From Azolla caroliniana (Eukaryota; Plantae; Polypodiophyta): a stretch of DNA of 64,000 bases. Shown here piece by piece: positions 1-64,000 of the stretch; position 1 is the first letter of the stretch; each line of letters starts with the position of its first letter. Where the stretch lies: NCBI GenBank assembly GCA_043228905.1, contig JBHGNT010000001.1:15934001-15998000 (forward strand), given 5' to 3'. The notes below the pieces were generated by a model. The model ran no database searches. It had not been told where the DNA came from and was given only the letters and a program-made list of their open reading frames with translations. A program made the translations under genes and the position numbers.

Positions 1-620
1 TTGATCCCTTCATAGGTGGCGATGATCATCCCTGCCCGGTTCTGCGGCATGACAGGGGGTCTAGGGTACACATGGCCGTATTCATGGAGCACACGAGGAA
101 TCTCGCGGAACAACATATCTCCGCTGCCCTGTGTCCGGTAGCCCTTGATGGCTAGGGAGTACTCACCAAAATACTTGATCAGTTGCTCCGAGTTCGGATT
201 GTCAATCGTGAGTATGCCTCCCTCCGGAAGGCCTGTTAACGCTCGGATCGCCTCCGCCGTTATGACCTCTGTGTCGATTTCTTTGATCACCTTGTCGGCT
301 TCTTTGTGTGGCGGTACCTCCATAATCATCAAGAAGCCCTCGAGCCCGTTTTGCTTTAGCCATTTCTTGGCGGCTTCCGACAGCGTTTGCGGGTCCATGT
401 CTGTGTCGAGGTCGGATTGTGGTGGCGAGGTTGGATGGTGATGAGAGTGAGATTGAGAGAGAGAGAGTTCAGAAAGCGGGGGTTCTTTGTGCGTAGGTTC
501 TCGTCTGATGATCTTGCAGCGCCTTGGTGCTTCTGTGCTCCTGGGTTCGCGAAAGTAGAGGGTCTCCACGCGCAGTGGTTTTTCTTTGTGCATTCTGGCG
601 CCTTTTTCGAGTGTGTGCAT
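1..620 (-). CDS. Extra 3' ORF of Athila-like copy 1, N-terminal part (runs off window edge)
   Basis: Open frame MHTLEKGARMHKEKP...MDPQTLSEAAKKWLKQNGLEG...ITAEAIRALTGLPEGG, collinear with the 976-aa ORF at 23732-26662. Confidence 0.8.
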   Translation of the reverse strand, partial: MHTLEKGARMHKEKPLRVETLYFREPRSTEAPRRCKIIRREPTHKEPPLSELSLSQSHSHHHPTSPPQSDLDTDMDPQTLSEAAKKWLKQNGLEGFLMIMEVPPHKEADKVIKEIDTEVITAEAIRALTGLPEGGILTIDNPNSEQLIKYFGEYSLAIKGYRTQGSGDMLFREIPRVLHEYGHVYPRPPVMPQNRAGMIIATYEGI

Positions 621-782
621 GTCGTGTACCAAAATAGCATTATGTCCTGTGGTGGCGCTTAAATGCCCACTACGTACCTTTTCGCTCGTCGCTCCCATTC
701 ATACCTCGCTTTTGCATAATTACTTTTTCCCTTTTATTTCTTATTTCTTTTTTTTTGTGGTAAATTTTAATGTGGTGCTAGG

Positions 783-3700
783 TTAGTTGTCCGGTGGTCC
801 TATCGGACCCTTACTCGGCTCCTTATGGTTTGCCGTTGCCTCATTCTCCCCTGTTACCGGCATGCCGTCTCCTCCGTCTTGGTGATTGCCGTTCCCCTCA
901 CAGGTTGTCGTTTCCTCACCGGTATCGGTCCTTTGCTCAAATGGGTTCTTAGGCATCGGTCCTCTATATGGCTTCAATCGGAATCCGTTGACCCATTTGC
1001 CTAGCACTTCGCCAGCAAGTGTCACTAACTGGTAGGACCCATTATACTCACGTGTCAGCCAATACGGGCCGGTCCATCTAAACCGTAGTTTTCTCGGCAT
1101 CTTGCCCATCCGGGTCTGAAATACTAACACCTGTTTGCCGATTGCGAACATTTTTTCATTTCCTTTCCTGTGCCGGTCGACAAATGCTTTCCGTCGCCGT
1201 TGTTCCAATTCTAAGTGTAGGATGCTTGCCAGTCGTTGTTCCTCAAGTTCACACACCGCTGTTAACCGTATTGCCTCCGACTCCTTCTCGTTCAGCCGTT
1301 CCCGTAGCTGGATCCGTAATCTGGGTACTTGGAATTCCACCGGCATTACCGCCTCTAGCCCGAACGCTAACCGGAACGGTGTTGTTCGGATGCTCGTTTT
1401 ATATGCCGTCCGGTATGCCCAAAGCGCGCTCTGTAGCTTGGTATCCCAATCCGTTCAGTTTTCGTTGATGATCTTCTGGAGGATCTTCTGGAGCGTTTTG
1501 TTCGTCGATTAAGCTAACCCGTTTGCTTGCGGATAGTATGGTGTGCTCCGTTTGTGGACAACGGCATAGAATGTCGTCAGGCTTTCAACTACTTGGCTGA
1601 GAAAGTGCCCCCCTTGGTCGCTTATTAATTCGATTGGGCATCCATAACGGCACCAGATGTAGTCGTATAGAAATTTTGCCGTTGACGCAACGATGTTGTC
1701 TCTTAATGCTTTGGCCTCCACCCATTTCGTGCAGTAATCCATCGCGACGATGACGTACCGATTACCTGTTCTCATTGCCGGTGGTTTGAACGGTCCAACA
1801 AAGTCCAACCCCCACTTCTGGAATCGCTCGAGTGGTAGTACCGGCTGGTGTGGCATACGAGCCTGCTCCGTTGGCTGGCCCATTCGATGGCATAGGTCAC
1901 ATTCTTTTGCGTACCGTACCGCATCTCTTAATGTCATTGGCGACCATAGGCCACTTTGCCATATTTTCCTGGCCGTCGCATCTCCGGCATAGTGACCTCC
2001 GCAATGGGCTTCCCTCAGTATGAGGTCCTTTTCATCGCTGCGCACAGCCTGTCTCCATATGCCGTTTGCGCCCTTGTGGTAAAGTGTGTCTCGCAGTAAG
2101 CAGAAATGTCGGCTTTGCACCGCCAGGCGTTTCCTTTCGTCCCGGTTCATCTCCTCTGGAGGCAGTCCTGTGCTGAGAAACTGGTGCATATTTGTGAGAC
2201 ACTTGTCTTCCTGTGCCACCGTTTCATCTACTGCCGTTTCCATAGTGACTCGAAACAGCTCCGCATCCGAAAACTCGTCCGCTACTCCGTCGCCCGTCTC
2301 TCCGGACTCTAATCAGCTTAAATAATCCGCTACGACATGCTATATACCGGGTCGGTGGAATATTTCGAACTCGAATTCCTGTAACAGTAAGGTCCACCGG
2401 GCCAACTTACCGGTGAGTGACGCCTTGGACACTAGGTAGAGGAGCACCGAATGATCTACATGGAAGGAAAACTTCCTTCCCAATAAATAATGCCGAAACT
2501 TTGTCACACTGTAGATCATCCCTAGAGCTTCCCGTTCCGTGGTAGAGTAGTTCCGTTCCGCTTGGGATAGCTTTCGGCTGGCATAGTACACTGGCCGGTA
2601 CCACTTTGGCTCCGTAATCTGCATCAGTACGCTTCTGATTGCGATGTCGGAGGTGTCCACGAACACATGAAATTCTTTACTCCAATCCGGAGGCTGCACT
2701 ACCGGTGCTTGCGACAATAGTACCTTGAGGGCCCTATACGCCCTATCCTCGGTGTCGGTCCACTGGAATGGTGTTCGATGTACCGCGGCATGCAACGGTG
2801 TAGCCAGGTCGGCCAAGTATCAGAGCATCCGGCTGTGCCACCGGATCTGGCCTAAGAACCGGCTCAATGCCTTTGCCGTTGCCAGCGCCGGTGCTTTTAA
2901 TATGGATTTCACTTTGCCCGGGTCGACTGCAATAACTTCCTTGCTCACAATATGTCCTAGTAGGGTTCCATTGGACATGCCAAATACACACTTTGCCGGA
3001 TTCAAGCTTAGCCGGTACGCTCTACACTTTTCTAGACAAAGACGGAGGTGCTGAAAATGGTTCTCCTCCTGGCTATAGACGACGAAATCGTCAAGGAAAA
3101 CCTGCATAAAAGCCGGGATATATTCACCAAAGATTTCCATGATGATTCGTTGAAATGTTGTCGGTGCCATTTTGAGTCCGAACATCATCACCACGGCCAC
3201 AAACACCCCCCATTCGGTGACGAAAGTCGTTTTCTCTCGGTCGTCGGGGTGCATTCGGATCTGATTATACCCGCTGAATCCGTCTAGAAAGCTATAGACC
3301 TCATGGCCGGCAACGACATCCAACACTCCATCTGTGAACGGAAGTGGAAACGCATCCATTACCGTAGCCGCATTGAGTTTCCGGTAGTCCACACAAACTC
3401 GAATTTTTTCGTTCTTCTTCGGTACGACTATGATCGGGCTCAGCCATGTCGCTTTCTTTACCGGACGGATAAGGCCAACTCTTAGCAGTTTGTTGATTTC
3501 CTCCTTGTCTTTGGCGGCATAATTGGGATTCATCCGGTACCGTCTTTGTGCCGCTGGTTTTGCGTCCTTGCTCAAGTGAATCTGATGTTGGTATAACTGA
3601 GGGTCGAGTCCTCGCATGTCTTCGTATGACCAGGCAAACACGTCGCGAAATTCCGTGAGAATTGTGATCATCGCTGTTTTGTCTTAGGACTTCATCTCCT

Positions 3701-6595
3701 TGGCGATGTGCACCGGTTTTGCTTCGTCCGTGGTCCCTAGGTTCACCTCTTCAAGTTGCGACGCTTTTACGCGCTGTGAAACGGCCATTTCCCGTTCCAA
3801 CGCTTCCTGCGCTTGCCGTAACTCTCGGATTGCGTCTTTATCTGGTTCTGCTTTAGTCTCTTCCGGCTGCGGTAAGTATGGTGCTACTGCTTCGACAATG
3901 TCAATTTCGAAGAGGGGTACGATCTTCGGGTTTTCCTGCAAGTACTGAGCTTCTTCTTCGTCAGCTAACCCTTCTAGCATGTTGACGCACTCTGCATACA
4001 ACGGTGTACATTCCTTGCCAGTGCTCGTCCTTGGCTGTGTTGGTACCCGTACCTTGGCATTTCCTCGCCGGAAGGTAATTATATTTTTCCTCCAATTCTG
4101 TTTGATATGTGCCGTTTTCAACCACGGCCGCCCTAGCAATAGCGGGTATGCGCCTTGTGCCTGTAATTGTAGCACTACTGCCGAGATGTGAAATGTATGA
4201 CCGCCAACGGTGACTTCTAATTTTCGTATTAATCCTGTCGGCCGCACTGAGCTTGTATCGGCCATCCGTAACCAGAACGGACACGGCTCCCACTCGTGGA
4301 TTCCCAGGGCATCACACGTCCGGAGGCTTATTACATTCACTCTGGAGCCTCCGTCTATAGCTATGCCGGGGAGTTCTTTCCCTTTGACAATGGCAGTGAT
4401 TACCGGACTGTTGGTGTCCACCACCGTTGGTCCCTCCTCCGGATTCGAGAAGAGTACCGGTGCCGGTGATGATTCTCCTGCCGTCATGGCCGTCTTCAGT
4501 CCTTCCGTGAATCTTGGCACAAGCTGTAGGAGTCTTCCTAGTGGCAACGTAATCTGGCATTCTTGCAACGCCTGCCATGTCTCGTTTCCGGCGTGACTGC
4601 CGCTGGCAAGCCCTACGGTGTTCTCCTTTTGCCGCTGTAAGTCTATTACTTTTTGGTCGTTTGCTTTATTCACCCATTCCGTCGCTTGCTTCCGAATGGT
4701 CTCCTGCGTCTCCCATTCCTTGGCCATGCCCTTCCACCTTGTGGTCACCTGCTGTAGATCTGCCACTTCAGGGACTACCATATTTACTGCCGGTCGTTTT
4801 TCATAGCTCTTCACCGGGCATTGATTACTATAATGGCCTTCCTATCGGCAGTAGTAGCAGTAGGCTTTCCGGGTATTGTTGGATTCGGCATTGTCTGTTG
4901 TACCCGAGGCAGGTCCCGTGGTAAGCGCGGGGTTTTGGGCCGGTTGGCTGCTTGAAGCTACTTGTTCCGGATCCCGTGGGTAGCCGCCATTTTTGAAATG
5001 CCGTTTTTTCTTATAGTTCTTCTTATTGCGGTACTCTTGATGAGGTTGGTCGTTATATCTGTCGTATTCCTCCCATTGCTGACGATACCCGGGGGAGTGC
5101 TCCCGGTCGTAATGGTCGTATCGTCTATTGTAATCCTGGTACTGATCATATCTATCATGCCGGTCGTAGTTATCCCGCCGATCACCGTACCGGACATCAT
5201 TCTCCCGTCGATCACCATACCGGACATCCTGTGCCGGTCGGTCGCGGTCCATTCACCGCCAACGTTCCTCTTCTTCATCCCGGCTGCTGCATGGCTCTAT
5301 TTGTCGGACGGGCGGTGCTTGCCGGTTCAATAGATTATACTCCCACCTATCCGTCGTATGGCCCTTGGATTGACAGATTACACATTGCGTCCTCATAGTG
5401 CATTCTAGTGCCGAGTGTCCAGAATTCAAGCAGGTTGTGCACTGTATTGCTTGCCGAAACCGGAGGTCTTCATCGGATGGTAACACCCGTTGGAGTGCTC
5501 CCAGTGTGAGCCAGGAGCTTGTCTTTTCCATCTCTCTCACTTGGTCAATGGTACTTGTGCGGAAGTCAATTACCGTGCAAACCGTGCGTAGGGGTTCCCG
5601 GAGCACATTTAGGAATATAGTCCGTAATTCCTCCTCCGGGGGTGCGCGGGCAAGCTGACTATGCATCCGTTGAAACCGGATGACAAACTGGGGAATGCTC
5701 TCCCATGCCTCCTGTCGGATGGTATAAAATAAACCCACCATTACTATCTGGTCCACCTCCTTTTGGAAAAAATGCAAGAATTTAGCTTTTAAATCTACAA
5801 AGGTGGTGATGGTAGACGGGTCCTGCGTCCGACGCCATCTCGCTGCCGGTCCCTCCAATGTGACGCCAAATTCTGCTATCTTTGAGCGTTCCTCTTCTTC
5901 CAGGGTCAATCGCTGGGACACATGGTTTGCTTCCCATGTCTGTTCAAAGGCGTGAACATGAGCTTCCACGTCCGGATCATCTCTATACTTGGAGTACTGG
6001 AACGACATGTCGTCGTCCGGTATGGTGCGCGGGCTGGCGGTGTTGGTGGTCGTTCTTGGTTTTTCTCCGGTGTCGGTGGTCTTTCCTGATTTGTTTCCGG
6101 CGTCGGTGGTCTTTCCTCTTCTTTTGGTGACGGAGGCCTCTCCTCCTCGACTTCCGGTGTCGGAGGTCGCTCTTCCTCTGCTGGTTCCGGAGGTTCCAGC
6201 CTTAGCAATTCCGGTTCCGATGTCGGTAAGGTGTCCGATCCTTCGTCCTCCGGTCCGTCTGGGGTTTCGTTGCTGCTACGGTAGTTCGTGTGCACGCTGT
6301 ATTCCCCTTCGGAATCCGATTCATATGCTGAAAAGGCTTCTACTTCGCCTTCTCCGTTTGCCAACGCCTAGAGAAGGGATTCGGTTTCCCGGAGGCTGCT
6401 TAGGCTGCTGCCGTCGTCCGGGTGCGATGTTTGCTGTAACCAGAGGGACTCCTCCGCTACTCTCTGGATTACGTTGGAAAACGAGCGATCCGCTCTAATT
6501 TCCTGCGCCGCTTGCTGGAAAGCTTCACGTCTCCTTTGCCTTTCAGCAAGGCGTCGAGTTCGATCTATAACCAGGTCGTGCGTTGATCTAGTCAT
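783..6595 (-). pseudogene. Disrupted gag-pol of Athila-like copy 1
   Basis: ORF fragments: 5253-6008 gag with zinc knuckles, 3684-4814 protease (IDGGS), 2820-3671 RT, 2340-2816 RH, 1509-2243 and 783-1346 INT. They are separated by premature stops or frameshifts. Confidence 0.88.
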
Positions 6596-6631
6596 CCATT
6601 CGTGCCGTCGTTCGCTGCAAAAACAGGAATC

Positions 6632-6641
6632 GTGGTCGCCA
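6632..6641 (-). promoter_or_regulatory. Primer-binding site TGGCGACCAC (probably tRNA-Arg type)
   Basis: Lies 7 nt inside the 5' LTR end and is identical at 37901-37910 in copy 2. The tRNA identity is from recall and was not verified. Confidence 0.6.
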
Positions 6642-6648
6642 AAAACTG

Positions 6649-6872
6649 TGTTAACTCTTAGGGCCGGACAATGGCCTAACACAGGGTGTCTACGGAAGAC
6701 ACTTCACCAAAGGGGTGTTACGGCAAAAGGATTAGACTCAACGATTAATCCGACTTAATTAGGCTACTTAACAAGATCGTCCTTAATAATCACACGCGTA
6801 AGATATAACAATGAATGCAGAACGACAATTAACATAGAGAGATAACAACACTAAGCTTTATTAATTAACCGC
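6649..6872 (-). repeat. Truncated 5' LTR of Athila-like copy 1
   Basis: Starts TGTTAACTCTT like the LTRs at 23173 and 37918. Homology stops at ...ATTAACCGCT, where copia integrase sequence begins (deletion junction). Confidence 0.85.
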
Positions 6873-9800
6873 TGTTCGGATCTACCTCATTGAGCCGAAG
6901 AGTGAAGTCTTCGACTGTTTCCGGAACCTCCAGAGCATGGTGGAACAGGAATCAGAGAGGAAGATCAAGTGTCTGCGGTCAGATGGCGGAAAAGAATATT
7001 TTTCCGGCCATTTCAACAGTTATCTGCAGCAAACAGGAATTCGGAGAGAGTTCACCTGCAGATACACACCGGAGCAAAACGTGTGGCCAAAAGTAAGAAT
7101 GAGTCGCTTGTCGACGCAGCAAGGGAAATGCTGGAAGAGAAGAGGCGATCCGGACGACCGTCTACATCCAAAACCGGATCGGTGACAAGGTGTCCACGCA
7201 TGAGCTGTATTTCGGGCGCAAGCCGAATTTGAGACACCTTCGGATTTTCGGTAGCATAACATATGTGCATGTGCCGGATGAGAAGCGGAGGAAGTTGGAT
7301 GCAAAATCTGAGAAGTGCATCCTCGTCGGCTACTCACATGAGCAAAAGGGGTATAAGTGTTATAACCCCCGGACGAAGCAGGTTTGAGTTAGCCGCGATG
7401 TTGAGTTTGATGAGATGGCATCATGGTATGCCTTACCAGCTCCGACTTCTGATCCCGACCCGATATCGGAGGATGAGGCTAGTGAGCCTGAACCGGTTCA
7501 GTTAGAAGATGAAGAATCCGAGACTCATCAAGAGAGTCTGGAATCGTTTCGGTTGAGTGGGCCGAACGAGAGACTGGGTCAATCCGACCAGTCAGAAGAA
7601 GAACCGGCGAGTAGTGAAGACTCTACCATGCTCTCCCCGCGCAAGGAACCGAGGAGACGGTTCACTTACAAAGAGAAGGGGAAGAAGAAGATGCCGGATT
7701 ATGAAACCAGTATTGATGAGTCGGCTCGGAGCGGATCCGACTTTGGAAAGGAAAATGACGGTTCTTCGGCACCGAAGACTGAACCGGCCAAGAAGGGCCT
7801 CAAACCGGGTAACGGTGGGTTACGCCGGTCAACCCGCTAGAAGGAACCTGTTAGGCGGTTCAAGTACAATGAGTACATGGTGCATCACTATGCGTACATG
7901 ACCAAGGTGGCGGAAGTGCGTGAGCCGGAGAGCTACGCAGAAGCGGCAAAGGATGCACATTGGCGTGCCGCTATGCAAGAAGAGATTCGGGCACTTGATG
8001 CCAACGATACATGGGACCTGGTTGACCCTCCCTGTCATAGTAAACCGATCGGATGCAAGTGGGTGTACAAGGTAAAGTACAACGCCGACAGTTTAGTTAA
8101 CCGGTACAAGGCCCGATTAGTGGTGAAGGGATATGCACAGACCCACAGAATCGACTACGATGAGACCTTTGCTCCGGTAGCGAAGATGACGACGGTTCGT
8201 GTGGTGCTGGCGATTGCAGCGGCAAGGGGGTGGCATCTTCACCAGATGGATGTGAAGAATGCATTTCTTCAAGGAGATCTTGAAGAAGAGGTCTTTATGA
8301 TACAACCCCCCGGTTTCCAGACGGAGATGAACAAGTCGGTAGTATGCCGGCTGAAGAAGTCACTTTAGGGCCTGAAGCAAGCCCCCCGAGCTTGGAATGC
8401 GAAGATCACGCACCGGTTGCGTAAGATGGGGTTTGCAGCCTCCAAGTCCGACTCTTCGTTGTTCATCCAGCAAGGTCTGGATGGTCCGGTCTGCATCTTG
8501 TTGTACGTTGATGATCTGGTCATCATCGGACCCGGACTCGATGAAATCAGCCGAGTAAAGTCCTAGTTGTCGGATGCGTTTGAGATGAAGGACCTGGGGG
8601 ACCTTCATTATTTCCTTGGGATCGAGGTGATCTGAACCCCCGACGTCATACTACTCTCACAAAGGCACTATGTGTTGAATATTCTGTACAAGTTCGGCAT
8701 GACGGAATGCCGACCTCTCTCTACTCCCCTGGACCGGAACCAGAAGCTCCGTCCCGGCTCCGGACCGGCCTGCGATGAGAAACCGTTCCAACAAATTGTC
8801 AGAAGCCTTATATATTTGACCATCACTCGACCCGACATCAACTATCCGGTCGGTGTGATTAGCCAATTCATGCAGAAGCCGACCGTAGAGCATCTTCAGT
8901 GCGCGCACCGAATACTGCAGTATGTGAGCGGCACGAAGGACCGGGGACTGTTATACCGGCGCGGTATAACCGAAGAGCTGGTCGGTTACACAAATGCCGA
9001 CTGGGCCGGTGATGCATTAGATCGCCGATCAACCTCCGGTTATATGTTTTCCCTAGGTAGCGCGACTGTTGCGTGGAGCAGCAAAAAGCAGCCAAGAGTT
9101 GCTTTGTCGAGCACTGAGGCTGAGTATCGGGGCGCTACCATTGACACCTGTGAAGCCATTTGGCTTCGGTGACTGCTGCAAGACCTACGGATCGAGGTAC
9201 TGACCCCGATTCTGATCTATTGCGACAACATAAGCAACATGCAGCTCGCCAAGAACCCCGTATTCCATGCTCGCACAAAGCACATAGAAGTGCACAATCA
9301 CTTCGTGCGTGAGCGTGTCCTGAGCGGTGAGGTCAAACTTCGGTATGTTCACACGGATCGGCAAGTTGCCGACATCTTCACCAAACCACTCAGATCGGAC
9401 AAGTTGCAGCACTTCACCAAAATCCTTGGTGTTCAACATCTCGACGTGCCACACTTGAGGGGGAGAACGGGCAAAGTCAAAGAGACTGCTGATGGCGCCG
9501 GTGAGGGAAGAACCGACGAAGGGAGAGTCAAGAAGAAGAAAGGAGCCGAGTCGACAAAGGTGGTCGACACATCCGAACAACTCGGAACAAGCGGCAACGG
9601 CGGCAGAGTCAAGAAGGACAGAGCCGACCGGAAGAAGAAGGCCAAGACCCGGACATGGTCTGATGTGGTGAAAGGCCTGGAACCACAAGACGAATCGGGA
9701 GCAACCGATTCGGACAAGAGTTGGAACGAATCGGAGACAGTCGATTCGGTTCAACAGACAGATTCGGAAGAACCGGATCAATTCAAGGCCAGGAGGACGA

Positions 9801-10178
9801 GAAGGCAGCGAAAGTCAATGCCAACACGAAGGAATCGGCGAAACGGCACGCGCCGAAGTCACAATAGCGAGGGAGCTGAATTGGGCCTGTTGAGGAGAAA
9901 AACCGACCGAGGAGGTCGAGGTGCGCAGAACAAGAGGGGTCGCGGCAAACAGAACCGGACTGGACGAGGAGCGCGAGCAAGGCGGAGTGACGCCAGAAGG
10001 AGCCGGGTAGAAGGACCGGTTGCCACAGACGTTGACACTACAATGTACAGAGTGTTGACATAATTTTCGAATTGTGATTCTTATTTTTGCTCTCTCTCTG
10101 TCTCTCCCGCGTACTATTAAGTTCTCCATTAAACCTGTTTTCTGTTTTTTATTATTCCGCACGCTATTTCTTTCTACA
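6873..10178 (+). mobile_element. Ty1/copia element B, 5'-truncated and degenerate (INT-RT-RH, C-terminal extension, short 3' LTR ending TTTCTACA at 10178)
   Basis: Motifs [53 protein letters not shown] and ARTKHIEVH, with many stops. It interrupts the RT of copia A at 10179. The LTR start is uncertain (about 10006). Confidence 0.85.
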
Positions 10179-11656
10179 TCGACCGAATAACTTAGGTTGG
10201 GTCGCGTAATGGTGAGATAGATCAAGCTACCAATTAGTTGGTGATACTGAGTCGGTTCAGTCTCGGCCGTGCCAGAACTGACATCAATCTTGATATTGCG
10301 ATCAAGAGGGGTAGTCATAGGTTTGCACTTTGTCATTCCGAATTTGTAAAGTAAGTTGAGGACGTAGTGCCGTTGTGAGATCATTATCCCGACTGGTGTT
10401 CGAATTACTTCAATACCTAGGAAGTAATGAAGTTCGTGCAGGTCTTTCATTTCGAATCTGCCGGAAAGAAGTGATTTAACTTTGTTAATCTCGGCGAGAT
10501 CCTTTCCTACGATGACCAAATCATCCACGCACAAGATGATGATTATCGGGCTATCCGACTCGTTTCGGATATACAGGGAAGTGTCAGATTTTGACATCCA
10601 AAATCCGACTTGATGAAGATACTACGTGATCTTCGAATGCCAAGCACGCGGTGCTTGTTTGAGGCCGTAAAGTGGCTTCTTGAGTCGGCATATGGTGTGC
10701 GGAGGTTTACGCGATTCGAATCCGGGTGGTTGTATCATATATACTTCTTCTTCTAGCTCTCTTTGGAGGAAGGCATTTTTCACGTCCATCTGGTGGAAGT
10801 GCCAACCTTTCGCTGCGGCGAGTGCAATTACGGTGCGTACTGTGGTCATCTTTGCCACCGGAGCAAAGGTTTCTTCGTTGTCTATGTTGTGTGTCTGTGC
10901 ATAGCCTTTTGCAATGAGCTGTGCTTTGAAGCGATTTAGGGAACCATCGGCATTGTGCTTCACCTTGTAAATCCACCTCCAACCAATTGGTTTCTTGTTC
11001 GGGGGGTGAGGAACGAGATCCCATGTCTCATTTTTGCATAACGTTGCCATCTCCTCATTCATCGCGTTGACCCATCGCGGATCCTTTGCGGCTTCGGAAA
11101 GCGTTTCCGGTTCCCGTATTGACGCTACCTTCATCATGATTGTGTAATGATACGCCATGTACTTGTCGTAGCTATAACGGTTTATGGGGTTTTTCTCGTG
11201 CGTGGATCGGTGTGGCTTGTCATTTGCAGAATCTAGGGGTTTCTTCACACCATCCGTGTGGATGTCAAGGCCATCGAACTCACTGTCGAGATCGAAATGA
11301 TCTTCATACTCCTGCATTTTTGCCTTGCCTTTGTTTAGCAGTGGACTTGGTCAAGATGTGCTTTGATCACGTGGGGGCTCTTGTGGTCCGCTTAGCCATG
11401 TTGAAGTTGGACTTTCTTCATGCATATGCGTGAAACAATCTTCGGCTTCTATTCTTATTTCAGTGTCATCCGTGTCGAGCGAGGTTGGAGTCGTAGTGTT
11501 CTCTTGTGCGTACCAGGATGCGTATTCGTCAAAGTCTACGTCTCGACTTGTTCGAACCTTACGGGTAGATGGGTTGTAGCATTTCTACGCCTTTTGTTCG
11601 AGTGAGTATCCTATGAGGATACATTTCTTCGACTTTGGGTCAAGCTTTTGCCGCGT

Positions 11657-12723
11657 TGTCGTGAAGATTTTCGGTGATAGTGTGGAAGTTGTAAGGAACA
11701 TTCGAAATCGAGTGTGGCTCTTCTCACGAGAAAAACAAAACAATAATAGTGAAGATAATATTTTGAATAATTTTAATATCTAGGTACAAAAAGATGGAGG
11801 TCTTCAAGAGTTTTCAAATGTGCTATACCACATAAAAAATGGATATCTAAATGACAAGTTATGTGGGAGTGAAGTATGAGAAAGATGAAGAGAAAAATAA
11901 AACTATAAGATATCCCACATAGACAGGACAAACAAGGACCCTACAATATATAAAGTAGAGCAAAAGCTATTATCTTTGTGTCTATGTGTGGAGCATAGAG
12001 AGTTCAAGGTGAATTGAACAAAGTTAATATGATGAATGAGCGTGGCCTAGCTATTGGTTTTGGCCAACCGAAACTGGACCGGCGACAGAGCCGATGAGCT
12101 GGCGAGATGGCGACCGAATAGATATATAAATAAATATATGTATACACATATATATATATACACAAGGAGTGCAAGTGTGGATTTGAACCTTGCACCTCCA
12201 AGTTAAGAGTTTATAAGCTTACCACTAAGCCAAGACATTTTCTTAAAATCATATTTTTATCATTATAACTTTACATGAGAGCTAAAATGAGTGACGTGGT
12301 TATCATGCACCACATATAATACATGAGTGCCAAATGGCAAACATGCATTTTATGCATGTCTTGTACCCTCAAATGCATGAGGGCATCTATAAAAGAGGGG
12401 AGGAAAAAGATGAAAAGGGAAGGTAAGATTTTTATCAAGAACTTTGTGCTTTGATACCAAAATTAAAATTAAGAAGAAAATTCATTATCCAATTGATGTA
12501 TTAATCTTTCTCTCAATCTAAAGTCAAGCGTTTATCTTATCTCAATCTCTCTCTCTATTTCAATCTCTCTCAATCTTAAGTCAAGCGTTTCATCTCAATT
12601 TCTCTCTCTCAATGTATCTTAAATACTTTCTCGCTAAAGCTTGTGTAAATGTCAAATCCTTCCGGTCCAGAACCCCGACGGTTCCACCTCACGATCCGCT
12701 CGTAGTGACGGATCTTCACGACA
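11657..12723 (+). repeat. 5' LTR (1067 bp) of Trp-primed gypsy copy 1
   Basis: 12-bp terminal inverted repeat, TATA-like CTATAAAAGAGG at about 12387, followed by the PBS. Confidence 0.92.
12168..12239 (-). promoter_or_regulatory. tRNA-like Pol III A/B-box module in LTR U3 (further copies at about 19148-19220 and 20101-20173)
   Basis: Minus strand reads TGGCTTAGTGG TAAGC...CTCTTAA CTTGGAGGTGCAA GGTTCAAATCC. It has a perfect D-stem (GCTT/AAGC), a Lys(CTT)-like anticodon loop and tRNA-like A-to-B spacing, but no acceptor stem. Confidence 0.7.
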
Positions 12724-12731
12724 TAATAAAG

Positions 12732-12749
12732 TGGTGAACCCAACGTGAA
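12732..12749 (+). promoter_or_regulatory. PBS complementary to tRNA-Trp (1 mismatch)
   Basis: TGGTGAACCCAACGTGAA versus the plant tRNA-Trp 3' end TTCACGTCGGGTTCACCA (recalled). Confidence 0.8.
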
Positions 12750-12795
12750 AGAGGCGGCCGGAAGGATCAAGTCAAGGATCAACCGATACTTGGAG

Positions 12796-15700
12796 ATGAC
12801 ATCCTCAAGCAATCAAGCAGGAGACTTCGAAAGGATGATGTTGATCGTCGAACAAATGATGAGATCTCGAGACAACGATGCGAGCATGGAGAAGGCCGTT
12901 GACCGTGTCATAGAGCTTGAGGGCCAATTTGATGGGAGGAATGTTACGAAGTTCCTTAATGCATACAAAAGGGAGATGAATCAAAGAGACATGTCTGAAG
13001 CACGACAAATCACGAGTTTCAAAAGGGTGGTCGCCAACAACATCCAAAGACGCGTCATCGAGCTTCAAGAAGGTAAGACAACATGGTCTGAGTTTGAGAA
13101 AGCGATATTAGCAGAGTTCGTAACTGAAGACTCAACGAGGATGACTCGACATGCCCTGATGAAGTGGATAGAGAAGAAGAATAAGAAGATGAGCACCTCG
13201 AGGGTGTATGACGAATTCGACCAAATTTTTAGTCGTCTCCCCAACATGGAAGAAGTGTTACTTGAGGAGGACAAGACTTTGTACTTCTTGAAAGTTTTGG
13301 ACATGAAGGATGGACGAGAGTTGGGGACTCTCCTTGAAGATGATACCCAAGCGAATGGGCTTATGGCAGACTGGATTGCGGTGAAGCGGGCGTGCAATAG
13401 GCTCGACAAGCATCGCCAATGGGTTGATGACACCGACTTGGCGGGATCAACTGTCACGGAGAAAACGAGAGAACCGAAAGCAGTTGAGTTGCCCAAACAA
13501 AGTAACCCCGAAGAAAAGAAGATTGATGACAACATCATCGAAGAACTGGCGAAGAAGTTCGAGATGGTTACGCTAGCCAACATGAATCGTCGGGGGCCCA
13601 AAGGAAAAGAACCCTTTAGATGCGTGTGGTGCAATGGCATGGACCACATGAGAAGAGATTGTTCGAGCCTTCGAGACGCCATTCGACAAAATATCGTGTA
13701 CATAGATGACAACATGATCTGCTCGAGCGAGACTAGAAGACCCCTACGGGTGAATTTCGGAAGAGGAGGAATGAAGAAAGCTATGGAGGATGCCGATGTG
13801 AATCATGTGGATGTGATGCACTATGCTGCGTCGGCCGGAATAAGAGTTTGGAAAGACAAGACTGAAGCTGCTAGAGCGGGAGCAAAGTTTTGGACTTCCG
13901 TTCTCGAATATGAGAAGAAGGGAAAAGTCACTTTGAACGAAGTAGAGCTTGCGGATCGAAGTGTACAAAGTATAACCGGATGGTCGGATCTGGTGGATGA
14001 CAACACCATACTCGTGGAGGTGATGTGCGACAACCACGAGGTGTTTGTCGAAGAAAAGAGAAAAAGAATAGAAGAGCAAGGCCCATCAAAAAGGCATGAA
14101 ACAAGGAATGTGAAAAAGAAGAAAGATGCGGAGACAAGTCGAGCTTTACAAATGGAGGAACGAGAATCAAGCCGAAAAGGAGAGCTGAGCATATGAGTCG
14201 AAGAAACCGTATGACCCATGAAGGTTGGTGTCGAAGACCCCGTTCGGAGGACAAGGGCTATGCCTACCTATAAGCTAAGGTCGGACATAGAGCAAATGAT
14301 GGACCTAAAGAAGATTCTCGAAGAACGTGTTCTTGATAGCCACGTGACTTTGTCCTTGAGGGAATTTCTTGGCATTATGAAGGAGTTCCATGACACAATC
14401 GTGGACCTTGTAAAGAGAAAAAGACAACAATCGGACCAGCAAGAAGAGAAGCCGCAAAAAGCAAAAATGAATGCCATAACGATGGCGAGAGACGAAGTCG
14501 ATGAAGATATGGTGGATAGCCACTATACTCGACCTCATTGGGCACGAGCGACAACGGAGACGCCGGTGAAGATCGGGGAGAAGAAAGAGACCGTGGTAGC
14601 CTTGATCGACCATGGCTCGGAGATCAACCTCATGTCAACCGATTTCTACAGAAAAGGAAGATGGCCAATCAATACAAATCACGGATGGAAGATTCGCGCG
14701 GCAACAAAGACTACAGAGGACTTGTACGGAGCTTGTCCCAATGTTAAAGTCACGATCGGGGATGTGGAGATGGATCAACACTTCTTCGTGCAAGAATCGG
14801 CGTCGCATCCTATCATCCTAGGACAACCGTATATCACATCATCTCGGATGGAGACCAAAGTGTTCGATAATGGAGCAGCCTTCGCACGAATAAAGAGTCT
14901 TGACAACCAAAGATCGGTCCAATTCCTAACGGTGCGAGCTAATCATGAAAGAAATCGAGATAGTCTTGGAGAGACATGCTTGAGAGACATGGGAAGGCTT
15001 TCGCATTTTTCCCACGAGAAATCGGATGTGCTGATCCAAGGACGATAGAACCAATGGTGATCTTCATGGTGCCGCATGTGCCTTGGAATTTGAAACTGAT
15101 ACTGGTTCCAAGAGCACACCTACCGCAGTTGATCGAGCTCTTAAAGGAGAAGGTGAATATGGGAATTCTGGAACCGTCGAATGCTCCTTATTCCAATAGG
15201 TAGTTCACAGTGCCGAAGAAGAATGGATCATTACGATTCATCCAAGATCTTCAACCCGTCAACAAGATGACAATTAGAAATGCCAAAATCGGCCTGAGCG
15301 TGGACGAATTTGCCGAGGCGTTTGCGGGCCGGTCCATCTACTCCATTGGCGATCTCTACTCTGGATATGACCAATTCCAATTGGCGATCGACAGATGTGA
15401 CATTACAACCATGAGGACTCCGATCGGGCTTGTGCGGATGTGTACCTTACCTCAAGGCGCAACGAACTCGGTGGCTCATATGGTGAATGCCATGAACAAA
15501 GTCTTGAAGGATTGTACCCCGGACATCACAATGCCATCGTTGGATGATATTCCGATAAAAGGATGTTCAGATGAGGAGAAAGATGAATCGAAAGATAAGG
15601 AAGGCTGTAGAAAGTTTGTCACGGATCATATGAAAGATTGTGAGAAGGTGCTTCAAAGGCTCGAAGATGCGAATTTGACATTTTTGGGAGAAAAATCCGC

Positions 15701-16227
15701 ATTTGGGCAACCAGGGATCTTGGTGGTAGGTCACTTGTGTGGAGCATATGGCCGGAAGCCTTGGCCATCCAAAGTGAACACAATCCAAGACATGAAAGAA
15801 GAATGCGAAAACCAAACGGAGGTTCAAAGGTGTTAGGAAACAGGTCCCTCCGGATGGGAAGTGAGAAGAACAGTACTGATGAGCAAACTCAGCCGAGGCC
15901 GATAGGCCGAGGCCGAAACCGGATGAGGAGTACCCGGCAACGGAAGACCCGGTGAGAGCCGGATGACGAGTACCCGACAACGGAAGATCCGGTGAGAACC
16001 GGATGACGTGTGCCTGGCAAGCGCCGGATGATGCAGGCCCAGTGAGGAGTGCTCAACGGATGAAGGGACATATTCGTAAATATGTTTTCTGAGAGTCCAT
16101 CGTGGCTATATTTGTAAATAGCCGAAAAGTCATATTAGTATAAATATGACTTAGGGCAAACTTAGTGAGTGTTGTTTTTGTTTTTTTTAGTCATTCTTTT
16201 TGGGCGCAAGATTAGAGCGCAACAGTG

Positions 16228-16275
<48 letters not shown>

Positions 16276-18558
16276 ACGAAGAGTTCGTATCTCTGTTGTA
16301 ACCGCCGCCTGTGGCGAAGACAGTGAAAAAGAGGTTGTTGCCTTTGTGTTCATCTATTGTATATTGTTACATAGTGATAGTTAGCAATCAGTGGACTGCC
16401 GTGGTTTTTCCCGTGTTTGGGTTTTCCACGTAAACATCCTGTGTACTCTTCTCTCCATTGTGTCATGCATTCATTCCCATTTTTTGTGTTTGATTCTAAG
16501 CTTTGGTTGTGGCCGAGCGTTGTTCATCGGGAGCGTGTAGTTCTTGACAAAAGGTTCCTTGGAGCATACGCATTTTATCATATCTAGATTCCTCACTACG
16601 CTCATGTCGCCGAACCGTTATATGGACTACTAAAGAAAATAATGAAGTTCGAATGGTGAAGCGAGCATACAAACGCGATGCGAAGATTGAAGAAACTACT
16701 TCTTGAAGCTCCAGCACTAAGAAAGGCCGACTATACCGAAGGAAAGCTAATTTATGTGACTGTAGATACAACCCCAACCGGAATCGGGTGGGTCATCAAC
16801 CAAGAAGGAGATTTAAATAATGCGCGGTATGCCATCCGGTTCAGAGCAAAAGTTCTCAGCAAATGGCAACAAAGATACGCCCAAGTCACACGGGAACTTT
16901 GGGGTATTGTGTCGGCAGTGAAGACGGACAAAGATTACATGATCGGGTCGGAAGTAATAATAGAGACAGATTGTCTCCCAATCCTTGGAATGATATCGGG
17001 ATGTGCGACCCCAGATTTAGCTATGCTAAGGTGGATTGCCTATATCAAGTCTTTAAGCCCAGAGATCCGTCACATTGCAGGTAAGAAGAATGCCATGGCT
17101 GATATGCTGTCAAGGGCAAGATTTGAAAGTGAAAGTGACATGGTTTCGGAAGATGAAGACGTCACCCTCGACTTCTTCAAGATGGCTTGATTATTGGCGG
17201 AAGACAAGGACACGATAACCTTCCACGCCTTCAATGAGGACGTGTACGAAGGGGAGTGGTTACTAATCGGCAGATTCCGAAGATCAATGATGACGGATGC
17301 TTCGTTGACGAAGGAGGAGGCCCTACGAATCCGAAAGAAAGCTTACCAATACTTCTTGAAGGGAGGATTCCTTTGGCGACACCCAAAAAGGACAGGAATA
17401 CCACGTCGAGTGGTGGTGAAGAAACAAGAGCAAGTGAAGCTGATGACCGAATTCCACGAGAGTGCTTGGGCAGGTCATAGAGGAACATGGGCAACCTTCG
17501 AAAAGTTGAAGGAAAAGTAGTGGTGGCCGAGCATGTACAAAGATGTACTCTATTTCCTGTCCACATGCGAAATTTGCCAAGTACATTTGAATATACGTCA
17601 TCGTGATGAGTTATGACCAACATACCTCACCATACACTTCAAATGGATGGTGGATCTGGTCTCGATGCCAATGGGAGTGGGACAAATGAAGTACTTAGTG
17701 CTGGCAAGAGAAGACTTGACAAATCAAGTAGAAGGACGGGCCTTGACAAATAAGACGACATCAACTGTTTGCAAATTTCTACTTGAAGAGGTTGTTTGCC
17801 GATACGGATGTGTGGGGAAGATAGTCGCCGACCAAGGGGAGTTGGATGCACACGAAACAACGAACCTTTTCGAACGACTAGGCGTGAAGCTCTCCCTCAC
17901 GACTACCTACAATCCGGAAGCGAATGGGAAGATCGAGCAAGGCCATGTACCTATTGTCAAAGCCATTGTACGAGCATGTAACGGACGAGTCGGGAATTGG
18001 CCACGACTATTTCCCTATGCCTTGTGGGCCAACAAAACGACACACAACTCAATGACAGGGTATATGCCAACAGAGCTTATGTATGGACAAAAGCCGGTGA
18101 TGCCCATTGAAAGGACGATCAGGACGATCACCTCATGGGTAGCGATACCATGGGAGAACGAGATGAGCCGGGAAGAGTTATTAGCGACACAGATAAGGCA
18201 ACTTGAAAGGAGACCTGAAGATCTAGAAAAAGCGCGAAAGATAATGGAGGCAGCCTGAGTAAAGAACAAAATTCGGTTCGACAAGACGCATCGACTACAT
18301 CCCAAGAAGATCAAAGAAGGGGATTGGGTATTGGTCTACGACAATAGCCTTGACAATCAACACAGTACACCAAGGAAGTGCGCAAGAAGATGGTCTGGAC
18401 CATATGTGGAGCTAGATGGATCAAGGTTGGCCATACCCATTGCAGGAAAAAGAGTAAAGATTTTCAAGAAAAGACAAGATGAGAATCCTAACCTCGATCA
18501 CCTCGACGATGAAGATAGTAGGACAGAAGTAAATGAGGACGTGGAGGATTCATACTGA
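12796..18558 (+). pseudogene. Disrupted gag-pro-pol of Trp-primed gypsy copy 1
   Basis: gag with CVWCNGMDHMRRDC, protease ALIDHGSEINLM, RT LPQGATNS...LDDIPIKG, then RH and INT fragments. It has multiple stops, a deletion across the pro/pol junction (about 14970) and a solo LTR insertion. Confidence 0.88.
15831..16549 (+). repeat. Copia solo LTR (719 bp), related to the LTRs at 42525 and 51771
   Basis: TGTTAGG...TTGACA termini, TSD AAAGG on both sides. The host frame EVQR|FLGA is restored on removal. It shares GGTCCCTCCGGATGGGA and GGCTATATTTGTAAATAGCC with the copia E LTR. Confidence 0.92.
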
Positions 18559-18630
18559 TCACTACTACCGAAATCTCACTTTCTCTCTTCTTGGCACATA
18601 CCGGAGGACATGCGGTTTGGTTGGGGTGGA

Positions 18631-19536
18631 TGTCGTGAAGATTTTCGGCGATAGTGTGGAAGTTGTAAGGGACATTCGAAATCGAGTGTGGCTCTTCTCA
18701 TAAGAAAAACAAAACAATAATAGTGAAGATAATATTTTGAATAAGTTTAATATCTAGGTACAAAAAGATGGAGGTCTTCAAGAGCTTTCAAATGTGCTTT
18801 ACCACATAAAAAACGGATATCTAAGTGACAAGTTATGTGGGAGTGAAGTATGAGAAGGAAGAAGAGAAAAATAAAACTGTGAGATATCCCACATAGACAG
18901 GACAAACAAGGACCCTACAATATATAAAGTAGAGCAAAAGCTATCATCTTTGTGTCTATGTATGGAGCATAGAGAGTTCAAGGTGAATTGAACAAAGTTA
19001 ATATGATGAATGAGCGTGGCCTACTAGTGGATTTGGCCAACCGAAACCAGACCGGCGATAGAGCCGGTGAGCCGGCGACATCCGGCGAGACGACGACCGG
19101 ATAGATATATAAATAAATATATGTATACACATATATATATACACAAGGAGTGCAAGTGTGGATTTGAACCCTAGACCTCCAAGTTAAGAGTTTATAAGCT
19201 TACCACTAAGCCAAGACATTTTCTTAAAATCATATTTTTATCATTATAACTTTACATGAGAGCTAAAATGAGTGACATGATTATCATGCACCACATATAA
19301 TACATGAGTGCCAAATGGCAAACATGCATTTTATGCATGTCTTGTACCCTCAAATGCATGAGGGCATCTATAAAAGAGGGGAGGAAAAAGATGAAAAGGG
19401 AAGGTAAGATTTTTATCAAGAGCTTTGTGCTTTGATACCAAAATTAAAATTAAGAAGAAAATTCATTATCCAATTGATGTATTAATCTTTCTCTCAATCT
19501 AAAGTCAAACATTTATCTTATCTCAATCTCTCTCTC
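18631..19536 (+). repeat. First 3' LTR copy (lacks its 3' end) of Trp-primed gypsy copy 1
   Basis: Starts TGTCGTGAAGAT after the PPT region. It breaks in a (TC)n tract and jumps back to the PPT-proximal sequence. Confidence 0.88.
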
Positions 19537-19579
19537 TTCTTGGCACATACCGGAGGACGTGCGGTTTGGTTGGGGTGGA

Positions 19580-20620
19580 TGTCGTGAAGATTTTCGGCGA
19601 TAGTGTGGAAGTTGTAAGGAACATTCGAAATCGAGTGTGGCTCTTCTCATAAGAAAAACAAAACAATAATAGTGAAGATAATATTTTGAATAAGTTTAAT
19701 ATCTAGGTACAAAAAGATGGAGGTCTTCAAGAGCTTTCAAATGTGCTTTACCACATAAAAAACGGATATCTAAGTGACAAGTTATGTGGGAGTGAAGTAT
19801 GAGAAGGAAGAAGAGAAAAATAAAACTGTGAGATATCCCACATAGACAGGACAAACAAGGACCCTACAATATATAAAGTAGAGCAAAAGCTATCATCTTT
19901 GTGTCTATGTGTGGAGCATAGAGAGTTCAAGGTGAATTGAACAAAGTTAATATGATGAATGAGCGTGGCCTACTAGTGGATTTGGCCAACCGAAACCAGA
20001 CCGTCGATAGAGCCGGTGAGCCGGCGACATCCGGCGAGACGACGACCGGATAGATATATAAATAAATATATGTATACATATATATATATATATACACAAG
20101 GAGTGCAAGTGTGGATTTGAACCTTAGACCTCCAAGTTAAGAGTTTATAAGCTTACCACTAAGCCAAGACATTTTCTTAAAATCATATTTTTATCATTAT
20201 AACTTTACATGAGAGCTAAAATGAGTGACATGGTTATCATGCACCACATATAATACATGAGTGCCAAATGGCAAACATGCATTTTATGCATGTCTTGTAC
20301 CCTCAAATGCATGAGGGCATCTATAAAAGAGGGGAGGAAAAAGATGAAAAGGGAAGGTAAGATTTTTATCAAGAGCTTTGTGCTTTGATACCAAAATTAA
20401 AATTAAGAAGAAAATTCATTATCCAATTGATGTATTAATCTTTCTCTCAATCTAAAGTCAAGCATTTATCTTATCTCAATCTCTCTCTCCATTTCAAACC
20501 CTCTCTCAATCTATCTTAAATACTTTCTCACTAAAGCTTGTGTAAACGTCGAATCCTTCCGGTCCAGAACCCCGGCGGTTCCGCCTCATGATTCGCGGGT
20601 AGTGACGGATCTTCATGACA
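19580..20620 (+). repeat. Second, complete 3' LTR (1041 bp) of Trp-primed gypsy copy 1
   Basis: TGTCGTGAAGAT...ATCTTCATGACA followed by TSD ACGT; offset 949 bp from the first copy. Confidence 0.9.
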
Positions 20621-22789
20621 ACGTATCGTCGGGAATATGTACGTAGGCGATAGAACTGAAAATGAGGACACATGACAAATTCGGCTTCTTTACAAAGAAC
20701 TTCTCATGAGGAGTGATGTCGTGTACTCTTGAGGTTGTGCACTTATTCATGAGATATACGGCCGTGTTCACCGCTTTTGCCCAGTACGATTTCGGTAGGT
20801 TCTTCTCATTCATCATGGCTCGTGCGACTTCTACTATGTGGCGGTTTTTACGCTCAGCTATGCCATTTTGCTGAGATGTATGTTGACATGAGAACTCTCG
20901 TCGGATTCCTTCCTTGTGGAGATATGCCGTGAACTCATCCGAAAAATATTCTTTGCCTCCATCTGATCGAAGGCAACGTACATGCCAACCCGTGGCTTTT
21001 TCCACTTCGGCTTTGAACTTTTGGAAGTGGCCGAACACTTCACTCTTTTGCTTCATCGGATAAATCCAGGTATTTCTAGAGAAGTCGTCGTTGAACGTGA
21101 CATAGTAACGACATCCGCCGAAAGTAGTTGTTTGGGCTGGTCCCCACACATCTGAATGTATGACATCCAGGATCCCTTTGCTTACATTCCACTCTTTTGG
21201 GAATGGATGACGGTGTTGTTTTCCGAATTAGCATGCTTCGCACACGCCTGTGAGCTCCTTTGCCGTAAAGTTCGGGAGTCCGATTACGACCCCTTTTATC
21301 TGCATGTTCTGGAGCTTCTGGAAATTGATATGGCCGATTCTCTTGTGCCACAATTTTAAGTCGGTTTCAACTTTCTGGCCTTTTGCGTACATAGCCGACT
21401 TTACTTCGCTCGACTCGAGGATGAAAATACGGCCTTCTCGTCTGCCGTGAGCTACGATTTGATCGCCTTTTTCAATGAAGCACCCATCGTTGTTGAAGCG
21501 TACTTGCATTCCTTGTTCTACAATCTGGCCGACCGAGACCATATTTTTTGTGATGGTGGGAACATGCAGTACGTTCTTGAGGTAGGTCTGTTCATCGTCG
21601 TTTCCGAATGGGATATTCCCGATATGCTATATTGGATGAGTCGTATCATCACCTGTTTCGACATATCCGGGACGTTCGGGCTTCCGTAATTCCCGGAACC
21701 AATCTTCATGGGAAGTCATGTGATTGGAAGCTCCTGAATCGACAAACCATACGTTGTTCAGAGTGGAGGCGGTAGTTGACGCAAGTGTGCTTCGTGCTTC
21801 ATTATGAACATTCCGCAGTTGGAGTTCATGGCATAATTTGTTCGTTATCGGCCTTGCTCGCGTTTCTTCTTCTGACATTCCTCTTCGTAGTGGCCGAGTT
21901 TTCCGCAGTACCCGCACTCAACTGAGTTCCTACGGTTGCTTGGTCCGGCGTGATGACTCCCCCTTCCGCCGAACTCTCTGGGCCCGTTCCTGTCCGCTTG
22001 CCACTGGTGGGAGTTATGCCCTTGATTCCACTGATCATTATGGCCTTGTTCGAAACGACCTCTGTTTCCATGGCTGAAATCTCTTCTATTATCCGACTGG
22101 GAGTAGAGCAAATGACCATCTGATGCGTTGTTCCTCTGTCGGGCGTGATTCTCTTCAACCAGCAATATCGATTGAAGGTCGAAGAAGGAGGGAGGGTTCT
22201 CCCTTGCAAGAATGCCTGATCTAATCACGCCGAAATGCGGTGCTAAGCCTCCGAGGCATATCTGCACTAGTTCGTCATCATCAATGACGATGTTGATCAA
22301 TCCAAGAGCGTCACATAGCTCCTTGATCTTCAAGGTATAGCTCGAGATTGACATGTCCCTCTATTGAATGCTATTCAGCTCTTGACGAAGCTGGAGCTTG
22401 CATGCGGCCGTGCTGGCTGCGAAAATCTTTTTGAGATTTTCCCGGCGTTCTTGCCTCTCGAATGTAGCCAAGCATATGATCATGAACGCATGATGCTAGA
22501 CAATACAACACACGACTTGCGGCCTGCTCCCAAGCGGGATAGTCAGCGTGTGTTGGGTTGGGGTGTGATTCGTGAGCTCCTTCAATGTAGGTCCAGTAGC
22601 CTTGTCCGATAAGATATTGATGCATCTTGTATTCCCAAGATGCGAAGTTCGTTCTGTCGAGCTTCTCGGTAGGAAGAGCGCTTCCCATTTGAGTATTCAT
22701 GGTGATTTCTTCTCTGTTGATGAGCTGGTTCTGTTGATCGTCGACGAGCAACACAACACAGTCGAAAATACTTGATCAGGCAACCACAT

Positions 22790-22801
22790 GCACTGATACC
22801 A
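22790..22801 (-). promoter_or_regulatory. PBS tRNA-iMet of copia A
   Basis: Minus strand TGGTATCAGTGC (1 mismatch to TGGTATCAGAGC), abutting the LTR. Confidence 0.8.
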
Positions 22802-23079
22802 TGTTAAGAAATGGAGTCTGTGGTGATTGCAATGCAGCGAAAGGTGAACGTAGGTGTGTGTATGTGTAACAGCAGAGAGCTCAAGAGACAGAGATAGACT
22901 AAAGCGTATATTATGTTAACGAAACAAAATACATCCGACATTAACTAAGTTACAATGAGTTGGTTTATATACCAACTAAGCTAGGGCAAGCGCCCTTTCT
23001 ACTATTTACAAAACTAGCCTAGAATGTCCATGAACTAGTGTGAGACCTATCTATGGGAAGTTGAGTTTGATTCTCAACA
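22802..23079 (-). repeat. 5' LTR (278 bp) of copia A
   Basis: TGTTAAGAA...TTCTCAACA inverted termini, adjacent to the PBS and flanked by a (TA)n tract. Confidence 0.8.
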
Positions 23080-23103
23080 TATATATATATATATATATAT
23101 ATA
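23080..23103. repeat. (TA)n microsatellite at the copia A insertion site
   Basis: About 12 TA units directly after the LTR. Confidence 0.9.
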
Positions 23104-23172
23104 CAAGAGCAAGATACAACTCCGGCCTTGAGCCGGACCAAGGTAGGTTAGGTTACAATAACAATCTGGTGC

Positions 23173-23605
23173 TGTTAACTCTTCGGGCCGGACAATGGCC
23201 TAACATAGGGTGTCTACGTGAGACACTTCACCAAAGGGTGTTACGGCAACCGAATTAGACTTCAACGCTTAATCCGACTTAGTTAAGTTACTTATTAGGA
23301 TCGTCTTCATAACACGCATAAGATATAACAATTAAGACAGAACGACAATTGACACAGAGATATAACAACGCTTAAGCTTTCATTAATTAACCTCTAACTA
23401 TTACATTGTATCCGGGCCTTTAAATAGGTTTCCGGTCTGTATTACAAAACGGTGCCATCCGCACCTGTTCGGGATCGGTCCGGATCCGGAACGGCATACC
23501 GATTCCGGTCCGTCCGTCCACACTCATAGCTTAATTACAACCACATTCCTACTACTTAATTAGCTCTCCGTTTCCCACTCTGGACTCCTTTGCCGGCCGG
23601 TAACA
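23173..23605 (-). repeat. 3' LTR of Athila-like copy 2
   Basis: TGTTAAC...GGTAACA, direct repeat of 37918-38350. Confidence 0.95.
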
Positions 23606-23731
23606 CATGGCACGCCCGTGGGACAGTACCTTGTACGTCGAATCCACAACCGACCCTTGCTATTCTTCGTCCAAAATGTCTAGAATGCTTTGTTCGAGAG
23701 GCTCCAATGGTTCATCTGGAAGTGGTTGTTG

Positions 23732-26662
23732 TTATTGTTGTTGCTGCTCTGTTGTTGTCTGCTGTGGCGGGTCCGTTGGTGGTTGCTGCGGCTGCTCCTC
23801 CATTTGTGGCTCTGACACCGGCGTCTCCGTCGTTGCTCCCTGCGTCGTGGTGGTCTCCGGTTGACTGGTTCCCGGCTGGCCCTCAGCCGACGACGGTTCC
23901 TCCTCACTAAGGTTAACCGTTGTCGCTTCCTGTGCTTTTTCTTCCCGTACCCGGGACCGCTCGTAGCTTTCAAACTGGATTTGAGCGTCCAGCCTATCAT
24001 CGTCCAGCTGAGCTACGAGCTGCCTGACCTGCGCCAACTGTTCATCTGCCAGGACTTGGAAGTCGTCGGCCAGCTCGTCTCGTATGGCGGTGAAGTCCTC
24101 GGAAGTCAGCGTATAACAATCATCTCCTTCCTTCCGCCGGTTTGCCACATCCGCCCGTAGCAACTGGAGTTCCGCCGCGTTTTGTGCCCACTTTGTCCAC
24201 CATTTTACGGAGCTTTCATCAATCAAGTGCTTCGTCTGATTCAGCCATGCCCGGAGGATGGACTGAATCCGGCTCGTTCCCAATTGCGATTTGGTTTCTG
24301 CCGCTTGCCGTTCCTCCTTCAGTTGTTTGATGATTTTTACGTTGTCCTCCGCCTGCGCCTTGTAATGCGTCAGTTGCCTTTGGTATGTACTTTGTAATTT
24401 CTGCAATACTGTAGACGCTCTCTCTTTGTCTTCCTGCTGCTGCTTCTGGAGCTCCATCCGGACCTTCTCCGCCTCTTCCAAGCGTCTTGTATTTTCCGCC
24501 CGTTCGTCGGCGATCGCCGTTGCGGCCCCATCAACTGCCTGCTGGAGCTCGGCCATCCGTTCTTTATGCTCTATTTCCAGCCGTTTGTAGTCCCGGTGCA
24601 GGTGCTCAAAATCATTCGTCTTTTGCTTGAGCCGTGCGTTGATCTGACGACGGGCCCGGTCCTCGCGGTCCTCGCGGTCCTTCTGCTGGCGGAGCTCTTC
24701 CTTTAGCCGTTCTATCTCTGTTTCCGCCATTTTCCGCAGCTTGTCCTTTTCCTGCAGCACTTTGTCTTTCTCCTCCTTTAGCCGGTCGTACGCTTGATGG
24801 CCTTTCCGGAGGCTCTCCTCTGCCCGGCGGAGGTTCTCAGCAGTCTTCTTTAATTCGGCTTCGGCCGCCGTCTTCAATTCTCGTTCACGGCTCCTTAGCG
24901 CTTCTTGTGCGGCAAGTTCCTCTCTCAATTCTACAAGCTCCCAAACTTGCGCCGCATCTCTCGCCGGAACGGTTTCCGTTGCCGGGGTCTTATTCCAATG
25001 TACAAGTCGTTCCGTTTCATTATTCTGTACACTTACCGGAGTCACCGGTGATTGGATCCGTATTTTAGCCATCTCTGTCATGACCTGATCCAAGTCTTTT
25101 TCAAGGCACCGGATTCTGGACCGGGCCGTCTCTAGTTGTTCGGTTGTGATGAGCAACCGTTCGCTTTGCGCTCTTTCTTCCGCCTCTATATACCCCACTG
25201 CTCCGGCTATCTGTTCGCCTATCCACCGGAGCCACAGGCTACCGGTGCCTTGTTGCGCTTGCACGGAGGTTTGATAGATGGGCTCACTTGTAGAGGGGTG
25301 GTCCCGCCTGGTTGCGCCGAGTTGCAGTTCTGTTTCTGCCCGTGGACCATCCTGCTGTCTTGGTTCCCCTTGTGCTTCTTCTTGGCTGACCGAGGGAGGC
25401 TGCAGAGACCTTTCCGGCTCTGGCGGAATGGAACTTGCCGGTGTTGCCGGTGGTGTCGGGGCTTCTGTTTCCGGTTCCTTCTGCACCGGTTCTGGTTCCT
25501 TCCTTGGCGTAGGAGTCTCAGTATGGGGAGCCGGTGTTCCCTCCGTTTGAGGGTCCGAACGTTTCCCGGCTGTCTCAACGGTCCTTGCCGACGACCGTCG
25601 CTGGAGGTGCTCCGTAGGCTCCTCCTCTATTTCCTCCTCCTGAGCTCCGGCATTGAGTTTTGCCGCCAAGGGGTCCACTTCTCGATTCACCGGTCGGCGG
25701 AGTGTGACCTTTACGGGCCGTGCCGGTGGTTCCTCCTGCGCCTCTGTTGGGCGCTTCCGGCTGCCACTTCCTGCTGCCACCTGGTCTGCATCCGCCGCCT
25801 TTCCCTTACTCGCCTTAGAGGCCAACATCTGTTGCCGTTTGGAAGCCGTCCTTGGGGTGCCGTCCGGCACTCTTCCTCGCTTCTTGGGCTGGACGGTCTG
25901 AACGGGTGGCACCAGCAAGGTGAGCCACTGCGTTACGGCATGCCATATCCTTCGTCCGTCTCGGCCTTCTTTGCCGTCTTTGCCTTTGACGATCTCAATC
26001 GCCGCACACAACCCGTCTGCGATCAATACCGGCCAATCCACCTTGATCCCTTCATAGGTGGCGATGATCATCCCTGCCCGCTTCTGCGGCATGACAGGGG
26101 GTCTAGGGTACACGTGGCCGTATTCATGGAGCAAACGAGCAATTTCGCGGAACAACATATCTCCGCCGCCCTGTGTCCGGTAGCCCTTGCTGGCTAGAGA
26201 GTACTCACCAAAATACCTGATGAGTTGCTCCGGGGTTGGATTGTCGATCGTGAGTATGCCTCCCTCCGGAAGGCCTGTTAACGCTCGAATCGCCTCTGCC
26301 GTTATGACCTCTGTATCGATTTCCTTGATCACTTTGTCGGCTTCTTTGTGTGGCGGTACTTCCATCATCATCAGGAAGCCCTCGAGCCCGTGTTGCTTTA
26401 GCCATGTCTTGGCGGCTTCCGACAACGTTTGCGGGTCCATTTCTGTGTCGGGGTCGGACTGCGGTGGCGAGGATGGATGGTGATGAGAGCGGGGTTGAGA
26501 AAGAGAGAGTTCAGAAGGCAGGGGTTCTCTGTGCGCAGGTTCTCGTCTGATGATCTTGCAGCGTTTCGGTGCTTCTGTGCTCCTGGGTTCGCAAAAATAG
26601 AGGGTCTCTACGCGCAATGGTTTTTGTCTGTGCATTCTGGCGCCTTTTTCGAGTTTGTGCAT
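23732..26662 (-). CDS. Extra sense-strand ORF between pol and the 3' LTR (976 aa): globular N-terminal domain, Pro/Glu-rich linker, long coiled coil, Gln/Thr-rich tail
   Basis: Uninterrupted ORF with homologous copies at 1-620 and 45200-46563. An alternative start is MDPQ at 26440. No evident transmembrane segment. Confidence 0.85.
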   Translation of the reverse strand: MHKLEKGARMHRQKPLRVETLYFCEPRSTEAPKRCKIIRREPAHREPLPSELSLSQPRSHHHPSSPPQSDPDTEMDPQTLSEAAKTWLKQHGLEGFLMMMEVPPHKEADKVIKEIDTEVITAEAIRALTGLPEGGILTIDNPTPEQLIRYFGEYSLASKGYRTQGGGDMLFREIARLLHEYGHVYPRPPVMPQKRAGMIIATYEGIKVDWPVLIADGLCAAIEIVKGKDGKEGRDGRRIWHAVTQWLTLLVPPVQTVQPKKRGRVPDGTPRTASKRQQMLASKASKGKAADADQVAAGSGSRKRPTEAQEEPPARPVKVTLRRPVNREVDPLAAKLNAGAQEEEIEEEPTEHLQRRSSARTVETAGKRSDPQTEGTPAPHTETPTPRKEPEPVQKEPETEAPTPPATPASSIPPEPERSLQPPSVSQEEAQGEPRQQDGPRAETELQLGATRRDHPSTSEPIYQTSVQAQQGTGSLWLRWIGEQIAGAVGYIEAEERAQSERLLITTEQLETARSRIRCLEKDLDQVMTEMAKIRIQSPVTPVSVQNNETERLVHWNKTPATETVPARDAAQVWELVELREELAAQEALRSRERELKTAAEAELKKTAENLRRAEESLRKGHQAYDRLKEEKDKVLQEKDKLRKMAETEIERLKEELRQQKDREDREDRARRQINARLKQKTNDFEHLHRDYKRLEIEHKERMAELQQAVDGAATAIADERAENTRRLEEAEKVRMELQKQQQEDKERASTVLQKLQSTYQRQLTHYKAQAEDNVKIIKQLKEERQAAETKSQLGTSRIQSILRAWLNQTKHLIDESSVKWWTKWAQNAAELQLLRADVANRRKEGDDCYTLTSEDFTAIRDELADDFQVLADEQLAQVRQLVAQLDDDRLDAQIQFESYERSRVREEKAQEATTVNLSEEEPSSAEGQPGTSQPETTTTQGATTETPVSEPQMEEQPQQPPTDPPQQTTTEQQQQ

Positions 26663-28936
26663 GTCGCGTACTTAAAATAGCATTATGTCCTGTGGTGGCG
26701 CTTTAAATGCCCACTACTCACCTTTTCGCTCCACGCTCTTTCATCCATTCATTCCTCGCTTTTGCATGATTGTTTTTTTTTTTTCTGTTATTATTATTAT
26801 TACTGTGACGTCACATGTCCGTTGGTCCTCCCGGACCCTTACCAGCCACATTCTCTCCGGTTACCGGCTTGCCGTCACTGCTGTCTTCGTGGTTGCCGTC
26901 GGTCCTTTGCTCAAACGGGTTCTTAGGCATCGGTCCTCTATATGCCTTTAACCGGAATCCATTCACCCATTTGCCCAGCACTTCGCCGGCAAGTGTCCCC
27001 AACTGGTAGGACCCATTATACTCCCGTGTTAGCCAATATGGTCCGGTCCATCTAAACCTTAGTTTACCCGGCATCTTGCCCATCCGGGTTTGGAATACTA
27101 GCACTGGTTTGCCAATTTCGAACATTTTTTCGTTACCTTTCCTGTGCCGGTCGACGAATGCTTTCCGTCGCCGTTGCTCTAATTCTAAATGTAGGATGCT
27201 GGCCAACCGTTATTCCTCCAGCTCACACAACGCTGTCAACCTTATTGTCTCCGACTTCTTCTCGTTCAACCGTTCTCGTAGCTGAATCCGTAAGCTAGGT
27301 ACTTGAAATTCTACCGGCATGACCGCCTCGAGTCCGAACGCCAACCGGAAAGGTGTTGTTCGGATGCTTGTTTTGTATGCTGTCCGGTATGCCCAAAGCG
27401 CGCTATGTAGCTTTGTGTCTCAATCCGTCCGGTTCTCGTTGAAGATCTTCCGAAGGATGTTCTGGAGCGTCTTGTTTGTTGATTCCGCTAATCCGTTCGC
27501 CTGTGGATAGTAAGGTGTGCTTCGTTTGTGGACAACGGCATAGAAGGTCGTTAGGCTTTCCACCACTTGTCCGAGAAAGTGCCCCCCTTGGTCACTTATC
27601 AATTCAATGGGGCATCCGTAACGGCACCAGATGTACTCATATAGAAACTTTGTCGTTGACGCAGCGGTGTTATCCCGTAAAGCTTTGGCCTCCACCCATT
27701 TTGTGCAGTAATCCGTAGCAATGATAACGTACCGATTACCCGTTCTCATTGTCGGTGGCTTGAACGGTCCTACAAAGTCCAGCCCCCACTTTTGGAATGG
27801 CTCGAGTGGTAGTACCGGCTGGTGTGGCATACGAGCCTGCTCCGTTGGCTGGCCCATTCTCTGGCATAGGTCACATTCTTTTGCGTACCTTACCGCATCT
27901 CTTAATGTCGTTGGCCACCATAGGCCACTTTGCCATATTTTTCTGGCTGTCGCATCTCCGGCATAGTGACCTCCCGCAACTCCGCAGTGGGCTTCCCTCA
28001 GTATCAGTTCCTTTTCATCGCTGCGCACCGCCCGTCTCCATATGCCGTTACCTCCCTTGTGGTACAGTGTGTCTTGCAGTAAGCAGAAATGTCGGCTTTG
28101 TACCGCCAGGTGTTTCCGTTCGTCCCGGTTCAGCTCTTCCAGAGGCAGTCCTGTGCTCAGAAACTGGTGCATATTTGTGAGCCACTTGTCTTCCTGGGCC
28201 ACTGTCTCATCTGCTGCCGTCTCCGTAGTGATTCGAAACAGCTCCGCATCCGGAAAGTCATCCGGTACTCCGTCACCCGTCTCTCCGGACTCCAATCGGC
28301 TTAAGTAATCTGCTACGACATGCTGTATACCGGGTCGGTGGAATATTTCAAACTCGAACTCCTGTAACAGTAAGGTCCACCGGGCCAATTTGCCGGTGAG
28401 TGACGCCTTGGACACCAGGTAAAGGAGTGCTTAATGATCTACATGGAAGGAAAACTTCCTTCCCAATAAATAGTGCTGAAACTTTGTCACACTGTAGATC
28501 GTTCCTAGAGCTTCCCGTTCCGTAGTAGAGTAGTTCCGTTCTGCTTGGGATAGCTTCCGGCTGGCATAGTACACTGGCCGGTACCTCTTTGGTTCCGTAA
28601 GCTGCATCAGTACGCTTCCGATTGCGATGTCGGAGGCGTCCACGAACACGTGAAATTCTTTACTCCAATCCGGAGGTTGTACTACTGGTGCCTGCGACAA
28701 TAGTACCTTGAGGGCCTTATACGCCCAATCCTCAGTATCAGTCCACTGGAATGGTGTCCGATGTATGGCGGCATGCAACGGTGTAGCCAGGTCGGTCAAG
28801 TATTGGAGCATCCGGCTGTGCCACCGGATCTGGCCTAAGAACTGGCTCAATGCCTTTGCCGTTGCCGGCGCCAGTGCTTCTAATATGGCTTTCACTTTGT
28901 CCGGGTTGACTGCTATACCTTCCTGGCTTACGATAT

Positions 28937-31900
28937 TGTTGGAAGCAATGTCGTCTGTGCGGAAGATCGAGAAGCACTCGATTCCTGTTTATTCCCTGTG
29001 TATGACAGAATGTAGGTCGTTGCACAGAGAGAGAGAGAGAGAGAGAGACACAAAAGACTTTCTATTACACAAAGCAACAATACAACAGCCAACCTTACAA
29101 AGAGGTTACAAGGTCACTATATATAGTGACCGACTTAGGGCAACTACCCTTTATGCTAATTACATAAATGGCCAAAACGGGATAGTGTGAATACGTCCAT
29201 TATACACATGTATTCGACACTCCCCCGTAATGGGCGTATACATGGGTTATCTAAGATTACAGGTATAGACTTAGGTTCTCGGACATATCAGCTTTGTTCG
29301 AGTCGGCAGGATCCGAAGACAGAAGACCGAACTGGTCGGGTCGGAACAGTTGAAGCCGATCATTAAGGAGCTGATGTCGGTTGTCGGGGACCATCCTGCT
29401 CTGTGTCCGGCTCTAACCGGACTGGTTTGTCGTTACGCCCATCTGATGCCGAAGAGACCGAAAACGGTCTGCCGAGAGACATTTGGTCATTCCATCTGCG
29501 ACATTATCGGTTGTAGATATTTTCTCTAGACCGATTTTCCCTGAAATGACGCAGTCCCGAACGAAGTGATATCGAACGTCGATATGTTTGGAGGCGTTGT
29601 GGTGAACCGGATTTTTCGACAAGGCAACAGCACCTTGACTGTCGCTGTAGACAACTGGAGCCGAGTCATGTTCGACTTGTCGAAACGTGTGCGCCAGCCG
29701 ACCGAGCCACAAAGCTTCTTTTGCCGCGTCGGACGCAGCTACATATTCTGCTTCGGTCGTTGAGGTCGCTGTGCACTCCTGAAGTTTCGACTTCCACGAG
29801 ATTGCTCCATTGCCGAATTTGAAGCAGTATCCGGTTGTTGATTTCCGACTGTCTATACAGCCGGCGAAGTCCGAGTCGGTGTAACCGACTACGCCTGAGG
29901 TTCGGTTCGGTCCGAAAAGAATGCCATGGTCTTTTGTGCCAACCAGATATCTGAACACATGCTTGACTGCGTTCCAATGCGATCGGCCAGGGTTGTGCAT
30001 AAATCTGCTAACGACTCCTACGGCATGAGAGATGTCAGGCCGTGTCGCGACCATCAGGTACATAAGGGAGCCGACTGCCGGTGCATACGGTACCGACTTC
30101 ATATCTTCCCCCTCCGAACCGGATGTCGGGCAGTCTCGCTGAGAGAGCCGAAGATTCATGGGGAGCGGGGTTGAAGCAGATTTGGCTGATTGCATGTTGA
30201 AGCGTTCCAAGACACGTCCGATATAGTCGGTCTGAGACAAAAAAAGATGTCGTTTATCGCGATGCCGACTAATTTTCATGCCAAGGATGTGTCGTGCCGG
30301 ACCGAGGTCCTTCATGGCAAACTTCAACCGCAGTTGCCGAACTAGATCGGAAAGTTCGCCCGCGTGGCGTCCAGAAATTAGCATGTCGTCCACGTAAATG
30401 ATGAGGAAGATGGGTGATCCATCTCGAGCTGTGTTGGTGAAGAGACAATGGTCCTCATCGCTTTTGGAGAAGCCGATTGATTGGATGAAGTCGTCGAACT
30501 TCTTGTACCATTGTCGCGGTGCCTGTTTGAGGCCGTATAGACTCTTCCTGAGTCGGCAGACTAGATGTTCTTGGCCAGTTGCCACGAAGCCTTTTGGCTG
30601 CTCCATATAAATTTCCTCCTCGAGATCACCATGGAGGAAGGCTGTTTTGACATCTAGCTGAATCAGCTCCAAGTTGTCGGCTGCCACGACGCCGAGCAGA
30701 AGACGAAGGGTTGTCATTTTCACCACTGGTGAAAAAATCTCGTCGAAGTCGACGCCATATTCTTGTCGGAAGCCCTTCGCAACTAATCTGGCCTTGTACT
30801 TTGGGGTGGTCGAATCAGACGTCTCTTTTAGTCGATAAACCCACTTGCAAGGAAGAGCACGTCGGTTCCTAGGTAATTCGACCAGATCCCAAGTCTTGTT
30901 TGCCCGGATGGAGTGCATTTCCGACTCCATCGCCAGATGCCAGGTGGCCGAATCGACAGATGTCGATGCTTCTTCGTAAGACGTCGGTTCGCCGGCGTCG
31001 GTGAAGAAAATTCCAGGAGAATACCTCTCCGGAGGTTGCGACAGTCTCTCGGATCGTCGAGGTATGATTGGACTGGTCGCATCGGGTATCGTGGTCGGAT
31101 GGTCCGAAACCGAATCATTCGGCTGTGCCGAGTCAGAGTTGTCCGAGTCGGTAGTATAAGGGTCAGCTACCCGTGAAGCTGACCGTGTGTTGAGAGCGGG
31201 GCCTTCTTGAAGGGTCGGCACATCGGAGAATGTTACCCTTCGGACTTCGATCGGTTTGTCGACCGATGGATTCATAGCCGACTCGTTGAACACAACGTCC
31301 GAACTTCGAACGATTTGTCTGCGTTCGGGGTCCCAGAGTCGGTATCCCATTTCGCCGTCTGATCCATATCCAAGGAAAATGCATTTCCTGGACCGAGGTG
31401 CAAGTTTTCGGCGATCATCTTTCGGAATAAGGGCGTACGCCTCGCATCCGAAGATCCTCAGCTTGTCGTAATTCGGCTTGCTGCCGATCCATAATTCCTG
31501 AGGAATTTGAAGTCCTAGAGGTCTACTTGGCGACATATTGATTATGTGTACTGCCGTGAGTAGAGCCTCTGCCCAGAAGCCATCCGACAGTCCGGAGTGT
31601 TGGAGCATGGAAACTGTCCGTTCTTGGATTGTCCGATTCATTCGTTCTGCAATCCCGTTTTGCTCCGGACTGTGTGGTGCCGTAAGTTCACGTCGGATGC
31701 CGCGTTGTCGGTAGAATTTGACGAATTCTTCGGATTTAAACTCTCCCCCATTGTCTGTCCGAAAGCATTTCAGCTTTCGGTCGGTTTGATTTTCCACCAT
31801 AGCGAGCCAATCTGAAAAGATCGAGAAGACACGATCTTTGGTGCGAATTGGATACGCCCACACCTTTCGAGTCGAGTCGTCAATGAAAGTGACGAAGTAA

Positions 31901-34286
31901 GATGCACCGCCTAGAGACTGATGCGGCATTGGGCCGCAGACGTCCGAGTGGACCAAATCGAGAGGTCTCGTTTCTCTTGGTGCTGATGTCGGGTGTGATG
32001 CGGCGGCTTGTTTGCCATACTGGCAATGCTCGCAGAATTGATGGTCGGAGAAGGAGAGTTTGGGGATGTATCCGGCTCTAGATAGATGCGTGATGCCGGC
32101 CTTGCTGAGGTGTCCCAATCGTCGGTGCCATAGTGATGACACAGGAATATCCACCAAAAACAGGTTACCCTCTCTGAGCGTAACATGTAACGGATACAGT
32201 GAGTGTATCTTGGGTCCTCTAGCAAGCAGGAGGTTCCCCCTGTGGAGTGTCCACCCTCCCGAAGAGAAACCGGCACGAATGCCGTCTTCATCTAGTTGTC
32301 CGACTGAGATCAATGGCCTTGAGAGCTCGGGTACATGTCGGACATTGTGGAGTACAAGTGTAGAGCCACCTGCAAGGTTGAGCTCTACTGTGCCGATTCC
32401 GATGATGTCACAGTGTTGTGAGTTGCCGACCCGAACTGAGTCGGAGTGACGGATCGTATATTGCCGAAATTGGGATCGATGAGGAGTCACGTGAAATGAC
32501 GCGCCCGAATCTAAGAGCCATGTGCTCGATTCTTCAGTCGTGAGCAGAACTTCTGAGCCGACTGGATTTTCGATTGATAGTATATTCGGGTCGTCTGGTA
32601 GCACATCAGCTGAGAAGCTGACGTAATTGATCTCCTCATGCCGGCCACTCTTCTTGTTGTTCTTGTTCTTGAGTGCGCGGCAGTCGGCTTTGATGTGTCC
32701 GGGTTTCTTGCAATAGTTGCAGATTCGGTTATCCCGTGACTGGCTCCGTCTTCGCTGATTGTTCGGCGGTCGTGAGGAATCTCTTCCTCGTATGTTTGAT
32801 CGGTCTGTCGAACCTTGTACTACGTAGGCGTCGTCTGTTGAGTCTTTGGCGAAAGACTTTCTCCGAGCTGCTTCGGTCAGGATTGCGCTCGTGACTTCGG
32901 AGTATTTAACAGCCGTGGTTGACGCGTTGCACACGGTTGTGACGAAAGTTTCCCATGATGGGGGAAGACTGCTCATGAGTATCATTGCTCTGAGTTCATC
33001 CTCGATTGCCGTCCCCTGTGACGAGATTTGGGAGCTTATGCTTTCGTACTCATTGAGGTGTGCTTGGACCGAGTCGGATTCTTTCATCCGCAAGTTGTAG
33101 AGGCGCCGGATCAGAAACATTTTCGTTGCGGCGACCTTCTTTTCGTAAGTGTCCGACAGTGTTTTCCACAGTTCGAATGCTGTTGTACACGATTGCACCG
33201 TGAAGTATACCGATTCCGATAGGTGCATCCGAATCGTGGCGCGGACGATTCTGTCCAGCTTCTGCCACTCAATTGGTTTGTATCCTTCTGGAGGTTCTTC
33301 ATTTTCGATGGGATCGATTTGCCCCTTGACTATGAGATAGTCCTGCATTTGTTCCTTCCAGAAGTTGAAGTTCGATCCATCGAACTTGCGTAGACTCATT
33401 TCTGACGAGCCGGATGTTGATGCCATCAAATTCGGTTTCGTTTGACGAAGCTCGGTTCGGAGTTGACTACGAACCTTGTTGGAGTGCAGCCGGTAGGCTC
33501 ACCCGATATCGTTCTAGTCGAATTTGAACCCGAGTCGGTTCGGCTTCGGAACTTGCTCGAATTGACTCCGGTAGCTTGAGGGACAGAGCCGACTGGTCTT
33601 CCCGAATGTTGCCGAGTCGGAGTGAGCCCGGTTCGCTTCGGATATATATGCCGAATACCGATTATTAAAACCGATTATCTGGGCCGATTTTGCTTCGGTT
33701 GACTGCAGCGACGAGAGAGATGGATCCGACTGATCCTCCCGAATGTCGATCAGCCAGATGAAGCACGAATTTGGGTTGTTGTCAAAGTTGCACAAGGGGA
33801 TTTCACCTCGAGCGGTTACGATCACAAGGGACAGAGTACGACCTGCTGGCTTACTCCAAGCAAGAGGATCTAACGCAATGAGATGCAAACCTGGTTTTTT
33901 TTTTCTTCTTCTCTCTTCTTCGAATGACGCAGGAAACCGAATGCAGAGACGACGGCCGACAGCGGATTGAAGGACCGACTACTGTGCAGGCTCTGATACC
34001 AGATGTTGGAAGCAATGTCGTCTGTGCGGAAGATCGAGAAGCACTCGATTCCTGTTTATTCCCTGTGTATGACAGAATGTAGGTCGTTGCACAGAGAGAG
34101 AGAGAGAGAGAGAGACACAAAAGACTTTCTATTACACAAAGCAACAATACAACAGCCAACCTTACAAAGAGGTTACAAGGTCACTATATATAGTGACCGA
34201 CTTAGGGCAACTACCCTTTATGCTAATTACATAAATGGCCAAAACGGGATAGTGTGAATACGTCCATTATACACATGTATTCGACA
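28937..34286 (-). mobile_element. Intact young Ty1/copia element (Tnt1/Tork-like)
   Basis: 283-bp LTRs at 28937-29219 and 34004-34286, identical by eye. TSD GATAT on both sides, PBS TGGTATCAGAGC at 33990-34001, PPT GGGGGAG at 29220-29226. Confidence 0.97.
29413..33426 (-). CDS. Copia gag-pol polyprotein (gag, CCHC, PR, INT, RT, RH), about 1337 aa, uninterrupted
   Basis: Motifs CNYCKKPGHIKADC, WLLDSGASFH, RTDNGGEF, YVDDML and YTDSDFAG...KHIDVRYHF. ATG at 33426. Confidence 0.96.
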   Translation of the reverse strand: MASTSGSSEMSLRKFDGSNFNFWKEQMQDYLIVKGQIDPIENEEPPEGYKPIEWQKLDRIVRATIRMHLSESVYFTVQSCTTAFELWKTLSDTYEKKVAATKMFLIRRLYNLRMKESDSVQAHLNEYESISSQISSQGTAIEDELRAMILMSSLPPSWETFVTTVCNASTTAVKYSEVTSAILTEAARRKSFAKDSTDDAYVVQGSTDRSNIRGRDSSRPPNNQRRRSQSRDNRICNYCKKPGHIKADCRALKNKNNKKSGRHEEINYVSFSADVLPDDPNILSIENPVGSEVLLTTEESSTWLLDSGASFHVTPHRSQFRQYTIRHSDSVRVGNSQHCDIIGIGTVELNLAGGSTLVLHNVRHVPELSRPLISVGQLDEDGIRAGFSSGGWTLHRGNLLLARGPKIHSLYPLHVTLREGNLFLVDIPVSSLWHRRLGHLSKAGITHLSRAGYIPKLSFSDHQFCEHCQYGKQAAASHPTSAPRETRPLDLVHSDVCGPMPHQSLGGASYFVTFIDDSTRKVWAYPIRTKDRVFSIFSDWLAMVENQTDRKLKCFRTDNGGEFKSEEFVKFYRQRGIRRELTAPHSPEQNGIAERMNRTIQERTVSMLQHSGLSDGFWAEALLTAVHIINMSPSRPLGLQIPQELWIGSKPNYDKLRIFGCEAYALIPKDDRRKLAPRSRKCIFLGYGSDGEMGYRLWDPERRQIVRSSDVVFNESAMNPSVDKPIEVRRVTFSDVPTLQEGPALNTRSASRVADPYTTDSDNSDSAQPNDSVSDHPTTIPDATSPIIPRRSERLSQPPERYSPGIFFTDAGEPTSYEEASTSVDSATWHLAMESEMHSIRANKTWDLVELPRNRRALPCKWVYRLKETSDSTTPKYKARLVAKGFRQEYGVDFDEIFSPVVKMTTLRLLLGVVAADNLELIQLDVKTAFLHGDLEEEIYMEQPKGFVATGQEHLVCRLRKSLYGLKQAPRQWYKKFDDFIQSIGFSKSDEDHCLFTNTARDGSPIFLIIYVDDMLISGRHAGELSDLVRQLRLKFAMKDLGPARHILGMKISRHRDKRHLFLSQTDYIGRVLERFNMQSAKSASTPLPMNLRLSQRDCPTSGSEGEDMKSVPYAPAVGSLMYLMVATRPDISHAVGVVSRFMHNPGRSHWNAVKHVFRYLVGTKDHGILFGPNRTSGVVGYTDSDFAGCIDSRKSTTGYCFKFGNGAISWKSKLQECTATSTTEAEYVAASDAAKEALWLGRLAHTFRQVEHDSAPVVYSDSQGAVALSKNPVHHNASKHIDVRYHFVRDCVISGKIGLEKISTTDNVADGMTKCLSADRFRSLRHQMGVTTNQSG

Positions 34287-37200
34287 GATATGTCCTAATA
34301 AAGTTCCACTGAACACGCCAAATACACAATTTGCCGGATTCAAGCTTAGCCGGTACGCTCTACACTTTTCTAGACAAAGACGGAGGTGCTGAAAATGGTC
34401 CTCCTCCCGGCTATAGACGGCGAAATCGTCAAGGAAAACCTGCATAAAAGCCGGTATATATTCACCAAAGATTTCCATGATGATTCTTTGAAACGTTGCC
34501 GGTGCCGTTTTGAGTCCGAACATCATTACCATGGCCACAAATACCCCCTATTCGGTGACGAATGCCGTTTTCTCCTGGTCGTCGGGGTGCATCCGGATCT
34601 GATTATACCCGCTGAATCCGTCTAGGAAGCTATAGACCTCGTGGCCGGCGACGGCATCCAACACTCCATCTGTGAACGGAAGTGGAAACGCATCCGTTAC
34701 CATAGCCGCATTGAGTTTCCGGTAGTCCACGCAAACTCAAATTTTTCCGTTCTTCTTTGGTACGACTACGATCGGGCTCAGCCATGTCGCTTTCTTTACC
34801 GGATGGATAAAGCCAACTCTTAGCAGTTTGTCGATTTCTTCCTTGACCTTGGCAGCATAATTGGGATTCATTCGGTACCGTCTTTGTGCCACTGGTTTTG
34901 CGTCCTTGCTCAAGTGCACTTGATGCTGGTATAACTGAGGGTCGAGTCCTCGCATGTCTTCGAATGACCAGGTGAATACGTCGCGAAATTCCGTGAGAAG
35001 TGTTATCATCGCCGTTTTGTCTCCGGACTTCATCTCCTTGGCGATGTGCACCGGTTTTGCTTCGTCCGTGGTGCCTAAATTCACCTCTTCCAATTGCGAT
35101 GCTTTTACGCGCTGTGAAACGGCCATTTCCCGTTCCAACGCTTCGTGCGCTTGCCGTAACTCCCGGATTGCGTCTTTATCCGGTTCTGCTTCCGCCTCTT
35201 CCGGTTGCGGTAAGTACGGTGCTACGGCTTCGGCAATGTCAATTTCGAAGAGGGGTATGATCTTCGGGTTTTCCTGCAGGTATTGAGCTTCTTCTTCGTC
35301 CGCTAACCCTTCGAGCATGTTGACGCATTCCGCATACAACGGTGTACATTCCTTGCCAGTGCTCGTCCTTGGCTGTGTTGGTACCCGTACCTTGGCTTTT
35401 CCTCGCCGGAAGGTAATTATATTTTTTCGCCAATTCTGTTTGATATGTGCCGTTTTTAACCATGGCCGCCCTAGCAATAGCGGGTATGAGCCTTGTGCCT
35501 GTAATTGTAGCACTACGGCCGAGATGTGAAATGTATGCCCGCCGATGGTGACTTCTAATTTCCGTATTAATCCTGTCGGCCGCACTGAGCTTGTATCGGC
35601 CATCCGCAACCAGAACGGACATGGCTCCCACTCGTGGATTCCTAGGTCCTCACACGTCCGGAGGATTATTACATTTACCCCAGAGCCTCCGTTTATAACT
35701 GTGTCGGGGAGTTCTTTCCCTTTTACAATGGCAGTGATTACCGGACTGCTGGTGTCTACCACTGTTGGTCCCTCCTCCGGATTCGAGAAGAGTACCGGTG
35801 TCGGTGATGGTTCTCCTGCCGCCATGGCCGTCTTCAGTCCTTCCGTGAATGTAGGCATGAGTTGTAGGAGTCTTCCTAGTGGTAACGTAATCTGGCATTC
35901 TTGCAACACCTGCCATGTCTCGTTCTCGGAGTGACTACCGCCGGCAAGCCCTGCGGTGTTCTCCTTTTGTTGATGTAAGTCTGTGACATTCTGCTCGTTT
36001 GCTTTCTTTACCCATTCCGTTGCTTGTTTGTGGATGGTCTCCTGTGTCTCCCATTCTTTGGCCATGCCCTTCGATCTTGTGGTCACCTGTTGCAGGTCTG
36101 CCACCTCAGGGACTACCATATTTACCGCCGGTCGTTTTTCATAGCTCTTCACCGGGCATTGGTTACTATAATGGCCTTCCTGTCTGCAGTAGTAGCAGTA
36201 GGCTTTCCGGGCATTGCTAGATTCGGCATTGTCTGTTGTACCCGGGGCAGGTCCTACGGTACGCGCGGGGTTTTGTACCGGTTGGCTACTTGGAGCGCCT
36301 TGTTCCGGATCCCGCGGGTAGCCGCCTTTTTTAAAATGCCGTTTTTTATTAAAGCTCTTCTTATTACGGTACTCTTGACGGGGTTGCCCATTATATCGGC
36401 CGTATTCCTCCCGTTGCTAACGATACCCGGGGGAGTGCTCCCGGTCGTACTGTTCGTATCGTCTATTGTAATCCTGGTGCCGATCATGCCGGTCATAGTT
36501 TTCTCGCCGATCACCGTACCGGACATCATTTTCCCGTCGCTCGCCGTACCGGACATTATTTTCCCGTCGCTCGCCATACCGGACATCATTTTCCCGTCGC
36601 TCGTCATACCGGACATCCTGTGCCGGTCGGTCACGGTCCATTCGCCGCCAGCGTTCGTCTTCTTCATCCCGGCTGCTGCGTGGGTCAATTTGTCGGACGG
36701 GCGGTGCTTGCCGAGTCAACAGATTATACTCGCACCTATCCGTCGTATGGCTCTTGGACTGACAGATTACACATTGCGTCCTCATAGTGCATTCTAGAGC
36801 CAAGTGTCCGGAATTCAAGCAGGTTGTGCACTGTATTGCTTGCCGAAACCGGAGGTCTTCATCAGACGGTAACGCCCGTTGAAGTGCGCCCAGTGTGAGC
36901 CAGGAGCTTGTCTTTTCCATCTCTTTCACCCGGTCAATGACCTGGTCGATGGTACTTGTGCGGAAATCGATTACCGTGCAAACCGTGCGTAGGGGTTCCC
37001 GGAGCGCGTTTAGGAATATCGTCCGTAATTCCTCCTCCGGGGGTGCACGGGTAAGCTGACTATGCATCCGTTGAAACTGGATGACAAATTGGGGAATGCT
37101 CTCCCCTGCCTCTTGCCGAAATAGTATAAAATAAGCATGAATTTAGCTTTTAAATCTGCAAAGGTGTTGATGGTAGACGGGTCCTGCGTCCGGCGCCATC

Positions 37201-37917
37201 TTGCTGTCGTTCCCTCCAATGTGACGCCAAACTCTGCTATCTTAGAGCGTTCTTCTTCCTCCGGTGTCAGTCGCTGGGACACATGGTTGGCTTCCCATGT
37301 CTGTTCGAATGCGTGCACATGAGCTTCCGCGTCCGAATCATCTCTATACTTGGAGTACTGGAACGGCATGTCGTCGTCCAGTATCGGTGCGCGGGCTGGT
37401 AGTGTTGGTGCTCGTTCCGGAATTTTCTCCGGTGTCGGTGGTCTTTCCCGATTTGATTCCGGTGTCGGTTGTTTCTCTTCTGCTGGTGACGGAGGCCTCT
37501 CCTCCTCGACTTCCGGTGTCGAAGGTCGTTCTTCTTCTGAGTCTGATTCATATGCTGTGTGCACGTTGTATTCCCCTTCGGAGTCCGATTCATATGCTGA
37601 AAAGGCCTTTGCTTCGCCTTCTCCGTTTGCCGACGCGTGGAGAAGGGATTCGGTTTCTCGGAGGCTCCTTAGGCTGCTGCCGTCGTCCGGGTGCGATGTT
37701 TGCTGTAACCAGAGGGACTCCTCCGCTACTCTCCGGATTACGTTGGAAAACGAGCGATCCGCTCTAATTTCCTGCGCCGCTTGATGGAAAGCCTAGCGTC
37801 TCCTTTGCCTTTCGGCAAGGCGTCGAGTTCGATCTGTAACCAGGTCGTGCATTGATCTAGACATCTATCTGTGCCGTCGTTCGCTGCAAAAATAGGAATC
37901 GTGGTCGCCAAAAACTG

Positions 37918-38350
37918 TGTTAACTCTTCAGGCCGGACAATGGCCTAACACAGGGTGTCTACGTGAGACACTTCACCAAAGGGTGTTACGGCAACCGGAT
38001 TAGACTTCAACGCTTAATCCGACTTAGTTAAGTTACTTATTAGGATCGTCTTCATAACACGCGTAAGATATAACAATTAAGACAGAACGGCAATTGACAC
38101 AGAGATATAACAACGCTTAAGCTTTCATTAATTAACCGCTAACTATTACATTGTATCCGAGCCTTTAAATAGGTTTCCGGTCTATATTACAAAACGGTGC
38201 CATCCGCACCTGTTCGGGATCGGTCCGGATCCGGAACGGCATACCGATTCCGGTCCGTTCGTCCACACTCATAGCTTAATTACAACCACATTCCTACTAC
38301 TTAATTAGCTCTCCGTTTCCCACTCTGGACTCCTTTGCCGGCCGGTAACA
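37918..38350 (-). repeat. 5' LTR of Athila-like copy 2
   Basis: Direct repeat of 23173-23605, with the PBS adjacent. Confidence 0.95.
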
Positions 38351-38355
38351 GGTGC

Positions 38356-39770
38356 CAAGCCGCCAATCGGGGAGCTCTTGGGCTCGTCGCGCCGAGCGGG
38401 GTCTTGCAAAGGAGACAGGGCAGAAGCCTAAACCCCTTTTGCCATATGAGCTCCTAACTGGCCTAAACCCTAAACAGACTCGAAAACTCAACCCACACGA
38501 AGACGAAGAAGAAGAAGAACTCGAAGAACCCTAACAAAAAACAACAAAGTAAGAAGAAGAAAGATTGTCATACCTTGCACCTAATGGTATACCCTCTTAA
38601 CTCAAAATGGGCAACCCCTCTACAAAGGGCGCTCCCTTCCTTTTATAGAACAAGGAGAGGGATGCGTCACAATGTGGGATAAAATTTCCCCTCTTGATTC
38701 TATACACCATTTTACATTGTACATGTGCACATGTTGCACACCGCCGACTTGCCCATCCCATCCTGGTTTCACATCGTAGCTCGGAATCTTCACGACATCC
38801 ACCCCCACCAAACCGCACGTCCACCGGTACGTGCCAAATCCAGAGAAGGGTGAGAGAACCCGGCCAGTGAGAAACCAGTCTTCCCATAATCTGCATATCG
38901 GCTACCGTGTTGGCCTCTGCCGGTCCGAACCGTCGGCTCCCAGCTCCCACACTCGCCTCTCCGTAGGCTCGTTTGACCTGTCGATAGGTCTTTCGCCGCA
39001 ATCCCCTCTCGTACCCGTGCTTGTCCTGTGGTCGTTGATCGAACATATGCACGCCCCTCACTTCCCTGTATACTCAGTGTCCTCCGCGTCCGAGGAGCAT
39101 CCCGTAGTAGCCTGCTTGGCCTCTGTCGATCGTCGCAATGCCTTGATCACTTGTTTGGTGCCATGGTTCACTATTGCCTTTGTCACCTTCCCACCACCAT
39201 CCATTACCCTCGGTCTCACGTTGCCACGTCAACCGAACTACCAAGGTCTCCAGAACTGGAGTGAAGGATCCTTCTAGGGTCGTCGATGTTCTTCGAGGCT
39301 ACCGACCCGAGCAATCCGTCTTTGCGTTTGTGTTCCCGTTCTCGGCACCACCGTGTGCTGTCTTCTATCCTCCTTGTTCGGCACCGCCTGTGCCGAACAC
39401 CGTCCCATACTCGTGCTTCATTTTGGCCCTTGATGGCCACTCACACGTCTCTTGCTCCGCTCCCTGCTTACCCCTCACCGGCTTCCCTCCGAAATTGTAA
39501 CCGGCCAGTAAGGGTTCGGCCTTTGTCAACTCTGGCCTCGCCGACTCTCGGTCCGCTCTTCCTGCATCGCCAGTTCCCGTTTCTTGCCACCACCATCCTT
39601 CTCGCTCGGTCTCACGTTGCCATGTCGGCTTGAATTGTCGGTGTCTTCGGATTGGTGTGAGGATCCCATAGGACCGTCTTCCTTTCTCTCCTCTCATCTT
39701 CCGCGTTGTCTTCCGGCCGGGTCGGTTCCCGACTCTCCCTTTGTTTCTTGTTGGAAGGCCCGGTTTCGGT
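38356..39770 (-). mobile_element. Relative of the Trp-primed gypsy family: 3' LTR part (38356-38797, probably continuing at 23080-23167) plus a non-coding internal region
   Basis: Minus-strand LTR start TGTCGTGAAGAT at 38797, preceded by the family's TTGGCACGTACCGGTGGACGTGCGGTTTGGTGGGGGTGGA block. TATA-like CTATAAAAGG at about 38640. No pol motifs in 38800-39770. Confidence 0.65.
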
Positions 39771-39771
39771 T

Positions 39772-40595
39772 AGTGGTTGTTAGATAAGTTAGGTATGGTA
39801 CGGATACCATACATATATAACATATTAATACTCGTATAGTACCTCCCAATTCAAAAATACATTAAATACGTTTTCTTAATATGTTAAATACTTATAAAAT
39901 ACGTATTTTACATATAGTATGTAAATACTTCTAGAATTTGAAAATTATTTACTTTTCTAAAAAATATCTATAATATTGTAAAAAACATCTATGTTTACAC
40001 AATTTTGTAATGTACAATATAGTTCTACATCCTAAAATGCATATAAGACATTTGAACATTTTACATCCTAAAATACTTATAGTAATATGGATGTCGACAT
40101 TCCCTTATTCTATAAATCAGTGTCAATGTGTATCATGATGTTCTACTTCAAATTGTAATTATTTACAATTATGCCTCCATTGATTGAGGAATTGTCTACA
40201 ATTATCACACTCATGATAGGTTTCTCTTTTCTTCGTTTTTTTTCTTCTTCTTCTATCTTCTGTGATGATCACACTCAGAGTCAGGACAGGTTTATGCCTT
40301 CTTTTCTCTCTTCTTCTTCATCATCTTCATCACGGTCTCTTCTATTCTTCTTTCTTCCTTTCTTTGGCTTCTTTTTCACTAAAATATTTTTTTTCTTTTG
40401 GTTTTTGTTGGGGTTTTACTTACATTTTCTTTATAAATACGTATTATACCTATTTTTTTATAAATACATTATATACCATATTGGACAAATGTACATGATT
40501 TTTGACTGAACAACATTGAGGTATAGAACGTACTGTACAAATGATGAGGTACTATACGTATTTAAACGTTAAATATGGGTACGTAAACAACCATG
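39772..40595. mobile_element. Possible AT-rich non-autonomous DNA transposon (hAT/MITE-like) remnant
   Basis: Ends TGGTTGTT.../...AACAACCATG and a 13-bp subterminal inverted repeat CGTATAGTACCTC (39833) / GAGGTACTATACG (40546). No TSD found. Confidence 0.35.
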
Positions 40596-40680
40596 GTTGT
40601 CGTTGGGTATACAAGGTTAAATACAACACCGACAGCTCCATCAATAGGTACAAGGCCCGGTTAGTGGCCAAGGGGTACGC

Positions 40681-41761
40681 TGTCGTGAACATCCATTACT
40701 ATGTGTGGATCGTGAGGCGGAACCACTGGGGTCCTGGACCGGAAGGATTTGATGTTTGCACTAACTTTAGCGAGAAAGTATTTAAGATAGATTGAGAGAG
40801 ATTGATATGACGAAAGAGAGATATTGAGGTAAAGATTGAACTTTTAACTCTTAGATTTAAGAGAGAAGATACATCAACAATAGGATTACAAGATTCGTAC
40901 TTTTCCCAAATTTTTCATTAGTCCCATTTGCTTGATTCCTCCACTCTTTTATAGATGCCCCCATGCATATGGTGCATGTGAGGGTGCAAGACATGCACGT
41001 AATGCATGCAATGCATGATTGCCATGTCATCATCTAAGCTCTCATGTATGAGAATTTACATCTAAAAGTATAATGATAAAAATATAGCTTTAAAGTAAAT
41101 GACTTTGCTTGGTGGTAAGTCTATTGCCTCCTATCTTGGAGGTGCAAGGTTCAAGCCTTGCCCACATCCATTTTGAAACACAAAATACTACTAAGCTTTT
41201 GGTTTTGTATTTACATCGAAAATATTCAAAACACCATGCACCGACCGATCCGTCTGTCTGGTCTTGTTTGTCCTGACTGGTTCAATCCGATCCTGTCCGT
41301 TGCCCTCGCTGTCTCGTCAACTCCGTCTGGTCGCCATCCGGTTCCGGTTGGCCAAAACCTTTACAAGTAGTTAGGCCACACCCATTCATCCGGTTAGTAT
41401 AGCTCAAGTGACCTTAAACATTCCATGATCCACTCATAATCACAAAGTAATAGATTTTGGCCCTACTTATATACTCTAGGATCCTTATTTGTCCTGTCTA
41501 TGTGGGATATCTCGTAGTTTTGTTTTTTCTCTTCTTCTTCTCAAACTTCATATTCATATAACTTGATATTTCGTTGTCCGTTTCAAATGTAGTAAAGTAC
41601 ATTCGGAAGCTCTTGAAGACCTCCATCTTTCCGTACCAAGATATTAAGCTAATCTAAAATAGTATCTTCACTATTATTGTTTCATGTCTTGTGTGAAGAA
41701 CCACACTCGATTTTGTACATTCCTCGCAATTTTCACACCATTGCTGAAAATCTTCACGACA
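40681..41761 (-). repeat. Solo LTR (1081 bp) of the Trp-primed gypsy family
   Basis: TGTCGTGAA...TTCACGACA termini, 4-bp TSD ACGC on both sides, reverse-complement homology to 11657-12723. Confidence 0.93.
41098..41170 (+). promoter_or_regulatory. tRNA-like Pol III A/B-box module in the solo LTR (antisense to the LTR)
   Basis: TTGCTTGGTGG at 41105, GGTTCAAGCC at 41148, T-arm-like CAAGG/CCTTG pairing and TTTT at 41171. Confidence 0.6.
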
Positions 41762-42524
41762 ACGCGCAGTAGCACGAAATCGATTATGATGATACGTTTG
41801 CGCCGATATTGAAGATGACAGTCGTCCATGTATTGCTTGTAGTGGTAGTGGTGAAGGGGTTGCATCTACATTAGATGGATGTGAAAAATGTGTTCCTACA
41901 AGGTGATCTTGAGGAACAAGTGTTTATGGTTCAGCCCCCCAGATTTTAGTCCGGAGTGAATACATCAGTGGTGTGCCGATTGAAGAAGTCCCTCTATGGA
42001 CTCAAGTAAACCCCGCGCGCTAAGAATGCGAAGATCACGCAGAGACTGCATCGGATGGGGTTTGCACCGTCGAAATTGGACTCTTCTCTCTTCATTCGAC
42101 AAGGTCGAAATGGAACGGTTAGTATTTAATTTTATGTTGATGATTTAGTCATCATCAGCGCCAACCTAGACGAAATCGTTCGCGTCAGATCCCAACTTGC
42201 AACATCGTTTGACATGAACGATCTTGGGAACCTTCATTACTTCCTCGGGATCGAAGTGATCCGCACCATGAAAGGCATACTCATCAGTCAATGCCACTAT
42301 GTTTTGAGTATGCTCTTCAAATTTGGTATGACGGAATGCAAATCCGTCTCGACTCCTCTGGACCAGAATGTGAAGCTTCACCCCGAATCTAGAATGACAT
42401 GCGACCCGACAAGGTTCCGACAAATAGTCGGGAGCCTTATTTATCTGACCATCACCCGCCCGAACCTCAGTTATCTGGTCGGATTGATTACTCAATTTAT
42501 GGCTCATCCAACCGTGAAGCACCT

Positions 42525-44607
42525 TGTTGGGAAATCGGTCCCTCTGGATGGGATCTGGTTATGAATGAAGAGGACCTGGTGAGAACCAGAAGAGATCCAA
42601 AAACCGGATCGGATGGACCCGGTGAGAACCAAAAGACAAGACATATTTGAAAATATGTTTTGAGTAAGCCTATTGAGGCTATATTTGTAAATAGCCCTAA
42701 GTTCATATAAATATAAATATGACTTAGGGCAAACACTTTATAGAAATTGTTGTCATATTGTTGTTTAGATAACTATTGTATATATATAGAGAGAGATATA
42801 GAGTGATACTCTATTGTAACCGCCGGTTGGCAAAGATATAGAGCTCGAGGTCGTTGCCTCTTAGTCTCTGTTTGTACATTTCTATGTTTGATTTCCATCC
42901 AAGTGATTCAAGACTCGATTGTGGCCGAGCAATATTCCGTGATATTCTCTTCAATCTGGTATCAGAGCGAACAACACAAGAAATGGAAGAATCGTTCGGC
43001 GGTTGGTTCAAGCTCACCGGCTCCAACTACTTAGTATGGATGTCGAAGATGAGGGATATGCTGATGGTTAAAGATCTTTGGTTGCCGGTTCAGTTCGGGC
43101 ACAAGAGACCGGATACAATCGACGCCACAGTGTGGGAGGTAATGCACATGAAGACGACGACAAACATCCGGTGCTTCATCGATATGAGCTTGTACAACAA
43201 CTTCAATGAAGAGAGCAAGGCTCATGAACTCTGGGAGAAGATCGGCATCATGTTCCAGAACAAGAATGTTTTTAATCGGGTTTCGGCATTCCGAAAGCTA
43301 GTGAGGCTCTGGTACTAGGACGACTCTAGCATGGAGGAGCACATGAATGCCTTCCAGGGGCTAATACACCAAACAACCTTGTTGGAAGTACCTCTCGTTG
43401 ATGACATACTCGCATTGCTCTTGCTCGGTTCCCTCCCGAATAGCTAGGAGATGCTAGTTGTCACGTTGGCCAATGCCAGGCTAGAAGGAAAACAGTTGTC
43501 CCTAGCAAGGGTAAAATCAAGCTTGCTAGATGAAGAAGCTCGCCGGAAGGACCGGGAGTCCGGAATTAATTTGAAGGCCTTGGTTACGGAAGATGACCAC
43601 AACTGGGGAAGAGGCGGGTATCGGAGTCCTCAAAATTGGGACAAATCGAGGACGAGGTCAAAGTCAAGGGGGAGGCCCACATGCTTCTATTGCAGGAAGC
43701 CGGGACACTTCCAAAAGAACTTTCGGCACTTCCGGAAAGAGAAAGAAACTGGCACTACTGATTCGAAGAAGAGATCAGACCGAAACAGTTTGGACCGGAG
43801 ACGCCCGGATCGGAAAGGAACATCGACAATCGCGACAAGTGAAGAAGAAATGATGCTCATTACCGAGGAGAATGAGTTAAACCTTGTCGGCGACGAGACA
43901 ACGTGGGTTGTCGATTCCGGAGCGTCGTTCCACCTGACACCAGATCGGAAATGCTTCTCATCCTACACAACCGGTGATCATGGTTGTGTCCGGATGGGGA
44001 ATGAAGGTACATGCCGAATTGTCGGCATAGGAGATGTGTTGTTGACGACATGAACCAGATGCAAGTTGCTGTTGAAGGATGTCTAACATGTTCCGGAGGT
44101 TCAACTGTATCTGATATCAACCGGTCGGCTTGATGATGAAGGCTACATGGGTAGCATCCGGAACGGAGTTATGAAGTTTAGCAAAGGAAGCTTGATCGTG
44201 GCTAGAGCCCGGAAGATCAACACGCTGTATTTGATGCATGCGTGGATATGCCGAGAAGAAGTGAACGTAGCATCCGACACTACCGGTGAGATATGGCACA
44301 AAAGACTGTGTCACATGACTGAGAAGGGGATGAAGAGACTTGTCGAAGACAATCTCATTCCGGTGATAGACGTGCAACTTGAGAAGTTCATTGATTGCTT
44401 AGCCAACAAACAAAACCAAACCTCCTTCTAGTCAAGACCACCAATGAGACGGAATGCACCTTTGGAGCTGGTGGATACCGATGTTAGTGTGTCAAGAGGA
44501 CACGAAGTCACATGCCGCATCGCAGTACTTCGTGACGTTCATAGGCGACCACAGCCGGAAGCTGAAGGATCAAGTGTTATCTGTCTTCAAGGAGCTCCAC
44601 GCAATCG
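42525..44607 (+). mobile_element. Copia D: 5' LTR 42525-42953, PBS-Met 42957-42968, decayed gag-PR-INT, 3'-truncated
   Basis: TGTTGGGAAATCGGTCCCTC start, TGGTATCAGAGC and WVVDSGASFHLTP. Close relative of copia E. Confidence 0.88.
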
Positions 44608-45200
44608 TGTAGAAAACCATACCTAGGAGGAATTGGTGGGTAGTGTGCGTGAACCAACCCTTACACACGGGTACATGTTTTGATGTATTCACATAGTTAA
44701 GTACAGATCGGCGATGTAATTATCCTAGGTAGCACGAATTCATTAAGTAGGGGGTCGAAGCGGATCTCTGTCCGGTAGGACAGAGAATAAAAGTGATGTA
44801 ACAGTCTGTAACGACTCTCTCTCCTTGTGCTATAAAAGGAGAGGAAAAGGGGTAGAGTGGGGGATCGCACATTTTTTTAGGACGAAGTGTTGTCGGACTG
44901 GGGACCGAGCCCTCTCCTCCACTGTTGTTGTTGCTTTTGCAGGGATTTTGTGTTAGGTTGGTTGCCTCTACTGCGTGAAAGCCCGTGTGCTTCCGGTAGA
45001 GGCTCCACTGCGTATTTCAGCACGTGTGTTCGTCTGTGTTGAGTCTGTCACCAGCTTGCCGGTTGTAACATTGCAAGCTCTGTGATCTATATTGTTATTG
45101 GAATTGATTCTTTCGTTTCTATCTCTCTGTGTTTCTGGGAATCTCTCTCCCACTTCTCTCTCACCTTCCTCGGTTCAAGGCCTCCGCAGTCCCGCCTCAG
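44608..45200 (+). repeat. Putative LTR fragment of an unassigned family
   Basis: Begins TGTAGAAAACC at the break in copia D, with a TATA-like CTATAAAAGGAGAGG at about 44830 and a pyrimidine-rich downstream part. No right terminus or TSD seen. Confidence 0.4.
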
Positions 45201-46563
45201 GATCTGTGTTGCCGTTAAGGCCATTTTGGCCATTTCTACCGTGACCTGATCCAAGTCTTTTTCAAGGCACCGGATTCTGGACCGGGCCATCTCTAGTTGT
45301 TCGGTTGTGACGAGCAACCGTTCGCTTTGCGCTCGTTCTTCCGCCTCAATATACCCCACTGCTCCGGCAATCTGTTCGCCTATCCATCGGAGCCACAGGA
45401 TACCGGTGCATTGTTGTTGCACTTGCACGGAGGTTTGACGGATGGGCTCGCTTGTGGGTGGGCGGTCCCGCCTGATTACGCCGAGTTGCAATTCCTTTTT
45501 TGCCCGTGGACTACCCTGCTGTCCTGGTTCCCCTTGCGCTTCTTCTTGGTTGGCCGAGGGAGGCTGCATTGACCTTCCCAGCTCTGGCGGAATGGGACTT
45601 GTTGTTGCTACTGGTGTTGCAGGGGCTTCTGATTCCAGTGCCATGCGCACCGGTTCCGGTTCCTCCCTTGGCGTGGGAGTCTCAGTATGGGGAGCCGGTG
45701 TTCCCTCCGTCTGAGGGTTCGAACGTTTCCTGGCTGCCTCAACGGTTCTTGACGACGACCGTCGCTGGAGGTGCTTCGTAGGCTCCCCCTCTATTTCCTC
45801 CTCCTGAGTCCCGGCATTGAGTTTCGCCGCCAAGGGGTCTGCTTCTCTATTCACCTGTCGACAGAGTGTAATCTTTACTGGCCGTACCGGTGGTTCCTCA
45901 TGCGCATCCGTTGGCTGCTTCCGGCTGGCGCTCTCCTTTCCCGCCTGTTCTACGTCCGCCGCCTTCCCCTTAGTGGCCTTAGAGGCCAACAACTGTTGTC
46001 TTTTGGAAGCAGTCTTTGGGGTGCCGTCCGCCACTCTTCCCCGCTTCTTGGGCTGGACAGGCTGGACGGGTGGCACAACCAAGGTGAGCCACTACGTTAC
46101 TACGTGTCATATACTCCGTCCTTCTCGACCTTCTTTGTCGTCTTTTCCTCTGACGATCTTGATCGCCGCACACAAACCGTCTGCGATCAATACTGGCCAA
46201 TCCACCTTGATCCCTTCATAGGTGGCGATGATCATCCCTGCCCGGTTCTGCGGCATGACAGGGGGTCTAGGGTACACATGGTCGTATTCGTGGAGCACAC
46301 GAGCAATCTCGCGGAATAGCATATCTCCGCCACCCTGTGTCCGATAGCGCTTGCTAGCTAGGGAGTACTCACCAAAATACTTGATGAGTTGCTCCGAGGT
46401 CAGATTGTCGATCGTGAATATGCCTCCCACCGGAAGGCCTCTTAACGCATGGATCGCCTCCGCCGTTATGACCTCTGTGTCGATTTCTTTGATCACCTTG
46501 TCGGCTTCTTTGTGTGGCGGTACCTCCATAATCGTCAAGAAGCCCCCGAGCCCGTGTTGCTTT
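45200..46563 (-). pseudogene. Extra-ORF fragment of Athila-like copy 3
   Basis: Homologous to 25060-26400, with a premature TGA at 46107. Interrupted at 46564 by the chromovirus. Confidence 0.88.
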
Positions 46564-46844
46564 TGTCATGATATGGCAAGACTCGAACCCATGACCTTAG
46601 GTTATATGGGTCGAGCTCTTGACCATTAGACCATCTATTGTAATACGTAGGATATTATTTTCATTTACATTTTATTATTCCAGATTTCTCTGGAACATTC
46701 TAGAAGCTTCAGGATTACTCCTGAAAACACTATAAAAGAGGGCACTAGGCATTATGTTGAACCAAATTGGTTCAACGCCAGTCTTAAGCCTTTTAGCCAC
46801 CGTTGTATATTCTCTTCATATAATAAATATCTTTCTTATCATCA

Positions 46845-46878
<34 letters not shown>

Positions 46879-46982
46879 TTCTCGCTCACTTCTTCCTTCT
46901 CTCGAAGAAGTTCCACACCTCTCATAGTACTAATCCTTCGTTTAGTACTAATTCCTTCTCTGTCTCAGTACTGTTCATGACA
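46564..46982 (+). repeat. 5' LTR (419 bp) of the chromovirus
   Basis: 8-bp terminal inverted repeat, TATAAAAGAGG at 46731, (TC)n tract. Confidence 0.9.
46568..46640 (-). promoter_or_regulatory. tRNA-like Pol III A/B-box module at the start of the chromovirus LTR
   Basis: Minus strand TGGTCTAATGG...AAGGTCATG GGTTCGAGTC. The T8-to-T54 distance equals that of a standard tRNA. Confidence 0.7.
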
Positions 46983-46984
46983 GT

Positions 46985-46996
46985 TTGAACCAATTT
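46985..46996 (+). promoter_or_regulatory. Self-priming PBS
   Basis: TTGAACCAATTT is the exact complement of AAATTGGTTCAA at 46764-46775, about 33 nt after the TATA box. There is no TGG tRNA-type PBS. Confidence 0.8.
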
Positions 46997-47055
46997 CCCT
47001 ACCCTCTGTCTCTCTCATTTCCTACTAATCTTTTATTCCTCTTTTCTTTCATCCC

Positions 47056-48207
47056 ATGGCCACTGTTAGCGCTGAAGAATATCAATCTGTTTTCTCGGAA
47101 TTCCAATGCTTGAAGGAGAAGTTCCATGCTTTGGAACAAGAAAACCAACGGTTGCTGGGGGATCTTCAACAAATCTCCTTAGAAAAGCAACAAACGCAAC
47201 AACAACATGGGGAACTTGCGTTACGCGTGCAACAACTCGAAGCCACCATCGTAGCGATGCAACAACATGGGCCCGGAACACAAGGGATTCATAAAGAACC
47301 TAAGATTGGCCTTCCCACGAAGTTCGATGGAACGCGATCGCAGTTTAGAGGGTTCCTTAACCAGGTACGATTAGTTATTCAAATGTATCCTTCCCGATAT
47401 CCCACCGATGCATCACGAGTGGGTTTAGTAGGCACCTTGTTAAGTGGCTCAGCGTTGTCATGGTTCGCTCCACTATTAGAAAAGGAATCTCCGTTACTCA
47501 ACAATTTTGAAGAGTTTCTAGGTGAGTTTAAAGCATGTTTCGGAGATACTGACAGCATCAGGACCGCAATCAACAAAATCCGGCGATTACGCCAAGGTGA
47601 CCGTCCAGCCTCCGCATACGCTGCAGATTTTCGCCTACTCGCCGCCGATATCCCTTGGGATGATCAAGCGTTGATGGAGCAATTCCGTTATGGTTTACGC
47701 AACGACGTCAAGGATTTACTCTTGACCTTCCCCGAAGAGCCAAAGTCCTTAACAGAAGCAATCAGTCGCGCGGTGAGATGTGACAACCGCCTCTTTGAGT
47801 GACGTTCGGAACGACAGCTACAGATGCCGAGGGCAAGATCAGAGCCCACCTACGCCTCAGTGGTAGCAAGACCTTTTCCGAGGGAGTCATATAATGTGTC
47901 TCCAGCGAATACTCCGACTCCGATGGAGATTGACACTACACGTCGTCGAGGGCCATTATCCAAAGAAGAAAAGCAGCGACGCCGTACAAATCGACTATGT
48001 CTTTACTGCGGTGGACCAGGACATATCGCAATAAATTGCCCCCATAGGCCAAGAAGACAGGTAAACCAAATAGTCGCTAGTTCTAATTGTACTAAATTCG
48101 AACCTATTTCAGTAGGGATATCTGATAGTCCTAATAGTACTAATATCCCAGATCTAGCAAACAAATTTGATGTCCTTAGTCAGTTAGAAGAAGAGTTAAA
48201 CGACTAA
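47056..48207 (+). pseudogene. Chromovirus gag (one premature TGA at 47800)
   Basis: KFDGTRSQFRGFLNQ, LRQGDRPASAYAADF, TPMEID and CLYCGGPGHIAINCP are in one frame across the stop. Confidence 0.88.
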
Positions 48208-48246
48208 GTCCAGCCAAAATAGGAGCCGTTTGGTTGGACAGCCCTA
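48195..48246 (+). other. -1 ribosomal frameshift signal (gag/pol)
   Basis: G TTA AAC in gag phase, 6-nt spacer, stem GTCCAGCCAAA/TTTGGTTGGAC. Loop TAGG can pair with downstream CCTA, and the -1 frame is open into pol. Confidence 0.75.
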
Positions 48247-51200
48247 GATCTGTGCAGCCCATTAGTGGTTCCATTCCCTCTAAGCAAGTTAGTGATGTGT
48301 TCGTAGCCCAAGTAATAGTTAGTACTAAAAGTACCCCTCCAGTACATGTCCTAGCACTCCTAGATTCCGGAGCTAACTCTTGCTTTATGGATAAGAAATT
48401 TGCTCAAGCTCATAAGATATCCCTAAGAAAACTCCAGTGTCCAGCCTCTGTAGTAGTCATTGATGGACGTCCCATTGCTTCCGGAAATATCCTAGAAGAG
48501 TCAGAGCCCATTAATATTGTCCTAGATAACTTAGTATGTGTAGTATCATTTAATATTATTAGTATCCCAGAACATCCTATAGTTTTAGGACTACCGTGGT
48601 TCGAGTTACATAACCCTGACATAGATTGGAGAACAAGAGAAATCCGGTGTCGACAAACCCAAGGGTCAACTCAGAAGATGGCAACCATTTCGCTACGTCA
48701 GTTGCGTAAAGAAGGGCACAAGGAGGAAATGTTCCTCTTTGCAATATCAGTAAACCCCTCCAACACCACTAAAGAAGAATCCACCGTTCAACTTCCCGAG
48801 AAGTATCGCCATTACACCGATGTGTTCGATAAAGTACAAGCCAACACACTTCCTCATCATCGACCGTACGATTGCCCCATCGATTTACAACCGGGAAAAG
48901 AGCCGCCATGGGGACCGATCTACAATTTGTCACCAACCGAGCTGGAAGTCCTTCGGGCCTATATAGAGGAGAATTTGGAAAATGGTTTCATTCGGCATTC
49001 GAAATCTCCAGCCGGTGCGCCCATTTTCTTCGTCAAGAAAAAAGATGGATCGCTTCGTCTCGTTGTAGATTACCGTGGCTTGAATAAGGTTACAATCAGG
49101 AATAGGTATGCTCTTCCCCTTATCTCAAGTCTTTTAGAACGGATCAATGGTGCCAGGTTCTTCACGAAGATCGACTTACGGGGAGCATATAACCTCGTAC
49201 GGATCCGACCAGGAGACGAATGGAAGACCGCGTTTCGCACCAGATATGGGCACTTCGAGTATACTGTCATGCCGTTCGGCCTCACTAATGCGCCGGCAGT
49301 CTTCCAGCACATGGCTAATGATATATTCCGAGATCTATTGGATGATTGTTTGATCATCTATTTGGATGATCTACTGGTTTATTCAAAGACCCAAGAAGAA
49401 CATGATTCTCATGTACTATTAGTACTAAAACGACTTCGAGAACATGGTCTGTATGCAAAGCTAGAAAAATGTAGTTTCGGGTGCAACCAAGTGGAATTTC
49501 TCGGCTACATCATTTCGTCAGAAGGCATCTCCATGGACCCAGCTAAGGTCAGAACGGTGGTAGAATGGCAGACTCCGCGTTCGGTACGGGATGTGCAATG
49601 CTTCTTAGGCTTTGCCAATTTTTACCGGAAGTTCATACAGGATTACTCAAAGATCGTTCTACCTCTCACACAACTTACCAGGAAGGGACAACCGTTCACC
49701 TGGTCTGAAGAAACGGACATGGCTTTCGAGAGTCTTAAAAAAACATTTACATCGGCTCCAATTCTAGCTCATGTCGATCCGGAGAAACCATTCATTATCG
49801 AAGCTGACGCATCGGATTTTGCATTGGGGAGCATTCTGTCACAACAGGGGAATGATGAAAAGCTACATCCTGTGGCTTTTCACTCACGCAAGTTTGATGC
49901 CGCCGAAATCAACTACGAAATCCATGATAAGGAGCTATTGGCAATAGTGGATTCTTTTATGCAATGGAGGCATTTTCTGGAGGGATCCTCTCATCCAGTC
50001 ACCGTATTTAGTGACCACAAGAATCTTGCCTACTTTCAGGATGCTCGTGTGTTGAATCGACGTCAAGCTCGGTGGGCCCACTTCCTCACGCGTTTCGACT
50101 TCAAAATTACATATCGTCCGGGGAGGCACCAAGGGAAGGCAGATGCATTATCACGGCGTTCGTATCTAGCCCCCCGCCCCGGCGAGCCAGCTTTCGATAA
50201 CCAAAAACAAGTCATCTTGGGACCGGCACGATTACAAGCAACACAAATCTTTGACATGCCTATGGATTCCCGCGTTATCGATACCATACGTGAAGACTTG
50301 AAGACAGATGCGTTCGCCCAAGCTATACTAGCACAAATTGATCCCTCATGAGCGTCGTGTTCACAATCGCAACCACCAGGTACGGACTATCGGCAATTCA
50401 AATACCATGATGGATTACTCTTCTTTAAAGAACTTTTGTATGTTCCTAATGGTTCTTGCCGCCTTCGAGTAGTACAAAACTGTCATGACACATATACAGC
50501 TGGGCATTTTGGTAGTACTAAAACATTACATTTAGTACAACGATCATTCTGGTGGCCCTGTATGCGACAATTTGTCGAGGATTTTGTTCGGACTTGTGAT
50601 ACATGTTGCAGAGCGAAAATGCCAAGGCATCATCCATATGGTTTATTAGAACCATTATCAATTCCAAGCAAGCCGTGGCAATCCATTGCTCTAGACTTCA
50701 TCACAGATCTTCCAGTCTCTAAGGGGTTCAATGCGATTCTAACGGTGGTCGATCGATATACGAAGATGGCTCATTTCTTGCCATGTACTAAGGAGATCTC
50801 CAGTGAAGACACTGCCGAAATTGTCATGCGTGAAGTATGTCGGCATCATGGACTCCCCGATAGTATCATCAGCGACCGTGGACCCCAGTTCGTGTCAAAA
50901 TTCTGGAAGCACCTTTTTAACATGCTCAAGGTCACTTGTAACCTCTCTTCCGGCTACCACCCACAAACTGACGGCCAAGCTGAACGAACAAATCAAACGT
51001 TGGAGCAGTATCTGCGGTGCTTTCTCAGCTATCATCAGGACGACTGGGCAGATATTCTCCACTTCGCCGAATTTGCCTATAACAACTCTATCCACGCATC
51101 CACTAAAGTTACGCCATTTTATGCTTATACGGGATGTCACCCCCGGTGGAGTGTACTTGAAACCCCCGAGGTGTCCACAAATCCGTGCGCAGAGGATCGT

Positions 51201-51770
51201 TTGGAGCGGTTACGCAAGATACAAGCGGATTTATCTACTCATCTCCAGCAAGCTCAACAAACACACAAGGTCTACGCGGATCGTCATCGACTTCCATCTA
51301 GTTTTAATATTGGAGATCGGGTGTGGTTACTACGACGACACATCAAGACTACTCGCCCATGTGAGAAGTTGGATTATCGGCGATTAGGTCCTTTCCGTAT
51401 TATTGGAAAGATTAATGATGTTGCTTTTCGTCTCGATCTACCTCCTCAACTTCGGATACATCCGGTGTTTCATAGTTCTCTCTTCGAACCCTACCACGAG
51501 AGCACCATCCCAGAACGTCTTATCCAACCTCCACCCCCGATCGAGCTTGAAGATGGGCCGGAGTACGAGGTTGCCGCCATTCTTGATTCCAAGATTGTTC
51601 GCAACAAGCTCTACTATCTAGTCGATTGGCTAGGCTATAGTCCTAGCGAACGTACTTGGGAACCGATCGAGAATGTAACCAATGCTCGTGCTCTTCTTGA
51701 AGACTTCCATCGTCAATATCCACACAAACCGGGTCCTCAATCCAAGACGACTCGTGACACTCGTCGTTTT
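48200..51770 (+). pseudogene. Chromovirus pol (PR-RT-RH-INT-chromodomain) with one premature TGA at 50349
   Basis: ORFs 48234-50351 and 50436-51812 are in the same frame. Confidence 0.9.
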
Positions 51771-52387
51771 TGTTGGGATTTCGGTCCCTCCGGATGGGAT
51801 GTCCGGAGATGAATGACGGCAAGCCCGGAGGCTGTTACGGAGCCGGATGCTGAAGACCCCGGTTACGGAGCCGGATGCTGAAGACCCCGGTTACGGAGCC
51901 GGATGACGTATGTACCCGGAGAGAGATCCGGATGCGGGGACATATCTGTGAATATGTTTGCCAAGGGCCCTTGAGGCTATATTTGTAAATAGCCCGAAAG
52001 TCATATGTGTATAAATATGACTTAGGGCAAACAGTTTTGTTAGTTGTTGCTCATTTTTCTGTTTTCCACTAAGAGGGAGCGAAGTGAGAGCAGCCGAGAG
52101 AGAGTGAGAGAACGAAGAGGAAGGAAGAGGTCGACGCCTCTGTGTAATACCGCCGCCTGTGGCGAGGACAGCGAGCTCAAGGTCGTCGCCTTGCAGCTCG
52201 CCATTGTACATTCCCGCGCATAGTGATAGTTGGAGTCTTGCACTCCCGTGGTTTTTCCCATTTAGGGTTTTCCACGTAAAACATCCAGTGTACCCTTCTC
52301 TCTATTGTTTTTCGTGCATTCTTGTACTTCCCGTTTTCTGTGAATCGATCCTGTTCCTCGGTGGTGGCCGAGCACGGAATTACGACA
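51771..52387 (+). repeat. 5' LTR (617 bp) of copia E, with about 3 x 28-bp tandem repeat at 51834-51908
   Basis: TGTTGGG...ACGACA termini; repeat unit GTTACGGAGCCGGATGCTGAAGACCCCG. Confidence 0.93.
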
Positions 52388-52418
52388 AAGTGGTATCAGA
52401 GCGACGGTAACACAGAAA

Positions 52419-54825
52419 ATGGAAGGCGGCAGCAGCGGGCAGCCGGGGATGATGGTGCTGAATGCGCAGAACTACGCCGACTGGAAGATAAAGATGGAGG
52501 ATCTGCTCATTGTTCGGGACCTGTATGAACCGATCGACAGGTCGGAAATACCCAAGGGGGTACTTGAGACGGAGTGGAGGCTTCTGAACCGGAAAGCCGT
52601 TGCAACCATTCGGCAATACGTCGACGTGAGCGTTCTACAACACGTGGCGAACGACACCAACGCATATGAGATGTGGCGGAAGCTGTCGGGCCTCTACGAG
52701 AGGAAGAATGCGTTGAACCGGACCTCCCTGATGAGAAAGATAGTGAACCTCAAGTACCGGGACGGCGAGAGTATGGTGGAACACGTAAGCACGTTCATGG
52801 GATTCGTGAACCAGCTTGCGGCGATCAAGTTCCCGTTGGAGGATGCAATGCAAGCCATCATCCTAATGTGTACATTGCCGGACAGCTGGGAGAACTTGGT
52901 GGTGACTCTCAGCACCTCCTGCACCGAAGATAACTTGTCCCTACAAACGGTAAAGACAAGTATTTTGAACGAAGAAGCGCGTCGGAGAGATAAAGAACCG
53001 GCCCCCGACTCGAAGGCGCTGCTTACCGAATCGGAACGGGGAAGACAATGGAACCGGAGTCCGCAAAGACGGGAGAAGTCGGGGACCCGGTCGCAGTCAA
53101 GAGGAAGACCCACATGCTTCCACTGTGGGAAGCCGGGGCACTTCCGGAAGAATTGTCGGCATTACCGAAAAGACAACGGAGCCGACGACACCGATTCGAA
53201 GAAGTCACCGGAGAGAAACGGTGCATACCGGGGAGCCACGGACCGGAGAGGTCCGGATCGGCGAGGGCAGGACCGGAAAGGAACAACGGCACTCGCGGCA
53301 AGTGAGGAAGAAATCATGCTCATCACCGAAGAAGGTGAACTAAACATTGCCGGCGATGAGACTACCTGGGTGGTCGATTCCGGAGCGTCGTTCCACCTGA
53401 CCCCGGAAAGTAGATACTTCTCATCCTACACAGCCGGTGAACATGGCTGTGTTCGGATGGGAAATGAAGGTACGTGCCGGATTGCCGGTATAGGAGACGT
53501 ATGGTTGACAACCCCGACCGGATGCAAAATGCTGCTGAAGGATGTCCGACACGTTCCGGAGGTTCGATTGAACCTGATTTCGGCCGGGAGGCTAGACGAT
53601 GAAGGCTACACAGGTAGCATCCGGAACGGCGTAATGAAGTTCAGCAAGGGAAGCCTGATAGTGGCTCGGGCCCGGAAAGTCAACACACTGTACCTTATGA
53701 ATGCCTGGTTGTGTCCGGAAGAGCTGAATGTGGCAGCCGACACTGCCGGTGAGCTGTGGCACAAAAGACTGTGCCACATGAGTGAGAAGGGGATGAAGAG
53801 GCTTGCAGAAGACAACCTTATTCCAGTGAAGCATGTGCACCTGGAGAAGTGCACCGATTGCCTGGCCGGTAAGCAGAACCGAACCTCCTTCCACTCAAGG
53901 CCACCGACGAGACGTAGCGCACCATTGGAGTTGGTGCACACTGATGTGTGTCAGGTAGAAACGAAGTCACATGGCGGAGCCCAGTACTTCGTGACTTTCA
54001 TTGATGATCACAGCCGGAAGCTGTGGACGGCGCCGTTGAAGACAAAGGACCAAGTGTTGTCCGTCTTCAAAGAACTCCACGCGAGAGTGGAAAGAGAATC
54101 CGGCAAGAAGCTGAAAGCGATACGAGCGGATAACGGAGGGGAATACCGGGGGCAGTTCCAGGAGTACTGTCGCTCGAAGGGAATCCGGCTCGAGTTTACT
54201 GTGCCGAAGACGCCGGAACTAAACGGGCTGGCCGAGAGGATGAACCGGACCATAATGGAGAGGGTCCGGAGTATGCTGGCGCATGCGAAATTACCCAAGG
54301 GGTTTTGGGCTGAGGCAATGTCGACGGCGACATACGTGATAAACAGATCACCCTCAGTACCTTTGGACGGAGACACGCCGCAGAAAGTGTGGACCGGTAA
54401 GGAAGTGTCCTACCGGCATCTGAAGGTGTTCGGGTGTCTCGCATACGTGCATGTGGCAAAGGACCGGAGAGGAAAGCTAGATCCAAAGACCCGGCCATGC
54501 ATATTCCTCGGTTACGGCGACGACGAGTTCGGCTACCGAGTATGGGACCCGGTCGACAAGAAGATATTCAGGAGTCGAGACATCATCTTCATGGAGGACA
54601 AGACACTCGCCGACTGGGAGTCGGAGAAGAAGATGAAGAGCTCCAAGTCGACCGGTGAAGATCAACTCTACGAGGAGCAGTCCCGACCGGCAAGGGACCG
54701 GTTAGCACTCGAGGATCCGGCCGAAGACGGTGAAGAAACAGAACCGGCCGAAGAAGATGAAAATGATACCGGAACCGGCCCCGATCCCGAAATGGATTCG
54801 GATGAAGAAGAATCGGAAGAACCGG
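52419..54825 (+). CDS. Copia E polyprotein, N-terminal part (gag, PR, INT)
   Basis: CFHCGKPGHFRKNC, WVVDSGASFH and RADNGGEY. Open up to the insertion point. Confidence 0.92.
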
Positions 54826-55632
54826 TGTCGTAGTGTAGGTTGCACACTATGTGGAAATTATATTTTTGTCCCTCCGGATAGAGAATGGAGTGCTCGGTGA
54901 GAACCGGAAGAAAACGGCATACCGGCAAGGAGGAAAAACGGCATACCGGCAAGGAAGAAAACGGCATACCGGCAAGGAAGAGCCGGATAAAGAGACATAA
55001 ATGTAAAAAGAAAGGAAATACTCACTACTGCGCAGGGCGTGATTCGAACTCTGCACCTTCACGTTGACAAACCCCAACCTTACCATTACATTAACTTATC
55101 TTAAGTGTTTTAAATATAGATTTAATACGTATAAGACCTTTATTTATGCATACCTTTATTAAAAGGTAAATCGTGTATTTTTTTAATATATGAAAAAGAA
55201 AAACACGAGACACTAAAAATAACTCATGCACATCTAGCGTGCATGAGCCCTATACTTAGGAAATAAAAAAAAAGCATCACATGCACATTTAGGGGACATG
55301 AACACTTTTTGTAAAAAAGCATGAAGCCATGCTTAGCTCTTCCATCTTTATATAAGGAGGAGAAAAATATGTATATGGTTGTTGATTATTTGGATTAAGA
55401 ATTAATCAATACAAAAATTATTCGTGGGATTCACGATTTATACGTCTACTTCTCTCTTAACACCCTAAGTACCAATTAATATAGTATACTCGTGTGATTC
55501 ACGAGTTTCTTATCTTTCTCTTTGCTATTTACTCATAATTAATCTCTATCTCACGAACTTCTTTCTCCTAGTCCAAGACCTCTGTGGTTCCCACCCGACT
55601 CACGCAACGATCCGGAGCCGAAAGGCACGACA
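54826..55632 (+). repeat. 5' LTR (807 bp) with 3 x about 23-bp repeat AAAACGGCATACCGGCAAGGA
   Basis: TGTCGT...ACGACA termini, TATATAAGG at about 55350. Confidence 0.95.
55028..55100 (-). promoter_or_regulatory. tRNA-like Pol III A/B-box module in LTR U3 (copy at about 61501-61573)
   Basis: Minus strand TAATGTAATGGTAAG...AAGGTGCAG AGTTCGAATC, with the same spacing as the 12168 module and a T5 run about 20 nt downstream. Confidence 0.6.
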
Positions 55633-55636
55633 CAGT

Positions 55637-55654
55637 TGGTGAACCCGACGTGAA
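55637..55654 (+). promoter_or_regulatory. PBS, 18-nt complement of the tRNA-Trp 3' end
   Basis: TGGTGAACCCGACGTGAA, compared with the recalled plant tRNA-Trp sequence. Confidence 0.85.
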
Positions 55655-55670
55655 GACGGGTGGCAAGGAG

Positions 55671-57710
55671 ATGGAGGCTCAACAAGCTAACAATATGATG
55701 GCGATGTTCGAACGGATGCTTCAAGAACAACGCACGATGTCGGAGATTTCGGCATCAGTAGAGCGGCTCGTGCAACGCAACGGGCAATTTAATGGTAAGG
55801 ATGTGTCGCGATATTTGCAGGACTACAAGGCGGAGATGCTCCGGTGCCGGGCTTCGGAAGGACTACAAGTGACATCCTTTAACCGGGTGGCGACCGACGG
55901 GCTTCAAGGGAGTATCCACGGGTTGCAACAACAAAATCCGACGTGGGAAGCATTCGAAGAGGCGTTAAAGACCACGTTTGCCATCGAGGACTCCTCCAAG
56001 GCAACGCGGAGGGGATTCGAGGATTGGGTGGAAACGTCAGGTAAGGGGCTGAAGGTCCTCGAAGTGTTTTCGACATTCGAAAGTCGGTTCGGGAGGTTGT
56101 CCGCGAGAGATCAAACTATTCTTGCACCGGACAAAGTCATCATGTTTTTGCGAGCTGTGGACGTCCGGGACCGGAAAGATCTCGGAGTGCTTCTTGAGGA
56201 CACGACCACCGAAAGCGGCCTCACCGAAACATGGGAAAGCGTGCGGGATATCGTCGCGCGTTACACGAAGAGGGGGCAATGGCTTGCCAACGAAGAAAAG
56301 AGGGTTTCGGAACCGATTCCGAAACCGAGAACGGGACTGGAAGACCATCAACCGAGGGCTCGGGAGATTACGGCCGAGAAGGGAGTCGACGCGTCTACGG
56401 TGGAGCAGCTGCTGAAGGAGATGGAGAATCTAAAGATCGCGATGGTGAAGAAGTCGGATGACCGTCCCACAAGCTCCAAATATACGGATCGACGGTGCAT
56501 ATGGTGCGATAGCGCCGAACACGATCGGAGGGATTGCGACGACCATAAGGAGGCGCTACGACGGGATCTCATCTACTACGAGGGAAACCGGATTCATTCG
56601 ATGGACTCTCGGAAGCCACTCCGACCGAACTTCCGGAAAGGCGGCATGAAGAAGGTGCTCGAGGAGGAGTTAGCGGCAAGAAGCAACTATGCGACAACCG
56701 CGGGAATATGTGTCGGGGAGTCATCGGGAGCGAAGGCGTCTTTCTGGCCGGAGGTGCTAGGAAACACCGAGAAAACCGACTCCAACGATATCCGAAACAC
56801 CGCGGAAGGCGTCCGGGAAGCTACGGGATGGGAGTGCCCTGTCGACAAGAATAGCATATACGCCCTGTGTCAATTACATGAGGTGTATGTGGACGAGAAA
56901 CGACGGCGCACGGAGGATGCGGCCGGACCATCGAAGATACCGGAAAGCTGGAACTCCGGAGGTAAGGGAAAAGAAAAGGCGACTCCGGCATTCAAGCTCG
57001 CCTCGGACATAGAACAACAAACCGACTTGAAAAGAGTGTTCGAGGAAAGAATCTTGGATAGCCGGGTAGATTTTTCGCTGCGGGAACTACTCGGAATAGC
57101 GAAGAAGGAGTTTCACGATCTTCTCGTGGATCTCGTGAAAAGGAAGAGACAAAGTACGGAGGAAAATGCTCCAAGGGTGAATGCAAATACCGTTTCAATG
57201 AACAACACCGAAGTGGAAGGCGAAATTCCGAACTCCCACTATACAAGGCCACACTGGGCACGTGCGACTACGGAGACTCCGGTCCGAATCGGCAACATCA
57301 AAGAACCCGTGCTAGCATTGATTGATCACGGATCGGAGATCAACTTGATGTCCAAGGAGTTCTACCGAAAGGGGAAGTGGCCTATAAACACCAACCATGG
57401 ATGGAAGATTCGGGCAGCCACGAAAACGACAGAAGACCTATTTGCGGCTTGTCCGGATGTGACGGTAAAGATCGGGGATGTAGAAATTGACCAAAATTTC
57501 TTTGTGCAGGATGAGGTTTCACATTCTGTCATCCTCGGCCAACCCTTTATCACGGCTTCACGGATGGAGACGAAGGTGCTCGATAGTGGTGCGGCTTTTG
57601 CGCGAATTCGGAGCCAAAACGGAGGGAAATCCGTCCAATTCCTAACGGTGCCGGCAAATCACGAAAGGAACAAGAGGGAACTCTTGTCCCAAGTGAGAAT
57701 GGATTTTTAA
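55671..57710 (+). CDS. Gag-protease ORF of the Trp-primed gypsy
   Basis: First ATG after the PBS. Zinc knuckle CIWCDSAEHDRRDC and aspartic protease ALIDHGSEINLMS lie before the stop. Confidence 0.9.
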   Translation: MEAQQANNMMAMFERMLQEQRTMSEISASVERLVQRNGQFNGKDVSRYLQDYKAEMLRCRASEGLQVTSFNRVATDGLQGSIHGLQQQNPTWEAFEEALKTTFAIEDSSKATRRGFEDWVETSGKGLKVLEVFSTFESRFGRLSARDQTILAPDKVIMFLRAVDVRDRKDLGVLLEDTTTESGLTETWESVRDIVARYTKRGQWLANEEKRVSEPIPKPRTGLEDHQPRAREITAEKGVDASTVEQLLKEMENLKIAMVKKSDDRPTSSKYTDRRCIWCDSAEHDRRDCDDHKEALRRDLIYYEGNRIHSMDSRKPLRPNFRKGGMKKVLEEELAARSNYATTAGICVGESSGAKASFWPEVLGNTEKTDSNDIRNTAEGVREATGWECPVDKNSIYALCQLHEVYVDEKRRRTEDAAGPSKIPESWNSGGKGKEKATPAFKLASDIEQQTDLKRVFEERILDSRVDFSLRELLGIAKKEFHDLLVDLVKRKRQSTEENAPRVNANTVSMNNTEVEGEIPNSHYTRPHWARATTETPVRIGNIKEPVLALIDHGSEINLMSKEFYRKGKWPINTNHGWKIRAATKTTEDLFAACPDVTVKIGDVEIDQNFFVQDEVSHSVILGQPFITASRMETKVLDSGAAFARIRSQNGGKSVQFLTVPANHERNKRELLSQVRMDF

Positions 57711-57764
57711 AGCGGACTGTTGCGGAGTGGGGAAGTGATAGTCCGAGAAGCCCTGATACCCCAC
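57701..57764 (+). other. -1 frameshift signal (gag-pro/pol)
   Basis: G GAT TTT directly before TAA. Stem 1 CGGACTGT/ATAGTCCG, stem 2 GTGGGG/CCCCAC. The -1 frame is open for 48 codons to the ATG at 57845. Confidence 0.75.
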
Positions 57765-60700
57765 ACAGGAAGAAAAGTCTCGGAGCAAAACAAGTACGAA
57801 TCGGCCCGGATGGGGCATCTACGTACACGGCCGTAACCGGAGGAATGAAGAAACAATACCGACAAGTGGAGGATAAGTTACGGTCGGCATCAATAATAAA
57901 AGAAGACGAAGAAATCGTGGGAGTGATCGAGGAAGTGTTCTATGGGAATACACTACAACGGCTTGAAGAGCTTGCAGAAGATAAAAGCCAAGGGAACCGG
58001 GTAGTCCCGGTGGAATCGGTCGAGATGTACGAGATCGTTGCGAAAATGGGGCCGGATGCGCTCCGCAAAGAAGAAGCAATGGTAAGTACGAAATACAAGA
58101 CCGTGGAGAAGAAGGTGAAACCGGCCGCGGGACCACTACCCGCCGATAGCGAACAAAAGAAGAAAGAAGTCTCGGGAGATCCGACACTTCGGAAGTCCGT
58201 GGATATCGGACATGCCTTCACAGATGAGACCCGGAAGGAACTTCGGATCGGTGGAGGTGGGTTCCTCTTACAAGAAGAAGAAAAACGGTTTCGAGAGATG
58301 TTGGAGCAACATGGCAAAGCATTCGCGTTCACATCGAGGGAGATCGGATGCATTGATCCAAAGATAGTGGAGCCGATGGTGATTTTCACGATTGATCATG
58401 TACCGTGGAACCTGAAGCCGATTCCGGTGCCACGGGCGCATATTCCGAAAGTCATCGACTTGCTCAAGGAGAAGGTGGCGATGGGGATTCTAGAGCCATC
58501 AAGTGCTCCGTACTCAAATCGATGGTTTACGGTTCCGAAGAAGAATGGGTCACTCCGATTCATCCAAGACTTGCAACCGGTGAACAAGGTCACGATCCGG
58601 AACTCGGGAGTCGGTCCGATAGTGGACGAATTCGCGGAAGCTTTTGCCGGACGTGCGATATACTCCATCGGGGACCTATACTCGGGGTATGACCAATTCC
58701 AACTAGCCGTGGAGAGCCGAGACATCACTACCATGCGGACACCGATAGGACTAGTTCGAATGTGCACACTACCACAAGGAGCGACAAACTCGGTTGCACA
58801 TATGATGAACGCAATGAACAAGGTGCTTCGAGATTGCATTCCGGAGATAACGATGCCGTTTCTAGATGACATTCCGATGAAAGGATGCGCGGTGGAAGAA
58901 AAAGATGAGACTATGGATGATCGGGGATGCCGAAAGTTCGTGGTCGACCATATTCATGATTGCGAGAAAGTGTTGCGAAAGCTAGAAGATGTGCACCTAA
59001 CACTTTCCGGGGAGAAATCGGCATTCGGGCAAGAAGAAATATTGGTGGTCGGACATCTATGTGGACCCTACGGCCGAAGACCGTCACCAACAAAGATCGA
59101 TGCGATTCAAGCTATGAAGGAAGTATGTGAGTCAACATCGGAAGTCCGAAGGTTTCTGGGTGCGTGTGCATTCTATCACATATGGATTCCGCACTATGCA
59201 CATATAGCGGACCCGCTCTATCACTTGTTGCGGAAAGGTAAGAAATTCGAGTGGAAACCGGAACACACTAAAGCCATGAGGAAGCTCAAGAAGACACTAT
59301 GGAGGGCGGAATCACTTAAGAAGCCAAGCTACGAGCGGCCAATCATAGTAACGGTTGATACAAGTCCAACCGGTATCGGGTGGGTCATCAATCAAGCCGA
59401 CTCGGATGGTTCGCGGTATCCGATCCGATTTGGAGCAAAGGTCCTCAACGAAAGGCAACGCGGATATGCACAAGTCAAAAGAGAGTTGTGGGGAGTCGTG
59501 TCGGCGATAAAATCGGATCGGGATTATTTGATCGGAGCTGAAGTGGTGATCGAGACGGATTGTCTTCCGATACTCGGGATGATGCGGTGTTGTACGATAC
59601 CGGATGTGGCTATGCTAAGGTGGATTGCATATGTCAAGTCACTTAATCCGGAGGTTCGACACATCTCGGGGAAGGACAACGCGGTAGCGGACATGTTATC
59701 GAGGGCGCGGTTTGAAGACGACATAACCGAATCAGATAATGAAGAAGTTTCCGAAGACTACTTCACGTCAGAACACATATGCCGAGTGAACGTGATCCGA
59801 GAATTCCGGGAAGAAGAATACGAGGGGGAAACCTTGATGATCGGGAAGATGCTACAAGAGGTCGAGGATTCAACCAATGATAAAGAAAGGAGAGCCGAGA
59901 TCCGAAGGAAGAAGAGGCAAGTCCAAAAGTTCTTCTTGGAAAACGGTTTAATATGGAGGACGCCGAAAAGACCGGATGGGATACCACTTCGAGTAGTCGG
60001 GACGAAAGAGCAACGAAACCGGATAATGTCCGAGTTCCACGAATCCGATTGGGCTGGACATCGAGGAACATGGGCAACTTTTGTGAAAATCAAGCAAAGA
60101 TATTGGTGGAAGAACATGTATAAAGATGTCGCGGAGTTCACAGAAAGCTGCGAGAAATGTCAAGTCTACTCCGGGGTCCGACACCGAGATGAGCTGCATC
60201 CGACATTCTCACCGACAATCAACTTCAAGTGGATGGTCGACATTGTAGCTATGCCGACCGGGATTGGACAAAAGAAATACTTGGTGTTAGCTCGAGAAGA
60301 TCTCACAAACCAAGTTGAAGGTCGAGCGCTTCGGAGGAAAACGTGTGCCGCGGTGTGCCAATTTCTTTTGGAAGAAGTGTTTTGTAGGTACGGCTGCGTA
60401 GGACAAGTGATTGCGGACCGGGGAGAACTCGACTCGGACAAAGCTAGGGGATTCTTCGCCAAACACGGAGTTCGGTTAACGTTGACAACGGCCTACAATC
60501 CGGAGGCCAACGGGAAGATCGAACGAGGACATAGTCCGATCGTGAAAGCACTTGCGAAGGCATGCGACGGAAGGGTGAAGGATTGGCCACAAATGCTTCC
60601 GTATGCACTATGGGCGGATCGGACGACGCATAGCTCCGTGACCGGTTACATGCCGGCAGAACTCATGACCGGACAAGCACCGGTAATGCCAACGGAAACC

Positions 60701-61312
60701 GCAATCGCGACATGGACAATACTACCGTGGAAGGAAGAGATGAGCCGGGAAGAACTACTAGCGGTCCGGATACGACAACTGGAGGGAAGACCGAAAGATG
60801 TAGCGGAAGCGTCACGCCGACAACAAGAAGCACGGTTCCGGAACAAAAGCCGGTTCGACACAAAGCACCGACTACGACCGAGGAGGATTGAAGAAGGAGA
60901 TTGGGTGATCGTCTATGATAGTAGCTTGGACCATCAACATACAACGATGCGGAAATTCGCGAAAAGGTGGTTCGGGCCGTACGAGGTTCGGAAGGTCTTC
61001 GACAACGGGACGTACCGACTGTCCGAGTTGGATGGAACAATACTACGAGTGCCTATAGCCGGGAAGCGGGTGAAGATTTTCAAGAAGCGGACCGACGACA
61101 AACCTTATGTGATCCAAGTCGAGGCCGACAACGAGGAGCAATCGGACGAAGACCACAATGATGCGGGAAGCGAAGAAAGTGGATTACAACTCATAGTCGA
61201 CATAAGGGGAGAATCGGAGGAAGCTTCGGATGAAGACGGATACGAAGAATCAAGAACTTCGGCACATACCGGAGGATGTGCGGGTTTGGAGGGGGCGAGT
61301 GTCGTAGTGTAG
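57701..61312 (+). CDS. Pol (RT-RH-INT) of the Trp-primed gypsy, probably reached by -1 frameshift
   Basis: LPQGATNS, FLDDIPMKG, VTVDTSPTGIG, GHRGTWAT, ADRGELD and YNPEANGKIERGH. No stops; ends inside the 3' LTR. Confidence 0.92.
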   Translation, partial: GFLKRTVAEWGSDSPRSPDTPHRKKSLGAKQVRIGPDGASTYTAVTGGMKKQYRQVEDKLRSASIIKEDEEIVGVIEEVFYGNTLQRLEELAEDKSQGNRVVPVESVEMYEIVAKMGPDALRKEEAMVSTKYKTVEKKVKPAAGPLPADSEQKKKEVSGDPTLRKSVDIGHAFTDETRKELRIGGGGFLLQEEEKRFREMLEQHGKAFAFTSREIGCIDPKIVEPMVIFTIDHVPWNLKPIPVPRAHIPKVIDLLKEKVAMGILEPSSAPYSNRWFTVPKKNGSLRFIQDLQPVNKVTIRNSGVGPIVDEFAEAFAGRAIYSIGDLYSGYDQFQLAVESRDITTMRTPIGLVRMCTLPQGATNSVAHMMNAMNKVLRDCIPEITMPFLDDIPMKGCAVEEKDETMDDRGCRKFVVDHIHDCEKVLRKLEDVHLTLSGEKSAFGQEEILVVGHLCGPYGRRPSPTKIDAIQAMKEVCESTSEVRRFLGACAFYHIWIPHYAHIADPLYHLLRKGKKFEWKPEHTKAMRKLKKTLWRAESLKKPSYERPIIVTVDTSPTGIGWVINQADSDGSRYPIRFGAKVLNERQRGYAQVKRELWGVVSAIKSDRDYLIGAEVVIETDCLPILGMMRCCTIPDVAMLRWIAYVKSLNPEVRHISGKDNAVADMLSRARFEDDITESDNEEVSEDYFTSEHICRVNVIREFREEEYEGETLMIGKMLQEVEDSTNDKERRAEIRRKKRQVQKFFLENGLIWRTPKRPDGIPLRVVGTKEQRNRIMSEFHESDWAGHRGTWATFVKIKQRYWWKNMYKDVAEFTESCEKCQVYSGVRHRDELHPTFSPTINFKWMVDIVAMPTGIGQKKYLVLAREDLTNQVEGRALRRKTCAAVCQFLLEEVFCRYGCVGQVIADRGELDSDKARGFFAKHGVRLTLTTAYNPEANGKIERGHSPIVKALAKACDGRVKDWPQMLPYALWADRTTHSSVTGYMPAELMTGQAPVMPTETAIATWTILPWKEEMSREELLAVRIRQLEGRPKDVAEASRRQQEARFRNKSRFDTKHRLRPRRIEEGDWVIVYDSSLDHQHTTMRKFAKRWFGPYEVRKVFDNGTYRLSELDGTILRVPIAGKRVKIFKKRTDDKPYVIQVEADNEEQSDEDHNDAGSEESGLQLIVDIRGESEEASDEDGYEESRTSAHTGGCAGLEGASVVV

Positions 61313-62105
61313 GTTGCACACTATGTGGAAATTATATTTTTGTCCCTCCGGATAGAGAATGGAGTGCTCGGTGAGAACCGGAAGAAAACGGCATACCGGC
61401 AAGGAGGAAAACGGCATACCGGCAAGGAAGAAAACGGCATACCGGCAAGGAAGAGCCGGATAAAGAGACATAAATGTAAAAAGAAAGGAAATACTCACTA
61501 CTGCGCAGGGCGTGATTCGAACTCTGCACCTTCACGTTGACAAACCCCAACCTTACCATTACATTAACTTATCTTAAGTGTTTTAAATATAGATTTAATA
61601 CGTATAAGACCTTTATTTATGCATACCTTTATTAAAAGGTAAATCGTGTATTTTTTTAATATATGAAAAAGAAAAACACGAGACACTAAAAATAACTCAT
61701 GCACATCTAGCGTGCATGAGCCCTATACTTAGGAAATAAAAAAAAAGCATCACATGCACATTTAGGGGACATGAACACTTTTTGTAAAAAAGCATGAAGC
61801 CATGCTTAGCTCTTCCATCTTTATATAAGGAGGAGAAAAATATGTATATGGTTGTTGATTATTTGGATTAAGAATTAATCAATACAAAAATTATTCGTGG
61901 GATTCACGATTTATACGTCTACTTCTCTCTTAACACCCTAAGTACCAATTAATATAGTATACTCGTGTGATTCACGAGTTTCTTATCTTTCTCTTTGCTA
62001 TTTACTCATAATTAATCTCTATCTCACGAACTTCTTTCTCCTAGTCCAAGACCTCTGTGGTTCCCACCCGACTCACGCAACGATCCGGAGCCGAAAGGCA
62101 CGACA
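61300..62105 (+). repeat. 3' LTR (806 bp) of Trp-primed gypsy copy 2
   Basis: Direct repeat of 54826-55632. Confidence 0.95.
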
Positions 62106-62109
62106 CCGG

Positions 62110-63776
62110 TTACCGAAGCTCCAGAACGGAGATATCCTCTAAGAGAGAGAAGGGCCCCCCGGAGATTTCCGGAACCAGAGCACGTGCTGCTAACCGACGA
62201 AGGGGAGCCGGAGAGCTTTGAAGAAGCAAAGCATGACACCCAGAGCCGCAGGTGGTTGAGTGCCATGCAGGACGAGATGGATTCCCTGCATGAGAACCAC
62301 ACATATGAACTTGTGGAGTTGCCGAAAGGAAAGCGGGCACTTCGAAACAAGTGGGTGTTCAAGCTGAAACCGGGAGATGCCGGAAACCCCCCGAGATACA
62401 AAGCCAGGATCGTGGTGAAGGGGTTTCAGCAGAAGAAGGGCGTCGACTTCGACGAGATATTCGCCCCGGTAGTGAAGATGACCTCCATCCGGACGGTGCT
62501 GAGCATAGCGGCAAGCATGGACCTCGAGGTAGAACAGATGGACGTGAAGACGGCATTCCTTCACGGTGACCTCGAAGAAGAGATCTACATGCAGCAACCG
62601 GAAGGATTCGAGAAGAAAGGGAAGGAGCACCTGGTATGCCGGTTGAAGAAGAGCCTTTACGGACTGAAGCAGGCTCCCCGGCAATGGTACCGGAAGTTCG
62701 ACTCCTTCATGACCGACGAAGGGTACCACAAAATGCAGTCTGATCACTGCGTGTTTGTGAAGAAGTTCGAAGGAGGAGACTCTCTAATACTCCTCCTGTA
62801 CGTGGACGACATGTTGATCGTCGGACGGGACCAGGTCAAGATACGGGCGCTGAAGAAAGCGCTTCACCGAACCTTCTCAATGAAGGACCTGGGTCCGGCG
62901 AGGCAAATACTAGGGATGCACATCATCCGGGACCGGAAGAAGAAGCAGTTGTGGCTGTCACAGGAGAAGTACGTGACAAAGGTGCTTCACCGGTTCAACA
63001 TGTCGGAAGCAAGACCGGTCGGGTCAACCCTCCCGGGAAACTGCAAGTTGTCCAGCAAGCAAAGCCCCAAGACAAAGGCTGAGAAGGAGGACATGATGAA
63101 AGTACCATATGCCTCTGCCGTCGGAAGCTTGATGTACGCAATGGTGTGTACAAGACCGGACATAGGATATGCAGTTGGAGTGGTGAGCCGGTACATGAGC
63201 AATCCCGGCAAAGAGCACTGGAACGCGGTCAAGTGGATACTCCGATACCTGAAGGGCACGGCAAACGTGTGCCTCCGATTCGGCTCCGGTAAGCCCGAAT
63301 TCGACGGCTTTACCGATTCGGATATGTCGGCTGATGCAGATACCAGCCGGTCCACATCAGGGTATGTGATGACGTATGCAGGTGGAGCTGTTTCGTGGCA
63401 GTCGAGGCTGCAGAAGACGGTTGCGCTGTCAACCACGGAGGCGGAGTACATGGCGGCTGTTGAAGCCGGCAAGGAAATAATATGGATGAAGAACTTCATT
63501 AGAGAGCTCGGTATCCGGCAGGAGGAGTACCGACTCTACTGCGATAGTCTGAGTGCCATCCACCTTGCGAAGAACGCGGCCTACCATTCCCGGACGAAAC
63601 ACATCCAGCGTAGATACCACTGGATCCGGGAAAGGATAGAAGACAAGGAGTTCGTGCTGACGAAGATCCACACGGACGAGAACGGGTCGGATATGCTGAC
63701 CAAGGTGCTCACACCCGACAAGCTGGAAGCATGCCGGAAGAGGATCGGGTTGGAGAGACATCCCATGCCGAAGTGA
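62110..63776 (+). CDS. Copia E polyprotein, C-terminal part (RT, RH)
   Basis: In frame with 52419-54825 after removing the insert and one CCGG (EEP|VTEAPERRYPLR). Motifs YVDDML, FTDSDMSAD and RTKHIQRRYHW. Confidence 0.92.
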
Positions 63777-63786
63777 AGGGGGAGTT

Positions 63787-64000
63787 TGTTGGGATTTCGG
63801 TCCCTCCGGATGGGATGTCCGGAGATGAATGACGGCAAGCCCGGAGGCTGTTACGGAGCCGGATGCTGAAGACCCCGGTTACGGAGCCGGATGCTGAAGA
63901 CCCCGGTTACGGAGCCGGATGACGTATGTACCCGGAGAGAGATCCGGATGCGGGGACATATCTGTGAATATGTTTGCCAAGGGCCCTTGAGGCTATATTT
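63787..64000 (+). repeat. 3' LTR of copia E (partial)
   Basis: Matches 51771-51984. Confidence 0.93.

What the first reader, a model, noticed from the sequence alone, without database searches (positions are those of the whole stretch)
12168..12239. Antisense tRNA-shaped Pol III promoter module built into the U3 of Trp-primed gypsy LTRs
Seen: six LTRs of this lineage (12168, 19148, 20101, 41098, 55028, 61501) carry an A-box-like motif (TGGCTTAGTGG, TTGCTTGGTGG or TAATGTAATGG) and a B-box (GGTTCAAATCC, GGTTCAAGCC or AGTTCGAATC). The spacing is the same and tRNA-like in each, the orientation is always antisense to the element, and the position is always upstream of the TATA box. The module is kept between LTRs that otherwise do not align by eye (11657 vs 54826). 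The boxes and an AGGTGCA linker persist while the anticodon and acceptor stems do not pair. Established: A/B boxes recruit TFIIIC, tDNAs act as chromatin barriers in yeasts and mammals, and Cassandra TRIMs carry 5S Pol III sequence in their LTRs. Inference: this is a captured tDNA or SINE head retained as an insulator or anti-silencing device, or as a divergent Pol III unit. I do not know of a description of this arrangement.
Basis: partly seen in the sequence, partly recalled or inferred. Interest (0 to 1): 0.85.

Follow-up and report, generated by a model that had tools for sequence, protein, structure and literature searches.

The report
Outward-facing tRNA promoters in moss LTRs
Two unrelated groups of jumping genes, likely from a moss, carry the two promoter boxes of a tRNA gene inside their end repeats, facing away from their own promoter; the boxes likely bind the tRNA-gene factor TFIIIC and would help keep that promoter open, which is untested.

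Summary
Six LTRs (three LTR types of Phygy-like gypsy elements) carry an antisense A-box/B-box pair 43 nt apart, upstream of the TATA box. A textbook scan finds 7 pairs in the window against 0.13 by chance. The seventh is new: the same arrangement in the LTR of an unrelated, abundant, predicted self-priming Tcn1-like chromovirus.

The boxes vary less than their neighbours within family A (1 of 22 against 17 of 40 positions, p=0.0013; not significant in Tcn1) and across families, while the cloverleaf is lost. The module is not lineage-wide: intact in 6 of 21 LTR groups, absent from 13. Some LTRs also carry sense copies downstream of TATA, so copies face away from the Pol II promoter on either side. 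I found no sign of a free SINE.

Best reading (0.5): a captured tRNA-type promoter kept as a TFIIIC/TFIIIB site that shields or opens the LTR promoter. No binding or RNA data exist. tRNA-derived boxes in LTRs are already described (Helenus TRIMs, 2024), so this is a new variant. The scan noted Helenus elements and one internal antisense capture in a fungal Gypsy, but not this arrangement.

The parts
12168..12239 (-). tRNA-shaped module in the 5' LTR of element A: A-box 12232-12222, B-box 12189-12179
   Evidence: family variation
19149..19220 (-). module in the first, 3'-truncated copy of element A's tandem 3' LTR: A-box 19213-19203, B-box 19170-19160
20102..20173 (-). module in the second 3' LTR copy of element A: A-box 20166-20156, B-box 20123-20113
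41098..41169 (+). module in solo LTR B (LTR on the - strand): A-box 41105-41115, B-box 41148-41158
55029..55100 (-). module in the 5' LTR of element C: A-box 55093-55083, B-box 55050-55040
61502..61573 (-). module in the 3' LTR of element C: A-box 61566-61556, B-box 61523-61513
46568..46640 (-). seventh module, at the 5' edge of a Tcn1-like chromovirus LTR: A-box 46633-46623, B-box 46589-46579 (no mismatch to consensus, spacing 44)
11657..12723 (+). 5' LTR of element A (TATA-like box at 12387)
18631..20620 (+). tandem 3' LTRs of element A (18631-19537 truncated; 19580-20620); TATA-like boxes at 19368 and 20321
40681..41761 (-). solo LTR B with a 4-bp GCGT target duplication; TATA-like box at 40954
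54826..55632 (+). 5' LTR of element C (TATA-like box at 55349); 99.9% identical to the 3' LTR; CCGG target duplication
61299..62105 (+). 3' LTR of element C
46564..46982 (+). 5' LTR of the Tcn1-like chromovirus (TATA-like box at 46730)
   Evidence: gag, pol and chromodomain downstream
46985..46996 (+). 12-nt site after the chromovirus LTR, complementary to 46764-46775 in the same LTR: predicted self-priming site, no tRNA PBS
12732..12749 (+). 18-nt primer-binding site of element A (tRNA-Trp assignment recalled; agrees with Phygy in PMC6317226)
55637..55654 (+). 18-nt primer-binding site of element C
12486..12545 (+). decayed sense-oriented copy downstream of TATA in LTR A, recognised by eye as similar to better-preserved copies in L055 and L074; it does not score above the null by itself
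40830..40888 (-). decayed sense-oriented copy downstream of TATA in solo LTR B (below the null maximum)
55671..61312 (+). open gag (DUF4100) and overlapping pol (RT, RNase H, integrase; no chromodomain hit) of element C: a protein-coding, recently inserted element

Best explanation
The LTRs carry the A and B boxes of a tRNA gene, antisense and upstream of their TATA box, and these boxes are likely kept as a DNA-level binding site for TFIIIC (and TFIIIB) that would shield or hold open the element's Pol II promoter. Shown: presence, spacing, orientation, box-specific conservation, loss of the cloverleaf, an AT-rich 5' flank, and occurrence in two unrelated gypsy lineages. Inferred: a tRNA gene or tRNA-derived repeat was captured into U3 more than once. 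One capture (type I: A, B, C, L001, L074, L080) then spread between Phygy families with or beside the promoter block. TFIIIC on the boxes would load TFIIIB on the AT-rich side, between module and TATA box, giving a nucleosome-poor boundary on the side that faces flanking heterochromatin. Sense copies downstream of TATA in some families would do the same on the other side. Any Pol III transcript would be a by-product. The device is optional, since most Phygy LTR groups lack it.
For: 7 hits against 0.13 in the window and 14 against 0.2 (at most 1 mismatch) in 219 kb of loci. Across 11 representative modules, mean pairwise identity is A-box 0.66, B-box 0.76, variable loop plus T 5' strand 0.68, against spacer 0.37 and flanks 0.37 and 0.30. 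Within family A, 1 of 22 box positions varies against 17 of 40 spacer and flank positions (p=0.0013), and that one change stays within the consensus. Among 11 type-I copies the acceptor stem is 17% paired, so the boxes outlived the tRNA. AT content is 75-82% in the 40 nt before the module against 59-69% further up (12 modules); plant tRNA promoters average 72.5% (PMC3082873, passages). All antisense copies lie upstream and all sense copies with a visible TATA lie downstream of it (8:0 and 0:3 by LTR group, p=0.006; 5:0 and 0:2 by sequence type, p=0.048). The chromovirus module is a fixed part of a very abundant LTR family in four runs labelled as three organisms. TFIIIC-dependent barriers at tRNA genes and ETC sites are known in yeast and mammals (PMC12409998, passages).
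Against: No ChIP, chromatin or reporter data, and no plant TFIIIC barrier was shown in what I read. The module is missing from 13 of 21 LTR groups, including the largest (12 LTRs), and has decayed in L009, a close relative of C. In Tcn1 the box-versus-rest contrast is not significant (2 of 22 against 27 of 148, p=0.38). Both variant tables were cut (11 and 3 rows not shown), and the B-box of A lies next to a skipped repeat. Box likeness between unrelated types is expected from separate captures even without selection. The AGGT variable-loop word and, in type I, an 8-bp hairpin around the B-box (89% paired, compensatory changes not above shuffles: 74 of 500) are conserved too, which TFIIIC binding alone does not explain. 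No conserved CAA or fixed-position TATA lies upstream. The orientation counts were grouped after seeing the data, and type-I groups share ancestry.
Confidence: 0.5

Rival explanations
1. Passenger relic: tRNA-derived pieces (SINE heads, Helenus-like LTR parts or tRNA genes near insertion sites) were picked up by U3 and hitchhike with a successful promoter block, with little or no function of their own.
For: Patchy distribution and decay in L009. Module-bearing LTRs sit on four separate branches of a quick gag tree and several share the promoter block, which fits U3 exchange. Two of the six loci scanned with Rfam have host tRNA genes or pseudogenes next to the LTR (L040, L020), a possible source.
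Against: Box-specific conservation within family A and among type-I copies after loss of the stems; fixed 43-44 nt spacing; strict orientation by side; perfect boxes in an unrelated lineage. No target duplication or A-tail in 12 of 12 modules. Depth over the module is not above the rest of the LTR, so no large free SINE family is seen at 80% identity.
Confidence: 0.18
2. Divergent Pol III gene whose RNA matters: the module makes a short antisense transcript (decoy, small-RNA precursor or regulator of the LTR), as foamy viruses do from Pol III units in their LTRs.
For: Complete A/B promoter with an AT-rich 5' flank. A run of four T lies within 33 nt of the B-box in 10 of 15 modules printed (predicted RNAs 73-101 nt). 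Type-I copies fold a D-arm hairpin (82% paired) and an 8-bp hairpin (89%). SFV LTRs make Pol III miRNAs that depend on A and B boxes (PMC3993851, passages).
Against: The predicted length is not conserved (73-292 nt), covariation is not above controls, the hairpin is broken in both 3' LTR copies of A, and the sequence between the boxes is as variable as the flanks.
Confidence: 0.15
3. tRNA docking site on the genomic RNA: because the module is antisense, the element's RNA carries in U3 a stretch complementary to the D and T arms of a tRNA, which could hold the primer and bring both RNA ends together, as in the Ty3 bipartite PBS or HIV-1 U3-R.
For: Position in U3 and antisense orientation are what this model predicts. 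In Ty3 the T and D arms of the primer pair with U3 (PMC5371799, passages). A tRNA-Lys3-like sequence in HIV-1 U3-R promotes strand transfer (title seen in reference lists; one sentence in PMC6468702). It would also explain the conserved AGGT word.
Against: The PBS is a full 18-mer (positions 17 and 18 fixed in 114 and 113 of 116 loci), so the primer's T-arm 3' half is already occupied. The modules match the primer's positions 59-72 at only 4-8 of 14, and all 16 have a purine at position 52, where stem pairing with the PBS-derived strand implies T in the primer. The Tcn1-like element has the best boxes but a predicted self-priming site. Sense copies cannot pair with tRNA. Docking does not need an AT-rich 5' flank.
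Confidence: 0.12

Closest known systems
Helenus TRIMs / TRIMp3 (Kojima 2024, PMC10886601; parts 1-4 of 6 read, plus passages of the figure legends)
   Same: tRNA-derived sequence in LTRs, conserved around boxes A and B, not a functional tRNA; proposed origin by SINE insertion into an LTR; one plant case (Selaginella).
   Different: Helenus are non-autonomous, 311-1263 bp, and the boxes are proposed to drive the element's own transcription. The paper does not state orientation in words and argues that autonomous partners use Pol II LTRs. Here the hosts are 7-9 kb protein-coding elements with a TATA-like box, and the U3 copy points away from the element. The paper also says that 'not a few LTRs' in Repbase contain tRNA-like parts and followed up only the TRIMs, so some such LTRs may be catalogued without description; I did not read its supplements.
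Cassandra (5S rRNA) and Ajax TRIMs (as described in PMC10886601)
   Same: Pol III internal promoter inside an LTR.
   Different: 5S (type 1) promoter, non-autonomous; Cassandra is transcribed from it.
Simian foamy virus Pol III miRNA units (PMC3993851, passages)
   Same: A/B-box Pol III units inside the LTR of an autonomous retroelement, beside a Pol II promoter.
   Different: The products are defined hairpins and miRNAs; here no conserved product is evident, and the unit has tRNA-gene geometry.
Ty3 bipartite PBS (PMC5371799, passages) and HIV-1 tRNA-Lys3-like U3-R sequence (Piekna-Przybylska et al., PMID 19966801; title and one citing sentence only)
   Same: tRNA-complementary sequence in U3 of the genomic RNA.
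   Different: Those match the element's own primer tRNA; these modules do not, and they also occur in a predicted self-priming element and in sense orientation.
tDNA and ETC-site chromatin barriers (PMC12409998, passages)
   Same: A/B or B boxes acting through TFIIIC at DNA level: the proposed mode of action.
   Different: Host loci in yeast and mammals; not carried by a mobile element, and not tested here.
Phygy and Tcn1 lineages of REXdb (Neumann 2019, PMC6317226; passages and one supplement row)
   Same: Host elements: Trp PBS, 4-bp NCGN target duplication, no chromodomain (Phygy); chromodomain and predicted self-priming (Tcn1).
   Different: 'tRNA-like' does not occur in that paper's main text.

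Membership tests
Helenus / TRIMp3 | tRNA-derived A/B boxes inside the LTR | tested here: met
Helenus / TRIMp3 | Non-autonomous TRIM, about 0.3-1.3 kb, no coding capacity | tested here: not met
   Element C is 7.3 kb with open gag and pol; element A spans 9.0 kb
Helenus / TRIMp3 | Pol III promoter placed to transcribe the element | tested here: not met
   U3 copies point away from the element in all 7 window cases; the sense copies in some relatives would fit
Functional tRNA gene | Cloverleaf; ARAGORN or RF00005 above threshold | tested here: not met
   best module 19.1 bits against gathering 29; acceptor stem 17% paired
tRNA-derived SINE (recent insertion) | Target-site duplication and A-rich tail | tested here: not met
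   0 of 12 modules exceed the shuffled maximum for flanking repeats; longest A run 3-5
tRNA-derived SINE (recent insertion) | Many copies outside LTRs | tested here: inconclusive
   Depth over the module is not above the rest of the LTR and no large pile of loose ends sits at the module borders in the rows shown. Contigs only, 80% identity, tables cut, no genome held. One decayed copy outside a Phygy LTR in L057
Type 2 Pol III promoter | A and B boxes at tRNA spacing | tested here: met
   43-44 nt in 16 of 16 curated modules
Type 2 Pol III promoter | Plant upstream elements (AT-rich or TATA near -30, CAA at -7 to -3) and a T-run terminator | tested here: inconclusive
   AT 75-82%, but no fixed TATA or CAA; four-T run 5-224 nt after the B-box
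Type 2 Pol III promoter / TFIIIC barrier | TFIIIC binding, Pol III transcription or barrier activity | not testable with these tools
   needs ChIP, stranded RNA reads or reporters
Bipartite PBS (Ty3 type) | U3 segments complementary to the element's own primer tRNA | tested here: not met
   4-8 of 14 matches to primer positions 59-72 deduced from the PBS; the D arm could not be compared because no host tRNA-Trp gene was held
Phygy (REXdb) | Trp PBS, 4-bp NCGN target duplication, about 7.7-10 kb, no chromodomain | tested here: met
   CCGG/CCGG (C), GCGT/GCGT (B), GCGT/ACGT (A); reference values; Pfam; C is slightly short at 7.3 kb; the Trp label of the PBS is recalled
Phygy (REXdb) | RT-RH-INT placement in the Phygy clade | not tested
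   no REXdb sequences held
Tcn1 chromovirus (REXdb) | Chromodomain and predicted self-priming | tested here: met
   PF00385; 12-nt complementarity between the post-LTR site and the LTR
Tcn1 chromovirus (REXdb) | RT placement with Tf1/Sushi | not tested
   only relatives at 41-66% identity were fetched; no tree

The most novel reading that the evidence does not exclude
Autonomous retrotransposons of two unrelated gypsy lineages in bryophytes have independently captured tRNA-gene promoters and use TFIIIC/TFIIIB as a portable chromatin boundary, on one or both sides of their Pol II promoter and always facing outwards, to stay active inside nested heterochromatin: an anti-silencing device made of host Pol III machinery, which would also scatter thousands of extra TFIIIC sites through the genome.
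Probability: 0.3. Interest if true: 0.8.

Novelty: new variant of a known kind. Interest (0 to 1): 0.58.

Why it matters
If the boxes work as proposed, they would be a cis-acting way for a retrotransposon to resist silencing by borrowing the Pol III assembly factors, and a natural, high-copy test of whether tDNA-type barriers exist in plants. One of the host families is very abundant, so its LTRs could be a large share of the genome's TFIIIC sites. Mosses allow targeted integration, so a B-box mutant reporter is a direct test. The finding also extends the Helenus idea from non-autonomous miniatures to protein-coding elements with a Pol II promoter.

Tried and rejected
No whole genome is held, so no genome-wide LTR library could be built. 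Viral contigs held no Phygy PBS pattern or RT relative. Run search: no RNA holder listed; run X22, a guessed RNA run, gave 3 partial contigs and X19 is probably DNA. None of this is evidence on expression. Rfam RF00005 could not be run through the genome search on these loci, so six loci were scanned directly.

The source tRNA could not be identified. Modules score poorly against the only two host tRNA-like genes held. The anticodon-loop position of family A reads like tRNA-Lys(CTT) and that of Tcn1 like Met, but these labels are recalled and untested. My first idea, that the module copies the primer tRNA-Trp, was rejected: only C resembles it (8 of 14).

Of 17 chromovirus relatives at 41-66% identity (likely mostly fungal), none has a hit with at most 2 mismatches; three 3-mismatch hits were seen, none in a mapped LTR, and the closest relative, L123, lacks the start of U3. 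Alignment A2 had wrong coordinates for one row and was not used. One search stopped at its last row (15 of 16 printed). The gag tree is a quick, unfinished search on partial sequences and is used only to show that module-bearing LTRs are scattered. Several apparent absences (L064, L042, L063, L029, L073, L055) are LTRs cut by other sequence and were left out of the count. The HIV-1 paper is not held.

Ten literature searches found no description of antisense tRNA-type boxes in the U3 of autonomous plant elements; most subscription papers and Repbase reports are outside the library.

Full report
Setting. The window is a nest of LTR retrotransposons. The reported LTRs belong to three insertions. 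Element A spans 11657-20620, with broken ORFs and a tandem 3' LTR. Solo LTR B lies at 40681-41761 on the minus strand. Element C spans 54826-62105, with LTRs 99.9% identical and open gag and pol. They have an 18-nt PBS, 4-bp NCGN-type target duplications and no chromodomain hit, which fits the Phygy lineage (Trp PBS 81%, NCGN; PMC6317226 supplement row). The only one of 20 gag homologs with an organism name is from the liverwort Riccia sorocarpa, at 36%. With a Tcn1-like chromovirus in the same window, a bryophyte host, probably a moss, is inferred. No genome is held.

Observation. A scan with textbook A- and B-box patterns, not trained on these sequences, gives 7 hits in the window against 0.13 in shuffles. 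Six are the reported ones, all with 43-nt spacing, antisense, and 150-255 nt upstream of a TATA-like box. None falls in the copia LTR pair at 28937/34004 or the gypsy LTR pair at 23173/37918. The six are three LTR types, and A and B are related (about 77% over their 5' part). A and C give no blastn hit, and the module is their best ungapped match (34-35 of 54 against at most 31). The AGGTGCA linker is in four of six copies. The modules are not tRNA genes.

A seventh module in an unrelated lineage. The extra hit (46633-46579, no mismatch, spacing 44) starts a few bases inside the 5' edge of the LTR (46564-46982) of a chromovirus with a chromodomain and a predicted 12-nt self-priming site. It is also antisense and 96 nt upstream of TATA. 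Contigs of four public runs, labelled as three organisms, step up in depth at the LTR edge, show PPT-like loose ends before it, and cover the module as deeply as the rest of the LTR (X4: 1.73 million against 1.60 million summed depth). So it is a fixed part of an abundant family. No variant is listed in its B-box, and the two A-box variants fit the consensus, but the contrast with the rest of the LTR is not significant (2 of 22 against 27 of 148). Seventeen more distant chromoviruses show no module.

Distribution in the Phygy-like lineage. I fetched LTRs by their end and PBS only, so without regard to the module: 122 loci of an estimated 310. Of these, 61 had at least 650 nt upstream, and for 35 I could place a 5' end, three of them with less certainty. 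With the three window LTRs they form 21 groups at 50% mutual coverage. An intact antisense module is in 6 groups (A/B/L037, C, L001, L074, L080, L059/L065 with two copies), or 5 of 20 without C. It has decayed in L009, a relative of C (A-box kept, B-box lost), is present only as sense copies in L039, and is absent from 13 groups, including the largest. A non-autonomous relative, L069, has two antisense copies in its other LTR. Module-bearing LTRs fall on four separate branches of a quick gag tree. Spacer similarity splits the modules into a type I (A, B, L001, L074, L080, more loosely C) and several types that share little beyond the boxes (L065, two in L069, Tcn1). This suggests more than one capture, plus spread or loss of type I.

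Orientation. Sense copies exist, in L065, L074, L055, L039, L029 and L112, with decayed traces in A and B. Where a TATA box is visible they lie downstream of it. Every antisense LTR copy lies upstream. Copies therefore face away from the Pol II promoter on either side (p=0.006 by LTR group, p=0.048 by sequence type; groupings made after seeing the data).

Conservation. Across 11 representative modules the A-box (0.66), B-box (0.76) and variable loop with T 5' strand (0.68) are conserved, while spacer (0.37) and flanks (0.37, 0.30) are not. Separate captures would give part of that for free, so the within-family test matters more. In contigs laid on LTR A, 1 of 22 box positions varies at 5% or more, against 17 of 40 spacer and flank positions (p=0.0013). 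Caveats: 11 rows were not shown, and a skipped repeat lies beside the B-box. Among 11 type-I copies the acceptor stem is 17% paired, the anticodon stem 45% and the T stem 69%. An alternative D hairpin (82%) and an 8-bp hairpin around the B-box (89%) form, without covariation above controls. The 40 nt before the module are 75-82% AT, as in plant tRNA promoters (PMC3082873, passages), but there is no fixed TATA or CAA. Predicted Pol III transcripts would be 73-292 nt.

Not a recent SINE. There is no target duplication or A-tail in 12 of 12 modules, and depth over the module does not exceed the rest of the LTR. An old SINE or Helenus-like origin is not excluded.

Mechanism. The pattern points to a DNA-level site: boxes and spacing kept, RNA fold and length not kept, an AT-rich side facing the core promoter, both orientations used according to side, and presence in an element predicted to use no tRNA primer. 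The most likely reader is TFIIIC, which at tRNA genes and ETC sites blocks heterochromatin spread and may keep DNA nucleosome-free (PMC12409998, passages; yeast and mammals). For elements that sit inside other elements, as all three intact contexts here do, such a boundary would be useful. This step is inference (0.5). The rivals are a passenger relic (0.18), a functional antisense Pol III RNA as in foamy virus LTRs (0.15; PMC3993851, passages), and tRNA docking in U3 as in Ty3 and HIV-1 (0.12; PMC5371799, passages). Docking fails the primer-match test as far as the PBS allows it.

Novelty. tRNA-derived A/B boxes in LTRs were described in 2024 as Helenus, in non-autonomous TRIMs, with the boxes proposed as the element's own promoter (PMC10886601, parts 1-4 of 6 read; supplements not read). 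That paper mentions further tRNA-like parts in Repbase LTRs without describing them. Ten searches found no report of the outward-facing arrangement in protein-coding plant elements. Passages of papers on REXdb, Tcn1 and Physcomitrium RLG1 expression that I saw do not mention it. Earlier notes of this scan show Helenus-type elements and one internal antisense tRNA-like capture in a fungal Gypsy on other DNA, but not this module.

New variant of a known kind; interest 0.58.

Noticed in passing
L040:1151-1223 and L020:2244-2315, 2614-2685, 2983-3042: A tRNA-Arg(CCG) gene lies about 200 nt from the 5' end of a Phygy-like LTR, facing away from it (L040). In L020 a tandem array of tRNA-like copies (370-nt period, read as initiator-Met-like from recall) lies next to another. 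ARAGORN found 1 gene in 50 loci and Rfam these hits in 2 of 6. Possible preference for insertion near tRNA genes, and a possible source of captures.
   Followed up: partly
L069:1-2866: Non-autonomous Trp-PBS element whose internal region reads as a low-complexity Ser/Thr-rich frame, with the same pre-PPT block as elements A and C and two different tRNA-type modules in its LTR.
   Followed up: partly
window 18573-18630, 19520-19579, 61264-61298, about 38785-38855: A conserved block of about 40-55 nt just before the PPT is shared by elements A and C and many relatives; it may be a packaging or plus-strand priming signal. A further copy near 38800 on the minus strand points to another related element there.
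   Followed up: no
window 18573-20620: Element A ends in a tandem of PPT plus LTR (970 nt, 98.5% identical), the first copy truncated in a CT-rich tract.
   Followed up: no
window 12260-12395 and L057, L065, L074: A CATG/TGCA-rich block just upstream of the TATA box is shared between LTRs whose other parts and gag genes differ, suggesting exchange of U3 promoter blocks between families.
   Followed up: partly
L051 and L075 LTRs: Arrays of AAACCCTAAT (telomere-like) repeats downstream of the TATA box in two module-less LTR groups: possibly a different chromatin-factor device.
   Followed up: no
window 46564-64000: Three-level nest: a Tcn1-like chromovirus interrupted by a copia element (from about 51769; repeat pair 100% identical over the 216 nt in view), itself interrupted by element C.
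   Followed up: partly
window 1-64000: CpG observed/expected is about 1 in most 2-kb bins of this repeat nest, so there is little CpG depletion.
   Followed up: no
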